Assembly (NCBI GenBank): GCA_963774705.1
Contig: CAVZFW010000010.1
Span: 323,706-387,705 of the forward strand
Length of the DNA stretch: 64,000 nucleotides
Source: an uncultured delta proteobacterium
GTDB lineage: Bacteria > Desulfobacterota > Binatia > Binatales > Binataceae
Direction: 5' to 3'
In this document: positions 1 to 64,000 of the stretch, piece by piece
Position numbering within the stretch: position 1 is the stretch's first letter
How the letters are laid out: the number at the start of each line of letters is the position of its first letter
Position numbers and translations under genes: made by a program
The notes under the pieces: generated by a model
The model's database searches: none
Told to the model about the DNA's origin: nothing
What the model saw: only the letters and a program-made list of their open reading frames with translations

Positions 1-836
1 GCTTCTTCGCGACACTATTCTCGGACGGCTGGAATGAGCGGTTCTCATATTCGATGACCGCGTTACGCGCACTTGCTAGATCCACTCGTTTGCGATGCGC
101 CCCGTACGCCGTCAGCATCGCATTGTGGCAGAGCACGTTGATCCGCCGGGGATTGCCTTGGCTATGCCCGACCAGGTGTTGAAGCGCTCCCGCCGCGAAC
201 ACCTTGGGCACCCGGGCGCCCTTGGCCTGCACCTGGCACTGGATATATTCGCGCACTTCGCGCGTTCGCATCGGGCTCAACTTCGCTCGCGCGCCGATGC
301 GTTGATTGAGCGCGTGCAACTGGGGGCGGCTCAGCCGCTCGAGCAGTTCGGGCTGACCCACAAATACGATCCGCAGGTTATGCGCCGCCGCCATCCCCTG
401 GTGCGACAGTAGCCGCAATTCGCCGAATACTTCGTCGCTCAGCTCCTGCGCTTCATCGAAGAAGATCGCCACGCTCGACTCCCGCTCATCGAGCAGTCGC
501 ATGAATCGCTGCAGCAGTTCGAACTTGGTCGAGCTTCCTGCGGCCACGCCAAGTTGGGAGAGCGCCAGCAGAATAATCTGTTCAAAGTTTAGTCGCGGGT
601 TGTTGATCAGCGCCGTCTCAACCGTGCCGCAGTAACGTGCGATCACCGAGCAGATCAGAGTGCTTTTGCCCACGCCGCTCTCGCCCACCAGCACCGCAAA
701 CCCCGTCGGTTCGTGCAGTACGCTCCACTCCAGGAACGCCAGCGCCTCGCGATGCTCCCGGCTCAGATAGAGCGCATCTGCGCTCGGAGTGAATTGAAAT
801 GGCGGGCCGCTCAACCCGAAGTGATGGTAATACATA
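1..836 (-). CDS. ExeA/GspA-like AAA+ ATPase of the kind associated with PEP-CTERM/exosortase-type EPS loci; C-terminus lies beyond the window edge
   Basis: Absent from the ORF track because it is open to the edge. Hand translation from ATG 836: MYYHHFGLSGPPFQFTPSADALYLSREHREALAFLEWSVLHEPTGFAVLVGESGVGKSTLICSV...IFFDEAQEL. This gives the FGL..PF N-terminus, Walker A GESGVGKST and a Walker-B-like FFDEAQ. It starts 8 nt after the stop of the chain-length gene. Confidence 0.8.
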
Positions 837-843
837 ACTACTG

Positions 844-2358
844 CTAGGCCTCGTTGCGCAGGATCGCGACCGTCGATAGGCCACTCACCTTTTCGATCGT
901 GGCCGCCGAGTAAACCTTTTCGTCGCGTTCCTCCTCCCACCACGCCGCCACAATTCCCGCGATCAATGCCCAGATCAGCCCGGCAATCAGATTCAGTGAA
1001 ACTTTCGGCATCGTCGGCTCCAGCGGCTCGGTTGGCGCCTGGGCGATACTCACGTTCAAAATCTTGCTCGAATTCAGCTCCTCGGCGGTGCGCGCCTCCT
1101 CGCCCTTGCGCACGTACGCCAAGTAAGCCTCTTTGTCGGTCGCTACCTGGCGTTCGCGCCGTTCGATTTCGAGCCCGTTGTTGACCATGTCCGTAAGTTG
1201 CTGATGTGCCGCGGCCAGCTGCGTCTTAAACGTATCGTGATTCGCCTCCAGTGCGGCCACGTTCGCCTCCGCCTGACCCAGGTTCGACTTGACCGTCACC
1301 CACACCGGATTGAGATCGGTCGCGACCTCTTGCACTTCGAGATGGTTCTCGTGATCGAGTATTCGATGGCCCGCGGCGAGCCGCGCGTCAATTTCCGCGA
1401 TTCGCTTGCTGTCCGGCTGATAGCGCGTCAGCAATTCGGCGCGCTCCGCCTCGAGCTTCATCACCTCGGGCTTAATCTGCTGCAGTGCGTTGTTCTGGAC
1501 CGACCGTTCCTCCTTGCCGATCCGCGCGGGCGTGCGCTCCAGCTGCTGCGCGAGCGTGCTGTGCTGGCGTTGCGCCGATGCCAGGTCTGACACGCTGCGG
1601 TTGTCGCGCATTTGCAGGTCGGAAATCGCATTCACCAGCGCCTGCTTCTGCTCGGGCAGGCTGGTGATGCCGGTCTGCACCTGGAATTGCCGCAGCTGTT
1701 CCTCTGAGTCGTTCAGTCGCGCATTCAGCAGCTTCGCCTGCTGATCGAAGAAATGAGCCGCCTGGGGATCGTGCGAAAGCCGCACGTGATAGTCCAGGTA
1801 GCCGTTCACCAGCCGCGTCAGAAAATCGTGCGCCCAATGCGCATCGTGGGATCGGAACCGCACTTCGATTATCTGCGACCGCTTGATCGGCCACGCCTTC
1901 AGATGATTCGCAAGCTTCACAATCCACGCGTCGTGTGCGCTCAGGGTCGGTGAGTTGTGCAGCAGGCGATAACCGAAGTCGGGCATCTGCAGTGCGAAAT
2001 TGAACGCCTGTCCCACTACCTTCGTTGCGCTTGGGCCGCTGCGTTCGTGCAGGCCTTCTACCGCCTGCTGAACCAGGTAGTCGCTGGTTAGTAGCTCCAC
2101 TTCCGAGTTGAGATCCTCCTCGCTCACCGGATTCGTGATGATCGCCGGGTTCTGCGTTGACTCATGCTGCAGATCGGGCGAGACCAGCAACTGCGCGCGA
2201 TTGTCCTGCACCATTATCTTCGCGTTCGATTCGTACGCCGGCGGCCATAGGAATGTCGCCACCACCACTACGAGGAGCACGAGGCCCGCGGTCTCGAAAA
2301 ATACCGCCCGGCGGCGAAACAGCAGCTCGACTGAGTAATTGATATCTTTTGCCTTCAT
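844..2358 (-). CDS. polysaccharide chain-length determinant (Wzz/GumC-type, no kinase domain)
   Basis: 504 aa. N-terminal TM (LVLLVVVVATFLWPP), long coiled-coil periplasmic region, C-terminal TM (LNLIAGLIWALIAGIVAAWW). Sandwiched between the Wza-like export gene and the ExeA-like ATPase. Confidence 0.8.
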   Translation of the reverse strand: MKAKDINYSVELLFRRRAVFFETAGLVLLVVVVATFLWPPAYESNAKIMVQDNRAQLLVSPDLQHESTQNPAIITNPVSEEDLNSEVELLTSDYLVQQAVEGLHERSGPSATKVVGQAFNFALQMPDFGYRLLHNSPTLSAHDAWIVKLANHLKAWPIKRSQIIEVRFRSHDAHWAHDFLTRLVNGYLDYHVRLSHDPQAAHFFDQQAKLLNARLNDSEEQLRQFQVQTGITSLPEQKQALVNAISDLQMRDNRSVSDLASAQRQHSTLAQQLERTPARIGKEERSVQNNALQQIKPEVMKLEAERAELLTRYQPDSKRIAEIDARLAAGHRILDHENHLEVQEVATDLNPVWVTVKSNLGQAEANVAALEANHDTFKTQLAAAHQQLTDMVNNGLEIERRERQVATDKEAYLAYVRKGEEARTAEELNSSKILNVSIAQAPTEPLEPTMPKVSLNLIAGLIWALIAGIVAAWWEEERDEKVYSAATIEKVSGLSTVAILRNEA

Positions 2359-2383
2359 GGTCGCACCTGATCGCGCCGCCGAT

Positions 2384-3190
2384 TCACGGTATCGGCAGCG
2401 GCATGTACGGCTCCACCGGAAGTACGCCGCGGATGTAGTGCTGGACGAACAGGTCGATATCGGCGATCCGGCTGCGCGGCACCACGATCATGTCGTAGGG
2501 CATCAACGCCGCGTCCTCGCCATTTCCCGGGTTCTTCACCGCGCTCGCCAGTTCGAGCCGTTGCCCCGCTGGCCGTCCGCACGCGTCGCGGCGAATCAAC
2601 ACCACGCTGTCGTCGTCCGCGTCTTGCGTCAGCCCGCCCGCGTTCGCAATCGCCTGCAACGCCGTCATGCCCGACTGCAGCGGAAATGAGCCCGGCTTGT
2701 TCACCTGGCCACCCACGTAAACTTGGCGCGAAGGCATGTTTCTAACGTGAACTACGGCATCGGGCGATCGCAGCTCCGTTTGATATTTCTGATCTATCTC
2801 CTGCGCCAGTTGCGGAGGCGTAATGCCCGCCGCCGGCACCGCGCCAATCAGCCGAAGTGTGACATTCCCGTCCGGACTTACCGCCACCTGGTCGTTGAAT
2901 TCAGGATTCAAATAAAAATCCACGTTCAGTTCGTCGCCCGGCTGAATGACGTAACTGTGTTCGTCGGCTCCGTTCAGTGCTGCGGCATGAATCGCGCCGC
3001 CGTTCTCGCACTGCTCCGGCGAGACCGCAGCCGCATCGTTAGTTCCGGCGCGATCGCCGCGTTCATGATTCGCCGCGCAGCCGCAGATGGTTGCAGCGAT
3101 AAGCAACGCCGCCAGCACGGCGGATACTGCTGGTGGCGCATTGCCTGTGCCCGCGCTTGCCCGCGACATTCGTGCCTGCTTGGTCTTCAT
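2384..3190 (-). CDS. polysaccharide export outer-membrane lipoprotein (Wza-like, Poly_export + SLBB)
   Basis: The track ORF runs to 3430, but ATG 3190 (MKTKQARMSRA...LLIAATICGC, lipobox-like Cys) is the plausible start. Motifs PGDELNVDFYLNPEF, SPDGNVTLRLIGAVPAAGITPPQLAQEI, VYVGGQVNKPGSFPL and TALQAIANAGGL are typical of the Wza family. Confidence 0.8.
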   Translation of the reverse strand: MKTKQARMSRASAGTGNAPPAVSAVLAALLIAATICGCAANHERGDRAGTNDAAAVSPEQCENGGAIHAAALNGADEHSYVIQPGDELNVDFYLNPEFNDQVAVSPDGNVTLRLIGAVPAAGITPPQLAQEIDQKYQTELRSPDAVVHVRNMPSRQVYVGGQVNKPGSFPLQSGMTALQAIANAGGLTQDADDDSVVLIRRDACGRPAGQRLELASAVKNPGNGEDAALMPYDMIVVPRSRIADIDLFVQHYIRGVLPVEPYMPLPIP

Positions 3191-3589
3191 GCCTGCTTCA
3201 CCGCGACCTTGGATTCCGTTGCATCGCCGGAGCTGCGTCACGCCCCAGCTTCCGCGCAATCGTTCTCGAGCTCTGGCTTCTCTGAGCGCTTTTCCGATCA
3301 TTCTGCTCCAGCCGCATAGCCGCCGGGTCGGACCTCCTCCTGCAACCATTGAGATCAGCCGTCCGGAAGATGTTGTTCGCAAGCTCCTTGCCACGGCGGA
3401 TGACCGCTCGGATGCCGCGCGGATACACACCTTTTTGGAATTTTGAATGGCAGGGCGCGAAACGGGCCGAGCAATACTTACCGAGCTAGGTAAGCATTAC
3501 GCGTCCGATAACCTGTTGTTCGTCCGCGGACCGTCCAGCCAAACGCGCTTTTGCGATCGACTCGTTCGCTGCGAACAAAAATCGCCGTG

Positions 3590-3770
3590 AAAATTTCGAG
3601 GGTCTAGGGCCGAAATAAGCTCAACGTTGATTCAAAAAAAGAAAAAGAATCATATCCGTGATTTCATTTATATCGAGGCCATAGAAATATTCTTGATTGA
3701 AGTACACATCTACTGTACAAACTAATTAGTTATTATTAGTTGCTCGTTGCTTACTTGTGTTTGATGGGGT
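3590..3770. promoter_or_regulatory. AT-rich island inside the ~800-bp divergent intergenic region between the EPS export operon (-) and the secreted SLT-like gene (+)
   Basis: Runs such as ttgattcaaaaaaagaaaaagaatcat, repeated ttgatt(c/g)aa, and attagttattattagtt contrast with the GC-rich flanks. No credible ORF. Confidence 0.35.
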
Positions 3771-3988
3771 GTGCGACAGGATGACGCGGCAAAAGCATAA
3801 GACGACCTTCCTTCTCTCCTGATTTTCCGTTCGAAGCTTTTCCGTTTGCGACATCGGTTCTGCGCTTGTTTCCGCGTGCGGCGGTCTAACTCGCGCCCGG
3901 TCCTTTATCGTCTCTGTCGAGCCCCCGCCACAACGCGACGAGCCTTATCAGGGGCGCCAACAGCGCTCTGGTCCCCGGGGGGGGTCGA

Positions 3989-5427
3989 ATGATAGAGCCG
4001 AAGTCGCTCAAGTGTCGTGTTTTGCTCATTTTCGCTGCTTGTCTCCTCAGTGTTTTCCCTGTTGAGCCGAACGCTCATGCTCAGGCGCTCGACCAGGCAG
4101 CCGTGAGCCTCCATCATTTTTCTTCCGCAAGGCGGCACACTCCGCCGCCGACTCCAACTCCAGCTCCCAAGCCGACGCCGTCTCCAGCTCCAACCCCGAC
4201 ACCAAGTCCCACGGCAAGTCCGACTACGAGTCCTACGCCGCCACTCCAACTCCAACGCCGACTCCGATTGCAACTGCCACTCCGAGTCCTACTGCGACTC
4301 CGAGTCCTACTCCGACTCCGAGTCCGACTGCGAGTCCGACTCCGACTCCGACTGCGACTCCGACTGCGACTCCGACTGCGACTCCGACTGCAACTCCCAC
4401 TCCGAGTCCTACTCCCACTCCCGTCGCCCATTTTAGTACGGTCGCGCCGCACGCCGCGCTGCCGACCGGATCGCAATGTGCCCAGATGGTCGCGAAATCC
4501 AGATGGGAGCCGCGTCCCGAAAACACGCAAGCCAACAATTCGGTGCCAACCGCTGCCGAGTTGACATCGTTCCATGCGCAGCCGTTGAATTTTACCGGTG
4601 GACCGCCCGCCTCAGACTTCCAGCGCGTTGATGGCAACTACACCGGCACCACCGATATGATCATCCGTTGGGCTGCCTGCAAATGGGGGGTGGACGAGGA
4701 TGTATTGCGCGCGCAGGCCTATGAGGAAAGTACCTGGAGCTCCTATACCACTGGCGATATGCGCACCACGCTTTCAGCGTGCCAGGCCGGCAACTGGGAC
4801 GGGTGGCAGGCGGTGCAAGGCTATTGCTGGCAGTCGTACGGCCTCACACAGATCAAGGTCGCCTCTTTCAACGCTTGGCCGATGGCTTGGGATTCAACCG
4901 CATTCAATGCCGATTTCCGCGGCGCCTATTGGCGCGCCTGCATGAATGGTGACGTCTCGTACTACTACAGTATGGCTCCGTCGGCGGGATATCCGACTTA
5001 TCCCAACGGCACCACCGATCAGATGAGTTGGGGATGTATGGGGTCGTGGTACAGCGGAGCGTGGTACGACGCCGGCGCCCTCAGCTATATCGCTGCTCTC
5101 CAAACGCAACTCGCAACCAAGCCGTGGCTGGCGATGCCCGCGACCTCGAGCACTTCGCTCAGCTTGCTCGCGCCAACGAATAATCAAACGGTCTCGGGCC
5201 TGGTTGACGTCTCGATCAAGCTCGATCAGAGCGACCCCAAAGCTTGCTACGCGTGCCTTTCGATCGATGGCGTTTTCAAGAGCTGCGTGCCCGCCGTCGG
5301 CCCCTGGACCTGGGACACCACCAGCCATGTCCTGAACGGCCATCACGCAATCCAGATCAACGCGTTCACCTGCACCGGTGGCAATCCGAACTACCATTCC
5401 TCGGTGGAGGTCAACGTCAGCAACTAG
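3989..5427 (+). pseudogene. secreted lytic-transglycosylase (SLT/lysozyme-like) domain protein with long Thr/Pro/Ser/Ala linker and C-terminal Ig-like region; frame broken near 4240 (pseudogene, slippage variant or assembly error)
   Basis: The signal peptide [31 protein letters not shown] (frame 2) runs into a TP-rich linker. That linker continues as [21 protein letters not shown]... only in frame 1, with one base missing around 4238-4243. Frame 1 then gives [29 protein letters not shown] (E-S motif) and SYGLTQIKV (GLMQ-like). The paralog 5480-6433 aligns upstream of the track ATG at 4486 (LPTGSQCAQ vs LPNGSQCAA), so coding continues 5' of it. Confidence 0.65.
4141..4425 (+). repeat. Thr/Pro/Ser/Ala-coding low-complexity tract with 12-nt periodic tandem repeats
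   Basis: gactccgactgc-type units repeated head to tail (clearest at 4340-4390). All three frames and the antisense strand give repetitive peptides (TPTA, RLRL, GVGV). Confidence 0.9.
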
Positions 5428-5479
5428 GGGACTATCGTCAGCTTTGGAGGGCCGTAACGCTCGAGGATCGGTCCGTCGG

Positions 5480-6433
5480 TTATGGCAAACCCGTCACGTG
5501 TTGCGCGGGCGTCATCCACCGACGACGCGCGATGTCGGCCTGAATGTTGGCGATATACTTGATTGCTCCTGAGTCGTACCACTGACCCGAATAGTGGCTT
5601 CCGACGCATCCCCAAAGGATCGTGTCGAGGTTTGCCGGGCTAGGGTCGCGCGCGTAGTCCAGGAGGTCGTCGGAGTAGGTATTATGACCTGGAAAGGCGT
5701 GGCGGCTCGCATAGTAGGGCCGCCACGCGCCGTCGAGACAAGAGCGTGTACTTGCGTATCGATATTCCGCCGCGAACGACGTCGAGTCCTTGATCATCGG
5801 CCAGGCCATCCATTCGTAGTAGACCTTGGTCTGCCACGCCGACCACGAGGTCCAACAGCAACTGGGGCACGCGACGCTTTGGCCGCTCGTCAGCGCGATC
5901 GTGGTGTCCCACAACGCGTCGAAGCTCCCTTGTACGCACTGCGATCTGCTGTTTCGGCGGTCCCCGGTGCGCGCCTGTTGCCACCAGCTTTCGTCCCACG
6001 CCTGGCCCCGCACCACGTTCTCGTCGATCCCGTACTTGCATGCCGCCCACCGCATGATCATATCGGTTGAGCCTGTGTAATCCCCAGCTATTCGCCGATA
6101 CTGCGCCTTATCGATCAACGCTTCGAAGCTGTAACCGCTGGCCGCAAAGGCGTCGAGTTGCTCCGCCGTCACCGTAGTTCGATTGAACGGTACATTGGCG
6201 GGGATAGTCTCCGAAGTCGCCGGAATTTCCGCCGCGCATTGCGATCCGTTCGGCAGCGTCGCGCGCGGCGGCAGCGTGTGGAAATATGGATTAGATGATG
6301 ACGATGCGGCCCAACCCGTTCCTAGCACACCGCTTTCGAAGGACATTGCCGCGACGATCAGCAGTGCAGCGAGGCCTGCGACTAACTTTAAGCGTCGCTG
6401 CCCACCATCTTTGCTCCGGAACTCTCTAAACAT
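5480..6433 (-). CDS. secreted/anchored SLT (lysozyme-like) domain protein, paralog of 3989-5427
   Basis: N-terminal anchor/signal (LKLVAGLAALLIVAAMSF). The motif STDMIMRWAACKYGIDENVVRGQAWDESWW aligns with the partner gene. Later shared blocks: MAWP..DST.F.A..R, SWGC.GS.YSG.WYD.GA..YIA. Confidence 0.6.
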   Translation of the reverse strand: MFREFRSKDGGQRRLKLVAGLAALLIVAAMSFESGVLGTGWAASSSSNPYFHTLPPRATLPNGSQCAAEIPATSETIPANVPFNRTTVTAEQLDAFAASGYSFEALIDKAQYRRIAGDYTGSTDMIMRWAACKYGIDENVVRGQAWDESWWQQARTGDRRNSRSQCVQGSFDALWDTTIALTSGQSVACPSCCWTSWSAWQTKVYYEWMAWPMIKDSTSFAAEYRYASTRSCLDGAWRPYYASRHAFPGHNTYSDDLLDYARDPSPANLDTILWGCVGSHYSGQWYDSGAIKYIANIQADIARRRWMTPAQHVTGLP

Positions 6434-6437
6434 TGAG

Positions 6438-7955
6438 TCACCGATTGGCCGCGAACAACACTTGCCATCGCGACACCGGTTGCGCTTCGGCAGCCTCGCG
6501 CTCGCGACGCCGAACTATCTCGAAGCGCTCGGCCATCGCCCAGCTCATGAACAGCAGCAAACCCCGCACGTAACGCGGCTCGCTCAATCCCGACTCATCG
6601 AGCGCGAGCAAAATCGCCGGGAGTATAACCAACAACGCCAACGGCTTTAAATTCCACGGATCATCGGCGCCTCGAAACAAGGCCAACCACGGTCCGATGA
6701 ACACCACCAACCAGAATATCGTCGCCGGAATACCCGTCCCGATAACGAGCGTCATATAGCCGTTATGCAGCGGAGTGCTGGCGCCGCGGTCCCAAATGTC
6801 CTCCCAGTCGCGAAAATGTCGATCGCGTAATATCTCACCCTCCGACTGATAACCGTAACCGAGCAGCGGGCTGTCGGTCGCTTTGCTCATTTCAAAGGCC
6901 CAAGCCTCCGTGCGTCCGGTCATCGACTCTACGCCGCGGTTCAGGTAGGGCGCGATCTCCGAAGCGAACATGCTGAAGCAAGCCAGCGCCAGCGCCATTA
7001 CAATCGCGACGGCTGTCGCCCCTTTCCATCGATACTTCCAGACGAGGTAGCCGACGCATCCGATCGCAGCCGCTACGGTTTCCGAACGTGAATCCGCCAC
7101 CGCTGCGAAGAACACTGAGGAGCCGATGCTCAACGCCAGCAACAATTTGCGCCATCGGCCGGATACCGCGTGCCAGTGCGCTACACCGGAACCGACTGTA
7201 GCCAGCATTAGGGAGCCCACGGCATTGGCCTCGTTGAAGATTCCGAGGAAACGAAAGAGACCACGCTCATCGACCATCCAGGTCGCTCTTAGCGTCGGGC
7301 CCGAACCGCCCAGCACTTCGGGCAGGAAGAAGTAGGCAAACGCCGTGACGATCTGCAGGAGACCGCAGCCGAGCACGAAACGCCCGAGAACGATCTGTAC
7401 GTCCGCCGCGGTCTCGACCCGTGAAGCCGCGTAACAGATCGTAGCGAACAGCAGGAAATCGGGAATCAGTCGCCCGGCCGAGACCGTCGGATTCAACGAG
7501 TACGCGATGGTAACGGCGCCCCAGGCGAAGAACAGAAGCATGGAACCGAAGCGGCCTTCATAAAGCATCCGTGTTTTGAAGGCGGCCCAAAGCGCAGGAA
7601 TCGCCAACGGAAACAGCAACGGGTAACGCAAAAACCAGCGGCTATCCGGATCCAACGGTATCACGCTGAAGTAGGGCACGGTCTCTTCGATGATAAGCGC
7701 AAAGATGAACCATGACGGATGCTGCAGCGCATAACGGATGCCATAAAAGAGCGCCAAGCTCGACAAAATCGCGACGGTGTAGACCAATAACCATCTGTTG
7801 CTCGAACTCAACAACGTAACCGCGCCCAATGCGACCAGGATCGCACAAATGGTTCGTGCATTCTGAGCGTTTAGCTTTGCGCCGGAAGCAGTTCCGTAGC
7901 GAGCCGAATTCACTTGGGATGTCCGGGTATCCCGGCTAAACACGTTGCGGTTCAT
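6438..7955 (-). CDS. O-antigen ligase/polymerase-like (Wzy_C-type) integral membrane protein
   Basis: 505 aa with ten or more hydrophobic helices and a STPLHNGYMTLVIGTGIPATIFWLVVF block like the O-antigen ligase family. Lies in the EPS operon. Confidence 0.65.
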   Translation of the reverse strand: MNRNVFSRDTRTSQVNSARYGTASGAKLNAQNARTICAILVALGAVTLLSSSNRWLLVYTVAILSSLALFYGIRYALQHPSWFIFALIIEETVPYFSVIPLDPDSRWFLRYPLLFPLAIPALWAAFKTRMLYEGRFGSMLLFFAWGAVTIAYSLNPTVSAGRLIPDFLLFATICYAASRVETAADVQIVLGRFVLGCGLLQIVTAFAYFFLPEVLGGSGPTLRATWMVDERGLFRFLGIFNEANAVGSLMLATVGSGVAHWHAVSGRWRKLLLALSIGSSVFFAAVADSRSETVAAAIGCVGYLVWKYRWKGATAVAIVMALALACFSMFASEIAPYLNRGVESMTGRTEAWAFEMSKATDSPLLGYGYQSEGEILRDRHFRDWEDIWDRGASTPLHNGYMTLVIGTGIPATIFWLVVFIGPWLALFRGADDPWNLKPLALLVILPAILLALDESGLSEPRYVRGLLLFMSWAMAERFEIVRRREREAAEAQPVSRWQVLFAANR

Positions 7956-8011
7956 CGCGAGCTCATCAGTTGCAAGAAAGGCGAAGTGTATCCTCCGGTC
8001 GAATCGGCCCC

Positions 8012-8794
8012 TTAACCACTCGTTTCCGCTGGCTTCTCGGCTTCGACGAAAAGTGTTTCCTCGGAGAGACGATCCAATTTGTCAAGGTCAGGAGTATCGC
8101 CCTGTCCGCGACGACAACGGCGCACCTTGCCGAAGCCCGCGCTCTCCAGTAGTCCGCGCAAAAGCACGAAGTCATATTGGTAGTGTCGTGTACTCAGTTC
8201 ACTACGTGCCGCCGAAGGGTAAAAGAAATACCGCTCGATCGCTTCTTCACGTCGCCCGTCCAAATAAAGGCCGACGATGTACTCTAAATCCGGGACCGCG
8301 ACTCTGAGCGTACCACCGGGCTTAAGGACCCTTCGTATATCTTGTAATAGCCATTGGGCCTGGTCTTTGTATAGATGATGCAGTACGTGCGAGGTGAAGA
8401 CGAAGTCCGCGGAGTTTGCAGGCAACGGCAAACCGTATTTCAGGTTATGCGCGACGAAGGTATTGTTGCGCAGCACGTTCACGAAATCCTCGCGTTCATG
8501 AGTCGAAGCGCTCAGTAAAGGATGGAGCAGGCGCAGCAGCGAACGCGGCAACTTTGCGAGCGAGATCTTCAGGCTTCCGTCGATGTTGATCCAGCCGGGA
8601 GCGACGTAAAGCCCACTGCCGAGATTGATCCTTACGCACCCCGGCATCGGCTTAATCTGTTGCGATCGCCTGAGCCATGTCAGAAAGAATTCGAAGTAAT
8701 TGATTATGCGGCGCCCGATTGGGGGCCATTCACGCGCCGGCACGGGCGCCTCAGCCGGCACAGGGCGTGAGACTGTCGTATCAATTGCTGGCAT
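8012..8794 (-). CDS. class I SAM-dependent methyltransferase
   Basis: INLGSGLYVAPGWINIDGS, VFTSHVLHHL, LKPGGTLRVAVPDLEY. Overlaps the upstream deacetylase gene by 14 nt, consistent with an operon. Confidence 0.7.
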   Translation of the reverse strand: MPAIDTTVSRPVPAEAPVPAREWPPIGRRIINYFEFFLTWLRRSQQIKPMPGCVRINLGSGLYVAPGWINIDGSLKISLAKLPRSLLRLLHPLLSASTHEREDFVNVLRNNTFVAHNLKYGLPLPANSADFVFTSHVLHHLYKDQAQWLLQDIRRVLKPGGTLRVAVPDLEYIVGLYLDGRREEAIERYFFYPSAARSELSTRHYQYDFVLLRGLLESAGFGKVRRCRRGQGDTPDLDKLDRLSEETLFVEAEKPAETSG

Positions 8795-9734
8795 CGGAAT
8801 AGCGCTCTTTCGCAGCGCCAGGTGGATAGTTTTTCACGCGCTGGTAGGGTAATTCAGACTCGGGAGCGAATTTCGTTAGCGACAACTTTGCGCTTATCGC
8901 TGCCCCGATCCGTCGCCTGAGTTTTGTCGCAGCGAAGACCAATCGATAAGCGTTCATTAGTTTGAGATGAAACTCGATTGGCCAATCGGTCGGGTCCACG
9001 CGGATTCTCTCCACGAGAAATGAGTCCTGCGTAGGGATCGCCGGAGTTAATTGCGATCCGAACGCGCGAACGTAACCGCACGAACGACAAAGCTCGATGG
9101 ACCTTTCATCGTAATCGCTGAACGGAAAGCAAAACAGATTGACATCGGCGCCGCACAAACCACTCAGCCGAACGCGCGACTCAATCAATTCCCTTCGCAC
9201 GTCGGCGTCAGACGCGGTCGGAAGCCGAGCATGCGTTGCGGTGTGCGAGCCTACCGTAACCAGGTCGCGAGGAAGGTTGCCCAATTCGGACTCCGACAAG
9301 AGCCGATCGTCGGAGTCGCCATGATTATCGCCGGCAAGATTATCGCCGAGCTGATGCGAGACTATGAAGAAGGTCAACGGAATCTTTCGCTGAGCCAGTT
9401 CGGGAAGAGCGTTCTCGACAAAACTGAGCCAACCATCATCGGCGGTGACCAGCACATCTCGGGACTGCGGGCTGGTGGAATCCCAATCTTCGACACGAAT
9501 CGGCTTCGCCCATCGCAACAGATGGTCCATTTGCCATGCTAAGCGGCTGCGATTTTCGGCGCTCACCTGATGGTAATAGATCGCGACGCGGCGGCTCGGA
9601 GTCCGAATGCCAAGAATCCTGCCTAGAGAAATCAGTGCCTGATCCGTAACGAAGACGGGAAGAGCGGCCAACGCCCTGAGCAAGCGCTTAACCGTTCTCC
9701 GAAATTTTTTGAAATGATTGTTCCCCATACTCAT
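8781..9734 (-). CDS. polysaccharide deacetylase (NodB homology domain)
   Basis: VLVTADDGWLSF, IPLTFFIV, GSHTATHARL motifs. Confidence 0.75.
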   Translation of the reverse strand: MSMGNNHFKKFRRTVKRLLRALAALPVFVTDQALISLGRILGIRTPSRRVAIYYHQVSAENRSRLAWQMDHLLRWAKPIRVEDWDSTSPQSRDVLVTADDGWLSFVENALPELAQRKIPLTFFIVSHQLGDNLAGDNHGDSDDRLLSESELGNLPRDLVTVGSHTATHARLPTASDADVRRELIESRVRLSGLCGADVNLFCFPFSDYDERSIELCRSCGYVRAFGSQLTPAIPTQDSFLVERIRVDPTDWPIEFHLKLMNAYRLVFAATKLRRRIGAAISAKLSLTKFAPESELPYQRVKNYPPGAAKERYSDASN

Positions 9735-10220
9735 TGAAAACCGTGGTGCTGCGCCATTGCGGAGAACGTATGCGCAAAACCAATGCCATCAGGTTCGCTC
9801 AAGGGATTTCCGAGATTTCTGGCCGATCTCAGCGACCGTAAGGCGGGATTTCCAAAAACGACGGTTCATTCTCGGCGAAGTTTTACCGACCAACGGCAAT
9901 TGTTACAGTGCTCAAATCATCTCCTTTGCACGCGTCTTACCGGCACCGACGCGTATTGATGAGGCGGGACCTGGTATTCTGGGGTCCATACGCCAACAGC
10001 ACTGAATCTGTGCGAGACGTTGGATGAAGCGCCGGCGCCTGATTCTTCGTCTCGCCGGTGTAGTCATCGACAGCGCGACACTCTTCGCCGAAGTTTTCCC
10101 GGCGTCGGGGCTGCTTGCCGCGCTTGGCTACCGTCCGAATCTCGCAGCGACCGTTTAGGTCCTTGTGGAATTGTGCCATAACCCTTCCAATATCAAGCAA
10201 ATTTGCTGAGGAGATAGACG

Positions 10221-11183
10221 ATGAGTTTCATTGACCAATTGGATCCTGAGTTGAGGACCGTGGTGGATAAGTTGCCGACTGACCGTCCTCTCGATCTCAA
10301 TCAGATTCCAGTAGCGCGGGTCAAAATGAAAAAAATGGTGACTGCATTATTGGCGAACTTGCCCGCGGTCGAGGGTGTAACCAGCCAGGATCACTTTGCG
10401 CCCGGCTCACACGGCGATCCTGCCGTGCGGGTCCGTGTCTATCGGCCAAACGATCAGCCGAGCAAGCTTCCCTCTTTATACTGGATTCATGGGGGCGGAT
10501 ACGTGATGGGAGACATCGAGCAAGACGACCGACTCATGATGCAGCTGGTCAAACGAATCGGCTGCGTGGCGGTATCGGTCGATTACCGATTAGCGCCGGA
10601 ACATCCGTTTCCAGCACCAGTCGAGGATTGCTACGCCGGGTTAAAGTGGTTGTTTGGCCATGCCAGCGAGCTTGGCGTTGAGCCGTCTCGTATCGCGATT
10701 GGCGGCGCCAGCGGTGGGGGCGGCCTGTGTGCAGGATTGGCGTTGATGGCCCGCGACCGGGGAGAAGTGAAGGTCGCCTTACAGCTTCTCATTTATCCGA
10801 TGATCGATGATCGTAACGTTACCCCTGCCAGTTATGCGATTACTGATCCGCGCATGTGGAATCGTGAGAGCAACCGCTTGGGCTGGAAAGCCTACCTGGG
10901 CCGCGATGGCGGTGGGGCCGATGTATCGCCCTATGCGGCGGCGTCGCGGGCTACGGATTTGACAAATTTGCCGCCCGCCTACATTCCGGTTGGCGCACTC
11001 GATCTTTTTGTGGACGAGAATATCGAGTACGCACAGCGTCTCATTCAGGCGGGCGTGCCGACTGAGCTCCACGTCTATCCTGGGGCGTTTCACGGGTTCG
11101 ATCTCTTCGCGCCGTCGGCGACGGTGTCAAAGCAATTCAAGGCTGATCGGGATAGTGCTCTCAAGCGCGCCCTTCACGCCTAA
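10221..11183 (+). CDS. alpha/beta hydrolase, hormone-sensitive-lipase-type esterase
   Basis: HGGGYVMGD oxyanion-hole motif, GGASGGGGL nucleophile elbow, GAGGAG RBS 7 nt upstream of the ATG. Confidence 0.8.
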   Translation: MSFIDQLDPELRTVVDKLPTDRPLDLNQIPVARVKMKKMVTALLANLPAVEGVTSQDHFAPGSHGDPAVRVRVYRPNDQPSKLPSLYWIHGGGYVMGDIEQDDRLMMQLVKRIGCVAVSVDYRLAPEHPFPAPVEDCYAGLKWLFGHASELGVEPSRIAIGGASGGGGLCAGLALMARDRGEVKVALQLLIYPMIDDRNVTPASYAITDPRMWNRESNRLGWKAYLGRDGGGADVSPYAAASRATDLTNLPPAYIPVGALDLFVDENIEYAQRLIQAGVPTELHVYPGAFHGFDLFAPSATVSKQFKADRDSALKRALHA

Positions 11184-11723
11184 TCGGCCAAAATTCGAGT
11201 CTCGATACTGAAGACGGCAATCCTTTCGTCAGACGCCGGATGCTGATTGAAAGCACCTTCGGAAATTGAGTGACGGTTAGACTCCCGCAGCGATCCGTCA
11301 GGATTGAAACCTGCGATTTCGCATAGATTACGAAAATTGAAGATGCTGTAGCGGCTGGTCATCCTTGACGGGTGCATTCTGGAATCCCTCGTTAATCGAA
11401 TTGCTCAAATTCTTCAAGCAACAAAAGTGCCAGCGTTGGAGTATTCGAATTCCGTAATCGATGACTTACCTTTGTAAACCTATAGTACGGATTGATGCCG
11501 ATGATATGTCTCGATTTCGGTCACGCCGGTTGTACCACCGATACTTTGCCTCCAGTTCCGGCGATTGGTTCTACGAATTCCTGATTCGTGTAATTTTTTG
11601 CCGGAAATCCAGATTCCTGCGATCGGCGTCAAACGCAACTGCGTGGGGAGCGGAGGAGAATGTGGCGAAAGGGGTTACGAGAAGTTCGAGTCGAGGTCGC
11701 GACCAGAAGAGCGGGGAACGATT

Positions 11724-11761
11724 GAGGGCGGCCATCACCGATGACCGCCCTCTGTTTCGTT
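11724..11761. terminator. GC-rich hairpin with T-rich tail, possible bidirectional terminator
   Basis: gagggcggccat-caccg-atgaccgccctc (one mismatch) followed by tgtttcgtt. It lies 23 nt below the stop of the minus-strand gene 11784-12908. Confidence 0.4.
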
Positions 11762-11783
11762 AGTCAGTTCTGGTTAGCCAGTT

Positions 11784-12908
11784 CTAAGCCATCGCCCAAT
11801 TTTGGGCATCCGCCCCCGGCGCATAACCGATGATGCTTTGGGAGGGATTGCGATTGACCAGCGGACGCAAGTAGAGCGGATGCTTCATGCTGCGAACTTC
11901 GTGCTCGATGGTAAACAGCACTTTGCCGTTGTCAGGATCAATAATGTCCTGGAAGCGGTACTGATGCTGATCGCTCTCTTGGCTGATCAGGCCCTTCGCC
12001 AGGAGCCGGCGATGAGGGCCCGAAAAGTCGTTGATGTAGACCTGAATATGATGCTGATCGTAGGGCTGAGTCGGACGGTCGGTTTCCCGGAAGAACAGAT
12101 TCTGCCCGGTACCGGCGGTGACGCACGCGAAGCGGCCATGCGCGTCCTCGAGTGGAGCCGCCTGTGCGCCCATAATCTGTGAGTAGAAGCGAGCGATGCC
12201 GTCGGCCGCTCCAGTGGGCACATCGAACTCGACGTATGGGATTCCAACCGCCATCGGACCGAAGCGCTGGTTCGGCGCAAAGCAACGGATGCGATTGCCC
12301 CAGGGACAGACCGCCTCGATGTAGCCATCGCGCTCATGGCACTCGAAGCGCGTACTGGCGAGAGGCTCGCGGAGGCGGCCGAGCCGCTGCGGCAGCGCGT
12401 CGAAGTCGGAAACGACTACGCCGATATGGCCACGCAACACTTGCGGCTTACTGGTGGGCAGATGGAATTGTTGGCGGCCGGCATTGACCCACATGTTGGC
12501 CGGCCCGGTCATCATGTAGGGGTCGCGCGTGAGGCCAAGGCCGTTGATATAGAAGAGCGCAGCTTTCTCCTGGTCGGGGACCGTAACATTGACGTGTTCG
12601 AGCGCGACGATATTGCCGAGATCCTCGACGGCGCGATCGTAGGTTTTACCCTTGGCCATTAGCTTGGCCATGCCACCCGGTGCGTCGAGGCCGGCGTCGC
12701 CGGTCAAGCCGCGAAGTCCGCCGGACCGTGCGGGCTTCGGTGCGGCGCTCTGTCCGTTCGATGCAGCGCTGTTCCCGTTCGGCGCTGCGCTCTGCCCGTT
12801 ACGAGCGTTGCACAGCTCATCCATCTGCTGGGCGAAAAGCTCCTCCGAGATGAGCCCTTTGCGATAGCCCTTGAGCAGCTGCTGTACTTCGAAGTCCTTG
12901 CTTGCCAT
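11784..12908 (-). CDS. VOC (glyoxalase/dioxygenase-fold)-like protein with N-terminal SHOCT-like helix and (NGxSAAx)x3 repeat
   Basis: HVNVTVPDQEKAALFYINGLGLTRDP is a typical VOC beta-alpha-beta start. A second module sits around IPYVEFDVPTGAADGIARFYSQIMG. The N-terminus is QQLLKGYRKGLISEELFAQQMDEL. Confidence 0.45.
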   Translation of the reverse strand: MASKDFEVQQLLKGYRKGLISEELFAQQMDELCNARNGQSAAPNGNSAASNGQSAAPKPARSGGLRGLTGDAGLDAPGGMAKLMAKGKTYDRAVEDLGNIVALEHVNVTVPDQEKAALFYINGLGLTRDPYMMTGPANMWVNAGRQQFHLPTSKPQVLRGHIGVVVSDFDALPQRLGRLREPLASTRFECHERDGYIEAVCPWGNRIRCFAPNQRFGPMAVGIPYVEFDVPTGAADGIARFYSQIMGAQAAPLEDAHGRFACVTAGTGQNLFFRETDRPTQPYDQHHIQVYINDFSGPHRRLLAKGLISQESDQHQYRFQDIIDPDNGKVLFTIEHEVRSMKHPLYLRPLVNRNPSQSIIGYAPGADAQNWAMA

Positions 12909-13078
12909 AAATCACGCTCCTCTAAAAGCTGACGTTTTCCGATGAATGCGATGAAACCTGTAGTTCCGAATATGCACCTGATGGCATTCGATTGCCAAGC
13001 CGAATACATGCCTTAATCGGCGGCGGTGCCCGCTACAGACGCATCCGTTTTCAGGGCGGTTTGCAGAGATAGGTAGCG

Positions 13079-13804
13079 TTAGCGAGCGGCGAGGTCGAGA
13101 CTGCCAACATACAGGCCGCGACCCATCAGGCCCTCGGAGCCGTACCGCACCACCATGCCGGTAAATTCGAACGCCCACGTCATCTCGTCGCGCGTGAACA
13201 GCCCCAACTCGATTCGCTCACTGTAATGTTCTACGCCGGCCCGGGTGGCTCGCAAGTAGTTGTGCAAGAGGACCGATAGAGCCCCTTCATGAAGGCTGTG
13301 GCTCAGGCGATACACCTTATCGGCGCCGATCTCGCCGGTCAGAATGAAGGGCCGCGCCGGACGCCATTGCTCGGGAGTGAACCAAGGCTCGATGACCAAC
13401 GCACCGCCGGGTCTCACGTGGCGCGCCATGCAAGCGATCGCAGTCTCGAGCCGCGCGAAGGTCCTGACGATGCCAATCGCGCTGAACAGGCAGGTGACGA
13501 CGTCGTAGGTGCGACCGAGGTCGAAGTCGAGCATGTCGGCGCGGGTAAATTTACCTGCGGGATTCTTCAGCCGCGCCGCGCGCAGATAGCGCTCGTTGAT
13601 ATCGATGCCGTCGACCCGATAATGGCGCTTGAGGAATTTCGCGTGCTCGCCGGTGCCGCACGCAACATCGAGGATAGTGCGCGCTCCAGGCACCGCGTTG
13701 TCGATCAGAATGCGCAGCCGTTCGGATTCACGCGCGTAATCCTTGAATTTGTAGATCGCGTCGTAGAGCTCCGAGCTCTCGATGAACAGGCTGGTAGACT
13801 GCAT
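13079..13804 (-). CDS. class I SAM-dependent methyltransferase (TylM1/DesVI-like layout)
   Basis: ILDVACGTGEHAKFL (motif I), VVTCLFSAIG, PGGALVIEPWF. Confidence 0.7.
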   Translation of the reverse strand: MQSTSLFIESSELYDAIYKFKDYARESERLRILIDNAVPGARTILDVACGTGEHAKFLKRHYRVDGIDINERYLRAARLKNPAGKFTRADMLDFDLGRTYDVVTCLFSAIGIVRTFARLETAIACMARHVRPGGALVIEPWFTPEQWRPARPFILTGEIGADKVYRLSHSLHEGALSVLLHNYLRATRAGVEHYSERIELGLFTRDEMTWAFEFTGMVVRYGSEGLMGRGLYVGSLDLAAR

Positions 13805-13964
13805 TCGTTGGCACCGTCATTAGTGCCAGTTGAGGTGCCCATCAGCTGGCGCGCTACTCTTGCACGTAGCAATAACCGGACTACAGTATGTACAGGGCCG
13901 AAAGCGCAAGATTCGCAATCGACAGGGGCAAAGATAATTTTACCAACCAATAGGGGAAACGGGA

Positions 13965-15699
13965 ATGGCTGACTTCGACATTCAAATCAAGGGCGGCACG
14001 ATCGTCGATGGCACGCGGGTACCTCGCTATCGCGGCGACGTGTGGATCAAGGACGGCAAGGTCGCACAAATCGGCGGGCGGGCACCGGGTTTCGCCAAGA
14101 AAGTGATCGATGCGAGCGGGCTGATCGTCGCGCCCGGATTCGTCGATCTACATACTCATTACGACGCGCAGATTCGCTGGGATCCGTACTGCACGATCTC
14201 GGGATGGCACGGCGTCACCTCGCTCGTGCTGGGCAATTGCGGTTTCGGCTTCGCGCCTTGCAAACCGGAGTTCCGCGACCGCTCGATGCTGACGATGACG
14301 CGTACCGAGGCGATTCCGTACGCGTCGATGAAGGCGGGCATGAACTGGGACTGGGAAACGATCCCGCAGTACATGGATTCGCTCGACCGTTCTCCCAAGG
14401 GCATCAACTGCATCCAGTACATGCCGACCGCGTCGCTGATGACCTACGTGATGGGCCTCGAAGCGGCCAAGACCCGTCCGGCGACGGCGGCGGAACGCGT
14501 CGAGATGGCGCGGCTGCTCGACGAGGGCATGGATGCGGGTCTGTGCGGGTTTTCGATTCAGCGGCTCGGCGTAAACTCGGCGCAGGCCGACTTCGACGGT
14601 TCGCCGATGGTCACCGACACGATGTGCGACGAGGATATTTTCAACCTCGCACGCGTCCTACGGAAGCGTGACGAAGGTTTCATGGAAATCACCCAGGGCA
14701 CCGGCGACGCGCGGCACGATCTCGATTTCGTCGAGCGGTTGGCGGATGAAGCGCGCCGTCCGATCCTGTTCCAGGCCGTCGCGCCGGCGCGCAATAATCC
14801 CGAGATTCATCGTCGCACGCTACGCTGGATCGAGCGCAACCGCGAGAAAGGCCGTTCGATCTTCGGTCAAGGCGCGACGCTGCGCAGCGGTTTCGCCTTT
14901 TCGCTCGAAGACTGGAATCTTTACGACACGCTGCCGGAATGGCGTGTGTTGACGACCGGCACCAAGGAAGAAAAGCTCGCCAAAATGAAGGATCCGGAAC
15001 TGCGCGCGGCGGTCATCCAGGCAAACGACAATGCCGACGCGAATTTCAAGGTCATCCAGGGCGGCGTCGGCGGCCATCCCAAGCATCTGATCGTGCAGTG
15101 GGTCGAGAATATCGAGCGGCTGGAAAAATATGTCGGCAAGTCGCTCGGCCAAATCGGACTGGAAGAGAGCAAGCATCCGATCACCGTGATGCTCGATCTC
15201 GCCGTCGAGACCGATCTGAAGGCCGAGTTCCTTGGCCCCAACCGCGGCTTCAATGCCGGAATTCATGGCTGAGATCATCAACACGTCGCAGTTCACTTTC
15301 CCCGGCGTGTCCGATGGCGGCGCCCACACCAAGTTCTTCACCGGCGGTGCTTTCACGACCGACTTCCTGCGCTGGATGGTGCGCGACGAGCAGCGGATTA
15401 CGCTCGAAGAGGCGCACTACCGCATGTCGGCGCTGCCCGCACATGCGGCCGGTTTCCGCGATCGCGGCGTGCTGCGCGAAGGCGCGGCCGCAGACGTCGT
15501 GGTGTACGACCTCAACGGCCTCGGCATCGAGCCGGACTGGGTCGGCGAAATCGTGCACGATCTACCCGGTGGCGAATGGCGGCGGGTACAGCGCCCGAAG
15601 GGTTACCGCTCGATCATCGTCAACGGCGTAGAGACGTTCAACGAGGGCAATTGCACTGGCGCGACGCCGGGCAAGCTCCTACGTAACGGACACGCCTGA
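13965..15699 (+). pseudogene. N-acyl-D-amino-acid deacylase (D-aminoacylase) family amidohydrolase; frame broken at ~15258
   Basis: N-terminus IKGGTIVDGT...APGFVDLHTHYD...GVTSLVLGNCG (ORF 13965-15272). The C-terminal FPGVSDGGAHTKF...ADVVVYD lies in the next frame (ORF 15232-15699). Removing one g of gccGGaattc restores ...GFNAEFMAEIINTSQFTFPGVSDGGAH. Confidence 0.75.
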
Positions 15700-15721
15700 T
15701 TTGCGGGTGATAATCCTGAGA

Positions 15722-15753
15722 AAGCAGCAGGGGTCTCACGGCTCCTGCTGCTT
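15722..15753 (+). repeat. hairpin element copy A (10-bp stem aagcagcagg/cctgctgctt, loop ggtctcacggct); possible terminator of the upstream gene
   Basis: Read directly. Homologous to copy B at 16076-16105. Confidence 0.7.
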
Positions 15754-15790
15754 ACCGGGTTCACCAAAAAATTCGCCTTAGAGGAGCGTC

Positions 15791-15979
15791 ATGAAACAGA
15801 TAGCACTGTCTTTTCTTGCGGCGGTCTTGCTGATGAGTTCGGGTTTCGGCGTTTACGCCTATTCGAAGACTGCGGATACTCCTGCATGCTGCCAAAATCA
15901 CGAAACTTGCTGCCCCAGTTCATCGTGCTGCGCCGGCGGCAAGCACGCCCATTGTCCGATGATGCATCATCACGCCTGA
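15791..15979 (+). CDS. small secreted Cys/His/Met-rich peptide (62-aa precursor), function unknown, possible metal binder
   Basis: GAGGAG RBS at 15781-15786. Signal peptide MKQIALSFLAAVLLMSSGFGVYA. Mature part YSKTADTPACCQNHETCCPSSSCCAGGKHAHCPMMHHHA has three CC doublets and a HxHCPMMHHH tail. Confidence 0.55.
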   Translation: MKQIALSFLAAVLLMSSGFGVYAYSKTADTPACCQNHETCCPSSSCCAGGKHAHCPMMHHHA

Positions 15980-16075
15980 CCGCACTCCACAACGCCGACC
16001 ACCCGTCTTTCATAGTGGCTGCCCGTACGTGGCTTGGTCGGACACGCGCGATTCGCAGCGGACTAAGTCTCGGGG

Positions 16076-16105
16076 AGCAGCATAGACCTCACGGCCTATG
16101 CTGCT
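16076..16105 (+). repeat. hairpin element copy B (stem agcagcatag/ctatgctgct, loop acctcacggc) followed by T-rich tail; possible bidirectional terminator
   Basis: Read directly. It shares the outer stem, the CTCACGGC loop core and compensatory inner-stem changes with copy A. Confidence 0.7.
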
Positions 16106-16168
16106 TATCTTTCGACGCGCGAAGTCTTGAACAACGATATCCTGACCGCGATCCGAAGAGTGGCACCA

Positions 16169-17530
16169 TCAGGCCGCTTGCCCGACGTTCGAGTTCGGCA
16201 TCGCGGCCAGAAGCGCATCAGGTTTATAGGCGACCCCTCCGCGATATACCGTCGAAAGCCGCCGAAGTTCACGGGTATCACGCAATGGATCTCCGTCCAC
16301 TATGAGGAAGTCGGCGTAACGCCCGGCCGCGATGCTGCCAATATTCTCCTGCTGGCGCAGGTAGCGCGCCGCGACCGAGGTTACCGCCTTGATCGCGGCC
16401 ATCGCCCCGATCGCCTCAGCGAGCAACTCGATCTCGCGGAGCAGGGCAAACCCCGGCGGCGGATACGATAGCCCACCGCAGTCTGTCCCGCCGACCACGA
16501 GACCGCCGCTTTCATGCAGGATGCGGGTAGCGGCCTGATGCTTCTCCAACGCTTTCGCGCCGAGGCCGGGTTCATACATACCTGGATGAATGTCCCAGTC
16601 CGGGCGTTCACCCATATGCTTGAACATCGCCCGCTGACGCGCCAGCGCTTTCGGCGGAACATAGCGACGGTCGGGGTCGCGCTGCGCAGCGTCGCTCCCG
16701 AACTTGGCAATCCATAACAGATCGAGCGTGGTGCCCATGTTGACCTGCTTATCCACCATCGCGCCGAACCACGTTCGTGCGCCTTCGCCCTGCAGATCCG
16801 CCTCTTCCCAGCCCTTGGTGATCAAGGTCCAGAAATTGTGATCCATCATCGAGGCCCCGGGCCCGAAGCGCAAATTCAAGGCACAGAACTCGTTGTAGGG
16901 CGAGATCCACATGTGCTCCAAACCGTCGATGCCGAATTTGATCGCATCGAGCGAGTGCGTGTAGCCAAGGTGGGCCGTCACCGGAACGCGCTTATCGACG
17001 AATTCAATGATCGCTTTCGCGGTATCGGGAGGCATCGTGAAATATAGCTTGACCCCGTCCACCCCGGACTTCAGCAGATGACCAATCTTGTCGGGCACCG
17101 CATCCACTGACGGAATGCTGTCGAGGATCTCGCCGAACTCGCCGCCGAAACTTTCGTCCCTTCCATCGAGCAGCGGACCGAGAACAAATAAACGTGGACC
17201 AAGTTGCTTGCCGCTGTTCAGATCTGACCTTAGCTGCAGAACCTTCTCCAGCTTGCCGCCGACGTCGCGCGCGGTGGTCACCCCGGCGGCGAGAAACAAC
17301 GGCAGGCATTCCTGGTCCATCAGGGTCGTGTGAACGTGAGTGTCGATCAGGCCCGGCAGGACCGTTTGCCCCTTCAAGTCGATTACAGTGGCGCCCGGCG
17401 GCTCCGGCATCGCGCCAGTCTCGACCGTCGCAATACGTTCGCCGTTGACCAGGATCGAGACGCCATTGCGCGGCTGATCGGCGATGGAGTCGATTAGCCG
17501 TGCGTTCTTAAACAGGATGCTTTGAGCCAT
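16169..17530 (-). CDS. metal-dependent amidohydrolase family protein
   Basis: LPGLIDTHVHT metal-binding motif and GVTTARDVGG. ATG 17530 (MAQSILFKNARLID) is preferred over the track GTG 17536 because of the GGGGG RBS-like run. Confidence 0.75.
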   Translation of the reverse strand: MAQSILFKNARLIDSIADQPRNGVSILVNGERIATVETGAMPEPPGATVIDLKGQTVLPGLIDTHVHTTLMDQECLPLFLAAGVTTARDVGGKLEKVLQLRSDLNSGKQLGPRLFVLGPLLDGRDESFGGEFGEILDSIPSVDAVPDKIGHLLKSGVDGVKLYFTMPPDTAKAIIEFVDKRVPVTAHLGYTHSLDAIKFGIDGLEHMWISPYNEFCALNLRFGPGASMMDHNFWTLITKGWEEADLQGEGARTWFGAMVDKQVNMGTTLDLLWIAKFGSDAAQRDPDRRYVPPKALARQRAMFKHMGERPDWDIHPGMYEPGLGAKALEKHQAATRILHESGGLVVGGTDCGGLSYPPPGFALLREIELLAEAIGAMAAIKAVTSVAARYLRQQENIGSIAAGRYADFLIVDGDPLRDTRELRRLSTVYRGGVAYKPDALLAAMPNSNVGQAA

Positions 17531-17613
17531 ATTCACCCCCGCGTTTGCCGCGTTTTGGATTTCGCTCGCGTGTATAAAACTGAGATTTGGATCAGCTTAT
17601 CTACTTGGATCAC

Positions 17614-19383
17614 CTAGTGGTCGATTTTGCGTGTACCGTAATATGGCAGCATCGTTTCGCCGGATTTGGCATCGGGTTGGGCGGCGCTCTTGGGCGCCTT
17701 TCCACCGCTGAAGGCGCTGTACATCGCGAGCGTGCCGGGTTCGATAACGTCGGGATCGGTCATGATGTTGACGCACGCCGGACGTCCGCTCTTGAATGCG
17801 CGAGCGAGGGCAGGCGCGATACCACCTGCGTGATCGACGAACTCGCCATGAGCGCCTAGGCCCTGCGCCGCGCGCTCGTAATGAACGACGCCCAACTCGG
17901 TGCCAATCGTGTTGCCGGCGCCCCACGCAAGCACTTGGCCGTGCTTCGACATGCCCCACTGCATGTCATTGTTGATTACCACCGTGATCGGTAGGTTGTG
18001 CCTCACGGCGGTATCGAACTCCGCGAAGTTGAGTCCGACTGAGCCATCGCCGATTACACAGACGACTTGCCGGTTGGGGTGAGCGACTTTCGCGGCGAGC
18101 GCGAATGGTAAACCGATTCCCAGGCATCCCAAGTAGCCGTGGCTGATGAAGCTGCCGGGCTGACTGGCCTTGAACGCGTTGGCGATCCACGACGCGGTTT
18201 CGCCGCCATCGGCGGCAACGATCGCGTCGGGTTCGAGCGCCTGGACTACTTCGCGCGCCATGCGAGCGGGATGAATCGGGCTCTCGGTCTTGGCGGCTTC
18301 GTCCCATTTACCGCGCTGGCCCGCGCGCATCGACGTGAGCTGCTCGATCCACGCCTCGTGACCGGCGAATTTTGTGTTGCGCGTGCCCGAGATCGCCTGG
18401 CGGAGAAATTCGCCACAGTCGGCGACGATACCGAGTTCGATGCTGCGGCCGCGTCCGATTTCTTCGGGCTCAATATCGACCTGGATCACGCGGGCGTCGG
18501 CAGGAATCAGGCTGTTGCGACCGCCGGTCGCGAGTCCTATGCGCGTGCCGAGCAGGAAGACGAGGTCGGCGCTCTTGTTGCCACGGCGGGCATGAGCGGC
18601 GGGATGAATCGCGCCGAATGCGCCGAAGCACAGTGGATGGTCCTCGGAAATTGCGCCGCGGGCTTTCGCATTGGCCATTACGGGAGTGTGGGTTAGCTCG
18701 GCAAACTCGCGCAGTTCGTTGAAGGCCTGCGCGAACCATACGCCGCCACCTGCAAGAATTGCCGGCCGCTCCGCTTCGCCAAGCCATTGGAGCGCCTGCG
18801 CAAGCGCCTCGCGGCTGGGGCCGGCGGGAGACTTCGGGCGGTAATTCTCAGGGAAGGCGACCTTCTCCTCCTCCACGCGAGCAAACAAAACATCGATGGG
18901 AAGTTCCAGGAATACGGGCCCGGGCCGTCCGGACACCGCCTGTCGAAACGCCATCGCGACGTACTCCGGGATGCGCTCGGTGTGAGTGACGGAACGCGCC
19001 CACTTGGTGATCGGCCGCATCAAGGCGACCTGATCGATGCCGCCTTGCAGTGGCAGCAGTTCGTCGTCGAGCAACGGGCTGCGACCGCCAATCAGGATCA
19101 TCGGAATGGCGTCGAGATAGGCGTTGGCAACGCCGGTGACGGCGTCGGTAACGCCGGGCCCCGCCGTCACCATCGCCACCCCCGGACGGCCGGTCGTGCG
19201 CGCCCATCCATCGGCCATGTGAGCGGCGGCCTGTTCGTGGCGAGTGTCGATGACGCGTAGGTTGTGCTCGAGGCAGGCCTTGAAGATCGCGTCGAGATGA
19301 CCACCGTGCAGAGTGAAGATTTCGTGTACGCCCTCACGCTCGAGCGCTCGAACCAGCATCTCCCCGCCGTTCATCCGTGACAT
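17614..19383 (-). CDS. thiamine-diphosphate-dependent enzyme (acetolactate synthase large-subunit-like)
   Basis: HEQAAAHMADGWAR, VTAGPGVTDAVTGVANAY, GCLGIGLPFALAAKVA, IGDGSVGLNFAEFDTAVRHNLPI (ThDP motif). ATG 19383 is preceded by GGAGAG; the track start 19395 is a TTG inside that RBS. Confidence 0.8.
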   Translation of the reverse strand: MSRMNGGEMLVRALEREGVHEIFTLHGGHLDAIFKACLEHNLRVIDTRHEQAAAHMADGWARTTGRPGVAMVTAGPGVTDAVTGVANAYLDAIPMILIGGRSPLLDDELLPLQGGIDQVALMRPITKWARSVTHTERIPEYVAMAFRQAVSGRPGPVFLELPIDVLFARVEEEKVAFPENYRPKSPAGPSREALAQALQWLGEAERPAILAGGGVWFAQAFNELREFAELTHTPVMANAKARGAISEDHPLCFGAFGAIHPAAHARRGNKSADLVFLLGTRIGLATGGRNSLIPADARVIQVDIEPEEIGRGRSIELGIVADCGEFLRQAISGTRNTKFAGHEAWIEQLTSMRAGQRGKWDEAAKTESPIHPARMAREVVQALEPDAIVAADGGETASWIANAFKASQPGSFISHGYLGCLGIGLPFALAAKVAHPNRQVVCVIGDGSVGLNFAEFDTAVRHNLPITVVINNDMQWGMSKHGQVLAWGAGNTIGTELGVVHYERAAQGLGAHGEFVDHAGGIAPALARAFKSGRPACVNIMTDPDVIEPGTLAMYSAFSGGKAPKSAAQPDAKSGETMLPYYGTRKIDH

Positions 19384-19566
19384 AGGTCTCTCCAAGACAG
19401 AGTTGGTTGGCTAAACGGAATCCATAGCAACTAGATGAAACTTTGCAACCCGCCAAAGCGCACCGCGAGCGCGACGCGTTGTCGATGGACGGCTCCCGCG
19501 CTTCCCCCGCGCCTCCAAATGGCTCTATAAGGCGATAGGCAGACAACCACGTGGATGGAGGCAAGC

Positions 19567-20454
19567 ATGTTCAAGATAGGCAAGTTGTTTCATTTGACTC
19601 ACGTCGTCAGCGATCTCGCGGCGGTCGACAAATGGTACGACGACGTTTTCGGGGTTACGCGATTTTACCGGGGCTACGAAAAGTTGGCGGGCCGCGACGC
19701 TTCGCTGATTGCGATCGGGGAAGTGATCATGGAGCCGATGATGCCGGCGCGGGTGGCGAATTTGCAAAATCCGTCGGTGAAGAAATTCCACGATCGATTT
19801 GGCCAGCATTTCCATTCAATCGCATGGTACGTCGATGACGTAGCGGAGATTTCGACGCAGCTCGACCGACAGAGTCTGCGGCTTTTCAATATCAGCGGCC
19901 AAACCGTGAAGCCCGGCGAGGAGAAGTTCGCTATCTGGACCCATCCGAAGGAAACGCACGGCCAATTGGAGTTCGCCGCGATCCAAAAGTACACGATCGA
20001 TCCACGGCTCCAGCCGGGCTGGTCGAATGAGTATTGGAGCTCGCGGCATCCGCTGGGAATCGAACGGGCGTCCCACGTTTGCGTGCTCGTAAGGGACCTG
20101 CCGAAAGCAAAGCGGCTTTATTGCGACGTACTAGGCGGAAAGCTGATGCACGAGGAAGAAAGCGCCGGGCTCAAATGCAGCGCGTTCGTAGCGGTGGGAG
20201 CGGATAGCGTCGTCGAGTTGACGCAGCCCTTATCCTCGACCAGTCCCGAAGCGCGCGACATGGAACAGAACGGCGAGGGCGCCTATTCGCTCATGTTCAA
20301 GACGAGAAACCTGGTGAAGGCGAGCGACTTCCTCAAATCGAAGGGATTGCGACCCGAGGTCGCGACTACGGATTCGATCGTGCTGGGCAAGGACCAGGCA
20401 TTTGGCATGGTGGTGGGGTTCACGCAACGCGTGCTGCCGAATGATCCGAGATAA
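19567..20454 (+). CDS. VOC family protein (two glyoxalase/extradiol-dioxygenase-like modules)
   Basis: LFHLTHVVSDLAAVDKWYDDVFG and ASHVCVLVRDLPKAKRLYCDVLGG. GGAGG lies 5 nt upstream of ATG 19567. Confidence 0.6.
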   Translation: MFKIGKLFHLTHVVSDLAAVDKWYDDVFGVTRFYRGYEKLAGRDASLIAIGEVIMEPMMPARVANLQNPSVKKFHDRFGQHFHSIAWYVDDVAEISTQLDRQSLRLFNISGQTVKPGEEKFAIWTHPKETHGQLEFAAIQKYTIDPRLQPGWSNEYWSSRHPLGIERASHVCVLVRDLPKAKRLYCDVLGGKLMHEEESAGLKCSAFVAVGADSVVELTQPLSSTSPEARDMEQNGEGAYSLMFKTRNLVKASDFLKSKGLRPEVATTDSIVLGKDQAFGMVVGFTQRVLPNDPR

Positions 20455-20490
20455 GCGGACGAGTGCTGCGGACCATCCGCCGAAGGCACG

Positions 20491-21087
20491 ATGGCGACGA
20501 TGACGCAGAGCGATCGCAATCCGATTGCGAAGTTCGTGCGCTGGCTCGAGGACGCGCGACGCGCGGGAATTCCGAATTACGAGGCAATGGCACTCGCGAC
20601 GGCCTCGCGCGACGGAAAGACCTCCGTGCGATTCGTCCTCCTGAAGGGAGTCGACGAACGCGGCATGGTGTTTTTCACCGACACGCGGAGCCGCAAGGGA
20701 CGCCAGTTGGGAGACAATCCCCAGGCGTCGATGGCTTTTTACTGGCAGCCGCGCGGCCGCCAGGTTCGCATCGAGGGAGGTGTCGAGCAGGTCTCGGCAG
20801 CGGACGCCGACAGGTACTGGTCCGGCCGGCCGCGACAGAGCCAACTCGCCGCGAGTGCCTCACATCAGAGCGCGCGGCTTGGCGCACGTACCGAACTGCT
20901 CGAGCGATGCGCGCGGCTTTCTCACATGCTCAAGGGCCGCGCAATCCCGAGGCCGTCGTACTGGACGGGATTTCGCGTCCGTCCCGATGCGATCGAGTTC
21001 TGGACTCATCGCGAACATCGGCTGCATCGCCGTGAGATTTACGTTCGACGGGTGCGAGGTTGGCGTTGTGAGCTGCTGCAGCCCTGA
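20491..21087 (+). CDS. pdxH: pyridoxamine 5'-phosphate oxidase
   Basis: MALATASRDGKTSVRFVLLKGVDERGMVFFTDTRSRKG, QVRIEGGVEQVS, IEFWTHREHRLHRREIY and a C-terminal LLQP, as in PdxH. Confidence 0.85.
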   Translation: MATMTQSDRNPIAKFVRWLEDARRAGIPNYEAMALATASRDGKTSVRFVLLKGVDERGMVFFTDTRSRKGRQLGDNPQASMAFYWQPRGRQVRIEGGVEQVSAADADRYWSGRPRQSQLAASASHQSARLGARTELLERCARLSHMLKGRAIPRPSYWTGFRVRPDAIEFWTHREHRLHRREIYVRRVRGWRCELLQP

Positions 21088-21298
21088 GACAGGGGCAACG
21101 GCGTCCTGCCGTCATCATCGAATCAATCCCCTACCAGAAGAATTTCGCGAGGGTAGTAAGCGGCGAACAGTACAGTTTTCTGTGCTGGCGGTTCACAACC
21201 CTTTACAACTTCGGCGGAGCTGGGGCAGTTTAACGCTACGGGCCGCCTCAGGCGGGATCACTCGGAACTCCCCTATCGGCCAGTGAGGATTCCAATCG

Positions 21299-22441
21299 AT
21301 GAAGTATGATTTCATTTCGGCGGATTGTCATGTCGATCTGATCTGGCTGCCGCCTGATCTATTTACCGCGAATGCGCCCGAGGCGCTGAAGGAACGCATG
21401 CCCTACGTGGTCGAAGGGCGTAAGGGCCTGCAATGGGTTGCGAAAAACGGCGCCAAATTTGGCCTGGTGAACGGGATGGGATCGGCGGGCCGCCAATACG
21501 TCCCCGGCGAGATTCACCGTTCGGATCGGATGGCCTCGACAGGCCTCTATGATGACGGCCGCAAGGGTATTCGACGCCTCACCGATCCTGAATTGCGTCT
21601 CAAGGACCAGGAGCGCGACGGGGTTCAAGCGGAGGTGCTTTACGGGATACTAGGGGCGAGCATGCGGCTCAAGGACGACGAAGCCGCGACCGAGATGCTC
21701 CGCATTTATAATCAGTGGCTCGGGGATTTCTGCCGCGCGCAACCGGACCGCTACGCTGGCCTGGCTTCGATTCCGAGCCACGATATCGGTGCCGCAGTCG
21801 CGGAGATAAAGCGGGTCGCCAAAGATGGTGTCCTGCGCGGCCTTGATATCGCCAACCGGCCCGATATCCCACCGTTCTGGGATCCTTGCTGGAACCCGCT
21901 ATGGGATATTGCCGAGGACGCTAAGCTGCCGGTGCATCTGCATACCATTGGTGGCACGCTCCCAGATCTCCGGAAGTTGGAACACAAAGTAGGCCGGGCC
22001 GCCTTCGCCACTACCATCTCGAGCTTTCAGATGTATATGTCGATACCGTTGATGGCGATCATCTTCGCCGGCGTACTCGAACATCATCCGGGACTCAGAA
22101 TGGTGATCGGCGAGAGCGGCATCGGCTGGATCCCTTATACCCTCGACCACATGGACCTCGAGTGGGAAGACCAGTTCAAGGATCTCGATCTGAAGATGAA
22201 GCCGAGCGACTACTGGCGGCGGCAATGCTACGCGACCTACCAGTGCGATCGCATCGGCATCAAGCTGCTCGACGAGATCGGCGAGGACAATATCATGTGG
22301 GGTTCTGACTTCCCGCACCCTGACGGGATCTGGCCTGACTCGCAGGAGTACATTCGGCGCGAATTGGGCCATCTGCCGGCTGCGACGCGCCATAAAATCG
22401 TCTGTGGCAATGCGGCCAGGCTTTACGGATTTTCCAATTAG
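21299..22441 (+). CDS. amidohydrolase_2 (ACMSD-type metal-dependent hydrolase/decarboxylase) family protein
   Basis: ISADCHVDL N-terminal metal ligands, MWGSDFPHPDG, GNAARLYGF C-terminus. Confidence 0.7.
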   Translation: MKYDFISADCHVDLIWLPPDLFTANAPEALKERMPYVVEGRKGLQWVAKNGAKFGLVNGMGSAGRQYVPGEIHRSDRMASTGLYDDGRKGIRRLTDPELRLKDQERDGVQAEVLYGILGASMRLKDDEAATEMLRIYNQWLGDFCRAQPDRYAGLASIPSHDIGAAVAEIKRVAKDGVLRGLDIANRPDIPPFWDPCWNPLWDIAEDAKLPVHLHTIGGTLPDLRKLEHKVGRAAFATTISSFQMYMSIPLMAIIFAGVLEHHPGLRMVIGESGIGWIPYTLDHMDLEWEDQFKDLDLKMKPSDYWRRQCYATYQCDRIGIKLLDEIGEDNIMWGSDFPHPDGIWPDSQEYIRRELGHLPAATRHKIVCGNAARLYGFSN

Positions 22442-22559
22442 TTCGCCATTGTCACCACATAACGAAGTCGCCGCCGAAAGCAGATGAACGGCTAACAACA
22501 GAAGTGTCGCCCACCTGCTTTGCTCGCGATTCGCGCTGCTAGGCGACCTTGTTACTGCG

Positions 22560-23465
22560 CTACCGCTGATGATAAAGCGGATGCCCGTGGAAGTTGGTGT
22601 GCACCCGGCTGAAGTGGTCGCCTTCGAGGTTGGCGAAGTACAGGTCTTGTAGGCCCGGCGCACCAAAAGCGCAATTCGTCGGGAAATTCAGCTTCTGCCC
22701 TCCCGCATCGTCGATGAGCGTAGTCCACTTGCCGTTAGTATCCACCTGGATGATCTGATGGGCGGGAGACATCTTGCCGCCTTTGATGAATGCGGGCAGT
22801 GTCACAAAGAGTGTCCCATCCGTCGCGAAGGCCATTCCGTCGGGCAGCGCCGGAAAGTCTTTCGAATAAATCTCGGCGTTGCCGAAGGTGCCGTCCTTCT
22901 TGATTGCAATGCGCAAGCAGTCATTGCGGGTGGACTCGAGCACATATACCGCTTCCTCTTTCGGATCGATGGCGGTCCCGTTGGCCAGGTAGATGCCGCT
23001 CGCGACGATCTCGCTTTTGCCATCCGGCCGGATGCGGACCAGGGCTCCATTCGGTTCCGGTTTCGACATTTCGACTAATAGGGTTTTGATGTCGCGGGTG
23101 CTCGAGTTGGAAACATAGAGATTGCCCTCGGCATCGTAAGTCGCGAAGTTGGGCACGGTAAGGGCGAGAGTTCCCACCCGATCGGCAATCATCGAAACCT
23201 GACCACTTTGCGACACTCGCATCATGGCCTGCTTGCCAAGATCGCAATAAACCAGGTTTCCCTGACGATCCATCGTAATCCCGTTCGGGATCGATCCGGC
23301 GGGCAGGGTGCAGAGTTCACTCACCTTGCCATCGGGAGTGACCTTGTACATAACGCCCTTGCGGCCTCCGCCGTAAACGTTATGCTCTTTGTCAACGACT
23401 ACGCCCTCTGACTTGAGAACGCCCTTGCCGAATATCTCCACCGCATCTACTGACAACGTCGCCAT
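22560..23465 (-). CDS. SMP-30/gluconolactonase/LRE-like six-bladed beta-propeller protein
   Basis: Repeated blade-like segments (PNGITMDRQGNLVYCD, DAEGNLYVSN, ANGTAIDP, PDGMAFATDGTLFV). GGAG RBS. Confidence 0.65.
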   Translation of the reverse strand: MATLSVDAVEIFGKGVLKSEGVVVDKEHNVYGGGRKGVMYKVTPDGKVSELCTLPAGSIPNGITMDRQGNLVYCDLGKQAMMRVSQSGQVSMIADRVGTLALTVPNFATYDAEGNLYVSNSSTRDIKTLLVEMSKPEPNGALVRIRPDGKSEIVASGIYLANGTAIDPKEEAVYVLESTRNDCLRIAIKKDGTFGNAEIYSKDFPALPDGMAFATDGTLFVTLPAFIKGGKMSPAHQIIQVDTNGKWTTLIDDAGGQKLNFPTNCAFGAPGLQDLYFANLEGDHFSRVHTNFHGHPLYHQR

Positions 23466-23669
23466 AGTCGGATCTCCTTCCTGGAATTCCTAAGCCCTCA
23501 GTCGCAGGTTTCGTCGATGAGATCAAGGAGACCCATCACCTCTCCAGTAAACCGACGAAGCTGAGGCTCGATCTCGATCTACCCTTCGTTCGCCTGTTCG
23601 GATCCTTTGCAACTTTCGTGGCGCTGGCGCACTTTATCCAAAGCTTGTCGACCAAGAGGATCCAAAAAA

Positions 23670-24020
23670 ATGCGAATCTTCCGTCTCTATAGCGGTGATG
23701 ATCAGCAGTCCCATCTCGAGGAACTGAAGATGTCGTTTGCGCCCGGACAATTCGCCGAGCAAACGCCCATGCAGCCGGCGACGAGCGTGATCTTCACGCG
23801 GATGGCACCGGGGGCGTTCGTCGATTGGCATAACGCTCCGCGCCGCCAGTACGTGATTACGCTCGCCGGTGGAGTCGAGATCGGACTGGGCGACGGCTCG
23901 CTCCATCGCTTCGGCCCGGGCGAAGGAATTCTGGCGGAGGACCTGACGGGCCGGGGTCACACGACCCGCGCCGTCGGCAACGAGCCGCGCGTGATGATGA
24001 TTGTCCCTCTGAAAGACTGA
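23670..24020 (+). CDS. cupin domain protein
   Basis: AGAGGA RBS before ATG 23670 (MRIFRLYSGDD). WHNAPRRQYVITLAGGVEIGLGDGS...GEGILAEDLTGRGH has a cupin-like layout. Confidence 0.55.
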   Translation: MRIFRLYSGDDQQSHLEELKMSFAPGQFAEQTPMQPATSVIFTRMAPGAFVDWHNAPRRQYVITLAGGVEIGLGDGSLHRFGPGEGILAEDLTGRGHTTRAVGNEPRVMMIVPLKD

Positions 24021-24098
24021 CGCGGTACCGGATACACAGATCTGCAACTCGAATCGGTGACACAGGCTCACCGATTTGTTGCAGCGTCTGCCGTGGCG

Positions 24099-24836
24099 TT
24101 ACGTCCACTCCTTGGGTACCGCTTGTGCCCGCTGATGTGTAAGCAATTTCGAGCGCCGCGCCTGTTCCTCGGGCGTGATTGTCGCCGGGTCTTCGCGATA
24201 TTCGGGGCCGGCCGCCATCGCCTTCTTCACCGCCGGCCGCTCGCCAATTTCATCCAGCCAGCGCTTGACGTTGGGAAATTCGGCAAGGTCGATCTTTCGA
24301 TCCTGCAAAATTGTCGCCCACGGATAGCAAATCATATCCGCGATCGTGTACTGACCGGCGGCCAGGTAACGCTTGTTATGCAAGCCCAGGTTCATCACTC
24401 CGTAGATACGATGGACTTCGTTATCGAAACGCAGTAGCGCATAAGCCTGATCGCCGTTCTTCCCAGCCTTCGCGGTGCGCCGAAAATGCCCTTGTTCGCC
24501 CATCTTGGGCCCCTGGTTGGCCATCTGCCAGAAGACCCATTGCATCACGTCGGCTTTTTGATGCGGCTCTTGCGGCAGAAACTTTCCGCTCTTTTCGGCG
24601 AGGTAAACCATGATGGCGCCAGACTCGAAGATCACGATTGGCGCGCCACCGCCCATCGGCTCGTGATCCACCATCGCGGGCATCCGCCCGTTGGGCGAGA
24701 TCTTGAGGAAGTCCGGCGTCAACTGGTCGCCGCGTCCAATATTGATCGCCTTGATGGTATACGGGATGCTCGCTTCCTCGAGCTGGATCGTAACCTTCTT
24801 TCCATTCGGAGTTGGCCAGAAGTACAAATCAATCAT
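24099..24836 (-). CDS. yfcG: Nu-class glutathione S-transferase (YfcG/YghU-like disulfide reductase type)
   Basis: MIDLYFWPTPNGKKVTIQLEE...ISPNGRMPAMVDHEP...FESGAIMVYLAEKSGKFLP...QWVFWQM matches my memory of E. coli YfcG closely. Start ATG 24836, not the track's 24902. Confidence 0.8.
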   Translation of the reverse strand: MIDLYFWPTPNGKKVTIQLEEASIPYTIKAINIGRGDQLTPDFLKISPNGRMPAMVDHEPMGGGAPIVIFESGAIMVYLAEKSGKFLPQEPHQKADVMQWVFWQMANQGPKMGEQGHFRRTAKAGKNGDQAYALLRFDNEVHRIYGVMNLGLHNKRYLAAGQYTIADMICYPWATILQDRKIDLAEFPNVKRWLDEIGERPAVKKAMAAGPEYREDPATITPEEQARRSKLLTHQRAQAVPKEWT

Positions 24837-24894
24837 GTGATTTCTCCATTGTGGCTTGTGCCGTTGTTGGGTAAGCGCGGTTACTGGTCTCACC

Positions 24895-25225
24895 TCATCC
24901 AATTGGACTTAGCTCGACCGGCAGACCCTCGCCCCAGCCGTATTTGCGTTTCGCGATCGCCTGTACTTCGTCCCATAACTGCCGGTCCGATCGACAGTCA
25001 AGCACCTTGGCTGCTGCGTCCACTTCACGCTCGCGGATTCGAACCCTTACTTGCGGATTCCGTTTGATATTTTTAACCCAGCCTGCCGCTTTCAGCGAAC
25101 AAGTAGAATTTCTCCCGGCACATAATGAACCAAATCTCGATTTCCCGTGGCCGGCCCGTCACTCGCCCAATCGTGGTGACATGAAGGACCTGCTCATCCG
25201 CGAGGCTTTCGAAAGACGCGCTCAT
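24895..25225 (-). pseudogene. deazaflavin (F420)-dependent nitroreductase / PNPOx-like family protein; frame broken near 25084
   Basis: Not in the track as one ORF. Hand translation gives MSASFESLADEQVLHVTTIGRVTGRPREIEIWFIMCREKFYLFAESG, then a stop. The next frame continues (A)AGWVKNIKRNPQVRVRIREREVDAAAKVLD...YGWGEGLPVELSPIG*. The two halves together have the family layout (TTxGRxxGxxR...W..N...NP.V). Confidence 0.6.
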
Positions 25226-25297
25226 GACAGCTTCATGAACTGGACACCATTACTCCTCACGGTTTCAGACAGAACCACGAGCAAGTGACCTCAAGCA

Positions 25298-26578
25298 TTA
25301 TGCTGCTGCTCGCGAGGGCTTTTTCAACGCGAAGAGCAGTGCCAATGCCGCCAGGTTGAGGGACGCACTCAGCACAAAGGCACTGTTGTAACTCTTCGTG
25401 GCGTCATACGTGTAGCCAGCGATGAGCGGTCCGAACGCCGCTGGAGAGCCTGCAAGCGCAAAGATGAATCCGACGATTGCGCCGATTGCCAGGCGGCCGA
25501 AAAAATCGCCGATGAGAGCCGGAAAGAGCGCCGTGACCCCGCCGTAAGAGAAGCCGAAGACGGCCGCAGCGGGATACAGGAGCGAGAGGCCGGTGCTGGC
25601 CATGAAGCCGACAAACGACAACGCCTGGAGTGATAAACACAGGCCGAGGGTCTGTACCCGGCCCAGGCGATCGGAGATGGGACCAATCGCGAGGCGCCCG
25701 GCAAATCCCGCGAAACCTATAACGCTGATCGTCATCGCGGCGAGAAAATGCGCAATTCCAAGATCGATCGCGAACGGAACGATGTGGACCATCGGCATGA
25801 ACACCACCAGCCATGTCAAAGCGAAGATGGCGTTCAGGAGCCAAAAAGTTCTGGTGCGTTGAGCTTCGGCCAGGGTCCAGTTCTCACCGTATGAGTCGTC
25901 TCCAGCGGTAACCGTTGCCGACACTTCCGCCGTCGAATCTCCGTCAGGATGCAACCCCATCTTTTCGGGATCGCGCACGATGAACATCGCGCAGAAGACC
26001 AAACCAGCGACCGCCATCAGACCGAGAATCAAATATGTTCTGCGCCAGCCGTACGCTGCAATTAAGGTCGTCGCGAGCGGTGGAAAGATAAACATTCCAA
26101 AGCTCGCACCGCTTGAGGTTATGCTCAGTGCCAATCCACGTCGGCGCGTGAACCATCGCACCACCGTGGCATTGCAGGGAACATAGGCCGCACTCATACC
26201 CGCGGCCGCGACGAAACCGAGCACGAGGTAAAGCTGCCACAGGGCGCGGACCCTGCTCATGAGCATCACGCCCGTACCCAGGAGACAACCGCCAACCGTC
26301 AAAACGATTCGCGGTCCTAGTCGATCAGTCAATCGTCCGCTGACAACACCAAGCGCACTATAAACAAAGACGTACACCGAATACGGAAGAGATAAGCTGC
26401 CACGATCCCACCCTGTATCGGTGGAAATAAATGGCATGAACACGCCGAAGGTGAACTGGATGCCGTATGCGATGCACAAGATCGTGAACGCACATCCTAC
26501 GACCACCCAGCCAAAGAAGAATCTGTGCTCTGCTAAAGTCGAATTTAGCGGAGCACGATCGGCCAAATCAGCGGGCAA
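25298..26578 (-). CDS. MFS transporter (oxalate/formate-antiporter-like layout)
   Basis: 426 aa, about 12 TM helices, GRLTDRLGPR loop 2-3 motif. Confidence 0.8.
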   Translation of the reverse strand: MPADLADRAPLNSTLAEHRFFFGWVVVGCAFTILCIAYGIQFTFGVFMPFISTDTGWDRGSLSLPYSVYVFVYSALGVVSGRLTDRLGPRIVLTVGGCLLGTGVMLMSRVRALWQLYLVLGFVAAAGMSAAYVPCNATVVRWFTRRRGLALSITSSGASFGMFIFPPLATTLIAAYGWRRTYLILGLMAVAGLVFCAMFIVRDPEKMGLHPDGDSTAEVSATVTAGDDSYGENWTLAEAQRTRTFWLLNAIFALTWLVVFMPMVHIVPFAIDLGIAHFLAAMTISVIGFAGFAGRLAIGPISDRLGRVQTLGLCLSLQALSFVGFMASTGLSLLYPAAAVFGFSYGGVTALFPALIGDFFGRLAIGAIVGFIFALAGSPAAFGPLIAGYTYDATKSYNSAFVLSASLNLAALALLFALKKPSRAAA

Positions 26579-27329
26579 TCCAGCCGCCGTCGATCACCAT
26601 CGAATGGCCCGTCACAAACGACGAGGCATCGGAGAGCAGCCACACCACGCCCTCGCCGATTTCATGCGGCTGACCAAAACGGCCGATCGGCTCGCCTGCG
26701 CGCATGTCATTCTCGTTCATGCCGCCCCCATCCATCAGCCGCGCCACCATCGGAGTCTGAATCACGCCCGGGCAAACGCAGTTTACCCGGATATTCTTTT
26801 GCGCGAATTCGAGCGCTGCGGTTTTGGTCAGACCCACGACGCCGTGCTTCGAGGCGTTGTAAGCGGGCAGACCCTCGAAGCCCACCAATCCTGCTATCGA
26901 CGCAGTATTGACGATCACACCGCCGCCCTGTTTGAGCATCTGCGGGATCTCGTACTTCATGCAAAGCCAGACGCCCTTGAGATTGATCGCGATAGTGCGG
27001 TCGAAGTTATCCTCTGACGTGTCGATCGTGCCCGCCATCTTCCCTTCGATGCCGGCATTGTTGAACGCACCGTCGATCCGGCCGTACGTTTCGACGGTTT
27101 TTGCGACCATCATCTCGACCTGCTTGGTGACCGAGACGTCGGCCGCGAGGCAGTCCGCCGTGCCGCCCGACTCCTTGATCATCGCCACGGTCTTTTGAGC
27201 GCCCTCCGGTACGTAGTCGGCGATCATCACCTTGGCGCCCTGCTTTGCCAGGAGGAGCGACGTAGCTCGACCGATTCCGGATCCACCACCGGTCACTAGA
27301 ATTACTTTTCCCTCAAGCGATCCAGCCAT
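26568..27329 (-). CDS. SDR family oxidoreductase
   Basis: TGGGSGIGRA, NNAG, YNASKHG catalytic motif. Confidence 0.85.
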   Translation of the reverse strand: MAGSLEGKVILVTGGGSGIGRATSLLLAKQGAKVMIADYVPEGAQKTVAMIKESGGTADCLAADVSVTKQVEMMVAKTVETYGRIDGAFNNAGIEGKMAGTIDTSEDNFDRTIAINLKGVWLCMKYEIPQMLKQGGGVIVNTASIAGLVGFEGLPAYNASKHGVVGLTKTAALEFAQKNIRVNCVCPGVIQTPMVARLMDGGGMNENDMRAGEPIGRFGQPHEIGEGVVWLLSDASSFVTGHSMVIDGGWIAR

Positions 27330-27431
27330 GTTGCCCTCTCAAATTGTTAGATGCCCGTCTCAAGAACCTTGGGCGCGCCTTTCCGATTTCATTTCCGAGC
27401 GCGACGAACCTACCAATTCGTGCGGTTGTCG

Positions 27432-28010
27432 CTATCCGAGCGTCGAACTCTTTGAGGCTTCCCCACCCGACGACTTCAGCAGCGCTCTGAAGTGCTTATG
27501 GAGCTTCGCCAGCTTCGGCGCGATGACGAATTGGCAATATGGCGCGGAGCTGTTATTGCGAAAGTACTCGCGGTGGTAGTCCTCCGCCTCGTAAAACGCG
27601 TTGAGTGGACTGACCTCGGTCACGATCGGATTCCCACGCGGATCGGAGCCGTTGAGTTCCGATATCAACCCCTCGGCCTGCCGCTTTTGCTCGTCGGTCG
27701 TGTAGAAAATCACCGAACGGTATTCGGTGCCGACGTCGGCGCCCTGGCGATTGAGACTCGTTGGATCGTGTGTGGCAAAGAACACCGTCATCAGGTCGCG
27801 ATACGGCAGGCGCGCCGGATCGTACTCGATGCGCACTACTTCCGCATGCCCGGTCCTCCCCGTGCAGACCTGTCGGTAGGTCGGGTTCTGGACGGTCCCA
27901 CCGGCGTAGCCCGGCATTACCGACTTCACCCCATTCAACTGCTCAAATATCGCCTCGGTGCACCAAAAACATCCACCACCGAAAACGGCAATCTCTGTAC
28001 TCTCATTCAT
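27432..28010 (-). CDS. msrA: peptide-methionine (S)-S-oxide reductase
   Basis: AVFGGGCFWCTEAIF, GYAGG, HAEVVRIEYDP, HDPT. Confidence 0.9.
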   Translation of the reverse strand: MNESTEIAVFGGGCFWCTEAIFEQLNGVKSVMPGYAGGTVQNPTYRQVCTGRTGHAEVVRIEYDPARLPYRDLMTVFFATHDPTSLNRQGADVGTEYRSVIFYTTDEQKRQAEGLISELNGSDPRGNPIVTEVSPLNAFYEAEDYHREYFRNNSSAPYCQFVIAPKLAKLHKHFRALLKSSGGEASKSSTLG

Positions 28011-28195
28011 AGTAATTTCCGGTACCAGTATGCTGCTATCCGCGTCAACCCGCCCGTCGCTCTACTATTCTAATCATCAACGAGGTCGTTCGTCTAAGGC
28101 GGCCTCTTGTGATCGGTTGGCGAAGCTCGCTATACCGTGAAAGAGCAGCTTCTGAACGGCGCGCAGGGGCTGTTTTCCGCTTGAGGTGAAGCCCA

Positions 28196-29011
28196 ATGCC
28201 CGCATGGACGACTGACATTATCCGCACGACCCCGCGGATTGCGCTGGATCACGTGGGAATGGGTCCGCTGGCGATTTTCCTCCACGGCATCGGCGGCAAT
28301 CGAACTAACTGGCACGATCAGCTTGCCGAGTTCGGTGCGCATTTTCACGCCGTCGCCTGGGATGCGCGCGGCTACGGCTCGAGCGACGATTACGAAGGCG
28401 CCCTCGACTTCGGTGATTTCGCCGCTGATCTGGTGCGCGTCATCGATCATTTTGGCGCCGCGCGTGCGCACCTCGTCGGCCTCTCGATGGGTGGGGTTAT
28501 CGCGATGGATTTCGCTACGCGCTTTCCCGATCGAGTCGCGACCTTGACGCTGTGCGACACAATGCCCGGCTTCGGCCATCTGAGCGACGCCCAGCGCCGC
28601 GAATTCATCAGCTTGCGCCAGGAACCGTTGCTGGCGGGCAAGGAACCGGGGGACATCGCCCCGATGGTGGCGAAGACGCTGCTCGGCAAATCGGCGCGTC
28701 CCGGATGCTTCGAACGGCTGGTTGCCAGTATGACCGCGCTGCAGAAGCAATCCTACATCAAGACGATCACCGGCTCCGTCAACTATGCGCGCCCTTTGGA
28801 ACTCGAAACGATTTCGGCACCAGTACATATTGTGGTGGGCGACGAGGATACGCTAACGCCGCCGGCGACGTCGCTCGCCATGGTGAAGCGCATCGCGGGT
28901 GCACGCATGACCGTGATCGAAAACGCTGGACATCTGAGCAATATCGAACAGCCCGAAGCCTTTAATCGCGCGGTGCTGGATTTTCTGCTGGAGTTTCGCG
29001 ACCGCGCCTGA
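28196..29011 (+). CDS. alpha/beta hydrolase
   Basis: IFLHGIGGN, GLSMGG nucleophile elbow, GDEDTLTP, NAGHLSNIEQPEAF. Confidence 0.75.
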   Translation: MPAWTTDIIRTTPRIALDHVGMGPLAIFLHGIGGNRTNWHDQLAEFGAHFHAVAWDARGYGSSDDYEGALDFGDFAADLVRVIDHFGAARAHLVGLSMGGVIAMDFATRFPDRVATLTLCDTMPGFGHLSDAQRREFISLRQEPLLAGKEPGDIAPMVAKTLLGKSARPGCFERLVASMTALQKQSYIKTITGSVNYARPLELETISAPVHIVVGDEDTLTPPATSLAMVKRIAGARMTVIENAGHLSNIEQPEAFNRAVLDFLLEFRDRA

Positions 29012-29073
29012 CGACAGCGCGGTGAGATCATTCGCCAAATGAACGCAAGATCACTTGATTGGAGGATTGTGAA

Positions 29074-29454
29074 ATGCCTGTAATCGACAACACCTCAGTT
29101 AAGACCTTTAACCTGCCCGGCCTCAACCATCAGACCTTTGCCGGCCCCGAGCACAGCCTCAAGAACCTTGAAGTCTGGGGACAGGTGATCGAAGCCGGCG
29201 GCGGCACTCCGGTGCATCGCCACGCGTGCGAGGAAGCGATCGTGGTGCTGGAAGGCTCCGGTACGTTGACCGTCAATTGCCAGGAAAGCCGTTTCGGCCC
29301 CAATTCCACGCTGATCATCCCGGCCGATGCGGTCCATCAAATCGTCAACAGCGGTACCGCCCGAATGGTGATCGTCGCGGCGCTGAGCATGGCGCCGGTG
29401 CAGGTTCGCCACGCCGACAATCAGGCAATGCCGCTGCCGTGGCAGGCCGGTTAA
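29074..29454 (+). CDS. cupin domain protein
   Basis: GGAGGA RBS at 29061-29066 favours ATG 29074 over the track TTG 29059. GGGTPVHRHACEEAIVVLEGSG...IPADAVHQIVNSG. Confidence 0.6.
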   Translation: MPVIDNTSVKTFNLPGLNHQTFAGPEHSLKNLEVWGQVIEAGGGTPVHRHACEEAIVVLEGSGTLTVNCQESRFGPNSTLIIPADAVHQIVNSGTARMVIVAALSMAPVQVRHADNQAMPLPWQAG

Positions 29455-29612
29455 GCGGCGAACGTTTTGCACCAGGCGGCAGTTGATGCGTGGGCGGAAC
29501 CGCCGAACGCCGAACCTTCTGTTCGTTCACGTCGTATCGTGCTAAAGCCACTAATGCGGTCTATCGTTGCCCTCAGCAAGGGCGGCGGCTGATAACACGC
29601 AGGAGGGTCGTC

Positions 29613-30170
29613 ATGGCCAACAAAGGATTTTCTCACGTCGGGTTGTCAACTCTCGACCTCGATAAGACCCGGGAGTTTTACGAGGGGATCCTGGGCTTCA
29701 AGCCGGTGATTGCCGACACCATCAAAATCAAGGAAGGCGGCGCCATCCGGCATATTTTCTTCGACACCGGACGCGACCAACTGCTCGCCTTCATGGAGCC
29801 GCGCGGAGTCCCAGGCGTACCAGTCGAGTACGATGCGGGCATCAATCGTGGGCTGGGCGTACCGGCGGCGTTCTATCATTTCGCGTTCGAAGCCGGCTCC
29901 GAGGCGGGCCTCGAAGCCAAGCGCGCGGAACTCGCAGCGAAGGGCGTCGAAGTGACCGAGGTGGTCGACCATAATTGGGCCAAGTCGATCTATTTCAAAG
30001 ATCCCAACGGCATCTCGCTCGAGTATTGCTGCTTGGTGCGCGAGTTCGTCGCCGACGACGCCAATATGCAGGAGCGGTTCGAGATCTCGGTCCAGGCGCT
30101 CGGACTGAACAAGCGGGACGTTTGCGAGGTTACAACAGCGCAGTCTCACAGCTACAAGGAGAAGGCCTGA
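29613..30170 (+). CDS. VOC/glyoxalase family protein
   Basis: AGGAGG RBS before ATG 29613. FSHVGLSTLDLDKTREFYEGILGF, HFAFEA, SIYFKDPNGISLEY. Confidence 0.65.
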   Translation: MANKGFSHVGLSTLDLDKTREFYEGILGFKPVIADTIKIKEGGAIRHIFFDTGRDQLLAFMEPRGVPGVPVEYDAGINRGLGVPAAFYHFAFEAGSEAGLEAKRAELAAKGVEVTEVVDHNWAKSIYFKDPNGISLEYCCLVREFVADDANMQERFEISVQALGLNKRDVCEVTTAQSHSYKEKA

Positions 30171-30420
30171 ATCACGATCGCGTCAGCTCTTTCGATTTAA
30201 CCTCGGGTCCGGGATTTGCGACGTTCTTCGTGACTCCCGGGTCCTCCTTATCCGCCGCATAATTCGGAAGTCCAGGTACTTCGAAACCAGAGTTTCTGCG
30301 CGTCGCTTAGATTTGTAGTTGGGACGATGCGGGCATCTGTATACTATATGGGCCGGTTCGAGTCGTAGTCAGCCGTAGTCGTTTCGCCGGCTGGTCCCTC
30401 GACGCCGAAGGAGAATCCTG

Positions 30421-31797
30421 ATGCCCGGTCACCTGGGGAAACATGCCATCGTCATCGGTGGCAGTATCGCGGGCCTGATGGCCGCTCGTGTGCTCACCGA
30501 CTATTTCGAACAGGTGACCGTGCTCGATCGCGACCATATCGAAGCGCAACCCGCCGTGCACAAATCGGTCCCTCAGGGAAATCATCTGCACGCCTTGATG
30601 CTGGGTGGTCAACAGGTGTTGTCGTCGCTCTTTCCGGACTTCACCGATCGGCTGCAAAAGCTCGGGGCAGTGCGCTTTCGCTTCGGCATCGAAGCCGCCT
30701 TCTTCTTTCCGGGCGGCCGCTCCTACACCCCGACCGGATCGGTGCGGGAACCGCGCGACCTCGGTATCGACGGCTATAGTCAGAGCCGCGGCCTGCTCGA
30801 ATTTTGTGTGCGGCAGTGCGCTCTCGAGCTGCCCAATCTGAAGTTCACCGGCGACGCCGCAGTGCAAGGCCTGATATATGAGAACGGGCAGGTGCGCGGC
30901 GTGCGTTTCACTCGCGACGGTGCCACCGATTCGATCGCCGCCGACCTCGTGGTGGACGCCGGCGGGCGTGGTTCGCGCGCTCCGCGATGGCTCACGGAGA
31001 TGGGTTTCCAAACCCCCGAAGAAACCACCATCGGTTGCGATTTCGCATACAGCAGCGCCAAGTTTCGTAAGCCGGCCAACTATGACGCGCCCGAAAAGGT
31101 CATGCTCTTCGGTGGGCCGCCACCCAAATACACCAACGGCGCCGGCATCGGCAGTATTGAGAATGACACCTGGATGGTCAGCCTGGCGGGGCGCTTCGGC
31201 GTTTATCCGCCGACCGATGAGGCCGGTTTCTTCGAGTTCGCCAAATCGCTCCCGACCAAGCGGTTTTACGAGTTGATCGAGGATGCAGAGCGCTTGACCG
31301 AGATCACCCAGCATCGTTTTCCGACCAGCGTGCAACGTCATTACGAGCGTCTGTCGGCCTTTCCGGAGCGGTTCGTGATTCTGGGCGACGCCATCAGCAG
31401 CTTCAACCCAGTCTATGGGCAAGGGATGAGCTCGGCAGCTTTGCAGGTCCGGGCGCTCCAGCAACTGCTGGGCGAACGCGCCGCGGGCACCCGGGCAAAC
31501 GGACTCGATCGGTTGGGCATGGCCTTTTTCCCGAAAGCGGCGGAGGTAATCGCATCCCCGTGGTTTCTCGCGGCAGCCTCGGATTTTGCCTATCCGCAGA
31601 CTAGCGGCGAGCGCCCGCCCAATATGGAGGATGGCGGACGCTATTTCGCGGCGCTCGATTCGCTGGTTGCCGAAGATCCGGCCGTCCATCGAATACTGGT
31701 CGAAGTCTTCCAGTTGGCGCGCCCGTTATGGGAGCTGACGTCCGATCCGTTGCGCAGCCGCGTCATCGCGCGCCAGGAAGCCCTCGCCGCCAAGTGA
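30421..31797 (+). CDS. FAD-dependent oxidoreductase/monooxygenase
   Basis: AIVIGGSIAGLMAARVL dinucleotide-binding motif, VVDAGGRGS, ILGDAISSFNPVYGQGMS. GAAGGAG RBS. Confidence 0.7.
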   Translation: MPGHLGKHAIVIGGSIAGLMAARVLTDYFEQVTVLDRDHIEAQPAVHKSVPQGNHLHALMLGGQQVLSSLFPDFTDRLQKLGAVRFRFGIEAAFFFPGGRSYTPTGSVREPRDLGIDGYSQSRGLLEFCVRQCALELPNLKFTGDAAVQGLIYENGQVRGVRFTRDGATDSIAADLVVDAGGRGSRAPRWLTEMGFQTPEETTIGCDFAYSSAKFRKPANYDAPEKVMLFGGPPPKYTNGAGIGSIENDTWMVSLAGRFGVYPPTDEAGFFEFAKSLPTKRFYELIEDAERLTEITQHRFPTSVQRHYERLSAFPERFVILGDAISSFNPVYGQGMSSAALQVRALQQLLGERAAGTRANGLDRLGMAFFPKAAEVIASPWFLAAASDFAYPQTSGERPPNMEDGGRYFAALDSLVAEDPAVHRILVEVFQLARPLWELTSDPLRSRVIARQEALAAK

Positions 31798-32433
31798 CGC
31801 AGCGGGTTGCGCCTCCGAGATATGTGCAGTTGCGGCGACTTCGACCGCCACGTTCGGCTCAACCTTGAAAAACAGGATGCTTGGATCCTTGAGTCCCCAC
31901 GCCACGTAAGGAATTGCAAAGCGGCAGCGGATGGTCGCGTCTTCGCCGCGCCGCTCGACAGTTGCCGTGACCGTGAATGGATGCGGTGCGCCGTGGAGCG
32001 TCATCACGCCGCGCACAACTACCGGAAATTCGCCCCGCGGCTCGCCATGACTCTCGACCTGCTGCGGCGCGAAACTCATTTCGGGAAAGCTCGCCGCCTC
32101 GAGGATGCTGTCCTTCATGCGGGCGTCGCGCACGGTGTAGCCACTGTCGCCGCTGGCCGCATCGACCACGATTTCACCGGCCATTTTTCCGGTCGTCGCG
32201 TCGACGCGGATCACGCCGCTCTTTAGCTTGAACGTGCCGTCGGTGACATGCGGCCAACCGATTAGCTTGTAGGCGATCGTCGTATGCGCTGTATCGAACG
32301 TGAGCGACGTCCACCTGCGAGCGACGGAATCCGCGGCGGTTTGACCATTAACCCGCGCGACCACTTGCACCATCAGCCCGATCGTCATGATCGATGAGAG
32401 TGCGAGTCTCGCTATCGGTCGCGTCGTTTTCAC
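31726..32433 (-). CDS. YceI family periplasmic protein
   Basis: GTG 32433 (VKTTRPIARLALSSIMTIGLMVQVVA signal-like). FDTAHTTIAYKLIGWPHVTDGTFKLKSGVIRVD...RDARMKDSILEAASFPEMSF...GVMTLHG are YceI signatures. The track merges it with the upstream remnant into one 376-aa ORF. Confidence 0.7.
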   Translation of the reverse strand: MKTTRPIARLALSSIMTIGLMVQVVARVNGQTAADSVARRWTSLTFDTAHTTIAYKLIGWPHVTDGTFKLKSGVIRVDATTGKMAGEIVVDAASGDSGYTVRDARMKDSILEAASFPEMSFAPQQVESHGEPRGEFPVVVRGVMTLHGAPHPFTVTATVERRGEDATIRCRFAIPYVAWGLKDPSILFFKVEPNVAVEVAATAHISEAQPAASLGGEGFLARDDAAAQRIGRQLP

Positions 32434-32915
32434 CCTGGGACGGGACTCTGAACCAGCGGCTCGGCGGCTATCAGATGCCGGATGAATCCCGCGACTGCGC
32501 CGAGCGGTGCGGACGTTATTGGTGCGCCTCCAGCATGCACGCCCAGCATGAACGTGAACAGCCGCCAACGCCGTGAGCACACGATGGCGAAGGCTGTGGC
32601 GACCGCTCACCAGCAGCATCAACTCCACCATCAATTCAGGCGGCCGGCTGATTATCCGATGCGCGCGCTCATATCCGCGGAGATTGCCGCTTGCGATCGA
32701 GTCGGCGAGCGCAACCGCGTGCTTGAAGCCCAAAGCGAGACCTTCTCCCGTCAGGGCATCCACCGCGCCGGCTGCATCACCGATTAACGCCACCCGCTTC
32801 GTTACCACTAAGCGCATCACGCTGGAACCGCATATCGCGCCCCACACGTCACTCAAAGGTACTATCTGCCGGCCGAACGCGACCGGCCCGCTATTATCAC
32901 AAAACAGGTTTATTA
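32431..32915 (-). pseudogene. 5'-truncated and frameshifted remnant of an FAD-dependent (geranylgeranyl-reductase-like) oxidoreductase
   Basis: Only the C-terminal part is present (VALIGDAAGAVDALTGEGLALGF GD-motif). A stop lies at ~32916 and there is no room for the ~250-aa N-terminal FAD domain. The 3' end reads sensibly only after a 1-nt shift near 32563 (..ALFTFMLGVHAGG...PVPG*), whose TGA overlaps the YceI GTG as GTGA. Confidence 0.55.
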
Positions 32916-33284
32916 ATCCTCAGCGCAGTCAGAATGTGTCTCCTCAACGAGTGTCAGAAAGTCGGCGATTCGGGCAATTACCAAAAATATTTTTTGCATG
33001 TGGGGCGATCAGACAGATCTAGACTCGTGATTGTGCATAGATGCAATCCTTTGCAAAACCGGTCAATCTTAACTCCTTCCGCGCAACGTGCTAATTTTCC
33101 TACGTCGTGGGGTTTGAGGGGGTGGATGCGGAGGGAATGCCTGCTCCAACTATAATCGCCTTCAGTCGTCCTTCGATCAGTATCGCCGCTCGGACGGCAT
33201 CCACCTCGCTCGCCCATCTGTTCGCGAAATTTGAGTGCATCGAATTTTCGCCAACGCGGAAGTTCCGTGCAGAACCTTCAACGT

Positions 33285-33322
33285 AAATTTAACTGGGAGC
33301 AAATTTAACTGGGGGCAAAATT
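33285..33322. repeat. tandem 16-nt direct repeat aaatttaactggg(a/g)gc x2 plus a partial third unit, immediately upstream of ATG 33331
   Basis: Read directly: aaatttaactgggagc aaatttaactgggggc aaaatt. Confidence 0.85.
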
Positions 33323-33330
33323 CAAGGGAG

Positions 33331-34137
33331 ATGGATCTGATCAAGCATTTCACTCAAGCCAAGGTTGAACCCGTTGCGGCGCCGGCCCCGATGCCGCCAC
33401 TCAAGAGCGCAACTCCGCAACCGTTGCCACCCCACCTGATCGAGGGTAACGGCAACGAACCAAGAATCTACTCGGTGCGCAAAATGCTCGAAAATCTCCC
33501 TCCCGATTCGGGTCCGGTCGTCCAGTCGCTCGAACAGGGCGCCGCGCCAATGACCAACCCGGGCTGCGATCCTTCGTCCGAGCGTCCCGAGGGGCTGGCA
33601 GGGGCCGTGCTGTCGTACGTCGAACATGACGGCGCCGCCGATTACCAGGTGTTTCAGGCGGTTGCGAAACTGTTCGAACAGACGCAGGCCGCGCGCCAGC
33701 AGTTGAATAATCTCGGCGCGATGTACGACTCGATCGAAGGGCTCGCGCAGACCGTCGCCGCGACCTTCGTACCGCTCGACGCGTTCCGCCAGCAGCTCGA
33801 GCAACTCGCGCGCAATTTCGTCCCGATCAAGGCTTTGCAGCAGGAGATGGCGCGTATCGCACAGACCTGCGACGCGATCCGGCCGCTGCAGGATCAGTTT
33901 TCGCAACTCACTGGTGGCTTCAACGTCCATATCCTCGCGCTGATGAAGGCGCTCGAACCAGCCGAGGAAGTCCGGCTGCGAATCCTCCAACTTGCGGAAA
34001 CGTTTGAACCGCTGACCACGCTGCATGAGCGGCTCGGCGACCTCAAGGGAGCGTTCGACGGTGGCGCGAATGGCGCCGTTGATCATGTGAACGGAGAAGG
34101 CTCGGCGGTCATGTTTTACGTCGCCAAGAGCGCGTGA
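33331..34137 (+). CDS. hypothetical helical-repeat protein (Pro-rich N-terminus, repeated F-x-P-[LI] helical motif)
   Basis: The plus frame has G/C-rich third positions; the antisense ORF 33322-34167 is Arg-rich and typical of a shadow. Repeats: TFVPLDAFRQQLEQLA, NFVPIKALQQEMARIA, AIRPLQDQFSQL, TFEPLTTLHERLGDL. The start is uncertain (GTG 33235 or ATG 33331). Confidence 0.5.
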   Translation: MDLIKHFTQAKVEPVAAPAPMPPLKSATPQPLPPHLIEGNGNEPRIYSVRKMLENLPPDSGPVVQSLEQGAAPMTNPGCDPSSERPEGLAGAVLSYVEHDGAADYQVFQAVAKLFEQTQAARQQLNNLGAMYDSIEGLAQTVAATFVPLDAFRQQLEQLARNFVPIKALQQEMARIAQTCDAIRPLQDQFSQLTGGFNVHILALMKALEPAEEVRLRILQLAETFEPLTTLHERLGDLKGAFDGGANGAVDHVNGEGSAVMFYVAKSA

Positions 34138-34229
34138 GTCGATCGGCCGCGCGACGCTGCGTGGCACTTCGGCGCGCCTAGAGATCTACCCCTGGAACAA
34201 GTCGCGCAAAATGGATCGGAGGACCAGGT

Positions 34230-37200
34230 TTAATGCGCGCTGTTGGATAGTCCGCCAAATGACGAAAAGATCCCTTGTAGGGCATGGGGGAATTGCGCCC
34301 CAAGAAGCGTCAGAATCGGCAGTAGACCGAAAACGACCAGTTGCCACACAAAGCCGCTATTCCAGTTCAACTCACCGGGTGTGGTGCCCGAGAGCATGCT
34401 GACCACGCGGTCACGATTGATTTGAACGAAGATCAAAACGATCACGCCGATGACGCTTAAGAGAATTATCCAACTGAGCGACGCAACCGTATCGTGTTGC
34501 GGAAAAGGATAGCTCGAGACGGCGAGCATCAGGGCGAGCAGGCCCACGCTGGTAAAGATCATCAGGTTCATTTGCTGAGGAAATACCTGCTGCAGGAAAC
34601 CGACCACGCGGCTGGCGATGAATAACTCACTATTTTTGATCAGCGACTCTTCCAGGTCGGGTGTATTCTCCCGAGCCGGTCGGGCGGAGAGGTGGGCCTC
34701 GCGATCGAGCCGCCACCACGGCTCGAAGATTTCCGTAATCACTCTCGAAAGGCGGCTAATCTCGCCTTGCAGGACAATTCTACCGTTGATCACGGAGCGC
34801 CAGACACCGGCGGCCTGGTTGGCGAGGAGCGTGTTCAAAGTGATTTGAGCCGCTTGAATCAGTTCCGCCAGCTCGACGCGCCTGGCGCTAAGGCGGGCGG
34901 CAAGCGTGCCTGACGGAAAAGCTGGGGGCGGTGCTTTAGCGGCGTCGTCTGGAGGTTCGACCTGCCGGAGCATCTCCCTCGCACGCCCCAGGCAGAATTC
35001 TACCGCGATCATATTGTCCGCGGGCGCGACCAACGGAATGTGCTGTCGATCGGCCATCGAAGGCGCCACGCTGCCAGTGCGCAACTCCTCATAAACGCCG
35101 CGTGTCGGGTGCATCGCCAGGCGGCGCAGCAGCGATCGCAATTCCCACCATACGGCGATGAAGCGTCCGAGCATCAGGAGAAACGATGTGTAGACAAAGG
35201 TCGCGATGCCGATGAAGAACAGCGTGAACACTTGACCATCGAGCGCAATCAGCTTGAATCCCGGCATGTCGAGCAGAATATAGACCACCACGGGCAGCAC
35301 CAACCATAACGCCCAGAATGGAATCTCGTCAGTCGGGCATTTGAGCAAATGAACAATGGCACGCTCGTTGAGGGCAATACCAGTGAAAGAGCCGCTATGG
35401 CCGAAACCCAGGAAATCGAAGTTGAGCACGTATTCTTCGGTAAGGTTCGTTCGCCACAATTCGCTCACGCTCAACCACAATGCTGCAATCCCGATATACA
35501 GCATCGGCAATAGCGGGGAGACGCCGTTCCAAAGGTTTGCCGCGCGCACGAAGTAGAACAGTGCTGGAAGAGGATCCTGCCGCCAGATCGAGATCGCGAA
35601 TATAATCGCGATTCCTACTCCGATTAAGCTCGCGATAAATCTCAGGGCCGCGGTCCACGAGGCCTTTCTCAAGAGAATCATCGAGGTGGCGCGGCGCGAA
35701 GCCTCGCCGCGAACCACTGTGGTCTGCCTGTCCTTATCCAGGATGAGCCCCACCAGACCGAGCACAATCACTACACCCCCGATCAGCGTCGGACCGAGCG
35801 CCCAGACGAGCAGTCCAAAGTTGTCGCCAACGGTGACGAACCAGCGCGACGAATTGTCCGGCGCCCACAAACTCATCGCACGTAAAGGCAGCAGCCATAT
35901 AGCGCTCGCGACCAGAAAGAACGTCAGCAGAACGAGCACGAAAGATAAGAGGCTCAGTTCGCGATCCGTGCGGTTGACGGTTTTCGGATCAGTCGGATCG
36001 TCGAGGAGACGCACGAACCAACGCGGCGGTGTTGGAATAACTTGTCCAAGGGCGCGATAGAGCCCGCCCACCCCGTCGTTCGTCATCGCATGCCATTTGA
36101 TCATGTAAAGGTGAGGCAGCGTGCACAGCAGGACGATCATCGCAAACGTAATATCGAATTGACGGGGGTAAATGCTCACGCCGAAATTCTTCGGGAGATA
36201 TCCAGCCGTTCGGGGCGGTTGGTGACGCTTCACCACGTGAGCACCCGGCGGGCTTTGAAAAACCGTTACAGGCCACAGTGCGCCGTTGCCAACGACCGTC
36301 AACCACATGGGCGGAGCCGGCGATGCGCTCGAAAAGGGCAGGGTGTACTCCACCATCAGTTTCGTGTCGTCCACGGCGGCGAGAACGGCGTTGTACACCC
36401 CCTCAGCCTCACTGCTGGGAAACTGGAAACGGCGGTAGTCCAGACTGGAGGGCCAGGTCCACAGCTGATTTGACGCGAAAAGCGGATAGGTGGAGAAAAT
36501 CAGCGTGCCGACGAGGTCCCGATTAAAGTCGGAATGCAGATAGAGCAAATCGGACGAAGCCAGAAACGGGGTCGTGTCGGGACAGTTGCTGCGGATCTCG
36601 CGAATCAGGAAGATGGCGTCCTGGATATTGGTCGCGATGATCCCGACGTAGTGGAAGTTTTCCCGATTGATGGTCGAGAGCAGGTTGGCGAGCACCATTT
36701 CATCGTCAGCGGCGGAAGCGCGCGAGAATGAAGGCACAAAGTACCGATCAAGGCCCGGATCCTCGTCGGAAATCGGCAGATCACGGTGCGAAAGGCCAAG
36801 CGGAGTCGCAGCCGGATTGGCCTGCTGGACCCGCGAACTATCGAAAGTTGTTCGCACGTTGGAAATGTGAATCGGATAGGGGAGAAACGTAACTGCCGAA
36901 TGGTTGCCGGCTTTGCGCCTCTTATAGCGAACTATGCGAGAGTTCCCATCGATGGAATTCCCGTAAGCGGTATCGTCGGTGAGTATCGCGAGGCGTGGAT
37001 CGCTCAGGTTTTCCTGAAAAAATCGAATCAAGCCGTCGTAGGTCTGTGCGTCTGGCAGCTCGGTTGACTGAAATTCCCCCAGTTCGGTCGGCCAGTCATC
37101 GATCGCGGTCGCGCTTCCGGACAGCAGCGAAATCGAGATGGGCGGAGTTGGCTGCTGAAGTCCGCCGAAGTACAGCCACGAACGTAGAACCTCCTTGATT

Positions 37201-37985
37201 GATGGAGCCGACCCGGAATAGCTGGGCCCGAGGATCTCGATCAGATTGGCACTTCGCGGGGGACCCTTGGGATCGTTCCGCGCCAGATCAACCAGATGCG
37301 CCGGCGCGGACGTCTCGCCTGCGCCACGCCATCCACGCAACCACGCGATTTGATCGAGCGCGCTGCGCAGCGCGGGCGCGTTGACTCCCGAGGTGGGAGT
37401 CTCCCCGACCACAAAGACCACCATGAGACTAACGCGCGCGGGATGGTTAGCGTCTGCGGTGTCGGCCCGCCGGAACAGCATAACGCCGGGGCGCCGTGAT
37501 CTCTGCGCCGGAGTGGTGCCTTCGGCGGAAAGTTGATCCACCCACGGCAAGGTGGCCTTCGCAAGCATGTAGTTTTCGTGGCTGAGCGCTAGCTGGATCG
37601 AATCGATGTAGCGATCGAATTCGTAGCGCAGCGACGGATTCTCCGGATTGGGTAGTGTTGCGATGAGGAATGAAATTCGATCGTTACGACGCGGATCATC
37701 CGGATTCCACGCGCCGTTGGGACCCGGATAATTCGGCGCACTCTGCTGCCACGGTTTATCCCGATCGATGAACTGATCTGCGTCAGCATCGAAGAAATCC
37801 TCAAGCAGGTCGCGCGCGCTGATTTCGTCGCCCGATACCTTCGTGTCTTTCGCATTAGGCAGCGATATCGACGAGGACGGTTTCGACGACATTACCAGGG
37901 GAGCGCCGATGCCAAAGAAGGCAAGAAGTATGAAAAAAATTGTCGCCGGCGACATGCCGGCGCCTTTGCCGGAGCCTTCGGGCAT
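34230..37985 (-). CDS. hypothetical ~1250-aa polytopic membrane protein with large N-terminal extracytoplasmic periplasmic-binding-protein-like domain
   Basis: Longest ORF in the window. TM1 is ATIFFILLAFFGIGAPLVM. It is followed by a ~600-aa ectodomain with PBP1-like beta-alpha blocks, about 7 TM helices, a ~190-aa soluble helical segment, and 3 C-terminal TM helices. ATG 37985 is preferred to the track TTG 37991. Confidence 0.6.
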   Translation of the reverse strand: MPEGSGKGAGMSPATIFFILLAFFGIGAPLVMSSKPSSSISLPNAKDTKVSGDEISARDLLEDFFDADADQFIDRDKPWQQSAPNYPGPNGAWNPDDPRRNDRISFLIATLPNPENPSLRYEFDRYIDSIQLALSHENYMLAKATLPWVDQLSAEGTTPAQRSRRPGVMLFRRADTADANHPARVSLMVVFVVGETPTSGVNAPALRSALDQIAWLRGWRGAGETSAPAHLVDLARNDPKGPPRSANLIEILGPSYSGSAPSIKEVLRSWLYFGGLQQPTPPISISLLSGSATAIDDWPTELGEFQSTELPDAQTYDGLIRFFQENLSDPRLAILTDDTAYGNSIDGNSRIVRYKRRKAGNHSAVTFLPYPIHISNVRTTFDSSRVQQANPAATPLGLSHRDLPISDEDPGLDRYFVPSFSRASAADDEMVLANLLSTINRENFHYVGIIATNIQDAIFLIREIRSNCPDTTPFLASSDLLYLHSDFNRDLVGTLIFSTYPLFASNQLWTWPSSLDYRRFQFPSSEAEGVYNAVLAAVDDTKLMVEYTLPFSSASPAPPMWLTVVGNGALWPVTVFQSPPGAHVVKRHQPPRTAGYLPKNFGVSIYPRQFDITFAMIVLLCTLPHLYMIKWHAMTNDGVGGLYRALGQVIPTPPRWFVRLLDDPTDPKTVNRTDRELSLLSFVLVLLTFFLVASAIWLLPLRAMSLWAPDNSSRWFVTVGDNFGLLVWALGPTLIGGVVIVLGLVGLILDKDRQTTVVRGEASRRATSMILLRKASWTAALRFIASLIGVGIAIIFAISIWRQDPLPALFYFVRAANLWNGVSPLLPMLYIGIAALWLSVSELWRTNLTEEYVLNFDFLGFGHSGSFTGIALNERAIVHLLKCPTDEIPFWALWLVLPVVVYILLDMPGFKLIALDGQVFTLFFIGIATFVYTSFLLMLGRFIAVWWELRSLLRRLAMHPTRGVYEELRTGSVAPSMADRQHIPLVAPADNMIAVEFCLGRAREMLRQVEPPDDAAKAPPPAFPSGTLAARLSARRVELAELIQAAQITLNTLLANQAAGVWRSVINGRIVLQGEISRLSRVITEIFEPWWRLDREAHLSARPARENTPDLEESLIKNSELFIASRVVGFLQQVFPQQMNLMIFTSVGLLALMLAVSSYPFPQHDTVASLSWIILLSVIGVIVLIFVQINRDRVVSMLSGTTPGELNWNSGFVWQLVVFGLLPILTLLGAQFPHALQGIFSSFGGLSNSAH

Positions 37986-38313
37986 TATCAATCCGTTCGC
38001 CCTGATTGCTCAGGGCGCATTACGCTGGCGGCGATAACCGCCGTTCATGATGAATTTAATGGGATTCCAACGGCACGCCGATCGCGTGCCGCGAAAGACC
38101 CTCCCCTTTTGTCTATTGAGCCGTATAGCAGTCGAGTTGCTGCAAAGCAATTTTGCACCACCATTTTGGAACGTTATAAGGCATCGATGCGCGAGCGATC
38201 GAATCGCGCGTCCCGTCAATGCGCGAGATGTGCCAGTCGGAGTGGGCGCGCTCACAAAGCGCGCGCCGTCTAAAGTGTCCCGGCGAGCCGGATTCGTTCA
38301 GGCGCGAAGAGAA

Positions 38314-38736
38314 TCAATGCGGAGCGCGCAAGAGCTGATTGACCTGCGAGCGGACGCGCGCAACGCGCGCTGCCTGCTCCGCTTCTTCGTATTCCGGATC
38401 GAACATGCTGAGGTGCGAGAGCCGCTCCTCGGCCGGTGCGATTTCGTTTTGCGCGGCGAGGCTATCGACCGCGACAGGCGCTTGCGCTTCCAGCGCCAGC
38501 ACCGTCATCACTCCGTCCTTGATTTCGGCCAAACCGCCCACCAGCAGGAACTCCTCGAATTTCGCCTCACTCAGCTTGATGGTCAGGATTCCCGGGACCA
38601 GCGACGTGATGAAATTGGTATGCAGCGGCAGTACGCCGAACTCGCCCAGCGCACCGACCGCGGTGACTTGCTCGACCGCGCCGTCAAACAACACGCCGGT
38701 GGGAGTAACCAGCTTGAACTGAAAGGTGTCAGCCAT
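38314..38736 (-). CDS. atpC: F0F1 ATP synthase subunit epsilon
   Basis: FKLVTPTGVLFDGAVEQVTAVGALGEFGVLPLHTNFITSL. Follows atpD. Confidence 0.9.
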   Translation of the reverse strand: MADTFQFKLVTPTGVLFDGAVEQVTAVGALGEFGVLPLHTNFITSLVPGILTIKLSEAKFEEFLLVGGLAEIKDGVMTVLALEAQAPVAVDSLAAQNEIAPAEERLSHLSMFDPEYEEAEQAARVARVRSQVNQLLRAPH

Positions 38737-38745
38737 CGTGATGGG

Positions 38746-41090
<2,345 letters not shown>

Positions 41091-41125
41091 TCGTCAGGTG
41101 TTCGCGGTAATGCCGGCGAGCCCCG

Positions 41126-42661
41126 TCACGCCGCGTGGGCATCGCTGGACGGAGGCGTCCGGGTGCTGGTGAAGTTATCGAGCGCAGCGGCCAAGCGCTT
41201 GCGCAAATCGTCGCTAATTTCGCGCTTGGTAGCGATTTCTTCCAGAATGTCTTTGTGACGAGCTTCGAAAAACGCGTACAAATCGTGTTCGAACGGCTTC
41301 ACCTGATCGACCTCGAGCTTGTCGAAGTAACCTTCGTTGGCGGCGAATATGATCAGCACTTCCTTGTCGGTGGACAACGGATCGTACTGATTCTGCTTGA
41401 GCATCTCGGTCAGCCGCTCGCCGCGATGGAGCAGGCGCTGACTGGCCGGATCGAGATCCGAGCCGAACTGCGCAAACGCCGCCATCTCGCGATACTGCGC
41501 GAGGTCAAGCTTGAGCGTGCCGCCGACCTGTTTCATCGCCTTGATCGCGGCCGAAAAGCCGACCCGCGAGACCGACAGACCGACGTTCACCGCCGGCCGG
41601 ATGCCTGAATAGAAAAGGTCGGCGTCGAGCACGATCTGCCCGTCGGTAATCGAGATGACGTTAGTCGGAATATAGGCCGAAACGTCGCCCGCCTGCGTTT
41701 CGATAATAGGCAGCGCAGTGAGCGAGCCGCCACCCATCTCAGCGGAAAGTTTCGCCGCGCGTTCGAGCAGGCGTGAATGAAGATAGAAGACGTCGCCTGG
41801 ATAAGCCTCGCGCCCGGGCGGACGGCGGAGCAACAGCGAGAGCTGGCGATACGCGGTCGCGTGTTTACTCAAATCGTCGTAAACCAGCAGCGCATGACGC
41901 CCGCTGTCGCGGAAGTACTCGCCCATCGTGCAGCCCGAGTACGGCGCGATGAACTGCAGCGGGGCCGATTCGGAAGCGGTCGCGGCAACGACGGTGGTAT
42001 ACTCCATCGCACCGTAGCGATTGAGCTTTTCGACCACCTGCGCGACGGTCGAGCGTTTCTGCCCGATCGCGACGTAAACACAAAAGACGTTCTGACCCTT
42101 CTGGTTGATGATGGTGTCGATCGCCAGCGCCGTCTTGCCGGTCTGCCGGTCGCCGATGATCAGCTCGCGCTGCCCGCGGCCGATTTGCAACATCGAATCG
42201 ATCGCCTTGATGCCGGTCTGCATCGGCTCCTTGACCGGTTGGCGCTTGATGATGCCGGGGGCCTTGATTTCGATGCGGCGCGTTTCGGTGCTCTTGATAG
42301 GACCCTTGTCGTCGATTGGCTGGCCTAGTGAATTGACGACGCGGCCGAGCAGCGCCTCGCCGACCGGAACTTCCGCGATACGGCCGGTGCGCTTCACTTC
42401 GTCGCCCTCGCCGATCGCCTGTGGATCGCCAAAGAGCGCCGCGCCGACGTTGTCCTCTTCGAGATTCAGCACCATGCCGTACACGGAATGAGGAAACTCG
42501 AGCAGCTCGCCGGAGGCGGCGTTCTGCAGGCCGTAAATGCGCGCGATACCGTCGCCGCATGACAATACGCGGCCGGTTTCGCGCACTTCGACCGAGCCCT
42601 CGAAGCCCTTGATCTCACTGCGCAGAATGTCGCTGATTTCAGATGGTCTGATTTCCGCCAT
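41126..42661 (-). CDS. atpA: F0F1 ATP synthase subunit alpha
   Basis: GDRQTGKTA Walker [43 protein letters not shown]. Confidence 0.97.
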
Positions 42662-42685
42662 AGATGTGTTTCCGCGTGCCCGCGC

Positions 42686-43222
42686 CTAGCCGCTCAGACG
42701 CCGTTCGGCGTCGGCCAGCCGGGTGGCAAGGCTGCCGTCGTAGATTTTTCCTTCCAGCTCGGCGACGACGCCGCCCACCAGCGACGCGTCAACCTTGGTC
42801 GTCGGGATAATTGTCTTCTGCACAATTGCCGCCAGTCCTTCCACCACACGGGCCAGATCCTCGTCGGTCGGCGGATAAGCAAACGTAAGCTTCGCGCGAG
42901 CGCGGCCCATCAGATCATCGAGCATGCGTGCATAGCTTTCGGCCATCGCGGTGACGTTGGCAACGCGGCCATGATTCGCGACTACCACCGCGAACGACCG
43001 CAGAGGGAAACTCAGATCGAGCCGCTCGGCGATTTTACCTAACGCCTCCATCCGCAATGCCTGCGTCACCGACGGCGATTCCAGTTGCGCCGCGACTTCC
43101 GGGGAATCGACGATCCGCGCCAGGCGTTCTAGCTCGGCGCCCCACGCTTCGAGCTGCGCGTGATCGGTCGAGAGACCCATCAGGGCGCGCGCATAGCGCT
43201 TGGCGACCTTTGAGCTTTTCAA
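42686..43222 (-). CDS. atpH: F0F1 ATP synthase subunit delta (OSCP)
   Basis: VAKRYARAL..., ...GGVVAELEGKIYDGSLATRL. Position between b and alpha. Confidence 0.9.
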   Translation of the reverse strand: MKSSKVAKRYARALMGLSTDHAQLEAWGAELERLARIVDSPEVAAQLESPSVTQALRMEALGKIAERLDLSFPLRSFAVVVANHGRVANVTAMAESYARMLDDLMGRARAKLTFAYPPTDEDLARVVEGLAAIVQKTIIPTTKVDASLVGGVVAELEGKIYDGSLATRLADAERRLSG

Positions 43223-43798
43223 CGCCCAGCCTCGGTGCTCAATTTTTCGACGAAGCCTTGCACCAGCCGCCCCTGATCCGCGGCCTCGAAGTTACGCTTC
43301 ACGAGGTCGGAGGCGAGCTGGCCGGCCGCGTGTGCAAGCGCCTCACGCACCCGTCGATTGGCATTCTCGGCCATCGCTACGGCGCTAGTCTCGGCGTCGC
43401 GTTTGATACGCGCGGCAGACTCCTGCGCGAGATCATAGATGCGTCCAATCTGGTACACGGTTTCGTCAGCGAGATCGGATGCAATCTGGCTCTTTTCGGC
43501 TTCGAGCTTCGCCATTCGCTCGGCCGCGCGATTCGCCAATTCCTGCGCCTCGCGAAACGCCGCGTCCGCCTTCGAAATGGTGTCGCGGATGCCGGTGGCG
43601 CGATCTTTAAGAATAGTTCTTCGCTGCGGGCACAGCGTATTTCCACAGGATACCCGCGAAGAGCAGAAAGTTTATGATGTAGAAAAGCAGCGCGCTCCAA
43701 GTGCCGCGTTCCTCGACCGCACCCTCGGCCGCGAGCGCGAGCGTCGGGGTCAGCGCCGCGCCCAACACAGTCGCCGCTATAACAATCCGTGACTTCAT
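43219..43798 (-). pseudogene. atpF: F0F1 ATP synthase subunit b; frame broken near 43610-43622
   Basis: The N-terminal TM part MKSRIVIAA...FLLFAGILWKYAVPAAK (ORF 43607-43798) stops. The coiled-coil continuation LKDRATGIRDTISKADAAFREAQELANRAAERMAKLEAE... is in the adjacent frame and runs into ORF 43219-43539. Deleting one a of aagaac restores it. Confidence 0.75.
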
Positions 43799-44255
43799 TC
43801 AGTTGTTCAGAGCGCTGCCGGCGTTGACCGGACGACCCAAAACGCGTTGCGCAAGTTCCACCGCCAGCGTTTGCGCCATCTGCTCGAGTTCACCCTGTGC
43901 GGCATCGATACTCTTTTCAATTCCGACCCTGACCGCATCGAGCTCGACCCGGGCCTCCGCCCGCGCCTCCTCGATCACTTTGCATTGCTTCGGCCTCTGC
44001 CTGTCGGCGCTCGGTTTCGCGCCGAGCGAGAGCATCGCGCCGAATCGCGGCCAGTTGCCGTTCGCGTTCCCTGACCGCCGTCCGCTCCTCTTCGAGCAGG
44101 CGCTCGGTCCGCTCGTTGAGGTCCTTCAGCCGATGTTCCCGATCGCCAAGTAATTTAAGAAATGGACCGAAGAAAATCCACCCGAATACCATCCAGAAGG
44201 CGAGGAAGGAAACGAGCAGGGTGGCAAAGACACCCCAGTCCGGCGGAATGTGCAT
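43799..44255 (-). pseudogene. F0F1 ATP synthase subunit b' (second b-type subunit); frame broken at the ttt run 43979-43981
   Basis: MHIPPDWGVFATLLVSFLAFWMVFGWIFFGPFLKLLGDREHRLKDL... (ORF 43917-44255) continues sensibly only in the frame of ORF 43799-44035 (KVIEEARAEARVELDAVRVGIEKSID...). Confidence 0.7.
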
Positions 44256-44333
44256 GTTAGGACGTCAACTCCACCCAACAGTGGAATCATCCCCGCGCAA
44301 CAATGTCAAGCTAATAATGGGTCGCCGGTAAAT

Positions 44334-44900
44334 TTAGGCCTGCTTCTGGACACCCGCGACCGCGACCCGCTCGTCTTTGGCAAATACCGTGACCTTCGCG
44401 CCCTGCGACGCCTCGGGCTGCATCGAGCAATGGCCCTCGAAAAGAGCCCCCTCGTGCACCACCAGAACCGGTGCGGTCAGGTTGCCGATGACCTTTGCCG
44501 AAGGGCGGATTTCGATCCGCTGCGTCGCCGTGAGGTCCCCGCTGATTTTGCCTGCAACGACAATCGAAGCGGCCTTGATTTGCGCCGTCACAACCGCCGA
44601 TTCACCAATCGTAAGGCTGTCCTTGCCGGTGATCTCACCATCGACCTGGCCGTCGATCCGCGTGGGTCCATCGAAGGAAAGCTTGCCGCTAATCTTCGAG
44701 CCACTGTCCAGGTAGGCGCGTTCGCTGGCGACTGGCGCAGGCGCCGGTCGCATCGGCATCGCAGGTTTCTCACTCGGGCCCGCGGTAGTGGCCACTACGG
44801 TCGGAGTTACCGGCTGCGCGGCCGGAATCGGCTGAGGTTGAACCCGCGCATTCGGATCGATTCTGACGTTCTTATCCGGCTCCTTGTTAAACAGCGCCAT
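44334..44900 (-). CDS. bactofilin family cytoskeletal protein
   Basis: ATG 44900 (MALFNKEPDKN). Pro-rich N-terminus, then beta-helix repeats IDGQVDGEITGKDSLTIGESAVVTAQIKAASIVVAGKISGDLTATQRIEIRPSAKVIGNLTAPVLVVHEGALFEGHCSM. Confidence 0.85.
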   Translation of the reverse strand: MALFNKEPDKNVRIDPNARVQPQPIPAAQPVTPTVVATTAGPSEKPAMPMRPAPAPVASERAYLDSGSKISGKLSFDGPTRIDGQVDGEITGKDSLTIGESAVVTAQIKAASIVVAGKISGDLTATQRIEIRPSAKVIGNLTAPVLVVHEGALFEGHCSMQPEASQGAKVTVFAKDERVAVAGVQKQA

Positions 44901-45187
44901 GATGGTTCGGCTCCTCGCGGGAAATTTGCAGCAGGTAGGCAACGGCCCTCACCCCTTCGACCGCACCCCAATTCACGCTTTCGCTATTAACTGATAGCAC
45001 CTGCGGAGTCAAATTTCACGCATCTTTGTCCTCACTCCCGGAACGGTGAGGATTGCCGCTTGCATTTTGTTCGAGACCGGGTCGCCAGACAAAGTGCTGC
45101 GAGTTGCGCTTGACTCGGCAACGCGAAGGGCGAAGCTAATTGTCATTCCCGCGGCTCGAGTCCGCATCCACACAGAGGAGTACCACG

Positions 45188-45586
45188 ATGGCGATCATTC
45201 CCGAGGCTTACCTTGACCTATTGACGGCGAAAGTTGCCTTTGCCAACCTCGCGACCGTTTTGAAAGACGGCTCGCCGCAAGTAACCCCGATCTGGTTCGA
45301 CTACACCGGCGGCAAAATTCGCATCAATACCGCGCGTGGCCGGGTCAAAGCGCGCACCCTCAAACCGGACGCTCACATCGCGATGGCGATAATGGATCCC
45401 GCCAACCCCTACCGCTACGTCCAGATTCGCGGGCGCGTCCTGTCCGCCACCGAGAAAGGCGCCGACGCACACATCGATTCGCTGGCGAAAAAATACCTGG
45501 GCAAGGATAAGTACCCGTTCTCCCAACCCGGCGACGTCCGCGTGATGTACGAAATCGAGCCGACCTCAGCGCAGGCGATGGGCTGA
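45188..45586 (+). CDS. PPOX-class (pyridoxamine-phosphate-oxidase fold) probable F420-dependent enzyme
   Basis: AGAGGAG RBS before ATG 45188. FANLATVLKDGSPQVTPIWFDYTGGKIRINTARGRVKARTL...YVQIRGRV. Confidence 0.7.
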   Translation: MAIIPEAYLDLLTAKVAFANLATVLKDGSPQVTPIWFDYTGGKIRINTARGRVKARTLKPDAHIAMAIMDPANPYRYVQIRGRVLSATEKGADAHIDSLAKKYLGKDKYPFSQPGDVRVMYEIEPTSAQAMG

Positions 45587-45664
45587 CCGCAGGACCGGCA
45601 AGTGAAGTGCGAGGCGGGACGCGATCGTGCGGGCCGCCTCGCACGTCGTGAACGCTCACTTAGG

Positions 45665-45871
45665 CTACATCAGCTTGCGCTGCGTCGGGTCGTCCTTCTG
45701 GATGGTGTCGCCGCAGGTCGAACCGCAATCTGGACAAAGGTACTCATATTTGTCGCCCTCGGGCAGGACCAGCAGCAGGCGCTTGCGCACCTTCACCGCC
45801 CGATTGCATTTGGGACAGGCGAGCAGACTCGCCTCGAAGCGTTCGAACGCCGGCCGTCGATTCTGCGTCAT
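45665..45871 (-). CDS. small zinc-ribbon protein
   Basis: CPKC...(22 aa)...CPDC in a 68-aa ORF. Confidence 0.5.
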   Translation of the reverse strand: MTQNRRPAFERFEASLLACPKCNRAVKVRKRLLLVLPEGDKYEYLCPDCGSTCGDTIQKDDPTQRKLM

Positions 45872-45978
45872 AGCGTGATGCTCTCACGATAAAGTTGCCA
45901 TCAAAAGTGCTTTTCGGCAACTTCCCCAGAGCTTGAAATAATGTTCACTTTTGAAATAGGCGAGATCACCGGACTGCA

Positions 45979-46212
45979 ATGAATTACCCTGATGGCAACA
46001 AGGTGATTTTAGGAGATAGGCTGAAGCTTTGGGACGGTTGCTGCGGCACGGTCGTTTGTTCCATCGAAGATGGCCAGTACACCGCTGAATATCCTGAGGA
46101 CCAATGGTCGCACTTGCGAAGCGGGGTTTTGATCGACTCGAGCAAGGCGGGGCTTATTCATTACACCGAGCCCGAGAGTTCGTTTGAACTGATCAGGCGC
46201 AAATCAACCTGA
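45979..46212 (+). CDS. hypothetical 77-aa protein (visibly lower GC than its neighbours)
   Basis: ATG-initiated ORF MNYPDGNKVILGDRLKLWDGCCGTVVCSIEDGQYTAEYPED... No family recognised. Confidence 0.35.
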   Translation: MNYPDGNKVILGDRLKLWDGCCGTVVCSIEDGQYTAEYPEDQWSHLRSGVLIDSSKAGLIHYTEPESSFELIRRKST

Positions 46213-46233
46213 CCAGTACCGAGACTGATGGTT

Positions 46234-46948
46234 CTACTTCGCGTCGTGGAAAATGATGCCGAGGGTGAATCGCAGCCCGGACTTGAGCCGGCTGACGCCG
46301 TGGCGTACGTTGACGCGATAATAGCCGCGCGCGCCGCGCACCGGACGCCAGCGGGTAGCGAATATGATCGCCTCGCCTTGGTCGAGCGTGATGGCCTCGC
46401 CGCGCGATTGCGCTCGGGGCCGCTGTTCCGTCAGCAGGAATTCGCCGCCGCTGAAATCCGCCTCGCGCCGGCTCAACACGATCGTCATCTGGATTGGAAA
46501 GAAGATCTCGCCGTAGAGATCCTGATGCATGCAGTTGTAGCCGCCGGCCGCGTAACGCAGCATCAGCGGCGTCGGCCTGGTCTGCCCCGCGCGATGGCAA
46601 AGGTCCGATAAAATCGCTGAGCGCCGGCGGAAAGCCTTCGCCCAGGCGCATCGCACGCATCCAGTCTGACGCAATCGGCGCGAGCCGATCGTAAAGAGTC
46701 GTGCGCATCGCGGCGACCAGCGGTGGAAGCGGTGCGGCGAAATATTTGTATTCGCCAAGCCCGTAGCCGAAGCGTTCCATCACGATTCGATTGCGAAAGA
46801 CCTCGCGACGCTCGTAGAGGGCAATCAGTTCGGCGCATTCGGCAGGCGTCAGCAGAGCCGGCGTGGTGGCATGTCCGCGATCGTCGAGCGCGGTGCGGAT
46901 CGCGGCCCAGTCGAGCCGCTCGATGCGCTCATCTATATTTCCAGACAT
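46234..46948 (-). pseudogene. 2OG-Fe(II) oxygenase family protein; frame broken at ~46605
   Basis: The N-terminal part from ATG 46948 is MSGNIDERIERLDWAAIRTALDDRGH...GFPPALSDFI. The C-terminal catalytic part is in the next frame (LCHRAGQTRPTPLMLRYAAGGYNCMHQDLYG...VRHGVSRLKSGLRFTLGIIFHDA, HxD...H). Dropping one g of ggac restores it. Confidence 0.7.
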
Positions 46949-47134
46949 CGTTAATTCGCTTCGCTGCGCACTTATCGGTCTCTTGATCGCAGGCATTATG
47001 CTTGTGGAATCAGTTAATGCGACAGCCGCACCAAATCGATTCATGCGCAATACAACCCCGTAAACCCCTCAAACGTGAAGCGCAAGCGCGTTGTGCCGCC
47101 GCCGCCCGATAGCCTATCATTCGACGATATCCGC

Positions 47135-48464
47135 ATGGCTGACAACGGAAATGATGCGCCGGCGCGGGTCTGGCTCGAGACCTACGGCTGCCAGATGAAC
47201 GTCGCGGACTCGCAATTGATCACCGGCGTGCTGCGGCGCGCCGGGCTACGCGGCGGCGACGAAGTCTCGAAGAAGCCGACGTCATCCTGCTCAACACCTG
47301 CGCCATCCGCGAGCACGCCGAGGAGCGCGTGATCGGACGGCTGGGCGATCTTGCGCGGCTCAAGCAAGCGCGCCCGGAGGTCAAGCTCGGGCTGCTCGGA
47401 TGCATGGCGCAGCATAATCGCGCGGCGCTGGTCGAAAAGGCGCCATGGCTGGATCTGGTGGCGGGTCCCGACACCTATCGGCGCCTGCCCGAATTGCTCG
47501 GCGGCAGCGGCTTCGACGCGACCGTCGATGTGCGCCTCAACCGCGCGGAGACCTACGCCGACCTCTCGCCCGATTATGCGAGCGGCGTGCGCGCCTACGT
47601 CACCGCGATGCGCGGGTGCGACAAGTTTTGCGCCTTCTGCGTGGTGCCCTACGTGCGCGGCCGCGAGCGCAGCGTGCCGCCGGCCGATATCATTCGCGAG
47701 GTCCGCGATCTCGCGGCGCGCGGCGTCAAGGAGATGGTCCTGCTGGGGCAGACCGTCAACGCGTACCGCTCCGACCAGGTAGGCTTCGGCGAGTTGCTAC
47801 GGATGGTCGCGGCGGTGGACGGCGTCGAACGGATTCGCTTCACTTCGCCGCATCCAAGTGACATGTCGCAATCGGTTATCGACGCGATGGCTTCCGAGCC
47901 CAAAGTCCAGCCGTATCTGCATCTGCCACTGCAATCGGGATCCGATCGCGTTCTTGCTGCAATGGAACGCGGCTACACCGCGGCTGAATATCTTGATTTG
48001 GTGGCGCGCGGTGCGCGCGGCGATTCCGCGGATCGCGCTCTCGACCGACATCATCGTCGGGCTTTCATGGCGAGGAGGAGAGCGACTTCCGCGCGACCCT
48101 CGATCTGATGCGCGCGGTCGCTTACGACTCGGCCTTCACCTTCAAATATTCGGTGCGCGATCACACGCGCGCATATCGCCTGGGCGATACGGTCAGCGAG
48201 GCCGAGAAGCAGCGGCGGCTGAACGAAGTGATGGCGCTGCAGGAAGCAAGCTCGCTCGCCTTATATCGGGCGACCGTCGGACAGGAGTTCCCTGTATTGG
48301 TGGAAGGATCGGCGCGGCGCGGCATCGGCATGCTCGCGGGCAAAACGCCGCAATACAAGACGGCCATCTTCCCCGCGCGCATGGGCATCTCGGCCGGCGA
48401 CACGGTCACGGTGCGCGTCGCGTCGGCGACCACTCACACCCTCACCTGCACATTGGCAGAGTAA
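47135..48464 (+). pseudogene. miaB: tRNA (i6A37) methylthiotransferase MiaB; three frame breaks (~47267, ~48010, ~48060)
   Basis: VWLETYGCQMNVADSQ | EEADVILLNTCAIREHAEERV...MRGCDKFCAFCVVPYVRGRERS (radical SAM CxxxCxxC)...LHLPLQSGSDRVL | VRAAIPRIALSTDIIVG | FHGEEESDFRATLDLMRAVAYDSAFTFKYS... The protein is spread over frames 2, 1, 2 and 0. Colinear with E. coli MiaB from memory. Confidence 0.85.
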
Positions 48465-48470
48465 TCGGCG

Positions 48471-49241
48471 TCAGGTATTCGAACGACCTTGCGCGCCGTC
48501 AACGGGAATCGTCGCGCCGGTGATCCAACTCGCGCGCGGCGACGCCAGCATTACGACCGCGTAGGCGACCTCGTCCGGACGCCCGAGCCGTCCCGCCGGA
48601 AATTCGTGCGCGATAAAATCCTTTTCGAACTCGGGATTCTGCTTAAACAATCCGTCCCACGTTCCGCCTGGATAAATGATCGATCCCGGCGCGATCGAAT
48701 TGACGCGCACCGCCTTCTTGCCGAGCTCGCGGGCCAGCCCCTTGGTGAACGAAATCATCGCAGCCTTCGAGGCGTTGTAGCTGATCGGTCCACCGGCCTC
48801 GCGGCCGTAAATCGAGCTGATATTGATAATCGAACCACCGCCGCGCTTTTCCATTTCGACCGCACACAGACGCGACAGGCGCACCGCGGAAAAGAAATTG
48901 AGCTCGAAGGCCGCCATCCAGCCCGCATCGTCGAGTTGCTGATTGGTACCGATGCGCGCGCCGCCCGCATTATTGACCAGGATATCCACGCCGCCATGAG
49001 CCTTCACGGTGTTTGCCGTCCAGCGCTCCATCGCGGCTGCATCGTTGATGTCGGCGGCCTCGGCGAACACGTGATGGCCCGCACCCTTCAGTTCCGCCAC
49101 GGCCGCGTTGAGCGCCTCCGCGCCCCGCGCGCACAAGCTCAGCCGAACACCCTCGGCGGCGAGCGCGAGCGCCATCGCGCGGCCTAGTCCACGGCTCGCG
49201 CCGGTGATCATCGCGACCTTGCCGCTCAATCCCAGATCCAT
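48471..49241 (-). CDS. SDR family oxidoreductase
   Basis: ITGASRGLGRAMA, NNAG, YNASKAA. Confidence 0.85.
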   Translation of the reverse strand: MDLGLSGKVAMITGASRGLGRAMALALAAEGVRLSLCARGAEALNAAVAELKGAGHHVFAEAADINDAAAMERWTANTVKAHGGVDILVNNAGGARIGTNQQLDDAGWMAAFELNFFSAVRLSRLCAVEMEKRGGGSIINISSIYGREAGGPISYNASKAAMISFTKGLARELGKKAVRVNSIAPGSIIYPGGTWDGLFKQNPEFEKDFIAHEFPAGRLGRPDEVAYAVVMLASPRASWITGATIPVDGAQGRSNT

Positions 49242-49449
49242 CGTGTTTCCTCCATGGCTTGCGAAAATCCCTGCTGGGCGATCCGTTTAGCGCTCTCATT
49301 GACGACGCACGAAGTTCGCCCTGCTGCGAACGCTTAATTACATGGTCGTGACGAATTTTCCCACTGATGCACCAGCGCGATGCAGCAGTTGACACTCGGT
49401 AGAGGCGCCCCTATTCTCATCTGTCTAGTCCGAACGTCAACGGAGGGTT

Positions 49450-49647
49450 ATGGAAATCAGGGTCGAAGGTTCCCTCGACCAGGCGATGCGTGTGCTCAAG
49501 CGCAAGCTCGCCAAAGAGGGGGTATTCAAGGAAATGAAGAAGCGGGCTTTCTACGAGAAGCCCAGTGTGCGCCGCAAGCGCAAACGCTCCGAGGCGCAAC
49601 GACGACGGCGCAAGGAGCAACGGCGGCGGCGGGCATCCGCTATCTGA
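49450..49647 (+). CDS. rpsU: 30S ribosomal protein S21
   Basis: MEIRVEGSLDQAMRVLKRKLAKEGVFKEMKKRAFYEKPSVRRKRK. GGAGGG RBS. Confidence 0.9.
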   Translation: MEIRVEGSLDQAMRVLKRKLAKEGVFKEMKKRAFYEKPSVRRKRKRSEAQRRRRKEQRRRRASAI

Positions 49648-49832
49648 TTTCCCCTCGGCGCGGCAGCCGCTCCCCTTCACACATCATTAGTGAATCATGT
49701 TGCGCTGATCTCAGCGATTTAGAACACAGGTTCAATCGCGGCGCTCAGCCATCGCGAGAGCCGACCGCAACAATCTTAAGGTACACCGGCTCGACGCGCT
49801 CGCCTTTGCGGGTCGATTTACGAGCCGTTAAT

Positions 49833-50630
49833 CTAGCGTTTTGATTGTCCGGGTGCTGCCGTAGCGGTGTTGAGCGGTCGCCAGGAAAACATCACACGCC
49901 GATTCGTCACATAGCAATCCAGATCGAAATGCGAGAGGCCAAACGCCGCGCGCATCGCGCGGAAATCTTCGATTTGACGCTGCAGGCGATCGGATACCGA
50001 CGTTGATGGATGGTTCGCCGATTTGAGACGCGAGGCGCATACCGGCGACAGGTCAACGGTGAGGCATCGCGGACCTTGGTGGGCCGCGCAAGCTTCCACG
50101 CCGAACTCCAGGCAGGCGCATTCCAGACACAGCCGCGCCGTGGAAACTCGGTTCGCTCCCTCGCGCTCAAAATCTTGGAGCCCCACGGCACATTCCGCCC
50201 AAGCCTCGCGTGCACGGCTCGTCGAATAGCGGCGAATCGCCCGGGCGACCCGGCTGAGCGTCGCGGGGTCGGCATTGGCGGCCATATCGAGGATCGATTG
50301 ATTGTCAGATTCGAGGGCAGGGCCGAATTGTTGAGCCAGAAAGTTGCGTAGGTTGATTGGAAGCTTACATTCAGCGTGCAAACACGATGCTTCGATTATC
50401 GGGACGGGCAGCGGGAGTTTGCCGAATACGGGAAGTTCTGAACTTCGCAGGAGACCCGCACGCCGCAGCGTTGCTGGTGCCCCCGGGACGATTCGAGAGG
50501 CATTAGCGCCTCTACGCACCAAAGGTCCGGTCCGCAAGGTGACAACCTCCTTCGGCCTCGACTGGAACTGATGCGCAGCCTCGGCGGCTGGCGCAGCTCC
50601 CGTCGCACGGGAAATTCTGATGCTACTCAT
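49833..50630 (-). CDS. hypothetical Cys-rich protein
   Basis: Long ORF (track GTG start 50684; first ATG 50630). Contains RLCLECACLEFGVEACAAHQGPRC. No family recognised. Confidence 0.35.
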   Translation of the reverse strand: MSSIRISRATGAAPAAEAAHQFQSRPKEVVTLRTGPLVRRGANASRIVPGAPATLRRAGLLRSSELPVFGKLPLPVPIIEASCLHAECKLPINLRNFLAQQFGPALESDNQSILDMAANADPATLSRVARAIRRYSTSRAREAWAECAVGLQDFEREGANRVSTARLCLECACLEFGVEACAAHQGPRCLTVDLSPVCASRLKSANHPSTSVSDRLQRQIEDFRAMRAAFGLSHFDLDCYVTNRRVMFSWRPLNTATAAPGQSKR

Positions 50631-51293
50631 CCGTGAACCTGCAATCACGATCTCCAACCAAACACGCGTGATTCCGCTCCGCACGCATCAGCCGGCTCAG
50701 CATCAGCGAGACCCGTCAATCCGCCCGCCCATGTTCCCCCGTGACGATCCCAAGCAATGGCTGGATGGCAAGACGCACCATTCTGACAATCCGTCCCTTC
50801 AGTGACGGTCGTCCCAGACGGTGCGTCGTCCCGAAGCCCTAAGGCACACTCCAAAAACTCGACTACCTCTCCCCTCTTTAGCGCGTGGCCTAACCTCGAG
50901 CAACGCACCTCTGTGAGCAGGTGACGCGGTCAAAGGCTTGACTTCGTATTGCGCTCGTGCCGCGATCCGAATTGTCGCGCATGTGACCAAACCGTCGATT
51001 ATGAGCGTTTCTAATGGATTGAAACCGGCTCCGTTGTCCGATGATTTCAGGTTGCCATTGCGCGGCGTTGCGTAATGCAGGCCAGTACGGGGTTTTGGCA
51101 TTTCGTGAAGCCGATGCGGAATCAAAAAACGACAGCTGCCACGGTGCGTACCCGTCGTCAAGAAATGCGCAGAGAGATTAACCGATCAAATTTAATCCAC
51201 AGGCTGTTGATGACTTGGACCGTGCCGAGCCGCGAAAAAAAATATTTTCGATCGCCATCCGTGGGGAACATTTCGGGCGCTGCGAAACTTTCG

Positions 51294-52592
51294 TTACGGC
51301 TCCAACCGCTCCATCATGCGCGGAAAAGGCACCGCCTCGCGTACGTGATGGGTGCCGCATATCCAGGTTACCGCCCGCTCGATTCCCATCCCGAAGCCGG
51401 CGTGAGGCACCGACCCGTAGCGGCGCAGATCCAGATACCAGTTGAACGGCTCCAGCGGCAGGCCGTGTTCGACAATGCGCTGCTTAAGGGTCTCGTAATC
51501 GTCCTCGCGCTGACCGCCTCCGATAATCTCGCCGTAACCCTCGGGCGCGAGCATATCGACGCACAGGGCAAGGTCGGGGCGGTCCGGGTCGTGCTTCATG
51601 TAGAACGGTTTCGAAGCCGCCGGATACCGATGAACCAGCACCGGCGTTGAGAAATCGGCCGAGAGCGCAGTCTCCTCGTCGGCGCCGAGGTCGTCGCCCC
51701 AATTGACCGCGAAACCCTTGCCGTTCAGCCGTTCGATCGCCTCATCGTAGGTGATCCGCGGATATGGTTTGCTGGTCGCGAGCTCGAGTTTGGCCGTATC
51801 GCGCTCGATCACCTTCAGATCCTCGCGCCGCCGGTCGAGCACCCGCGCGACGATATACGCGACGAAATCCTCCGCCAGTTGCATGTCTTCCTCGAGCGTG
51901 AAGTAAGCCACTTCGGGCTCGACCATCCAGAACTCGGTCAGATGGCGACGCGTCTTGGATTTCTCGGCGCGAAAGGTCGGGCCAAAGCAATAGACCTTGC
52001 CGAAAGCGAGCGCACCCGCCTCCGCGTATAGTTGTCCGCTCTGCGTGAGATAAGCCTTGCGCTCGCCGAAGTAATCGATCTCGAAGAGGTTGGTTGTGCC
52101 TTCGCAGCTCGTCGGCGTCAGGATCGGCGAATCGAACAGTACAAAACCGCGTTCGTGGAAAAAGTCACGGCAGGCAGCCTCGACTTCACTGCGGATTCGC
52201 AGGATCGCATGCTGCCGCGCCGACCGCACCCATAGATGGCGTAAATCGAGCAGGAAAGCGGGTCCGTGTTCCTTGGGCGTGATCGGATAGTCGATCGACG
52301 GTCCGCGAACCTCCAGGCGTGTAATCGTCAGCTCGCGTCCACCGGGCGCACGCTTATCCTCGCGCACGAGGCCGGTGACTTCGAGCGAGGTTTCCTGCCC
52401 GAGATGATCGGCCGCAGCGAAGGCCTCCGCCCCGAGATCATTGATCGACGCCACGCACTGGCATAGGCCCGTGCCATCGCGAATCAGCAGGAAGTGGACC
52501 TTGCCGCTCGACCGCCGGTTGTAGAGCCATCCCCGGAGCGTGACTTCCGCACCGATATGGTCGCCCAAATTTTCGATATAGACCCACGACAT
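51294..52592 (-). CDS. asnS: asparagine--tRNA ligase
   Basis: About 430-aa class IIb synthetase. [24 protein letters not shown] (AsnRS-type motif 2 region) and [15 protein letters not shown] motif 3. Confidence 0.8.
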
Positions 52593-52660
52593 GAAAAGAG
52601 TTTAGGCGCTTGCGGTCGGATTATCGAGCCTGAACGCACCCGTGTAGGATAGAAGGTACG

Positions 52661-53248
52661 ATGATCGATGTGACGAAGATGGGATTGAACGGCCTCGACT
52701 ACGCGATCCTTGCGATCGTCGGCTTCGGTGCGCTGAGCGGATTGTCGCGCGGCGCGCTGCGGATGGCGACATCGATCCTGGCGCTGGTCGTCGGGATTTA
52801 TGCGGCGTCAACATACTATCTCCGAGCCGAAGCGCTTGCGCACAAGTACATCTCCACAAATCCCACCCTGAGTGCCGTGATCGGCTACGTCGCTGTCTTC
52901 CTTCTCGTCTATATAGCTATCGAGTACGTCGGTGGCCGCATTATCCGGCTTGCCCAGATAATCCACCTCAACTGGATCGACCGGCTCGTCGGGGGCGTGC
53001 TGGGCGCTTCGATCGGCGCGGTTCTCGCCGGATTGGCGGTAGTCGCGCTAACCGCCGTGTCGCCGCCGAATCCATCGCTGCTACGTGATTCGAAACTGGC
53101 GCCGCGCGTGCTCGGCTACAATCAGGTGTTGCTGGCCTACGTGCCGCCGGAGGTGAAGGCTACTTACGAACAGAAACGCGCGGAGCTGTATCACGTATGG
53201 ATTCTCAGAGACGAAGGCCCCAACCCTTCACCGTCACCGGCAAAGTAG
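52661..53248 (+). CDS. cvpA: CvpA family membrane protein
   Basis: LDYAILAIVGFGALSGLSRGALRMATSILALVVGIYAA plus further TM helices. Confidence 0.7.
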   Translation: MIDVTKMGLNGLDYAILAIVGFGALSGLSRGALRMATSILALVVGIYAASTYYLRAEALAHKYISTNPTLSAVIGYVAVFLLVYIAIEYVGGRIIRLAQIIHLNWIDRLVGGVLGASIGAVLAGLAVVALTAVSPPNPSLLRDSKLAPRVLGYNQVLLAYVPPEVKATYEQKRAELYHVWILRDEGPNPSPSPAK

Positions 53249-53289
53249 TCAGGGCCTTCGTAATTCCAGTGATTGCTTGAGCTGGCGGC

Positions 53290-53622
53290 TTACGCGATCG
53301 CGTTGTTGACCGCCTCGACGAGGTTCTTCTTCGGCACCGCGCCGATGATCTGCTGCTTGACCTCGCCGCCCTTGACGATCACGAGGTTCGGAATACCGCG
53401 TACGCCGAAGCGGGCCGGCACCTGCGGATTGTCGTCCACGTTGATCTTCACGACCTTGAGGCGGCCGTCATATTCCGTCGCCAGCTCATCTACCATAGGG
53501 GCGATCGCGCGGCACGGGGCGCACCACGGAGCCCAGAAATCGATCAGCACGGGAGTCGCGGACTTCATGACTTCCAGCTCGAAGCTCGCGTCCGTTACAT
53601 GAATAACTTTTTCGTTGGCCAT
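53290..53622 (-). CDS. trxA: thioredoxin
   Basis: ATG 53622 (MANEKVIHVTDASFELEV). VLIDFWAPWCAPCRAIAP (WCxPC), GIPNLVIVKGGE. Confidence 0.92.
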   Translation of the reverse strand: MANEKVIHVTDASFELEVMKSATPVLIDFWAPWCAPCRAIAPMVDELATEYDGRLKVVKINVDDNPQVPARFGVRGIPNLVIVKGGEVKQQIIGAVPKKNLVEAVNNAIA

Positions 53623-53961
53623 CGGAACCTCTCTTCTCTCCACGCTGCCGCTCCCCGGTGAGTGGGTCGCGTACCGAGCATCTGACACAGATTTAACTTA
53701 AGGACGCTGACCAATACAGTCAAGGCGAAATGGTGGCAGCGCGGTACCGGCGTTGCCTTGACAGCGGCGGCAGCCTCGTGTTCTACCACGGTCAGCATCG
53801 AGCGAGCGTTCGCCGAAGCAACGACAGGAAACGTGGGCGTTGACGCGACCCGCATAGGCACAGGTATCGTCGACGCTGAGGCGGAAGATTCGCCGCCACC
53901 GTGCCATTCGGCAGGCAACTCGCCGCGTGCTCGTTCAAACCGCAACTCAAGGAGTCCCGCG

Positions 53962-55047
53962 ATGAAAGCCGCAATTTTTCATGGGCCGAACCAGCCCCTT
54001 TCGATCGAAGACGTCGAGATCGACAAGCCGCGCGAGCGCGAGGTCCTGGTGCGCACCGTCGCCAGCGGCGTCTGCCATAGCGACCTTCATTTTGTCGATG
54101 GCTTCTACCCGTTTCCGGCGCCCGCGATTCTCGGCCATGAAGCCGCCGGCATCGTCGATTCGGTCGGCAGCGAAGTCACCTACGTCAAATCGGGCGACCA
54201 CGTAATCTGCTGCCTCTCGGTGTTCTGTGGCTATTGTGCGGATTGTATGTCGGGCCATCCGAATCGATGCACCAACAAAGCGGCCGTGCAGCGCGCCAAG
54301 GGCGACACACCGCGGCTCTCGCAAAAGGGCAAGATGATTCGCCAGTTCGCGGACCTCTCGACCTACGCGGAAAACATGCTCGTGCATGAGAACGCGCTGG
54401 TGAAAATCACCAACGAGATTCCGCTCGACCGCGCAGCGCTGATCGGCTGCGGCGTCACCACCGGCGTCGGTGCGGTGCTCAACACGGCGCGCATCGAACC
54501 GGGCTCGACGGTCGCGGTCTTCGGCTGCGGCGGTGTGGGCCTGTCGGCGATCCAGGGTGCGAGGATAGCGGGCGCACGGCAGATCATCGCGATCGATCAA
54601 TTCGAGAACAAGCTCGCGATGGGAAGGAATCTCGGCGCCACGCATACCGTCGATGCGTCGCATTCGGATGCGGTCGAAGCGATTCGCGAACTGACCGGCG
54701 GCGGCGTCGATTACGCCTTCGAGGCGGTCGGGATGAAGAAGCTCGCCGAGCAATGCTTTGAATGCATCAAGCCGGGCGGGACCGCGACTATCATCGGCAT
54801 GATTCCGGTCGGCCAGAAAGTCGAAATCGACGGTGCCAAGTTGCTCACCGAGCGTAAGATGCAGGGCAGCAACATGGGCTCGAACCGCTTCCGCGTGGAC
54901 ATGCCCCGCTACATCGATTTCTACCTGCAGGGACGGCTCAACCTAGACGACATGATCAGCAAGCGGGGTAAGCTCGAGGACGTTAATGACGCGTTTGTGG
55001 CGATGAAGAAAGGCGAGGTCGCGCGCACGGTGCTGATGTTCGAATAA
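53962..55047 (+). CDS. zinc-dependent alcohol dehydrogenase (class-III/mycothiol-dependent-formaldehyde-dehydrogenase-like), copy 1
   Basis: AAGGAG RBS before ATG 53962. GVCHSDLH, GHEAAG, structural-Zn Cys cluster CGYCADCMSGHPNRC, GCGGVGLSAIQGA Rossmann motif. Confidence 0.85.
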   Translation: MKAAIFHGPNQPLSIEDVEIDKPREREVLVRTVASGVCHSDLHFVDGFYPFPAPAILGHEAAGIVDSVGSEVTYVKSGDHVICCLSVFCGYCADCMSGHPNRCTNKAAVQRAKGDTPRLSQKGKMIRQFADLSTYAENMLVHENALVKITNEIPLDRAALIGCGVTTGVGAVLNTARIEPGSTVAVFGCGGVGLSAIQGARIAGARQIIAIDQFENKLAMGRNLGATHTVDASHSDAVEAIRELTGGGVDYAFEAVGMKKLAEQCFECIKPGGTATIIGMIPVGQKVEIDGAKLLTERKMQGSNMGSNRFRVDMPRYIDFYLQGRLNLDDMISKRGKLEDVNDAFVAMKKGEVARTVLMFE

Positions 55048-55136
55048 CTACTCATTCGGAAGATCGGAATACGCAGTTACGGATTGACCAATAGCCAGAA
55101 CTCAAGAAACACCGGAAGCCAAGGAAGTAAGACATC

Positions 55137-56222
55137 ATGAAGGCAGCCATTTTCCACGGACCCAAGCAGCCACTGACGATCGAACAGGTCGATATCGACG
55201 ATCCGCGCGACCATGAAGTTCTCCTGCGCACCGCGGCGACCGGCGTCTGCCATAGCGACCTCCATTTCGTGGACGGCTACTATCCGTTTCCAGCCCCGGC
55301 GATTCTCGGTCATGAGGCCGCCGGCGTCGTCGAGAAAGTCGGCAAGGCCGTGAGCTACCTGCAGCCGGGCGACCACGTGATTTCGTGCCCGTCGGTGTTT
55401 TGCGGCTTCTGCGAGGAGTGCATGACCGGCAACCTCCATCGCTGTTCGAATCGTCGCGCGACCCAACGACCCAAGGGCGACACGCCGCGGCTTTCGCAGG
55501 GCGGCAAGATGGTGCGGCAATTCTCGGACCTTTCGACCTACGCCGAGAAGATGCTCGTGCATGAGAACGCGCTGGTGAAAATCACCAAGGAGATTCCGCT
55601 CGATCGCGCTGCGCTGATCGGCTGCGGGGTTACAACGGGTGTGGGCGCCGCGCTCAATACTGCCAAGGTCGAGCCGGGCTCGACGGTCGCGGTGTTCGGC
55701 TGCGGCGGCGTCGGTCTCTCGGCGATTCAGGGTGCGAAGCTGGCAGGCGCGCGGCAAATAATCGCGGTCGATCAGTTCGAGAACAAGCTCGCGATGGCGA
55801 AGCACTTTGGCGCGACGCATACGGTGGACGCGTCACATGCCGACGCGGTCGAGGCGATCAACACGATGACCGGGGGCGGCGTCGATTACTCGTTCGAGGC
55901 GGTCGGCGTGGCCAAGCTGGCCGAGCAATGCTTCGATTGCATTAAGCCGGGCGGGACCGCGACGATTATCGGAATGATCCCGGTGGGACACAAGGTCGCG
56001 CTCGACGGGCCTAAGTTCCTCACCGAGCGCAAGATCCAGGGCACGATGATGGGGGGCAATCGCTTCCGTATCGACATGCCGCGCTACATCGATTTCTACC
56101 TGCAGGGACGGCTCAATCTTGATGACATGATCAGCAAGCGCGGCAAGATCGAAGACGTCAACGAGGCCTTCGCGTCGATGAAGAAGGGCGAGGTCGCCCG
56201 CACCGTACTGATGTTCGACTAG
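55137..56222 (+). CDS. zinc-dependent alcohol dehydrogenase, copy 2 (tandem paralog)
   Basis: Same length (361 aa) and colinear with copy 1, with identical long blocks such as GVCHSDLHFVDG.YPFPAPAILGHEAAG and MPRYIDFYLQGRLNLDDMISKRGK. Confidence 0.85.
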   Translation: MKAAIFHGPKQPLTIEQVDIDDPRDHEVLLRTAATGVCHSDLHFVDGYYPFPAPAILGHEAAGVVEKVGKAVSYLQPGDHVISCPSVFCGFCEECMTGNLHRCSNRRATQRPKGDTPRLSQGGKMVRQFSDLSTYAEKMLVHENALVKITKEIPLDRAALIGCGVTTGVGAALNTAKVEPGSTVAVFGCGGVGLSAIQGAKLAGARQIIAVDQFENKLAMAKHFGATHTVDASHADAVEAINTMTGGGVDYSFEAVGVAKLAEQCFDCIKPGGTATIIGMIPVGHKVALDGPKFLTERKIQGTMMGGNRFRIDMPRYIDFYLQGRLNLDDMISKRGKIEDVNEAFASMKKGEVARTVLMFD

Positions 56223-56259
56223 CTCAGCTCGACTTACGACTCATAAAGACAGAACAAAA

Positions 56260-56285
56260 GGGCCGGTCCTCGAAAGGACCGGCCC
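56260..56285. terminator. perfect GC-rich hairpin between convergent genes (bidirectional terminator)
   Basis: gggccggtcc-tcgaaa-ggaccggccc, flanked by aaaa on one side and ttatcgtt on the other. Confidence 0.7.
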
Positions 56286-56405
56286 TTATCGTTGGTCGAT
56301 CACTACTTGCGGCGCATGTTCATGCGAGCGCCTGTGCGTATGGTGCCCTTTTTCACCAGCGGTTGAAGTCCGTCCGCATTGATCTCATCGATGCCATAAG
56401 CGCGG

Positions 56406-57638
56406 TTAGTTGATGGCGCTGTCGCGACGGCGCATTAACGCGTCAACGTCGAACTTGAAGATCCGCGCCGCGTTGAGGCCGAGGATCTTCGCGCGCTGTT
56501 CTTCGTTAAGATGGCCCATCTGACGCTCGATCGATTCCGCCGAATGCGGCCACACGCCCTCATGATGCGGGTAGTCGTTGGCCCACATGAAGTTATCGAC
56601 CAGGTTGTACTTAACCGCGAGGTCGAGCCCGACGCGATCTTCCTGGAAGGTGGTCGCGCCGTTGCTGCGGAAGTATTCGCTCGGCATCTTCGGCAGTTTC
56701 GGAAAGGCCCACATGTGATGTTTGCGATACGCCTCGTCCATCGCGTCGAGCGCCCATGGCACCCAGCCGATGCCGCATTCGATGGCGGAGAAGCGAATCT
56801 TCGGATAGCGCTCGATCACGCCCGAGGCGCACAGATTGGCGATCGGCTCGATGGTCGGCGAGAGCGAATGCGAAACGTAGTTGATGACCGCGCCGCCGTC
56901 CTTGCGCGCCGCCCGCGGATCGCGGCCGGTCGAGATGTGAAAGGTGATCGGCAGGTCGTGATCCTGAATCGCCGCCCACATCGGATCGTAGATGTGCAGG
57001 TTGTAGTTGGGATGGCGGGCGTCGTAGTTGCCGAAGATCGGCTTGCACGGCAGCGTGAGTCCGCGATAGCCGAGTTTGGCGACGCGCTCGATCTCGGCGA
57101 GCGCCAGGTTGACGTCGGAGGTCATAATCGCGGCCATCGGGGACATGAAGCTGTTGTACTGGCCGAAGGTTTCCCACGCCCAGTCGTTGTAAACCTTGCA
57201 TTGCGCGGCGCCGAATTCGGCATCCTGCGTCGCCCACATCAGCAGGCCCTTGTTGGGGAAGATGATCTCGGCGTCGATGCCGTCGCGCGCATGATCGCGG
57301 ATGCGTTGTTGCGGATCGTAACCGGCCTTGTTGCGCTCGAGATCCTCGCCTTCGAACTTGAAGGCAAAGTCAGGCGCGCGCGACTTCTGCCAGCCTTCGG
57401 AGACCATCCACTTGACGCCATTCTCGTCGGTCTCGATGTGGGGCAGGCGCTTGCGATACTTCTCGTCCATCCGCTCGGCCCAGAGGCCGGACGGCTCGTT
57501 GCAGTGGCAATCGGTCGAGATCATCAGGTAGCGGTTTGGATCGCCGGGTCGGGCCGAGCGTTTCCAACCGTCGTGGCCGGGCGTTTCGAGGCGCCAGGAG
57601 TTATTGGGGTCAACAGTCGTATTGGTTTCCTCGATCAT
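56406..57638 (-). CDS. amidohydrolase_2 family protein, paralog A
   Basis: GGAGGA RBS. NSWRLETPGHDGWKR...YLMISTDCHCNEP...ANDYPHHEGVWPHS...LGLNAARIFKFDVD. Colinear with 62079-63329. Confidence 0.75.
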   Translation of the reverse strand: MIEETNTTVDPNNSWRLETPGHDGWKRSARPGDPNRYLMISTDCHCNEPSGLWAERMDEKYRKRLPHIETDENGVKWMVSEGWQKSRAPDFAFKFEGEDLERNKAGYDPQQRIRDHARDGIDAEIIFPNKGLLMWATQDAEFGAAQCKVYNDWAWETFGQYNSFMSPMAAIMTSDVNLALAEIERVAKLGYRGLTLPCKPIFGNYDARHPNYNLHIYDPMWAAIQDHDLPITFHISTGRDPRAARKDGGAVINYVSHSLSPTIEPIANLCASGVIERYPKIRFSAIECGIGWVPWALDAMDEAYRKHHMWAFPKLPKMPSEYFRSNGATTFQEDRVGLDLAVKYNLVDNFMWANDYPHHEGVWPHSAESIERQMGHLNEEQRAKILGLNAARIFKFDVDALMRRRDSAIN

Positions 57639-58140
57639 CGCTTCCTCCGTGAGCCGTGGTGATGCGTAGGATCCGGTTCAGGTGACAAAGCGAGAGTAAT
57701 GCGCCTCCAGATTCATGTAAAGCGAGCGAAAATTGGCTTTGTTATTTCGCGATTATCGAGGCTTTCATTGGGGAAAATTGGGTTCGTTCTGTTCCCGCCG
57801 CTTCGGATCGTGTTCCGGGTTCGACTTGTGGGGCTGGGCGGCTCTCAGAAAGAAGCAAAGCGAAGTTGATATTGAATCCAGGTAGCTGTGGAAACACGAT
57901 GTGCGCGCCTCGTTGCTTTGAGCGCTAACTCACAGTAGCACAAAGTTAAGGGTTCGTATTGTGGGTCGTGGAAGAGGTGGAATTGCCGGTCGAGGCACAA
58001 CCAGCCAGAACGAGCAAAGCAAACACGGCGATGCGGCGGGGCTTTGTTGGCTTAGTTCCACCAGAATTATCGACGATTTGTCATGAGCGCCGAAGAGTTG
58101 GACGGCAAACATTCTCAGTAGGGATCAACCAAGAACATTG

Positions 58141-58169
58141 GTATAAAGAGTCCGGATGGAAATCCGGAC
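58141..58169 (-). terminator. rho-independent terminator of the 59021->58261 two-gene unit
   Basis: On the minus strand: gtccggat-ttcc-atccggac followed by tctttatac. Confidence 0.65.
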
Positions 58170-58260
58170 ACCGCGGCAACCATCATGATTTCGAATCGAT
58201 CGCCGTGACGGTGTGCAGGCATACCGTTGACGATCGTGGTCTGCCGAGCGGGCCGGGGGG

Positions 58261-58527
58261 TTACATTGAGAAGATCTTGCGGACGGCGGCGGGCGCCAAC
58301 CAGGCGATGCCGAGGGCTTCGCAGGCGGAGCCGCCTAACATCATCAGTTGGCTGCTCGCGGCGGACTGCGGCGCACCGAAGGCACCGAGCAGCATCACGC
58401 CGGTGCCGCCGATGGCGAAGACCCACGGCACGATCGTAAAGCGCTTCCCGGATGCGCTTTGATCGAGGTAGGCGTCAACTCGCTCCGCTGAAAGTTCGTC
58501 ATGCGAGATCGGTTTTTTAAATAACAT
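58261..58527 (-). CDS. hypothetical small 2-TM membrane protein
   Basis: AGAGGA RBS 7 nt before ATG 58527. Sequence MLFKKPISHDELSAERVDAYLDQ..., then two hydrophobic stretches FTIVPWVFAIGGTGVMLLGAF and LMMLGGSACEALGIAWLAPAA. Confidence 0.45.
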   Translation of the reverse strand: MLFKKPISHDELSAERVDAYLDQSASGKRFTIVPWVFAIGGTGVMLLGAFGAPQSAASSQLMMLGGSACEALGIAWLAPAAVRKIFSM

Positions 58528-58595
58528 CGGCAATTCCTCTTTGGTGGTTGCTCAAATCAACAGTGGAAGCTAAACCGGGTCGGCAGCCTGACCGC

Positions 58596-59021
58596 TCAGG
58601 CCTTGATAAGCTCGTATCTGCGGGGGACTGTGAGCTGCAGAAATTGGCGAAACGAATCCAGGCCCGTTTTGCGAATCACTTCGCGATAGCCGGCCGGCGA
58701 TCCTTTCTTGACCGTCCAAAGCTGGCGGTCGAAATCGATAACGATCAGAGAGTCCCCGACGCGCAGATTGCCACGTGAACCGAAATGATTGAGGGAGAGG
58801 CCGAATTCGCTCGCGGCCTGATCCCAATAGACCCATGAGCGACGGGTATCGAGGCGCGGTTCGCGCGTCACCCGGACGATTTCGTCCGGATGAAGCGCAA
58901 GGTCATCGGCGAGTCTCTGCGCCAGGCGGGTAGCGTTTTCAACCTCGCCGGGCGTGGCGCCCCGCTCGCAGATGACCTGGCGAAGCAAAGCTGTCTTTCT
59001 CAGAGCGGCTTCACGGTTCAA
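58596..59021 (-). CDS. hypothetical protein with DUF2786-like N-terminal helix pair (phage/plasmid-associated motif)
   Basis: TTG start with GGAG 9 nt upstream. ALRKTALLRQVICERGATPGEVENATRLAQRLADDLAL resembles the DUF2786 pattern (K..KLLAL.....NEAE.A..KAQEL). The remainder is not recognised. Confidence 0.4.
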   Translation of the reverse strand: MNREAALRKTALLRQVICERGATPGEVENATRLAQRLADDLALHPDEIVRVTREPRLDTRRSWVYWDQAASEFGLSLNHFGSRGNLRVGDSLIVIDFDRQLWTVKKGSPAGYREVIRKTGLDSFRQFLQLTVPRRYELIKA

Positions 59022-59183
59022 TTTAGATACTCCCGATAGAATTGAGCACTTTTGCGCTAATATTTGTCTGTATGACTATGGTACGCATCTCTATGGTGAT
59101 AAGAGTTGCACAGCTGAAACAAAGTGTCAAGATAACATGACACTAATTTGCGTCCAAGCAACAACTAGCGAGATGACATAGAG

Positions 59184-59200
59184 CTTTTACGATGTAAAAG
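59184..59200. promoter_or_regulatory. perfect inverted repeat CTTTTAC-gat-GTAAAAG flanked by ACTAGCG direct repeats (59164-59170, 59201-59207) in the divergent AT-rich intergenic region
   Basis: Read directly. Candidate operator for the adjacent HTH protein. Confidence 0.4.
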
Positions 59201-59308
59201 ACTAGCGTAACTAGTCAAACAGCGATATGGCACAATTGTTGCGGCAATAGGCTCGATTGGGATGCACTCAAGGCGTCTGGGCGGGGCGGACGTCGTAGGG
59301 CATCCAAC

Positions 59309-59314
59309 TATAAT
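59309..59314 (+). promoter_or_regulatory. consensus -10 hexamer TATAAT about 27 nt upstream of ATG 59341
   Basis: catccaacTATAATagattgcaattGAGAGGGtcgcacacATG. No good -35 seen. Confidence 0.3.
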
Positions 59315-59340
59315 AGATTGCAATTGAGAGGGTCGCACAC

Positions 59341-60492
59341 ATGGAGTTAAGCCTCGCAGGAAGCATCCGAACGCCGTTCGGAGAAGTGGAACTGATTCCG
59401 CAGGATCGACGTCTGCTACAGGCCTCGAGCCCGGAACCGCTCCGCTTCGGTGATCTGAGAATACATCTATGGGTACTGTTCGAGCAGACGGGCGGGATCT
59501 GGACGGTTTCGCAGGTGGCCGCGCCCGTGCTGCGTCTGGCGGGTCGATCGGCGCCGACGTCGCCGATGCTGGGCGAGTCGATTCGATCGGAAATTATGAA
59601 GACGGTCGCGGCACTTGCCGGCGAGTGGGCGTTCGCACATCCGGAGGCGTTCGCGTGCGCGGCAGCCGAGGCCTTCGAGTTGGACAAAGAGGGATTGCAT
59701 CGTGAATTGGGAACGCTGAAAGAGTCGCTGACGAGTTCGGCGCATGCGATGGAATCGATAAGGTCGATGGCTTCCCCGGAGAGCGACGCCAGGCTGCGCG
59801 AGTATCTGCATCGGATGAGGCAGATGGCCTCGGACGTGCCCGCGATGCAGGAGATTGCACGGAAGATCGCGTATCCGGAGGAGCGATCGCGCCTGCCGAA
59901 CGAACTGCTCCGGCTGACGTTCGATGCACCAACTATCAAGGGCAAATCGAAGGATCGGCGAGAGGCGAGCGCGGCGGGGGCGGTCGTGGACAGTCGATTA
60001 ATCGAGGGCTCGAGCGAGGGCCGGCAGGATCAATCGAATGTGCAGGAGACGCTTGGGCAGGTTTTGAAAACCGCGCGGGAGAAAAGCGGACTCTCGCAGG
60101 ATGATCTGGCAGTCAGGCTGGGAATCGCGGCGGACGACGTCGCGCAACTCGAGAGCGATCGCGGGGCGCGGCCCTCATTTCCGCTGCTCGGCCGGGTCGC
60201 GGACCTTATGAGGCTCGAAAAAGATCGGCTCTTTCAATTGGCCGAGACGCGCACGAAGTCTGCTGAGGGCGCGGGAAAAGTAATGCCCGGTGCAAAAAGC
60301 AACGGCACGGTCTGGAAGGTATTCGCGCGGGACCGCGCGCTGCTCGATCGGTACAACGTCCAGCCGCACGAACTCAGAGCGCTTGGGAAAGTCAGCCTGA
60401 TGGGCAAGGTTACCAATATAGAAGCGCTGCTATTTATTCTCGAGTCGATGCGCAAGGCGGACGACGATCCGGACGATAACGGCGACGAATAG
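59341..60492 (+). CDS. XRE-family helix-turn-helix protein with ~230-aa unknown N-terminal domain and unknown acidic C-terminal tail
   Basis: LGQVLKTAREKSGLSQDDLAVRLGIAADDVAQLESDRGARPSFPLLGRVADLMRL is a classic HTH_XRE motif, at residues ~237-295 of 383. Confidence 0.6.
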   Translation: MELSLAGSIRTPFGEVELIPQDRRLLQASSPEPLRFGDLRIHLWVLFEQTGGIWTVSQVAAPVLRLAGRSAPTSPMLGESIRSEIMKTVAALAGEWAFAHPEAFACAAAEAFELDKEGLHRELGTLKESLTSSAHAMESIRSMASPESDARLREYLHRMRQMASDVPAMQEIARKIAYPEERSRLPNELLRLTFDAPTIKGKSKDRREASAAGAVVDSRLIEGSSEGRQDQSNVQETLGQVLKTAREKSGLSQDDLAVRLGIAADDVAQLESDRGARPSFPLLGRVADLMRLEKDRLFQLAETRTKSAEGAGKVMPGAKSNGTVWKVFARDRALLDRYNVQPHELRALGKVSLMGKVTNIEALLFILESMRKADDDPDDNGDE

Positions 60493-60528
60493 GCTCAACG
60501 TCACAGCATTTAAAAGGTGCCGGCCGCC

Positions 60529-61734
60529 TCATAACAAGGGGGAGGGGCGGGTGTCGTCGGACTTGAGGAACAGCGAGCCGACCATCTCGAGCGTTCGGCG
60601 CTGGCCGATGATGTGCTGGCACCAGGTCTCGGCGTCGCGCAACGCCCGATCGAAGGCGCTCTTTTTGGTGTAGATGGCGCTGCCGCCAACGGAATCGAAG
60701 AGCAAGCGGATAATCTGGCGCGACGACTGGCAGACGTTGACGTTCGAGAGCCATAGATCAGCGCGCTCCTGCTCGGTCGGTTGCTCGTTTTTGACCAGCC
60801 GCTTCCAGTGCCGCTCGATAGAAGTGAAGGAGTATGAGCGCGCGGCCCCGAGGAGCATCTCGGCTTCGGCGACTGCGGTCTGAATGCGCGCGAGATTCTT
60901 GTAAGGACGGTTGCTCGGAAACTCGATCTTGCCCTGGATGACTTCGAGGAACATATCGATGGTCGAGCGCGCGACACCGAGCGGGACGCCGGAGCCCTTG
61001 GGCAGAATCGCGTTGTTGCGCCGCCAGATGGGACCCTCGCGTTTGGCGGGCTCGAGGAAGCTGAAGGTATGGCGCTCGGGGACGAAGAGGTCGGCCACGC
61101 GGTAGTCGTTGCTGCCGGTGCCGCGCAGGCCAGTCGTGTGCCAGGTGTCCTGAATCTCGAAATTCGAGACGGGTGCGAGCGCGATGCGCCAATTCGGCGC
61201 GCCGGCTTTATTCTTGGCGGGGATGCCGTTCTCGTGCACGATACATCCGGCGGAAACGACGTCGGCGTGCGTGACACCCGACCCGAACATCCATTGGCCG
61301 GTGACGCGATAGCCACCGTCAACGCGCTCGGCGCGGCCGGCTGGCCAGACCCATCCGGCGGTAGCGAGGTCGAGGTGCTGATAGAGTTCGCGACCGGCAT
61401 CGTCGTCGAGAAAGCCCGAGTAGATGCCCGAATCGCAGCCGATCATCACGCACCATCCGACGGCGGAATTGGCGCGGGAAAGCTCCTCGATGACTTCGAC
61501 CTGCTCGATGGTGCTGAGTTCGGGGCCGCCCCATATATGCGGCATCGTCAGGCGGAAGAGGCCGGCCTCACGCACGCGGGCGACAACGTCGGGCGGGAGT
61601 CGGCGGGCCTCGTCGCAGGCGTTGGACTGCTCCCTGAGGTAGCCGCGCAGGGCACGGGCGTTGGCGTAGATGTCGGACACGCTGAGCGGGCGTCCGGGGA
61701 GCACTCCGGATCGATTCACGGCGGTGGCGGTCAT
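60529..61734 (-). CDS. acyl-CoA dehydrogenase-fold flavoprotein (HsaA/DszC-like flavin-dependent monooxygenase type)
   Basis: 401 aa. LPPDVVARVREAGLFRLTMPHIWGGPELS...GWCVMIGCDSG...GYRVTGQWMFGSG...TGLRGTGSNDY. AAGGAG RBS. Confidence 0.65.
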   Translation of the reverse strand: MTATAVNRSGVLPGRPLSVSDIYANARALRGYLREQSNACDEARRLPPDVVARVREAGLFRLTMPHIWGGPELSTIEQVEVIEELSRANSAVGWCVMIGCDSGIYSGFLDDDAGRELYQHLDLATAGWVWPAGRAERVDGGYRVTGQWMFGSGVTHADVVSAGCIVHENGIPAKNKAGAPNWRIALAPVSNFEIQDTWHTTGLRGTGSNDYRVADLFVPERHTFSFLEPAKREGPIWRRNNAILPKGSGVPLGVARSTIDMFLEVIQGKIEFPSNRPYKNLARIQTAVAEAEMLLGAARSYSFTSIERHWKRLVKNEQPTEQERADLWLSNVNVCQSSRQIIRLLFDSVGGSAIYTKKSAFDRALRDAETWCQHIIGQRRTLEMVGSLFLKSDDTRPSPLL

Positions 61735-61783
61735 AGAGGGGACTCCTTGGGAGAGGAAGCTGTCAAGGAACTAAGAACTTAGC

Positions 61784-61833
61784 TCTTTTCTGAAACCTTA
61801 TGAAGGTTTCAGACTTCCCATCGGGGAAGATGT
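61784..61833. promoter_or_regulatory. conserved palindromic element copy 1: tcttt TCTGAAACC-ttatgaa-GGTTTCAGA cttcccat..aagatg, 50 nt upstream of the ACAD-fold gene start
   Basis: 14-nt left block and 17-nt right block are identical to copy 2. Confidence 0.6.
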
Positions 61834-61985
61834 GGGCATTATCGTGAATCGCGCTCGCGATGCTCGGGAGGCGGCCAAATCCTGTGTGCCCTCACCCGCA
61901 CTCGCGACGCTCACGCGACCTCTCCCTGGACAAGGAGAGGTGTAGGGCGGGGGTCGCGATGTTCGGGTGGGTGGCTATACGGCGC

Positions 61986-62048
61986 TGTCACCCTGAGCGG
62001 AGCGAATGGGTCCCTGATCCGGGATTCTTCGCTGCGCTCAGAATGACA
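61986..62048. repeat. REP/MITE-like imperfect palindrome (tgtcaccctgagcggagcgaa ... ttcgctgcgctcagaatgaca)
   Basis: 21-nt arms with a 21-nt centre. It translates as the CHPERSE...FAALRMT pattern that I recognise from intergenic repeats of many environmental high-GC genomes. Confidence 0.55.
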
Positions 62049-62078
62049 CCACTTACCCTTTACGAGTGCGTGAGTTCC

Positions 62079-63329
62079 TTAGTGGGCGGTGGTTTGCGCG
62101 GATGCCCGACGCTTGAGCAGCAGATCGATGTCGAATTTGAAAATCCGCGCGGCGTTAAGGCCGAGGATTTTCGCGCGTTGATCTTCTTTGAGCTGGCCCA
62201 TCTCACGTTCGATGGCCTCGGCGGAATGCGGCCAGGTGCCCTCGGCGTGCGGATAGTCATTGGCCCACATGAAATTGTCGACGAGGTCGAAACGTTCGGC
62301 GAGTGCGAGACCGGCAGGGTCTTCCTGAAACGAGGCGGCGCCGTTGCTGCGGAAGTATTCGCTCGGCAGATGCTTGAGCTTGGGAAAGGCCCACAGGTGA
62401 TGCTTGCGATACGCCTCGTCCATCGCAGTGAGCGCCCATGGCACCCATCCGATGCCGGATTCGATGGCGGCGAAGCGGAGCTTCGGGAAACGCTCGATCA
62501 CGCCTGACGCGCAGAGACTCGCGACCGGCTCGATGGTCGGGGCGAGCGAATGGGCCGCATAGTTGATGACCGCACCGCCGTCGTGGCGCGCGGCGCGCGG
62601 ATCGCGGCCGGTCGAGACGTGGAAGGTTGCGGGGAGGTCGCAATCCTGGATGAGCGCCCACAGCGGATCGAAGATCGGCAGATTGTAATTGGCGTGACGG
62701 GCGTCATGGGCGCCCCAGATCGGCTTGCATGGGAGCGTCAGGCCGCGAAAGCCGATTTTCGCGACGCGCTTGATTTCGGCCATCGCAAGGTCAAGATCGG
62801 CGGTGAAAATCGCGGCCATCGGCGACATGAAATCGTTGTAAGGACCGTAAACCTCCCACGCCCAATCGTTCCACACGCGGCATTGTTCGGCGCCGAACTC
62901 GGGGTCTTGCGTGGCGAACATTGCGAGGCCCTTGTTGGGAAAAACGATCTCGGCGTCGATGCCGTCGTGCATCTGGTCGCGAATACGATCGAGCGGGTCG
63001 CGGCCGGCATTGCCGCGCAGGCGATCCTCCCCGCCCTTGGGCGCATCGTCCTTGGAGACGGGCCGCACACGCGAGCGTTGGTAGCCCTCGACGACCGTCC
63101 ACTTGACACCCTTGTCGTCGATTTCGATGTGCGGCAGGCGGTTGCGAAATTTCGCGTCGATGCGCTCCCACCAGAGCTTGCTCGGCTCGTTTACGTGGCA
63201 GTCCGCCGAGATCATCAGGTAGCGATTGGGATCGTCGGGATGCGCAGTGCGCTGCCAGCCGTCGTGGCCGGGGGTTTCGAGGCGCCAGCGATTTTTCTCG
63301 TCGACCTGGTGAGTGATCTCGTCGATCAT
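62079..63329 (-). CDS. amidohydrolase_2 family protein, paralog B
   Basis: ATG 63329 (MIDEITHQVDEKNRWRLETPGHDGWQR) matches the start of paralog A. YLMISADCHVNEP...ANDYPHAEGTWPHS...LGLNAARIFKFDID. Confidence 0.75.
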   Translation of the reverse strand: MIDEITHQVDEKNRWRLETPGHDGWQRTAHPDDPNRYLMISADCHVNEPSKLWWERIDAKFRNRLPHIEIDDKGVKWTVVEGYQRSRVRPVSKDDAPKGGEDRLRGNAGRDPLDRIRDQMHDGIDAEIVFPNKGLAMFATQDPEFGAEQCRVWNDWAWEVYGPYNDFMSPMAAIFTADLDLAMAEIKRVAKIGFRGLTLPCKPIWGAHDARHANYNLPIFDPLWALIQDCDLPATFHVSTGRDPRAARHDGGAVINYAAHSLAPTIEPVASLCASGVIERFPKLRFAAIESGIGWVPWALTAMDEAYRKHHLWAFPKLKHLPSEYFRSNGAASFQEDPAGLALAERFDLVDNFMWANDYPHAEGTWPHSAEAIEREMGQLKEDQRAKILGLNAARIFKFDIDLLLKRRASAQTTAH

Positions 63330-63380
63330 TTCAATGCTCCAGAGATACCGGGGAGTTGTCGAGGAGCTCAAAACCTTTAT

Positions 63381-63429
63381 TCTTTTCTGAAACCTCTAGA
63401 GGTTTCAGACTTCCCATTTGTAAGATGGT
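63381..63429. promoter_or_regulatory. conserved palindromic element copy 2: tcttt TCTGAAACC-tctaga-GGTTTCAGA cttcccat..aagatg, 52 nt upstream of amidohydrolase paralog B
   Basis: Read directly. Same orientation and same distance to the start codon as copy 1. Confidence 0.6.
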
Positions 63430-63480
63430 TACGAGAGGACTCCAGGAAGCGAGCCGCCCGACCTAGCTACTTTTATTCAC

Positions 63481-63514
63481 TGTGGGAAGTGTGAAACCTT
63501 TCAAGGTTTCACAT
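63481..63514. promoter_or_regulatory. third, inverted and diverged copy of the palindromic element (gggaag TGTGAAACC-tttcaa-GGTTTCACA) just downstream of dapA
   Basis: The reverse complement reads atGTGAAACC-ttgaaa-GGTTTCACacttccca, compared with GGTTTCAGacttccca in copies 1 and 2. Confidence 0.5.
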
Positions 63515-63540
63515 CTCTTTCTCCCTCTCTCCTCCCATCT

Positions 63541-64000
63541 TCAAATCAGGCGTAGTTCCTTCATGACGACGCGCAGCCTGTCGGCGGCCGACGGCGTCAT
63601 CGGCACGAGCGGCATGCGCATCTCGTTGGTGCATTTGCCCATGAAGGCGCAGGCCTGCTTGATCGGGATGGGATTAGTCTCGACGAACAGCGCGCGCGTC
63701 AACGGGAGCAGTTTGTAATGAAGCTCGCGGGCGCGGACGAAGTCGCCGGCGAGGCCGGCCGCGACCATTTCGTGGACCTCGCGCGGCATCACGTTGGTGA
63801 CGACGGAAATTACGCCCTTCGCGCCGATCGCCATCAGCGGAACCGCCAGGGGGTCGTCGCCGGAGAGCAGCGTGAGGCGGTCGCCGCAGAGCTTCAGGAT
63901 GTCGGAGCATTGATCCATCGAGCCGGAGGATTCCTTGATCGCAACGATGTTCTTGACCTCGCACAGGCGCCCGAAAGTTTCGGGTGCGATGTTCGAGCCG
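63541..64000 (-). CDS. dapA: 4-hydroxy-tetrahydrodipicolinate synthase, C-terminal part (N-terminus beyond the window edge)
   Basis: The track shows only 63541-63918. The frame stays open to 64000 and reads ...FGRLCEVKNIVAIKESSGSMDQ..., then GVISVVTNVMP, ETNPIPIKQA. Confidence 0.85.
   Translation of the reverse strand, partial: GSNIAPETFGRLCEVKNIVAIKESSGSMDQCSDILKLCGDRLTLLSGDDPLAVPLMAIGAKGVISVVTNVMPREVHEMVAAGLAGDFVRARELHYKLLPLTRALFVETNPIPIKQACAFMGKCTNEMRMPLVPMTPSAADRLRVVMKELRLI

Follow-up and report, generated by a model that had tools for sequence, protein, structure and literature searches.

The window analysed here is a stretch of 64,000 nucleotides. On its forward strand, a 62-codon open reading frame with a cysteine-rich product lies between two similar hairpins. 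This arrangement raises two questions: what the short reading frame encodes, and whether the hairpins belong to a structured repeat family or were brought about at this one place. Our explanation is that the frame is a real gene for an exported peptide, that the gene has been relocated, that a local repeat brackets it, and that the peptide is a periplasmic binder of soft metal ions. Taken as a whole, we regard this explanation as evenly poised between right and wrong. What is new here is mainly an undescribed peptide family and two uncharacterised partner proteins.

The peptide gene and its family

The gene and its ribosome-binding site have the following positions in the window.

15780..15786, forward strand: Shine-Dalgarno sequence AGAGGAG, read from the sequence, 4 nt before the ATG of the peptide gene
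15791..15979, forward strand: peptide gene, 62 codons and a stop; signal peptide in codons 1-23 (15791-15859), mature part at 15860-15976

The product is MKQIALSFLAAVLLMSSGFGVYAYSKTADTPACCQNHETCCPSSSCCAGGKHAHCPMMHHHA (62 aa). This is exactly the frame, with its strong ribosome-binding site, that an earlier note on this DNA had described. The note had also proposed a Sec-type signal peptide. We recognized such a signal by a positive n-region, a hydrophobic h-region and small residues at positions -3 and -1, without a lipobox or a twin-arginine motif. The N-terminus of the peptide has this n-h-c layout (MK-QIALSFLAAVLLMSSGFG-VYA, with YS opening the mature part), and by inspection both the lipobox and the twin-arginine motif are absent. 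Inspection revealed the same layout in all 59 aligned homologs, and AlphaFold models residues 2-16 as a helix. As judged from these features, the product is a Sec-type exported micro-protein. Its mature part has 39 residues, not about 38 as given earlier. The seven cysteines (18% of the mature residues) are arranged as previously described, in three vicinal pairs with one more cysteine. The oxidising periplasm could turn the cysteines of the peptide into three disulfides.

Homologs of the peptide are readily found. A word-indexed search returned three homologs of 62 residues with 71-82% identity, in which every cysteine is kept. A profile search of 1.84 billion representatives gave 35 homolog clusters, nearly all of 56-73 residues, and a second indexed search gave 62 clusters; wherever these are named, the name is "hypothetical protein". 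The typical length in the family is about 60-67 residues. In the alignment of 59 sequences P31, C33, C34, C41, P42, C46 and C47 are invariant, and C40, H52 and C55 are nearly so. The family motif can therefore be written as P-x-CC-x5-CCP-x3-CC-x2-G-x-H-x(2-6)-C. The His-rich tail varies across the family and has the form of a Cys-[Pro/Ala]-[Met/Leu]-His-rich segment. For five copies of the gene, pairwise dN/dS ranges from 0.12 to 0.32 over the whole gene and from 0.04 to 0.28 over the mature part. These values show purifying selection acting on the ORF, which is a functional gene. The absence of homologs with conserved cysteines had been named beforehand as an observation that would speak against the peptide; homologs exist, they keep the cysteines, and their dN/dS is low.

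The gene is carried by 63 of 165 Binataceae genomes, representing 12 of 30 genera, usually once per genome. It is absent from the 12 other genomes of the window's genus. The family, which has no name in the databases, appears to be restricted, as far as found, to Binataceae-type genomes. In Pfam there is no match to the peptide apart from a compositional sub-threshold match to LSR, and no NCBIfam model matches it. A profile search of PDB yielded only chance-level matches, to Cys-rich (Cys-knot) toxins and trichomaglin (E about 1-4). From the alignment of 59 sequences AlphaFold produced a model with pLDDT 62 and pTM 0.28, which is too poor for a fold search.

Usual neighbourhood and the copy in the window

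On long contigs of Candidatus Binatus the order of genes is xseA, xseB, tlyA, (ROK), a LysM protein gene, the peptide gene, the gene of a secreted partner protein and the gene of a DUF2231 membrane protein. Comparison of coordinates places the peptide gene directly upstream of the partner gene, and co-oriented with it, in 40 of the 63 genomes that carry it, from six genera. In the other 23, among them all 15 genomes of one genus, the peptide and the partner are encoded on different contigs. The commonest position of the family is thus in the string LysM protein, peptide, secreted OB-like protein, DUF2231 protein. Across the contexts examined the neighbours are xseAB, tlyA, ROK, LysM, amidohydrolases, zwf and a thiolase gene. 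We had considered dnaA as a neighbour of the peptide gene in one genus and rejected it, as the actual neighbours there are zwf and the thiolase gene.

The partner is a secreted protein of about 95-120 residues with a C-x13-C-x3-C pattern and a histidine; C45, H56, C59 and C63 are invariant in its family. We found 342 proteins of this family, none of them named. The AlphaFold model of the partner has pLDDT 65, and Foldseek gives only weak OB-fold matches for it (E > 0.005, TM about 0.4). The silver/copper periplasmic chaperone SilF stands at rank 48 of these weak matches. The partner is present in all 12 other genomes of the window's genus. Its link with the peptide is a loose one, because 140 of the 165 genomes of the family have the partner and 63 have the peptide. 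The peptide nevertheless points to two more uncharacterised proteins, namely the OB-like Cys3/His protein, with its 140 of 165 genomes, and the DUF2231 protein.

In the genome to which the window belongs, the string of LysM, partner and DUF2231 genes is on contig C3. The gap between the LysM and partner genes is 53 nt and contains no peptide gene. The sole peptide copy in this genome is that of the window, on contig C10. Therefore the window copy is relocated; it occupies a secondary site on the 3' side of a D-aminoacylase gene. It is placed between two convergent amidohydrolase genes.

13965..15699, forward strand: D-aminoacylase-type amidohydrolase gene, seen as two overlapping ORFs (13965-15272 and 15232-15699), with Pfam Amidohydro_3 on both halves
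16169..17536, reverse strand: amidohydrolase gene in convergent orientation at the far end of the intergenic region (Pfam Amidohydro_1), common to the window and the related sequence L003

The D-aminoacylase ortholog in L003 is one intact gene of 577 aa. L003 is syntenic with the window, with 87% identity over 4.3 kb up to the stop codon of the peptide gene. Two further sequences, L004 and L005, have in common with the window only the upstream side. D-aminoacylase orthologs of the same genus, 80-87% identical, have no peptide gene beside them and have differing downstream neighbours. We looked among the same-genus genomes for a clean empty site and found none, the downstream neighbours being different. 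The closest relatives of the window peptide are encoded in several unrelated contexts; among them, an identical protein is found on a module of about 380 nt in three different neighbourhoods. The window copy is a relocated or separately acquired member of this mobile-looking clade.

Possible functions of the peptide

Our best guess is that soft metal ions are bound by the peptide in the periplasm, Cu(I) foremost, with Zn, Cd or Hg possible. A thiolate cluster made by the three vicinal Cys pairs and the seventh Cys, together with His and Met, would hold the metal ions, and the mature peptide would act as an unmodified metallothionein-like buffer or chaperone. The features that point to a metal site are the odd number (seven) of conserved cysteines, the conserved histidine and the Cys-x-Met/Leu-His-rich tail. 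In Cox17 a vicinal Cys pair holds Cu(I), in MerT and MerA such pairs hold Hg(II), and the Pro-x-Cys-Cys of the peptide resembles KPCC, the copper site of Cox17. The low pLDDT of the peptide model (62) is in keeping with this proposal, because the fold would depend on the bound metal. Against a metal role stands that in all contexts examined no metal-homeostasis gene adjoins the peptide gene. The variable His-rich tail, the oxidising periplasm, the weakness of the partner's resemblance to SilF and other OB folds, and the loose link with the partner also speak against it.

Several known proteins may be compared with the peptide. Cys-thiolate copper sites of the periplasm include the tetranuclear CxCC cluster of CopG and the exported copper store Csp1 (PMC7558416). 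In these proteins thiolates, including those of vicinal cysteines, hold extracytoplasmic Cu(I) clusters with the help of Met and His (PMC7558416). However, CopG has a thioredoxin fold and Csp1 is a Tat-exported four-helix bundle, whereas the peptide has 39 residues, is predicted to be Sec-exported and has neither homology to them nor a confident fold. Metallothioneins (SmtA/BmtA, MymT) are, like the peptide, very short and rich in cysteine, and the peptide is predicted to be disordered without metal. The known bacterial metallothioneins differ from it in being cytoplasmic and are unrelated to it in sequence, and the peptide has no match in Pfam. As for the organisms, Binatia are abundant uncultured soil bacteria whose methylotrophy and alkane oxidation are predicted to depend on copper enzymes (PMC8262859).

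A different reading of the same cysteines is that of a disulfide-knotted secreted peptide, serving as signal, antimicrobial or envelope factor, in which the six paired cysteines form three disulfides that keep the fold compact and any metal is incidental. The predicted Sec-type export into an oxidising compartment is favourable to it, as is the fact that metal genes are absent nearby. The only PDB matches, weak as they are (E about 1-4), are also to Cys-knot toxins and trichomaglin. However, the odd number of conserved cysteines speaks against it, and the conserved His and the Cys-x-Met/Leu-His tail are typical of metal sites. AlphaFold gives no confident knotted fold (pLDDT 62), and there is no accompanying immunity, export or receptor gene. 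We consider this reading possible and clearly the less probable of the two.

It is rather improbable that the peptide serves the Cys3/His OB-like and DUF2231 proteins as a partner in thiol redox or hand-over, its gene being an accessory first gene of an envelope module whose substrate would be metal, electrons or something else. Such a role would explain the position directly upstream of, and co-oriented with, the genes of these two proteins in 40 of 63 genomes and six genera. But the pair occurs mostly without the peptide (140 against 63 of 165 genomes), and in at least 23 genomes, this one included, the peptide is encoded away from these two genes. Therefore the peptide works without adjacency and perhaps without the pair.

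The earlier note had also suggested a modified-peptide precursor. In this case the ORF would encode a bufferin-like precursor with cysteines converted by an MNIO enzyme encoded elsewhere. Bufferins (BufA1/DUF2282, BufA2/BUF_6/12Cys RiPPs) are, like the peptide, small proteins with conserved cysteines that are exported by Sec, and they are thought to be periplasmic copper buffers (PMC11626156). Bufferin precursors carry Sec signals and conserved cysteines and bind copper (PMC11626156), and two MNIO genes are present in this genome, on contigs C15 and C5. Nevertheless, no MNIO, DUF2063, radical-SAM or YcaO gene adjoins the peptide gene in the contexts examined. The MNIO on C5 has its cognate BufA2 (NF050166, 83.5 bits against a cut-off of 60), whereas the peptide matches nothing, the BufA models included. 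Its vicinal CC pairs also differ from the C-x-G-x-N-x-C-K-G-type repeats of bufferins. The peptide is presumably unmodified, and the precursor proposal is disfavoured to the point of being very unlikely.

The reading that we prefer is thus soft-metal binding by an unmodified peptide. A wider proposal, which we put forward tentatively, is that the peptide founds a class of metallothionein-like micro-proteins that would be new, unmodified and exported by Sec, and whose three vicinal Cys pairs would hold a periplasmic cluster of Cu(I) or another soft metal. Together with the OB-like Cys3/His and DUF2231 proteins it would make up a metal module of the Binatia envelope, from which the peptide gene would be able to detach and move. 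An exported peptide of 39 residues with a CC-x5-CC-x4-CC core and no database family is readily synthesised, and it could add an unmodified periplasmic counterpart to the bufferins and the copper-storage proteins.

Hairpins, direct repeat and transcription signals

The elements around the peptide gene are listed below. The boundaries of the insert are the ends of the repeat alignment.

15686..15755, forward strand: left repeat copy, composed of the gene end CGGACACGCC with TGA, a 23-nt spacer, hairpin A and TTA
15687..15714, forward strand: sigma-70-like promoter candidate CGGACA, 16 nt, GATAAT, predicted by a consensus scan (9/12 matches)
15723..15752, forward strand: hairpin A, a 13-pair stem with a TCAC loop and no T-tract after it (CTTACCGGG)
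15756..16037, forward strand: insert between the repeats, 282 nt (35-nt leader with the Shine-Dalgarno sequence, 189-nt gene, 58-nt trailer)
16038..16108, forward strand: right repeat copy, composed of a D-aminoacylase pseudo 3' end (CGGACACGCGCGA) that has lost its stop, a spacer containing a degenerate -10 box, hairpin B and TTA
16076..16105, forward strand: hairpin B, 12 of 13 pairs with a TCAC loop, followed by the T-rich tail TTATCTTTCG

The sequences that the earlier note had given for two flanking hairpins in direct orientation are present, one base away from where it had placed them. The folding energy is -30.6 kcal/mol for hairpin A (z -5.4) and -22 kcal/mol for hairpin B (z -4.3). 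The hairpins share 23 of 30 bases, close to the three quarters estimated by hand in that note, and differ at seven. In shuffles of the window, the hairpin pattern defined by the shared bases is expected 0.00 times by chance. The compensatory change of GG/CC to TA/TA reported there is also real. At pairs 8/23 and 9/22 both sides are altered, so that G-C becomes U-A and A-U with pairing kept. Elsewhere between A and B two wobble pairs become Watson-Crick pairs, and one pair becomes an A.C mismatch. In a simulation, at least 12 of the 13 pairs were kept after seven random substitutions with p = 0.014.

The similarity reaches 37 nt upstream of each hairpin, which the earlier account did not include. 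Positions 15686-15755 and 16038-16108 are identical at 50 of 71 positions, with a local alignment score of 36 against 15.8 +/- 2.3 for shuffled sequences. Both copies begin with the gene end CGGACACGC. The start of the repeat comprises the last 10 bases of the D-aminoacylase gene and its stop, CGGACACGCC TGA on the left and CGGACACGCG CGA on the right. A separate repeat search returned two collinear families, D1 and D2, with spacings of 353 and 352. Nothing significant was found when we looked for an extension of the similarity into the coding region or past the hairpin. A third small repeat (family D3, 15975 and 16141) was discarded, since it is at chance level by estimate. The alignment indicates that the hairpins are the cores of one direct repeat of about 70 nt that brackets the segment with the peptide gene.

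The earlier note had thought of a structured, REP-like repeat family. This idea failed in every search for further copies. With up to two mismatches, the hairpin pattern has two copies in the 4.03-Mb genome assembly, which is 65% complete, so that a few more copies are possible. A blastn-short search with either 90-nt segment found no further copy in this genome. In 150 related genomes a looser pattern occurred moderately more often than its reversed control, at a chance-like level and with no matching palindrome among the occurrences. An exact scan of metagenome contigs gave seven matches, all unrelated. In Rfam, region 14500-17500 at E <= 1 gave a single chance-level sRNA match, located inside the upstream gene.

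A dispersed REP/BIME-like family, or attC-like cassette recombination sites, could be suspected from the direct orientation of the hairpins around a small gene without a conserved promoter of its own, from the compensatory stem changes and from the tandem hairpin unit (37-nt period) in L004 and L005, but we find this hardly credible, given two copies in 4.0 Mb, the near-control rate in 150 genomes, the unrelated metagenome matches and a repeat that takes in coding sequence of the upstream gene. An attC site should be 57-141 bp long and carry R''/L''/L'/R' boxes and a GTTRRRY core, and the genome should encode an integron integrase. Here there is no GTTRRRY/RYYYAAC core, and the near-perfect 30-nt stem is shorter than any attC site. 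The best match to the integron integrase model TIGR02249 scores 77.6 bits against a cut-off of 265 (in the 65%-complete genome). Of the possibilities named in the earlier note, "cassette boundaries" came nearest to the truth, as the hairpins lie inside a direct repeat that brackets an inserted gene; it does not hold in the sense of an integron cassette.

The preferred reading, a local direct repeat around a relocated gene, has a parallel in the integration of mobile elements. Integration at the 3' end of a gene leaves att-type direct repeats, and integrase-less decayed remnants of such elements are called CIMEs. Here, too, the repeat flanks the insert and contains the 3' end of the target gene. 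The copy on the gene side is intact, the distal copy is a displaced pseudo-end, and foreign cargo is bracketed between them. There are also differences. The cargo is just 282 nt and holds no recombinase, the repeats are 70% identical instead of nearly identical, and the target is the terminator of a protein gene, not a tRNA gene. The repeat may have arisen at the insertion of the gene, or by a later local rearrangement, beside the D-aminoacylase terminator. Selection on the structure of the RNA, or else hairpin-templated repair, may have maintained the pairing of the stems. For genome scans this is a caution: where homologous structured hairpins flank a gene, a gene end with its terminator may simply have been duplicated locally, once, at the spot where a small gene was inserted.

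The related sequences give some information on the age of the repeat. L003 and L004 share with the window the insertion site and hairpin A and have no right repeat copy, which speaks against the proposed history of the repeat. Hairpin A is orthologous in L003 and tandemly duplicated in L004 and L005. In the three-way comparison of the two repeat copies with L003, the right copy alone differs at 14 sites, L003 alone at eight and the left copy alone at six. Therefore the duplication seems to date from about the time when the lineages of the window and L003 separated, with the right copy evolving fastest. Past the stop codon, neither L003 nor L004 can be aligned with the window. The matching lengths found when the post-stop intergenic region of the window was set against that of L003 (189 - 70 = 119 nt) are probably a coincidence, the alignment having z of about 1. 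The variable arrangements in L003, L004 and L005 suggest that the spot downstream of the D-aminoacylase gene is prone to rearrangement.

The position of the hairpins suggests what they might have been before. D-aminoacylase orthologs of the same genus have canonical terminators, a GC stem and a T-tract, about 20-60 nt past the stop. Since these lie at the same place, the hairpin occupies the position of the D-aminoacylase terminator. Both hairpins resemble Rho-independent terminators in being GC-rich stem-loops at such a position, and B has a T-rich tail. They differ in that A has no T-tract, that neither is called by a consensus terminator scan requiring five T per window of eight, and that A and B are paralogous, not independently evolved. 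Downstream of B the sequence is TTATCTTTCG, and downstream of A it is TTACCGGGTT (in a longer stretch, TTACCGGG).

The right copy still looks like a terminator because TTATCTTTCG follows it. Hairpin B is likely the predicted terminator of the peptide transcript; the right copy would have kept its T-rich tail and would end transcription there. The left copy would have lost its tail and lies between the promoter-like site and the ribosome-binding site. A transcript from the predicted CGGACA-16-GATAAT site would begin about at hairpin A. The left copy would let transcription run into the peptide gene and would form a 5' stem. Hairpin A is thus predicted to terminate no longer, and it is probably either the 5' stem of the peptide transcript or a part of a read-through transcript.

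The peptide-gene module and its neighbourhoods

A module of ~380 nt, comprising 134 nt upstream, the gene of the exported Cys-rich peptide and 59 nt downstream, is 93-96% identical across three distinct gene neighbourhoods in related genomes:

L006, 4868-5248, peptide-gene module
L007, 2514-2888, peptide-gene module
L008, 1617-1992, peptide-gene module

A gene for an rve-type transposase lies 600 nt downstream in L006. A further locus (L010) has an inverted copy, at 90% identity, of a 126-nt end piece (L006 7392-7517); there it precedes the peptide gene by 560 nt.

In one genus (L066 and L051-L065), the peptide gene is flanked by zwf and a thiolase-like gene. The same loci have a conserved palindromic block after the peptide gene (L066, 1318-1338, and the equivalent region in L051-L065), which contains the DnaA-box-like TTATCCACA / TGTGGATAA or, alternatively, CTGTTGATAAC...CTGTCGA.

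The upstream side in the window and its close relatives

In the window, the gene upstream of the peptide gene reads as two overlapping ORFs:

13965-15699, D-aminoacylase-type gene (ORFs 13965-15272 and 15232-15699)

In the syntenic locus L003 the ortholog is a single intact gene of 577 aa. Either the window's copy is a pseudogene with a frameshift, or the assembly has an error here.

The hairpin unit 5' of the peptide gene is present as a tandem duplicate with a 37-nt period (ATACAGCAGGGGCATCTCGGCCCCTGCTGGTTACCATC twice) in L004 (41-114), and L005 has the same sequence there. The gene downstream in these two loci is unlike that of the window.

Partner, DUF2231 and bufferin genes

The partner is a secreted protein of ~120 aa with an invariant C-x13-C-x3-C and His; its model suggests an OB-like fold, and it matched no Pfam family. 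Its gene forms a conserved pair with that of a DUF2231 membrane protein; 140 of the 165 Binataceae genomes carry this pair, none of whose members is named. In the window's own genome a pair lies on contig C3 (L081), and an MNIO gene on contig C5 is immediately preceded by the gene of a bufferin precursor of the BufA2 type (NF050166, 83.5 bits). No obvious precursor ORF precedes the second MNIO gene, which lies on contig C15.

L081, 3912-4775, partner and DUF2231 gene pair
L082, 6231-7125, partner and DUF2231 gene pair
L104, 2410-2685 (-), BufA2-type precursor gene
L104, 1426-2250 (-), MNIO gene
L103, 1471-2331 (+), second MNIO gene

A distant profile match

A 115-aa protein of the representative library (P0038), Bacteroidota-like in appearance, matched the peptide-family profile with E = 9.5e-4 only. 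Its signal peptide is followed by PPCC-x5-CC-x5-CC and then by a sub-threshold LTXXQ (Spy/CpxP/ZraP-like) region.

Follow-up and report, generated by a model that had tools for sequence, protein, structure and literature searches.

A large bacterial membrane protein family predicted to join a Venus-flytrap ectodomain to a ten-helix membrane module

The gene and its upstream region

The open reading frame (ORF) at 34230-37991 on the minus strand of the window, which is a 64,000-nucleotide stretch of DNA from an uncultured delta proteobacterium, is present as a sequence-only reading had described it, with 1253 aa counted from a TTG codon and a stop codon at 34230-34232. Every peptide block quoted in that reading was found in its place. 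Translation probably starts at the ATG at 37985-37983, because homologs begin at MPEGS, which is residue 3 of the ORF; the resulting protein of 1251 aa has the same length as P0001, a relative at 90% identity. With dN/dS values of 0.12 against the homolog L087 and 0.21 against L088, the ORF is a real gene under purifying selection. Its features, all on the minus strand, are as follows.

37986..38313 (-), spacer between atpC and the gene, 328 nt
34230..37991 (-), full ORF, 1253 aa from TTG; probable ATG start at 37985-37983, 1251 aa
37890..37946 (-), TM1, residues 16-34, ATIFFILLAFFGIGAPLVM, predicted from hydropathy and K+R bias across the family
37692..37889 (-), N-terminal tether, residues 35-100, poorly conserved and mostly of low model confidence
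36258..37691 (-), predicted two-lobed type-1 periplasmic binding protein (PBP)/Venus-flytrap domain, residues 101-578, from AlphaFold2, Foldseek, and conservation
37386..37406 (-), GETPTxG motif, residues 196-202, invariant or nearly so
37209..37229 (-), GPSYSGS loop, residues 255-261, strand-to-helix turn, putatively in register with LivJ GHLCSSS (Ser259 with LivJ Ser79) in a nonsignificant alignment
37104..37121 (-), SGSATA loop, residues 291-296, putatively in register with LivJ TPAATA (Thr295 with LivJ Thr102)
36960..36971 (-), TAYG loop, residues 341-344, putatively in register with LivJ QQYG (Tyr343 with LivJ Tyr150)
36531..36557 (-), SSDLLYLHS loop, residues 479-487, equated with LivJ GPEG (Glu226) by fold topology only
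36156..36257 (-), C-terminal tether, residues 579-612, low conservation
35157..36155 (-), TM2-TM8, residues 613-945, seven helices, from hydropathy, conservation, and model
35505-35552 (-), periplasmic motif FxRAxxLxSGVSPLLP, residues 814-829, Arg816 invariant
34572..35156 (-), cytoplasmic all-helical domain, residues 946-1140, from hydropathy, conservation, and model
34233..34571 (-), TM9-TM11 and C-terminal helix, residues 1141-1253, highly conserved

The gene does use more A/T-ending codons than the neighboring atp genes (GC3 of 0.69 versus 0.77 to 0.81 in atpA, atpG, atpD, and atpC), though this value lies inside the range of the window (0.65 to 0.83). The earlier hint of a foreign segment was not supported, as Binataceae relatives with as little as 43% protein identity retain the order atpD-atpC-gene. 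Monocistronic transcription, also suggested from the sequence, is plausible at this locus, where the 328-nt gap contains a conserved promoter-like block, but no more than 10 nt separate the gene from its neighbors in other lineages. The block, GCTATACG(A/G)CT, is located ~145 nt before the ATG and can only tentatively be proposed as a -10 element. Putative GC-rich hairpins are present in the leader, and no Rfam family matches the spacer.

Flytrap ectodomain and membrane module

We are highly confident of the overall anatomy, that of an inner-membrane protein of a large uncharacterized family with an anchor helix, a LIVBP-type flytrap on two tethers, a ten-helix module (seven plus three), and a cytoplasmic insert of ~195 aa between TM8 and TM9. 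Hydropathy predicts TM1 at residues 16-34, followed by a periplasmic region of ~580 aa, seven helices within 613-945 (TM2-TM8), the cytoplasmic helical domain, and three helices within 1141-1232 (TM9-TM11). The architecture that had been read by hand agrees in every block with hydropathy, K+R bias, and the structure models. Across 115 family members, K+R density is 0.11 to 0.18 per residue in the predicted cytoplasmic loops versus 0.04 to 0.13 in the periplasmic ones, and region 35-612 is therefore placed outside the cell. The LIVBP-like domain, flanked by TM1 and TM2, is thus predicted to be extracytoplasmic by the positive-inside rule in both the query and its 115 relatives, as had been proposed. 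TM1 is predicted to be either a signal anchor with its N terminus inside or a cleavable signal peptide.

Structure prediction together with Foldseek identifies the ectodomain as a type-1 PBP/ANF-receptor (Venus-flytrap) fold, in line with the resemblance first seen by eye. The AlphaFold2 model (pTM 0.83) is a two-lobed alpha/beta structure with 404 Foldseek matches in the PDB at E ≤ 1e-3 (probability 1.00), of which the best 50 are all LIVBP-type binding proteins (LivK, AmiC, UrtA) or flytrap domains of class-C GPCRs, GABA-B, taste (T1R), and NMDA receptors. Binding proteins of ABC importers (4eyg, LivK 3td9, Atu2422, UrtA) and the amide sensor AmiC lead these matches, and the top LIVBP-type ones have an E value of 5e-9, a probability of 1.0, and TM-scores of 0.55 to 0.60 normalized to the target.

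The domain thus has the fold and the predicted extracytoplasmic location of the LIVBP-type cluster B type-1 solute-binding proteins (SBPs), such as LivJ/LivK, the Rhodopseudomonas palustris aromatic-acid binders, Atu2422, UrtA, and AmiC, but its likeness to them in sequence is below detection. The full protein has no match at E ≤ 1 to Pfam Peripla_BP_6, ANF_receptor, or Peripla_BP_5 (PF13458, PF01094, PF13433) and does not reach their curated thresholds; Peripla_BP_6 matched 1 of 12 ectodomains, at an E value of 0.14. Family profiles found no PDB sequence, the ectodomain-only profile giving nothing at E ≤ 10. Compared with these SBPs, the domain is ~130 residues larger owing to insertions and is tethered covalently at both ends, whereas they are free or lipid-anchored, and the protein has no LivHMGF-type ABC partner.

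Residues 101-578 are the best-conserved portion of the protein, and those in the cleft loops are the most conserved across phyla. GETPTxG was the pattern used to search for the family. Ser259, Thr295, Tyr343, and Asp481 are invariant or near-invariant, with no substitution of Asp481 among the 18 sequences of alignment A5. A nonsignificant hhalign alignment (probability ~2%) and topology place these four in register with LivJ Ser79, Thr102, Tyr150, and Glu226, which we take to be the LivJ residues that touch the ligand. The protein may therefore share with LIVBP-type SBPs a set of conserved Ser, Thr, Tyr, and Asp residues in the canonical cleft loops. Within the N-terminal tether, a short helix, AxxLLxxFF (residues about 58-67), is conserved. 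In the C-terminal tether, pLDDT is below 50 from about residue 594, and earlier blocks average 69 to 77.

The membrane half models very confidently (pLDDT 89.8, pTM 0.89) as a single compact fold of ten long helices in which the seven and the three pack together. It has no match in PDB, BFVD, Pfam, or NCBIfam, and a Foldseek search of the model against the PDB gave nothing at E ≤ 1e-3. The ten-helix module thus resembles no solved membrane-protein fold detectable by Foldseek, which bears out the description of a TM bundle without a known family. Its best-conserved motifs are Pro/Gly/Ser-rich and several lie on the periplasmic side. SSYPF (1159-1163), NRDxVxSxLxGTTPG (1192-1206), and PILxLLGAQFP (1225-1235) are found toward the C terminus, and a basic motif, LRxLLRRLxxHP (951-962), opens the cytoplasmic helical domain. 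Arg816, Arg943, and His961 are invariant and Asp1194 is near-invariant, few conserved charged residues lie within helices, and no internal repeat of the kind that most secondary transporters have was found in the protein.

Family size and gene neighborhoods

The protein was first regarded as an orphan, but its full-length profile matches 6,506 clusters at 50% identity, and most of the best 150 span the profile from end to end. Carriers include at least 181 species genomes (Acidobacteriota, Binataceae, Planctomycetota, and Myxococcota). All 80 loci listed are from metagenome-assembled genomes (MAGs), and the source-given names among those listed are all "hypothetical protein." The family is very large, comes from soil bacteria, and has been neither named nor studied. 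No characterized family matches any part of the protein in sequence or membrane fold. As had been noted by eye, no kinase, cyclase, HAMP, ABC, or channel signature is present: Pfam, NCBIfam, PADLOC, and PDB sequences gave no such match (best E value, 0.05, noise). Pfam also detected no recognized output domain (kinase, MCP, GGDEF/EAL, cyclase, or HAMP) of a PBP-input sensor in the query, 120 listed homologs, or the six longest members; indeed, the listed homologs and the six longest members gave no Pfam domain of any kind.

No single neighbor gene is conserved family-wide. GMC and VAO flavoenzyme genes lie 9 nt upstream of the gene in Terriglobia, where the neighbors include a cholesterol-oxidase-like enzyme and a VAO-type oxidase weakly like DprE1. 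A Solibacteraceae MAG has an amidohydrolase gene 4 nt upstream, a Gemmataceae MAG has a C-N hydrolase gene that overlaps the family gene by 3 nt, and a threonine-dehydratase-like gene is divergently transcribed beside it in Blastocatellia. Blastocatellia also carry an ECF sigma factor 63 to 141 nt downstream on the same strand, followed in the L004/L005/L061 group by a zf-HC2/FecR anti-sigma factor, and a DUF4231/SLATT protein, a metallophosphoesterase, and an S8 subtilase cluster with the gene in Terriglobia. Of 87 loci, 14 had ABC ATPase genes in the vicinity, with neither distance nor strand constant, and no response regulator, kinase, or cyclase was consistently near family loci.

Solute uptake and alternative functions

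We favor, at a probability of roughly 40%, the possibility that the protein, as a single polypeptide, takes up solutes in a binding-protein-dependent manner, its ligand resembling an amino acid or amide. The solute captured by the flytrap would be small and polar, probably an alpha-amino acid or an amide or nitrogen compound related to one; the cleft loops bear Ser259, Thr295, Tyr343, and Asp481. The loaded flytrap would close and dock on the conserved periplasmic face of the module, formed by the Arg816/SGVSPLLP loop, SSYPF, and LLGAQFP. The module would then pass the solute, perhaps with gating or regulation by the cytoplasmic helical domain. As no ATPase is fused or consistently nearby, transport would be secondary or facilitated.

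OpuA/GlnPQ-type ABC importers have a binding protein fused to the permease by flexible linkers, and by analogy such covalent, flexible tethering of a solute-binding domain would be our favored mechanistic model. The variable, low-confidence tethers of the model (35-100 and 579-612) are more readily reconciled with docking in the manner of an SBP than with a rigid lever. OpuA/GlnPQ use type-2 binding domains, a BPD_transp permease, and an ABC ATPase, whereas none of these is present or consistently nearby here, and the protein thus lacks the permease-ATPase pair of SBP-dependent ABC importers. The DctQ/DctM and TctA/TctB subunits of TRAP and TTT systems are likewise absent, the membrane half having no Pfam or NCBIfam match.

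The uptake reading is favored by the lead of ABC-importer binding proteins among the fold matches together with the extracytoplasmic location, by conservation of cleft loops apparently in register with LivJ ligand-contact loops, and by the tight linkage to genes for cytoplasmic catabolic-type enzymes in several lineages. The predicted compact ten-helix module, modeled with confidence and bearing Pro/Gly/Ser-rich motifs of which several face the periplasm, also argues for it. Sensor modules are normally shuffled onto varied outputs; the fixed, mostly end-to-end architecture of the best 150 of the 6,506 clusters favors uptake. Against it stand the lack of a transport signature, of a known transporter fold match, and of an internal repeat, the few conserved charges inside helices, the lack of a family-wide conserved neighbor, the signaling-like appearance of some loci (ECF sigma/anti-sigma; DUF4231/SLATT with phosphoesterase and subtilase), and the nonsignificant alignment (~2%) plus topology through which the LivJ residues correspond.

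The main rival, which we consider rather unlikely, is a transmembrane receptor without enzymatic output, in which flytrap closure would act through the helix bundle on the ~195-aa cytoplasmic domain and signal by protein-protein contact, for example with anti-sigma factors or nearby-encoded effectors. The combination of flytrap, polytopic bundle, and conserved cytoplasmic helical domain parallels class-C GPCR logic, and the few charged membrane residues, the lack of a transporter-like repeat, the ECF sigma and anti-sigma genes, and the Terriglobia cluster all agree with a receptor. However, the members inspected show no variation in output domains, which is uncommon among sensor modules; response regulators, kinases, and cyclases are not consistently found close by; flexible tethers speak against a rigid mechanical relay; and the cleft is near-invariant from phylum to phylum, in contrast to the usual diversification of ligands among sensors.

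BvgS-type kinases, PBP-linked chemoreceptors and cyclases, and ANF-receptor guanylyl cyclases likewise place a periplasmic flytrap input on a membrane protein. In such flytrap sensors, one or two TM helices connect to a recognizable cytoplasmic output (HisKA/HATPase, MCPsignal, GGDEF, or cyclase), whereas the protein here has eleven TM helices and no such output. The 7TMR-DISM proteins, reportedly described by Anantharaman and Aravind in 2003 as bacterial receptors with seven helices and varied cytoplasmic outputs, also place their seven helices after a large extracytoplasmic domain, but their Pfam models have no match here and the architecture is fixed. SBP-receptor interactions have been reviewed (PMC8050422).

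Improbable as we judge it, a membrane-embedded enzyme modifying lipids or the envelope, with the PBP-like domain holding a periplasmic substrate as in other polytopic enzymes with periplasmic domains, would account for Arg816, Arg943, His961, and Asp1194, for Pro/Gly motifs on both membrane faces, and for the oxidase genes in Terriglobia; neither sequence nor fold matches a GT-C, acyltransferase, ligase, or flippase. Slightly less probable still is a ligand-gated channel in which an oligomer of ten-helix modules forms a pore opened by the flytrap. Flytrap domains gate pores in ionotropic glutamate receptors (iGluRs), the LIVBP-like amino-terminal domains of NMDA receptors are among the fold matches, a ligand-controlled membrane module would follow the logic of iGluRs and GluR0, and the module has conserved Gly/Pro-rich motifs. 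Yet there is no Lig_chan domain or potassium-channel-like pore signature, no type-2 ligand-binding domain, and no fold match.

A true bacterial class-C GPCR homolog, with a flytrap and a homologous 7TM domain, can be dismissed as most improbable: exactly seven helices follow the flytrap and profile matches to GPCR sequences occur at noise level (E values of 0.65 to 9.4), but there is no 7TM_3 match in Pfam and no significant GPCR or rhodopsin fold match (among the seven-helix receptors listed, Smoothened scores best, with an E value of 3.3 and a probability of 0.03), the four cysteines in total include none in the 579-612 linker and hence form no cysteine-rich domain, and the seven helices pack with three more as one module. 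The class-C GPCR logic perceived earlier therefore holds for the architecture, a same-superfamily flytrap N-terminal to a polytopic helical domain as in mGluR, GABA-B, and T1R, and not for these hallmarks; in contrast to those receptors, the protein is bacterial, begins with an additional TM helix, and contains a cytoplasmic helical insert along with three further helices.

We put only slightly short of an even chance the broader proposal that the family is a new class of bacterial membrane machine, in which an ancient LIVBP-type flytrap is hard-wired to a ten-helix module without a characterized relative in fold or mechanism, acting either as binding-protein-dependent secondary transporters or as output-less receptors across Acidobacteriota, Binatota, Planctomycetota, Myxococcota, and Gemmatimonadota, and missed because its carriers are, as far as seen, uncultured. 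Pfam, NCBIfam, and the PDB contain no relative of these more than 6,500 clusters at 50% identity from the dominant soil phyla, and an annotation would give a name to a large set of so far unannotated genes in MAGs of Acidobacteriota and Binatia. With its recognizable ligand-binding fold and its unfamiliar but confidently predicted membrane fold, the family offers a testable entry point. Should the members turn out to be transporters, they would extend binding-protein-dependent uptake by a new mechanism, in addition to the ABC, TRAP, and TTT systems; should they prove to be signaling proteins, bacteria would have an analogue of class-C receptor logic that relies on an unrelated helix bundle.

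Genomic setting of the gene

The gene lies directly downstream of the ATP synthase F1 genes and on the same strand, in the order atpA-atpG-atpD-atpC, spacer, gene. The features of this region are as follows.

38314-43222 (-): ATP synthase F1 genes (delta, alpha, gamma, beta, epsilon)
37986-38313 (-): spacer of 328 nt
34230-37991 (-): membrane protein gene, 1253 aa when read from TTG
33322-34167 (-): ORF of 281 aa with no family match
33235-34137 (+): ORF of ~300 aa, overlapping the preceding one on the opposite strand, with no family match and only weak coiled-coil-type ones
31726-32856 (-): ORF in which a short C-terminal fragment of an FAD_binding_3 monooxygenase (residues 19-56) precedes a YceI domain (residues 186-343); the "truncated gene remnant" of the sequence-only reading is probably this ORF

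The 1253-aa ORF is the longest in the window, as had been noted from the sequence alone, and the peptide blocks quoted in that reading were all found at their positions. Translation most likely starts at the ATG at 37985, for a protein of 1251 aa, because the majority of 17 aligned relatives start at the Met corresponding to residue 3 or beside it; the closest relatives have the N terminus MPEGS, which matches the protein from residue 3 onward, and the 90% identical homolog P0001 is likewise 1251 aa long. Purifying selection acts on the gene (dN/dS of 0.12 against its copy at locus L087 and 0.21 against that at L088).

Judging from gene order, the gene is a long-standing resident beside atp in the Binataceae and not a recent insertion, because the order atpD-atpC-gene holds down to 43% identity of the protein: it is kept at L087 (90%), L088 (66%), L007 (61%) and L083 (43%, Candidatus Binataceae), while AtpD is 90 to 100% identical across the four loci. 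This synteny also assigns the window to a Binataceae-like organism. The sequence-only reading was right that more A/T-ending codons are used than in the atp genes (GC3 of 0.69 versus 0.77 to 0.81). A foreign island, at which its mention of a segment beginning at a gene remnant hinted, was rejected in view of the Binataceae-wide synteny and the modest size of the drop in GC3, which stays within the spread of the window (0.65 to 0.83). Downstream, synteny with L087 and L088 is broken; at the place of the two overlapping ORFs, L087 carries a different gene, whose counterpart at L088 is a DUF1329 gene.

Within the spacer, the block GCTATACG(A/G)CT is conserved in four Binataceae relatives and could be a -10 element. 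The leader of ~145 nt that follows the GCTATACG block contains GC-rich hairpins, such as CGCCCTGAGCAATCAGGGCG just before the start. For four sequences, RNAalifold gave 17 pairs, 4 of them with compensatory changes, a weak covariation, and an Rfam scan of the 5' region found no family match. Glutamine-II, a subthreshold Rfam match on the wrong strand of this region, was rejected.

Anatomy of the flytrap and the membrane module

A Kyte-Doolittle scan identified eleven hydrophobic helices: TM1 (residues 16-34), TM2 to TM8 (613-631, 685-703, 732-750, 785-803, 824-845, 889-907 and 921-945) and TM9 to TM11 (1141-1159, 1171-1189 and 1214-1232). Over 115 aligned family members, Lys+Arg density separates two sets of loops, which predicts that the large N-terminal region is extracytoplasmic. 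The predicted cytoplasmic set (N terminus, 632-684, 751-784, 846-888, the start of 946-1140, and 1190-1213) has 0.11 to 0.18 Lys+Arg per residue, and the predicted periplasmic set (edges of 35-612, 704-731, 804-823, 908-920, 1160-1170, and the C terminus) has 0.04 to 0.13. The layout read by hand, with TM1, an extracytoplasmic region, seven helices, a soluble helical segment and three more helices, agrees with the helix scan, the charge bias and the structural models.

Residues 36-615 were modeled with AlphaFold2 from 58 homologs (pTM 0.83, mean pLDDT 75.8), and low confidence was limited to both termini and several insertions. In this model, the order of strands and helices is consistent with the type 1 pattern. 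Foldseek returned 404 PDB matches at E ≤ 1e-3, with probability 1.00 for the top ones, and the top 50 all belong to one superfamily. These include LIVBP-type ABC binding proteins (4eyg/4ey3 and 4evq from R. palustris, LivK 3td9, LivJ 1z15/1usg, Atu2422 and UrtA), the amide receptor AmiC, and the flytrap domains of mGluR2/3/8, GABA-B, fish T1R taste receptors and the NMDA-receptor amino-terminal domain. TM-scores of the best bacterial matches, normalized to the target structure, were 0.55 to 0.60. On the model, the ectodomain is a Venus flytrap, a fold already known. The type 1 periplasmic binding protein/ANF-receptor fold recognized by eye was thus correct at the level of fold; by sequence, the ectodomain did not fall into Peripla_BP_6 or ANF_receptor. 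Whereas class C GPCRs have a cysteine-rich domain, this protein has only four cysteines and therefore nothing like that domain, and true homology to class C GPCRs is essentially excluded.

Loops that follow the C-terminal ends of strands show the highest conservation in the whole protein.

Conserved loops of the putative binding cleft
TLPDP: residues 112-116
GETPTxG: residues 196-202
GPSxSGS: residues 255-261
SGSATA: residues 291-296
TxYG: residues 341-344
PxHIS..R: residues 373-380
ATD..D: residues 453-458
SSDLLYLHS: residues 479-487

We compared the family ectodomain by hhalign with E. coli LivJ, using a query that is 99 to 100% identical to annotated LivJ database entries; all LivJ homologs retrieved were at least 85% identical, too close for a diverse LIVBP profile. 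The alignment was not significant (probability ~2%, E ~0.03) but placed three loops in register: GPSFSGS with GHLCSSS of LivJ, SGSATA with TPAATA, and TxYG with QQYG. The ligand contacts of LivJ include Ser79, Thr102, Tyr150 and Glu226. The candidate equivalents in the family are Ser259, Thr295 and Tyr343, together with Asp481 by topology only, each of them invariant or nearly invariant. As a lead, this points to a small polar ligand akin to an amino acid or amide, which would be the same one family-wide. No LivJ-like genes were found in the window or the surveyed loci.

The model of residues 596-1253 (mean pLDDT 89.8, pTM 0.89) consists of ten long membrane helices and an all-helical cytoplasmic insert. 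Foldseek found no PDB match at E ≤ 1e-3 (best E 0.16, probability 0.08, TM-score ~0.1) and none in BFVD; GPCR, rhodopsin, LeuT, MFS, ABC, GT-C and channel folds were absent from the matches. Block-against-block hhalign detected no internal repeats in the module, and conserved charges within the membrane helices are few. Conserved motifs are present on both the periplasmic face (FxRAxxLxSGVSPLLP, with invariant Arg816; a DG turn at 918-919; SSYPF; PILxLLGAQFP) and the cytoplasmic face (LRRL; SFxG..E; LRxLLRRLxxHP; NRDxVxSxLxGTTPG). The two linkers joining the flytrap to the membrane are variable in sequence. Most of the first (residues 35-100) is modeled with low confidence, and in the second (579-612) pLDDT drops under 50 at about residue 594. 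These features suit a tethered docking domain better than a rigid lever.

Distribution and neighbors of the family

The protein had been regarded as an orphan, which our searches refute. A word-indexed search listed at least 120 full-length relatives, all "hypothetical" and without a Pfam domain, and among 1.84 billion cluster representatives a profile of the entire protein matched 6,506 clusters at E ≤ 1e-3 and 3,248 at E ≤ 1e-30. Among the best 150 of the 6,506 clusters, most span the profile end to end, and the shorter matches, covering part of it, look like gene fragments. Extra output domains in unusually long members were also considered and rejected, as the six longest (1410 to 1507 aa) contain no recognizable additional domain. 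The absence of a recognizable output domain, noted for the single protein, thus extends to these members and to the listed relatives.

The full-length protein gave nothing better than E = 0.05 against Pfam, NCBIfam, PADLOC and all PDB chain sequences, and the NCBIfam and PADLOC scans added no family assignment. Phmmer and profiles of the whole family, the ectodomain (A7) and the membrane half (A8) found only transmembrane or coiled-coil noise among all PDB sequences. Twelve ectodomains and nine membrane halves scanned singly against Pfam at E ≤ 10 gave noise apart from a single Peripla_BP_6 match (E = 0.14). Tblastn found no relatives on PLSDB plasmids, and no account of a protein of this kind appeared in the literature searched.

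A scan of one genome per GTDB species with the single pattern [VI]GETPTxG[VI][DNH] confirmed relatives in 181 stretches. The 80 listed loci of these all come from metagenome-assembled genomes (MAGs) and include Terriglobia, Blastocatellia, Bryobacteraceae, Binatia/Binataceae, Gemmataceae, Pirellulales, Isosphaeraceae, Anaeromyxobacter, Polyangiaceae, Gemmatimonadaceae and others. Two copies occur in some MAGs (e.g., L034 with L037 and L016 with L041). At L001 and L006, the loci of P0007 and P0005 (61 to 62% identical), the gene lies away from atp, near IS/transposase and resolvase fragments and genes for large zinc-ribbon/guanylate-cyclase/AAA_16 proteins.

Clustering of ORFs from 87 loci ruled out a universal conserved neighbor. 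Within ~10 kb on either side, the gene is clustered with five others in 19 loci of Acidobacteriota, mostly labeled Terriglobia (L012, L015, L017-L019, L021-L023, L025, L026, L028, L029, L038, L039, L043, L046, L056, L057 and L070; 24 to 96% identity to the target). The partners encode a cholesterol-oxidase-like GMC fusion (~1130 aa), a VAO/sugar-lactone-oxidase-like FAD enzyme (451 aa) whose gene often ends 9 nt before the family gene, an S8 subtilase, a metallophosphoesterase and a 721-aa protein of no assigned family; their arrangement takes two forms that differ in gene order, and all five lack an obvious signal peptide. In three Acidobacteriota loci (L025:13429-13866, L026:13678-14115 and L043:13453-13890), a 145-aa DUF4231/SLATT_1 protein is encoded 24 nt downstream. 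SLATT is a two-helix effector domain of nucleotide-signaling conflict systems. In Blastocatellia, an ECF sigma factor gene lies 63 to 141 nt downstream on the same strand (L004, with the region at ~11906-15283, L005, L061, L062, and L014:13783-14400), followed in L004, L005 and L061 by a zf-HC2/FecR anti-sigma gene (~890 aa); a divergent PALP+ACT threonine-dehydratase-like gene lies upstream in the L003/L004 group. An amidohydrolase gene (8543-9736) ends 4 nt upstream of the family gene in the Solibacteraceae MAG L077, and a C-N hydrolase gene (13660-14757) overlaps its stop by 3 nt in the Gemmataceae MAG L071. These two linkages, at two loci only, fit a small nitrogen-compound ligand.

Proposed function

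Our results show a flytrap fold with a highly conserved cleft, predicted to be extracytoplasmic, which flexible tethers join to a compact ten-helix module with conserved loops on both faces, in a fixed architecture that has no output domain. We propose, at a probability of roughly 40%, that the protein is a binding-protein-dependent secondary transporter in one polypeptide. The flytrap would bind a small polar solute and close on it, the closed flytrap would dock onto the periplasmic face of the ten-helix module, and the module would then translocate the solute. Translocation is favored because most polytopic proteins that have at least ten helices are transporters, because the architecture of the family never varies, and because there are several tight linkages to cytoplasmic catabolic-type enzymes. 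The ECF sigma and SLATT neighborhoods, together with a membrane module that lacks repeats and intramembrane charges, support instead signaling through the cytoplasmic helical domain, the main alternative, which we regard as somewhat less probable than translocation. A gated channel or a membrane enzyme is possible.

The ectodomain fold is known, and a flytrap coupled to a membrane module is a known kind of arrangement; the membrane module, its fusion to the flytrap and the family are not described in the libraries and literature searched. The family, whose function we have so far only inferred, is large, widespread and testable, and there is a substantial chance that its membrane module defines a new functional class.

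Follow-up and report, generated by a model that had tools for sequence, protein, structure and literature searches.

The 64,000-nt stretch of Binataceae DNA analyzed here (hereafter the window) carries a compact three-gene islet between two metabolic genes assigned by Pfam, an Amidohydro_2 gene on the left (56406-57638) and an ACAD-fold gene on the right (60529-61734). According to the ORF list, genes A (58596..59021; 141 aa, DUF2786-type family) and B (58261..58527; 88 aa) are arranged on the minus strand and diverge from gene C (59341-60492; 383 aa) on the plus strand. The A-B unit ends in a terminator-like hairpin (58140..58169, minus strand), in which GTCCGGATTTCCATCCGGAC (58169-58150) is followed by TCTTTAT; the stem of 8 bp has 5 G-C pairs, the loop comprises 4 nt, and the B stop codon lies 92 nt upstream of the structure. 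The earlier note had placed the three genes, this terminator and the divergent gap at the same positions and had recognized metabolic genes on both sides, all of which is borne out by the ORF list, sequence checks and Pfam. To the left, a variable, non-coding spacer (57731..58140, GC content 53%) forms the left portion of the segment that is missing from empty sites; compared with the syntenic locus L030, its conservation ends after the first ~155 nt. An Rfam scan of 57500-60700 gave no credible match. The same gene order, A-B-C, was seen again in at least six independent metagenome contigs, and dN/dS was low for all three genes (0.24-0.37 for C, 0.13-0.33 for A, and 0.10-0.18 for B). The recurring gene order and these low values argue that A, B, and C are real genes rather than chance frames, and dN/dS indicates that all three are under purifying selection.

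The AF2 model of A (pLDDT 79, with values >90 for aa 60-130) predicts an N-terminal DUF2786-type helical hairpin, a disordered linker, and an alpha-beta5-alpha C-terminal domain. The previous description of A as DUF2786-like is correct for the family, since DUF2786 (PF10979) matches 11 of 17 aligned relatives with a best E-value of 9e-7, but the window protein itself matches weakly (E 0.25, 11.8 bits, below the cut-off of 23.9). Close relatives of A form 24 clusters in metagenomes. Moreover, a paralogue of A is conserved as a single-copy gene in 11 of the 12 genomes of the genus, without any partner. Foldseek searches with A gave no significant fold match in PDB (best E 0.2) or BFVD (best E 4e-3), although one DUF2786 match was present in BFVD, and no toxin or nuclease family was matched in Pfam, NCBIfam, PADLOC, or PHROGs. 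No functional study was found in the literature on DUF2786, and we know of no function for this domain. A 204-aa protein encoded divergently from a truncated C gene (locus L054) was considered as a homologue of A and rejected after comparison.

For gene B, an ORF could start either from TTG (58261-58533, minus strand, 90 aa) or from ATG at 58527 (88 aa); the ATG is preceded, at a distance of 7 nt, by an AGAGGA ribosome-binding site, and this start is kept in relatives. Hydropathy analysis revealed two hydrophobic segments, in agreement with the 88-aa two-transmembrane peptide proposed earlier: an acidic N-terminal peptide (~25 aa) is followed by two glycine-rich transmembrane segments (approximately aa 30-52 and 59-80). 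Orthologues of B were detected in five loci (L030, L031, L045, L048, and L064), and B is missing in L058. Among 41 genomes, B was present in one, and the other 40 related genomes have no homologue. B has no match in Pfam, PHROG, PADLOC, or NCBIfam. A relationship to Imm_superinfect was also considered and was rejected, as B proved unrelated on comparison.

Gene C encodes a protein of four parts, all on the plus strand. For its N-terminal domain (aa 1-177; 59341..59871), AF2 predicts seven beta strands and, after them, three long helices, with pLDDT mostly 80-90. A disordered linker follows (aa 178-237; 59872..60051), with pLDDT <50 for aa 181-234, and is the most variable part of C in an alignment of 34 sequences, including indels. 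The XRE-type helix-turn-helix (HTH) lies in the middle of the protein, as had been pointed out before (aa 238-295; 60052..60225), and matches both HTH_31 (E 2.2e-9, 37.9 bits, cut-off 27) and HTH_3 (E 6.9e-6, 26.4 bits, cut-off 23) above the Pfam cut-offs. A helical C-terminal domain (CTD; aa 322-374) with an acidic tail (60304..60492) completes the protein. Foldseek, proposed earlier as a way to place these proteins, gave nothing significant for A, and for the whole-C model (mean pLDDT 69) it gave matches in the HTH/CTD half only: this half aligned with DdrO (6jq1) at E 3e-4 over 138 columns with a TM-score of ~0.45, and Stl and SinR could also be aligned. The C-terminal half of C therefore bears, in the model, a weak resemblance to DdrO/SinR-type repressors; sequence similarity to DdrO, SinR, and Stl is limited to the HTH. 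Of 24 related genomes in the family, 23 encode the HTH+CTD module as stand-alone proteins of ~145 aa. In addition, the HTH shows weak similarity, at the HTH level, to HipB/HigA/MqsA-type antitoxins, and PADLOC-DB v2 matched C with generic HTH models only (HTH_VI, capH, and the RmrA N-terminus), all within the HTH.

The ~230 aa in front of the HTH, which the earlier note had been unable to assign, remain an orphan after our searches. There was no match for the N-terminal domain in Pfam, in a profile search against PDB sequences, or in the Foldseek search with the whole-C model, and only 19 matches were found among 1.84 billion representative proteins. Distant stand-alone homologues of this domain have 180-203 aa. 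In these searches the domain resembles no known ligand-binding fold.

To examine the distribution of the islet, the window was compared with genomes that lack it. In two genomes of the same genus (G007 and G010), the flanking genes lie 190-325 bp apart; the interval from the AMH1 start to the ACAD stop measures 324 bp and 190 bp, respectively, compared with 2,890 bp in the window, whose homology to these genomes stops at ~57730 and picks up again at 60529. The N-terminal domain of C was found in only 2 of 165 Binataceae genomes, and when 185,579 species genomes (a set that may not include the window's own) were scanned with the pattern, a single relative turned up, in one genome other than that of the window. 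Core-gene synteny across the lineage was thus not observed, and the islet, as the earlier note had supposed, is almost certainly an accessory cassette. The cassette is limited to a few Binataceae lineages, and both its alleles and its sites have changed. At locus L030, it occupies the same site as in the window, with flanks 97-98% identical, and carries a different allele of C (71% identity in the N-terminal domain), whose nearest relatives are located at other sites (L057, 83%). The dS values are 0.35-1.5 for the cassette vs 0.25-0.33 for the flanks. C was also found in contexts unrelated to the window site (L046, L054, L057, and L062), and two allele groups (L024/L027 and the truncated forms) have C but neither A nor B. 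The truncated forms of C make up many conserved clusters, identical in length.

The 319-bp control region between A and C (59022..59340) is AT-rich, as noticed previously, with a GC content of 44.5% compared with 59.8% for the window. A block of ~140 nt in this region is conserved across 19 loci, more strongly than the proteins are. The region contains a predicted sigma-54 (-24/-12) promoter of C (59228..59242, plus strand) with the sequence TGGCACAATTGTTGC (TGGCAC-N5-TTGC), from which transcription would start near 59254. This sequence is a perfect consensus match and one of only two within 64 kb. Across the 19 loci the promoter has the form TGGCA-N6-TTGC, with TGGCA kept in 17-19 and TTGC in all of them, compared with 30-70% conservation of the spacer and flanks. 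The window genome encodes rpoN (G000:C10:90137-90613) and at least 15 genes for sigma-54 activators (bEBPs), and this promoter is absent from short HTH paralogues. On this evidence, C is very likely transcribed from the promoter at 59228-59242.

Two enhancer-like dyads were recognized in the 19-locus alignment, 65-125 nt upstream of the promoter. Dyad 1 (59104..59124; AGTTGCA-N4-TG(A/C)AACAAAG) has its center ~140 nt ahead of the predicted start site, and dyad 2 (59146..59165; ATTTGC-N6-AGCAACAA) repeats it ~42 nt, or four helical turns, away. A palindrome, GTGTCA-N8-TGACAC (59124..59143), accompanies them, with a conserved right arm and a variable left arm. Every allele group retains the two related dyads and the palindrome, at about -100 to -140, and the combined dyad pattern occurs a single time in the whole genome. 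Since the dyads are also kept in loci where C has lost its HTH (L054, L062/63, L066, and L067), they are probably not merely operators of C itself. An RNA hairpin at the palindrome was rejected because no consistent covariation was observed, and it is regarded as a putative protein-binding DNA site for the same reason. Other candidate elements were also rejected: a minus-strand sigma-54 promoter for A has the spacing GA-N9-GC instead of GG-N10-GC, and a 6-3-6 palindrome (59185-59199) and a TATAAT motif (59309-59314) are not conserved across loci. No convincing sigma-70 promoter for A was found, and no operator for C could be pinned down. The divergent region does not look like a simple autoregulated sigma-70 operator; for C it appears to provide a sigma-54 promoter together with an array of enhancer-like dyads, which the earlier note had not recognized.

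Genes for bEBPs adjoin the cassette in three lineages, and in two of them a receiver-less bEBP replaces B. In loci L046/47 and L057, A is followed by a gene for a receiver-less bEBP bearing a GAFTGA motif, an orthologous bEBP gene lies upstream of a truncated C in L063, and REC and Sigma54_activat genes are divergent from C in L053. This adjacency amounts to three to four lineages, which may share ancestry. The receiver-less bEBP and B both begin with MLFKKPVS.DA.EA.LDE.APK (~22 residues). Since a bEBP gene is absent from the window cassette, activation would have to come from a chromosomal NtrC-type paralogue. A chromosomal bEBP paralogue lies at G000:C3:72292-73251, and the closest chromosomal bEBP homologue has 61% identity overall and 67% in the DNA-binding helix region. 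Given the conserved sigma-54 promoter and the enhancer-like dyads upstream of it at C, the cassette looks like a signal-gated regulatory switch and not like a recognizable toxin-antitoxin or defence system.

The earlier note had spoken of a phage or plasmid flavour and of a likeness to toxin-antitoxin, abortive-infection, or prophage-immunity remnants. The flavour is retained in the form of indirect hints of mobile elements: DUF2786 is typical of phage and plasmid proteins, as in the BFVD match; an HNH endonuclease gene and extra ORFs are located inside the islet at L030; an IS91 Y2_Tnp fragment lies 1.7 kb from the cassette in L057; in L054 and L067, a gene for an Imm_superinfect membrane protein comes immediately after a truncated C; and a phage-like contig (L052) carries a distant stand-alone homologue of the C N-terminal domain among HTH_17, DnaB, a phage replication initiator (phrog_3926), and ClpP. 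Together with the patchy distribution and the replacement of alleles at one site, these observations would fit an origin from a temperate phage or integrative element, the cassette being a moron or remnant that confers immunity or superinfection exclusion, with C as a CI-like repressor, B as a membrane exclusion protein, and A as a phage-type DUF2786 accessory. We consider such an origin unlikely, however, as there is no integrase or recombinase ORF in 57731-60528, no repeat or att site at the islet boundary, and no tRNA in the window, and the GC content of the cassette equals the genome average. Scans of IMG/VR with A and with the C N-terminal domain, and tblastn searches against 50,697 phage genomes and 72,556 plasmids, found no relatives. 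Moreover, B is not related to Imm_superinfect, A has a conserved chromosomal paralogue, and a sigma-54 promoter on the supposed repressor gene departs from the classical immunity layout. Among A, B, and C, searches of PADLOC, PHROGs, and NCBIfam matched nothing beyond the HTH of C, in PADLOC by generic models. The absence of known toxin or nuclease motifs, already remarked upon earlier, was confirmed in Pfam, NCBIfam, and PADLOC, and this weighs against a tripartite toxin-antitoxin-like module, in which B (or A) would be a toxin neutralized by its partner and C the transcriptional controller. Such a module would be in keeping with the compact arrangement of two small co-directional genes opposite an XRE regulator, the patchy distribution, the antitoxin-like HTH of C, and a small membrane protein that could depolarize the membrane. 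Yet A is frameshifted with an intact B in L030, and a frameshift of A is likewise found in L057, in which a receiver-less bEBP takes the position of B; B is lost in L058 and replaced by a bEBP in L046 as well; the paralogue of A is single-copy, conserved, and partnerless; and the fold of A is unlike those of known toxins or antitoxins. The toxin-antitoxin or abortive-infection reading is thus unsupported, and a tripartite module of this kind is very improbable.

It might also be asked whether C simply regulates the catabolic genes beside it (the cluster of amidohydrolase, ACAD-fold, and ADH genes), with its N-terminal domain sensing a metabolite. Control by sigma-54 and bEBPs is common for catabolic operons, the GC content of the cassette is native, and an Amidohydro_2 gene adjoins C both at the window/L030 site and in L024/L027, which are unrelated contexts; this adjacency is weak evidence because the family has expanded to ~40 copies in the window genome. 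Since genomes that lack the cassette still have these metabolic genes, intact and side by side, C is also found in unrelated contexts, the enhancer pattern is present nowhere else in the genome, and the N-terminal domain lacks any likeness to a known ligand-binding fold, a local catabolic role appears quite improbable. Finally, the frameshifts of A in L030 and L057, the truncated variants of C, and a breakpoint inside the enhancer in L065 could point to a decaying, functionless remnant. Such decay is extremely unlikely in view of the dN/dS values well below 1 for A, B, and C, the promoter conserved in 19 loci, the intact window copy, and the many conserved clusters of truncated C, identical in length.

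We therefore return to the signal-gated switch and propose, with moderate confidence in the chain as a whole, that the cassette is a mobile, sigma-54/bEBP-gated transcription-factor module. Its constant core would consist of the enhancer, the sigma-54 promoter, and gene C, whose product would combine the orphan N-terminal domain, the XRE HTH, and a DdrO/SinR-like helical oligomerization domain. In the first step, a bEBP would bind the two dyads of ~21 nt, which precede the start site by ~100 and ~140 nt; this step, suggested by the conservation of the dyads and by the bEBP genes adjoining the cassette, is probable. The sigma-54 RNA polymerase would then transcribe C from the predicted promoter. 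C, as a dimer or tetramer, would bind DNA through its HTH, most likely within the 319-bp control region, and might thereby set the expression of the divergent A-B unit. That C controls A-B is possible but somewhat doubtful, and it may not be the main job of C, since C is found without A or B in two allele groups. As forms consisting of the N-terminal domain only persist, this domain would act independently of DNA binding, probably by binding a partner or signal. A and the membrane-anchored peptide B would be the usual partners, and the ~22 N-terminal residues that B shares with the receiver-less bEBP link B, the bEBP, and the switch. A further speculation, which we regard as distinctly unlikely, is a horizontally mobile, self-contained sigma-54 switch working by partner exchange, in which the shared peptide would dock to A or to the C N-terminal domain, membrane-anchored B and the activator would compete for that partner, and a membrane or infection signal would lead to sigma-54-dependent synthesis of C.

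Among known systems, the phage-shock system of E. coli (PspF/pspABC) offers a parallel: its genes diverge from a single short intergenic region that contains both a -24/-12 promoter and, upstream of it, the activator sites; its activator has no receiver domain (as in alleles L046 and L057); and the unit includes a small membrane protein. Unlike the Psp system, the cassette has no PspA/IM30 domain (no PspA_IM30 match in A, B, or C with Pfam), the gene under predicted sigma-54 control codes for a DNA-binding protein of the XRE type, no bEBP is encoded in cis in the window allele, and B, with its two transmembrane segments, shows no similarity to PspB or PspC. C resembles DdrO of Deinococcus, SinR of Bacillus, and Stl of SaPI in having an HTH followed by a helical C-terminal domain, but it has an extra ~235 aa (orphan domain and linker) in front and is under predicted sigma-54 control. 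In contrast to DdrO and SinR, C has no IrrE-type protease or SinI-like partner nearby, and no gene for a COG2856 (ImmA/IrrE) metalloprotease was found in the islet or related loci. The A family shares the N-terminal hairpin with DUF2786 proteins of phages, plasmids, and actinobacteria, but window A falls below the cut-off and its C-terminal domain has no match. Prophage immunity and exclusion cassettes (lambda cI-rexAB, T4 Imm, and P22 sieB) likewise link a repressor-like gene to small membrane proteins, and relatives of C adjoin Imm_superinfect genes; however, the islet is free of prophage, integrase, and att sites, B is not an Imm relative, and no viral contig contains the family. Three-gene toxin-antitoxin loci of the paaR-paaA-parE type are similar in their three small genes, HTH regulator, and accessory distribution, but the cassette has no toxin domain, and its partner genes can be lost or replaced from one allele to another.

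XRE regulators and sigma-54 enhancers are each well known. To our knowledge, an XRE protein with an orphan 180-aa domain and a constant sigma-54 promoter/enhancer has not been described; the one found here moves, moreover, as a small cassette together with a DUF2786 protein. The practical value of the cassette is modest until a phenotype is found. If the partner-exchange switch were true, it would provide the first function for DUF2786 and for the orphan domain of C. The cassette offers a tractable route to the role of DUF2786, a route into a domain family so rare that 1.8 billion proteins include only ~19 representatives, and a route into how the Binatia, an abundant uncultured soil lineage, exchange sigma-54 circuits.

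The islet comprises gene A (58596-59021, minus strand; 141 aa), gene B (58261-58527, minus strand; 88 aa from an ATG preceded by an AGAGGA ribosome-binding site; an upstream TTG start would give 90 aa) and gene C (59341-60492, plus strand; 383 aa). B has two hydrophobic segments, and an HTH_31/HTH_3 domain above the Pfam cut-offs covers aa 238-295 of C. A G+C-rich 8-bp hairpin with a T-rich tail is located at 58169-58150 (minus strand), and A and C are separated by 319 bp with 44.5% GC, compared to 59.8% in the window. All of these features were found where the earlier note had placed them. Its assignment of A to DUF2786 holds at the family level (11 of the 17 relatives in the alignment match, with a lowest E of 9e-7), but the window protein itself is sub-threshold (E 0.25). 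The A/B/C arrangement was found again on independent metagenome contigs, with dN/dS values of 0.24-0.37 for C, 0.13-0.33 for A and 0.10-0.18 for B (0.03-0.11 for flanking enzymes). Both observations argue against chance ORFs, and the dN/dS values indicate purifying selection on A, B and C.

The window comes from a 4.0-Mb, 65%-complete MAG. The gene order ADH-ADH-amidohydrolase-ACAD is kept in two genomes of the same genus (G007 and G010), in which the distance from amidohydrolase start to ACAD stop is 324 and 190 bp, respectively, compared to 2,890 bp in the window. The window is homologous to these empty sites up to ~57730 and again from exactly the ACAD stop, 60529. Thus, the variable segment (57731-60528) slightly exceeds the interval proposed earlier. 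No flanking repeats, tRNA or recombinase were found for the islet, and the GC content of the cassette is 60-61%, equal to the genome average. Four metagenome contigs (L030, L031, L045 and L048), whose ACAD is 96-98% identical to that of the window, have the cassette in this position as well, and sequence comparison indicates that it is accessory and exchangeable. In a close relative, the syntenic locus (L030:7251-9277) has an islet ~2 kb longer, with a 207-aa HNH endonuclease and two secreted/unknown ORFs (170 and 141 aa) inserted between C and ACAD; the gap between the flanking amidohydrolase gene (AMH1) and ACAD is therefore a small variable-gene hotspot. The surrounding regions (53962-57638 and 62079-63371) contain tandem 361-aa ADH genes that are 80% identical, together with two Amidohydro_2 paralogues sharing ~72% identity; both pairs are conserved in L030, G007 and G010, and these duplications are therefore older than the islet.

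The HTH and C-terminal ~80 aa of C (aa 234-375) have many stand-alone relatives of ~145 aa, present in 23 of 24 related family genomes and twice in the window's own genome. The first ~230 aa were absent in all 40 relatives first searched and were detected in 2 of 165 species genomes of the family. A pattern scan of 185,579 species genomes, which possibly did not include the window's genome, found one C relative, in one other genome, and ~50 full-length clusters (47-78% identity) were found in metagenomes; the name Candidatus Binataceae is attached to one C relative. In an AF2 model of C (34 sequences, pLDDT 69), seven beta strands within aa 7-66 are followed by three long helices at aa 79-177, and pLDDT in this part is mostly 80-90. 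Next come a disordered and variable linker (aa 181-234), the HTH, a four-helix C-terminal domain and an acidic tail. In a Foldseek search against PDB, only the C-terminal half matched: DdrO (E 3e-4, 138 columns), Stl, SinR and C-proteins, all of them HTH repressors that have helical oligomerisation domains. These comparisons indicate an architecture of HTH plus C-terminal domain. A profile search with the N-domain retrieved 19 proteins among 1.84 billion representatives, including distant stand-alone forms (180-203 aa) without a Pfam domain.

No B homologue was found among the 40 relatives. Close A clusters in metagenomes numbered 24. In the A model (pLDDT 79), a linker joins a helical hairpin to an alpha-beta5-alpha domain modelled with confidence; neither PDB nor BFVD gave a significant match. 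A has a paralogue, ~147 aa long and 35-44% identical, that is a conserved DUF2786 protein of the chromosome. Of 12 genomes in the genus, 11 have it as a single copy, next to conserved MoaA-like and thiolase-like genes and with no HTH or membrane partner. At its loci (G000:C7:166377-166775, or L005, in the window's genome, and L015-L023), the DUF2786 signal is stronger than in A.

C alleles fall into five groups (identities given are those of the N-domain). Group I (window, L031, L048 and L045; 79-86% among themselves, 97% for L031-L048) has A and B at the ACAD site. Group II (L030, L057, L058, L056 and L064; 74-86% among themselves, 62-73% to the window) is heterogeneous: L030 occupies the same AMH1/ACAD site with a frameshifted A and an intact B; L057 lies at a different site near an IS91 fragment, with A frameshifted and, in B's position, a fusion in which a receiver-less sigma-54 activator (bEBP) carries B's N-terminal peptide (B'::bEBP); L058 has only A, and L064 has A and B. 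Group III (L046/47 and L065; about 60% to the window) has A and the same fusion, with the exception of L065. Group IV (L024, L027 and G126; 60-63% to the window) has C alone, divergent from a PNPOx-like gene. Group V (many clusters of 221-235 aa, many sharing one length; 56-57% to the window) has C truncated inside the HTH and no A.

Thus, two diverged alleles (group I and L030) are found at a single chromosomal site, between flanks that are 97-98% identical, and group II alleles occupy further sites as well. Values of dS are 0.35-1.5 for the cassette versus 0.25-0.33 for the flanks. Judging from these comparisons, the cassette has been gained, replaced and rearranged over time. Related contigs are mostly short, and several of the allele groups may have a common origin, so the numbers of independent contexts are upper bounds. 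The C alleles at L065:5873-6573 and L046:1059-1755 are 96-97% identical; homology ends within the enhancer, ~125 nt upstream of C, and L065 lacks both A and the bEBP. This resembles a breakpoint left in the control region by a recent rearrangement.

Several loci link C to sigma-54 activators. L046/47 and L057 encode, after A, a 355-aa activator with GAFTGA, AAA+ and HTH_8 and no receiver domain. Its orthologue in L063 (84% nt identity) is directly upstream of a truncated C, and in L053 C is divergent from genes with REC and Sigma54_activat matches. The nearest chromosomal homologue in the window's genome is at G000:C3:72292-73251 (61% overall, 67% in the HTH_8 segment). B (MLFKKPISHDELSAERVDAYLDQSASGKR, followed by TM1) shares its N-terminal peptide with the receiver-less bEBPs (L046, MLFKNPVSQDALEAPLDESAPK; L057, MLYKKPVSQEALEAPLDEGAPK), in which the peptide leads directly into the AAA+ domain (GPLFGRSLAMRR...). 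The third cassette gene thus provides this common peptide either anchored in the membrane or on a constitutively built activator. Between the two bEBPs, the N-termini share about 93% identity, although their C proteins differ by 30-40%; the fusion is therefore old and maintained.

Alignment of the 330-nt stretches preceding C in 19 loci revealed a block more conserved than the proteins. Its downstream element, TGGCA-N6-TTGC (GG-N10-GC), has TGGCA in 17-19 and TTGC in all 19 loci, with only 30-70% conservation in columns between and around. In the window, this putative sigma-54 promoter (TGGCACAATTGTTGC, 59228-59242, about 98 nt from the C ATG) is one of only two perfect -24/-12 consensus matches in 64 kb. 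The other, at 11418-11432 (minus strand), is antisense into the 3' side of an esterase-like gene; further TGGCA-N6-TTGC matches are at 9774-9788 and 3379-3393 (both minus strand). Three elements lie 65 to 125 nt upstream of the promoter: two related dyads of ~21 nt (AGTTGCA-N4-TGMAACAAAG, 59104-59124, and ATTTGC-N6-AGCAACAA, 59146-59165), whose centres are ~42 nt or four helical turns apart, and the palindrome GTGTCA-N8-TGACAC (59124-59143). The predicted layout is classical bEBP enhancer geometry. Promoter and dyads are retained in group V, whose C is without an HTH, so the dyads are more than operators for C itself. The combined dyad pattern occurs once in the whole genome, in which rpoN and at least 15 bEBP genes are present; the genes of the ~145-aa HTH paralogues lack a sigma-54 promoter of the TGGCA-N6-TTGC type. 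Neither the palindrome at ~59184-59200 nor the TATAAT at 59309-59314 is conserved across loci, and they were rejected as operator and promoter, respectively. The predicted 5' leader of C (59255-59340) contains a G+C-rich inverted repeat (GGCGTC...GACGYC), conserved in part in groups I and II, which may form a leader hairpin.

The earlier note had compared the islet to toxin-antitoxin, abortive-infection or prophage-immunity remnants. Its phage or mobile flavour is real but indirect: P0108, a stand-alone N-domain form, shares its phage-like contig with DnaB, ClpP, HTH_17 and a phage replication initiator, and an Imm_superinfect (PF14373) membrane protein directly follows the truncated C at L054:2630-3937 and L067:597-1877. 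No toxin, nuclease or defence signature was found in A, B or C. The toxin-antitoxin reading is weakened by the frameshifted A copies (which in metagenomes may be sequencing errors), by the replacement or loss of B in some alleles and by the conserved solitary paralogue of A. Its position among catabolic genes might instead make C their local regulator, but empty sites exist, and with ~40 Amidohydro_2 genes in the genome such adjacency is cheap.

We favor a model in which a bEBP would bind the dyads and switch on C. C would then oligomerise and bind DNA, probably within this same region, thereby setting the expression of A-B. Since group V persists without the HTH, the N-domain would have a function independent of DNA binding. 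The control region of C, with its predicted sigma-54 promoter and enhancer-like dyads, is the main new result of this analysis.
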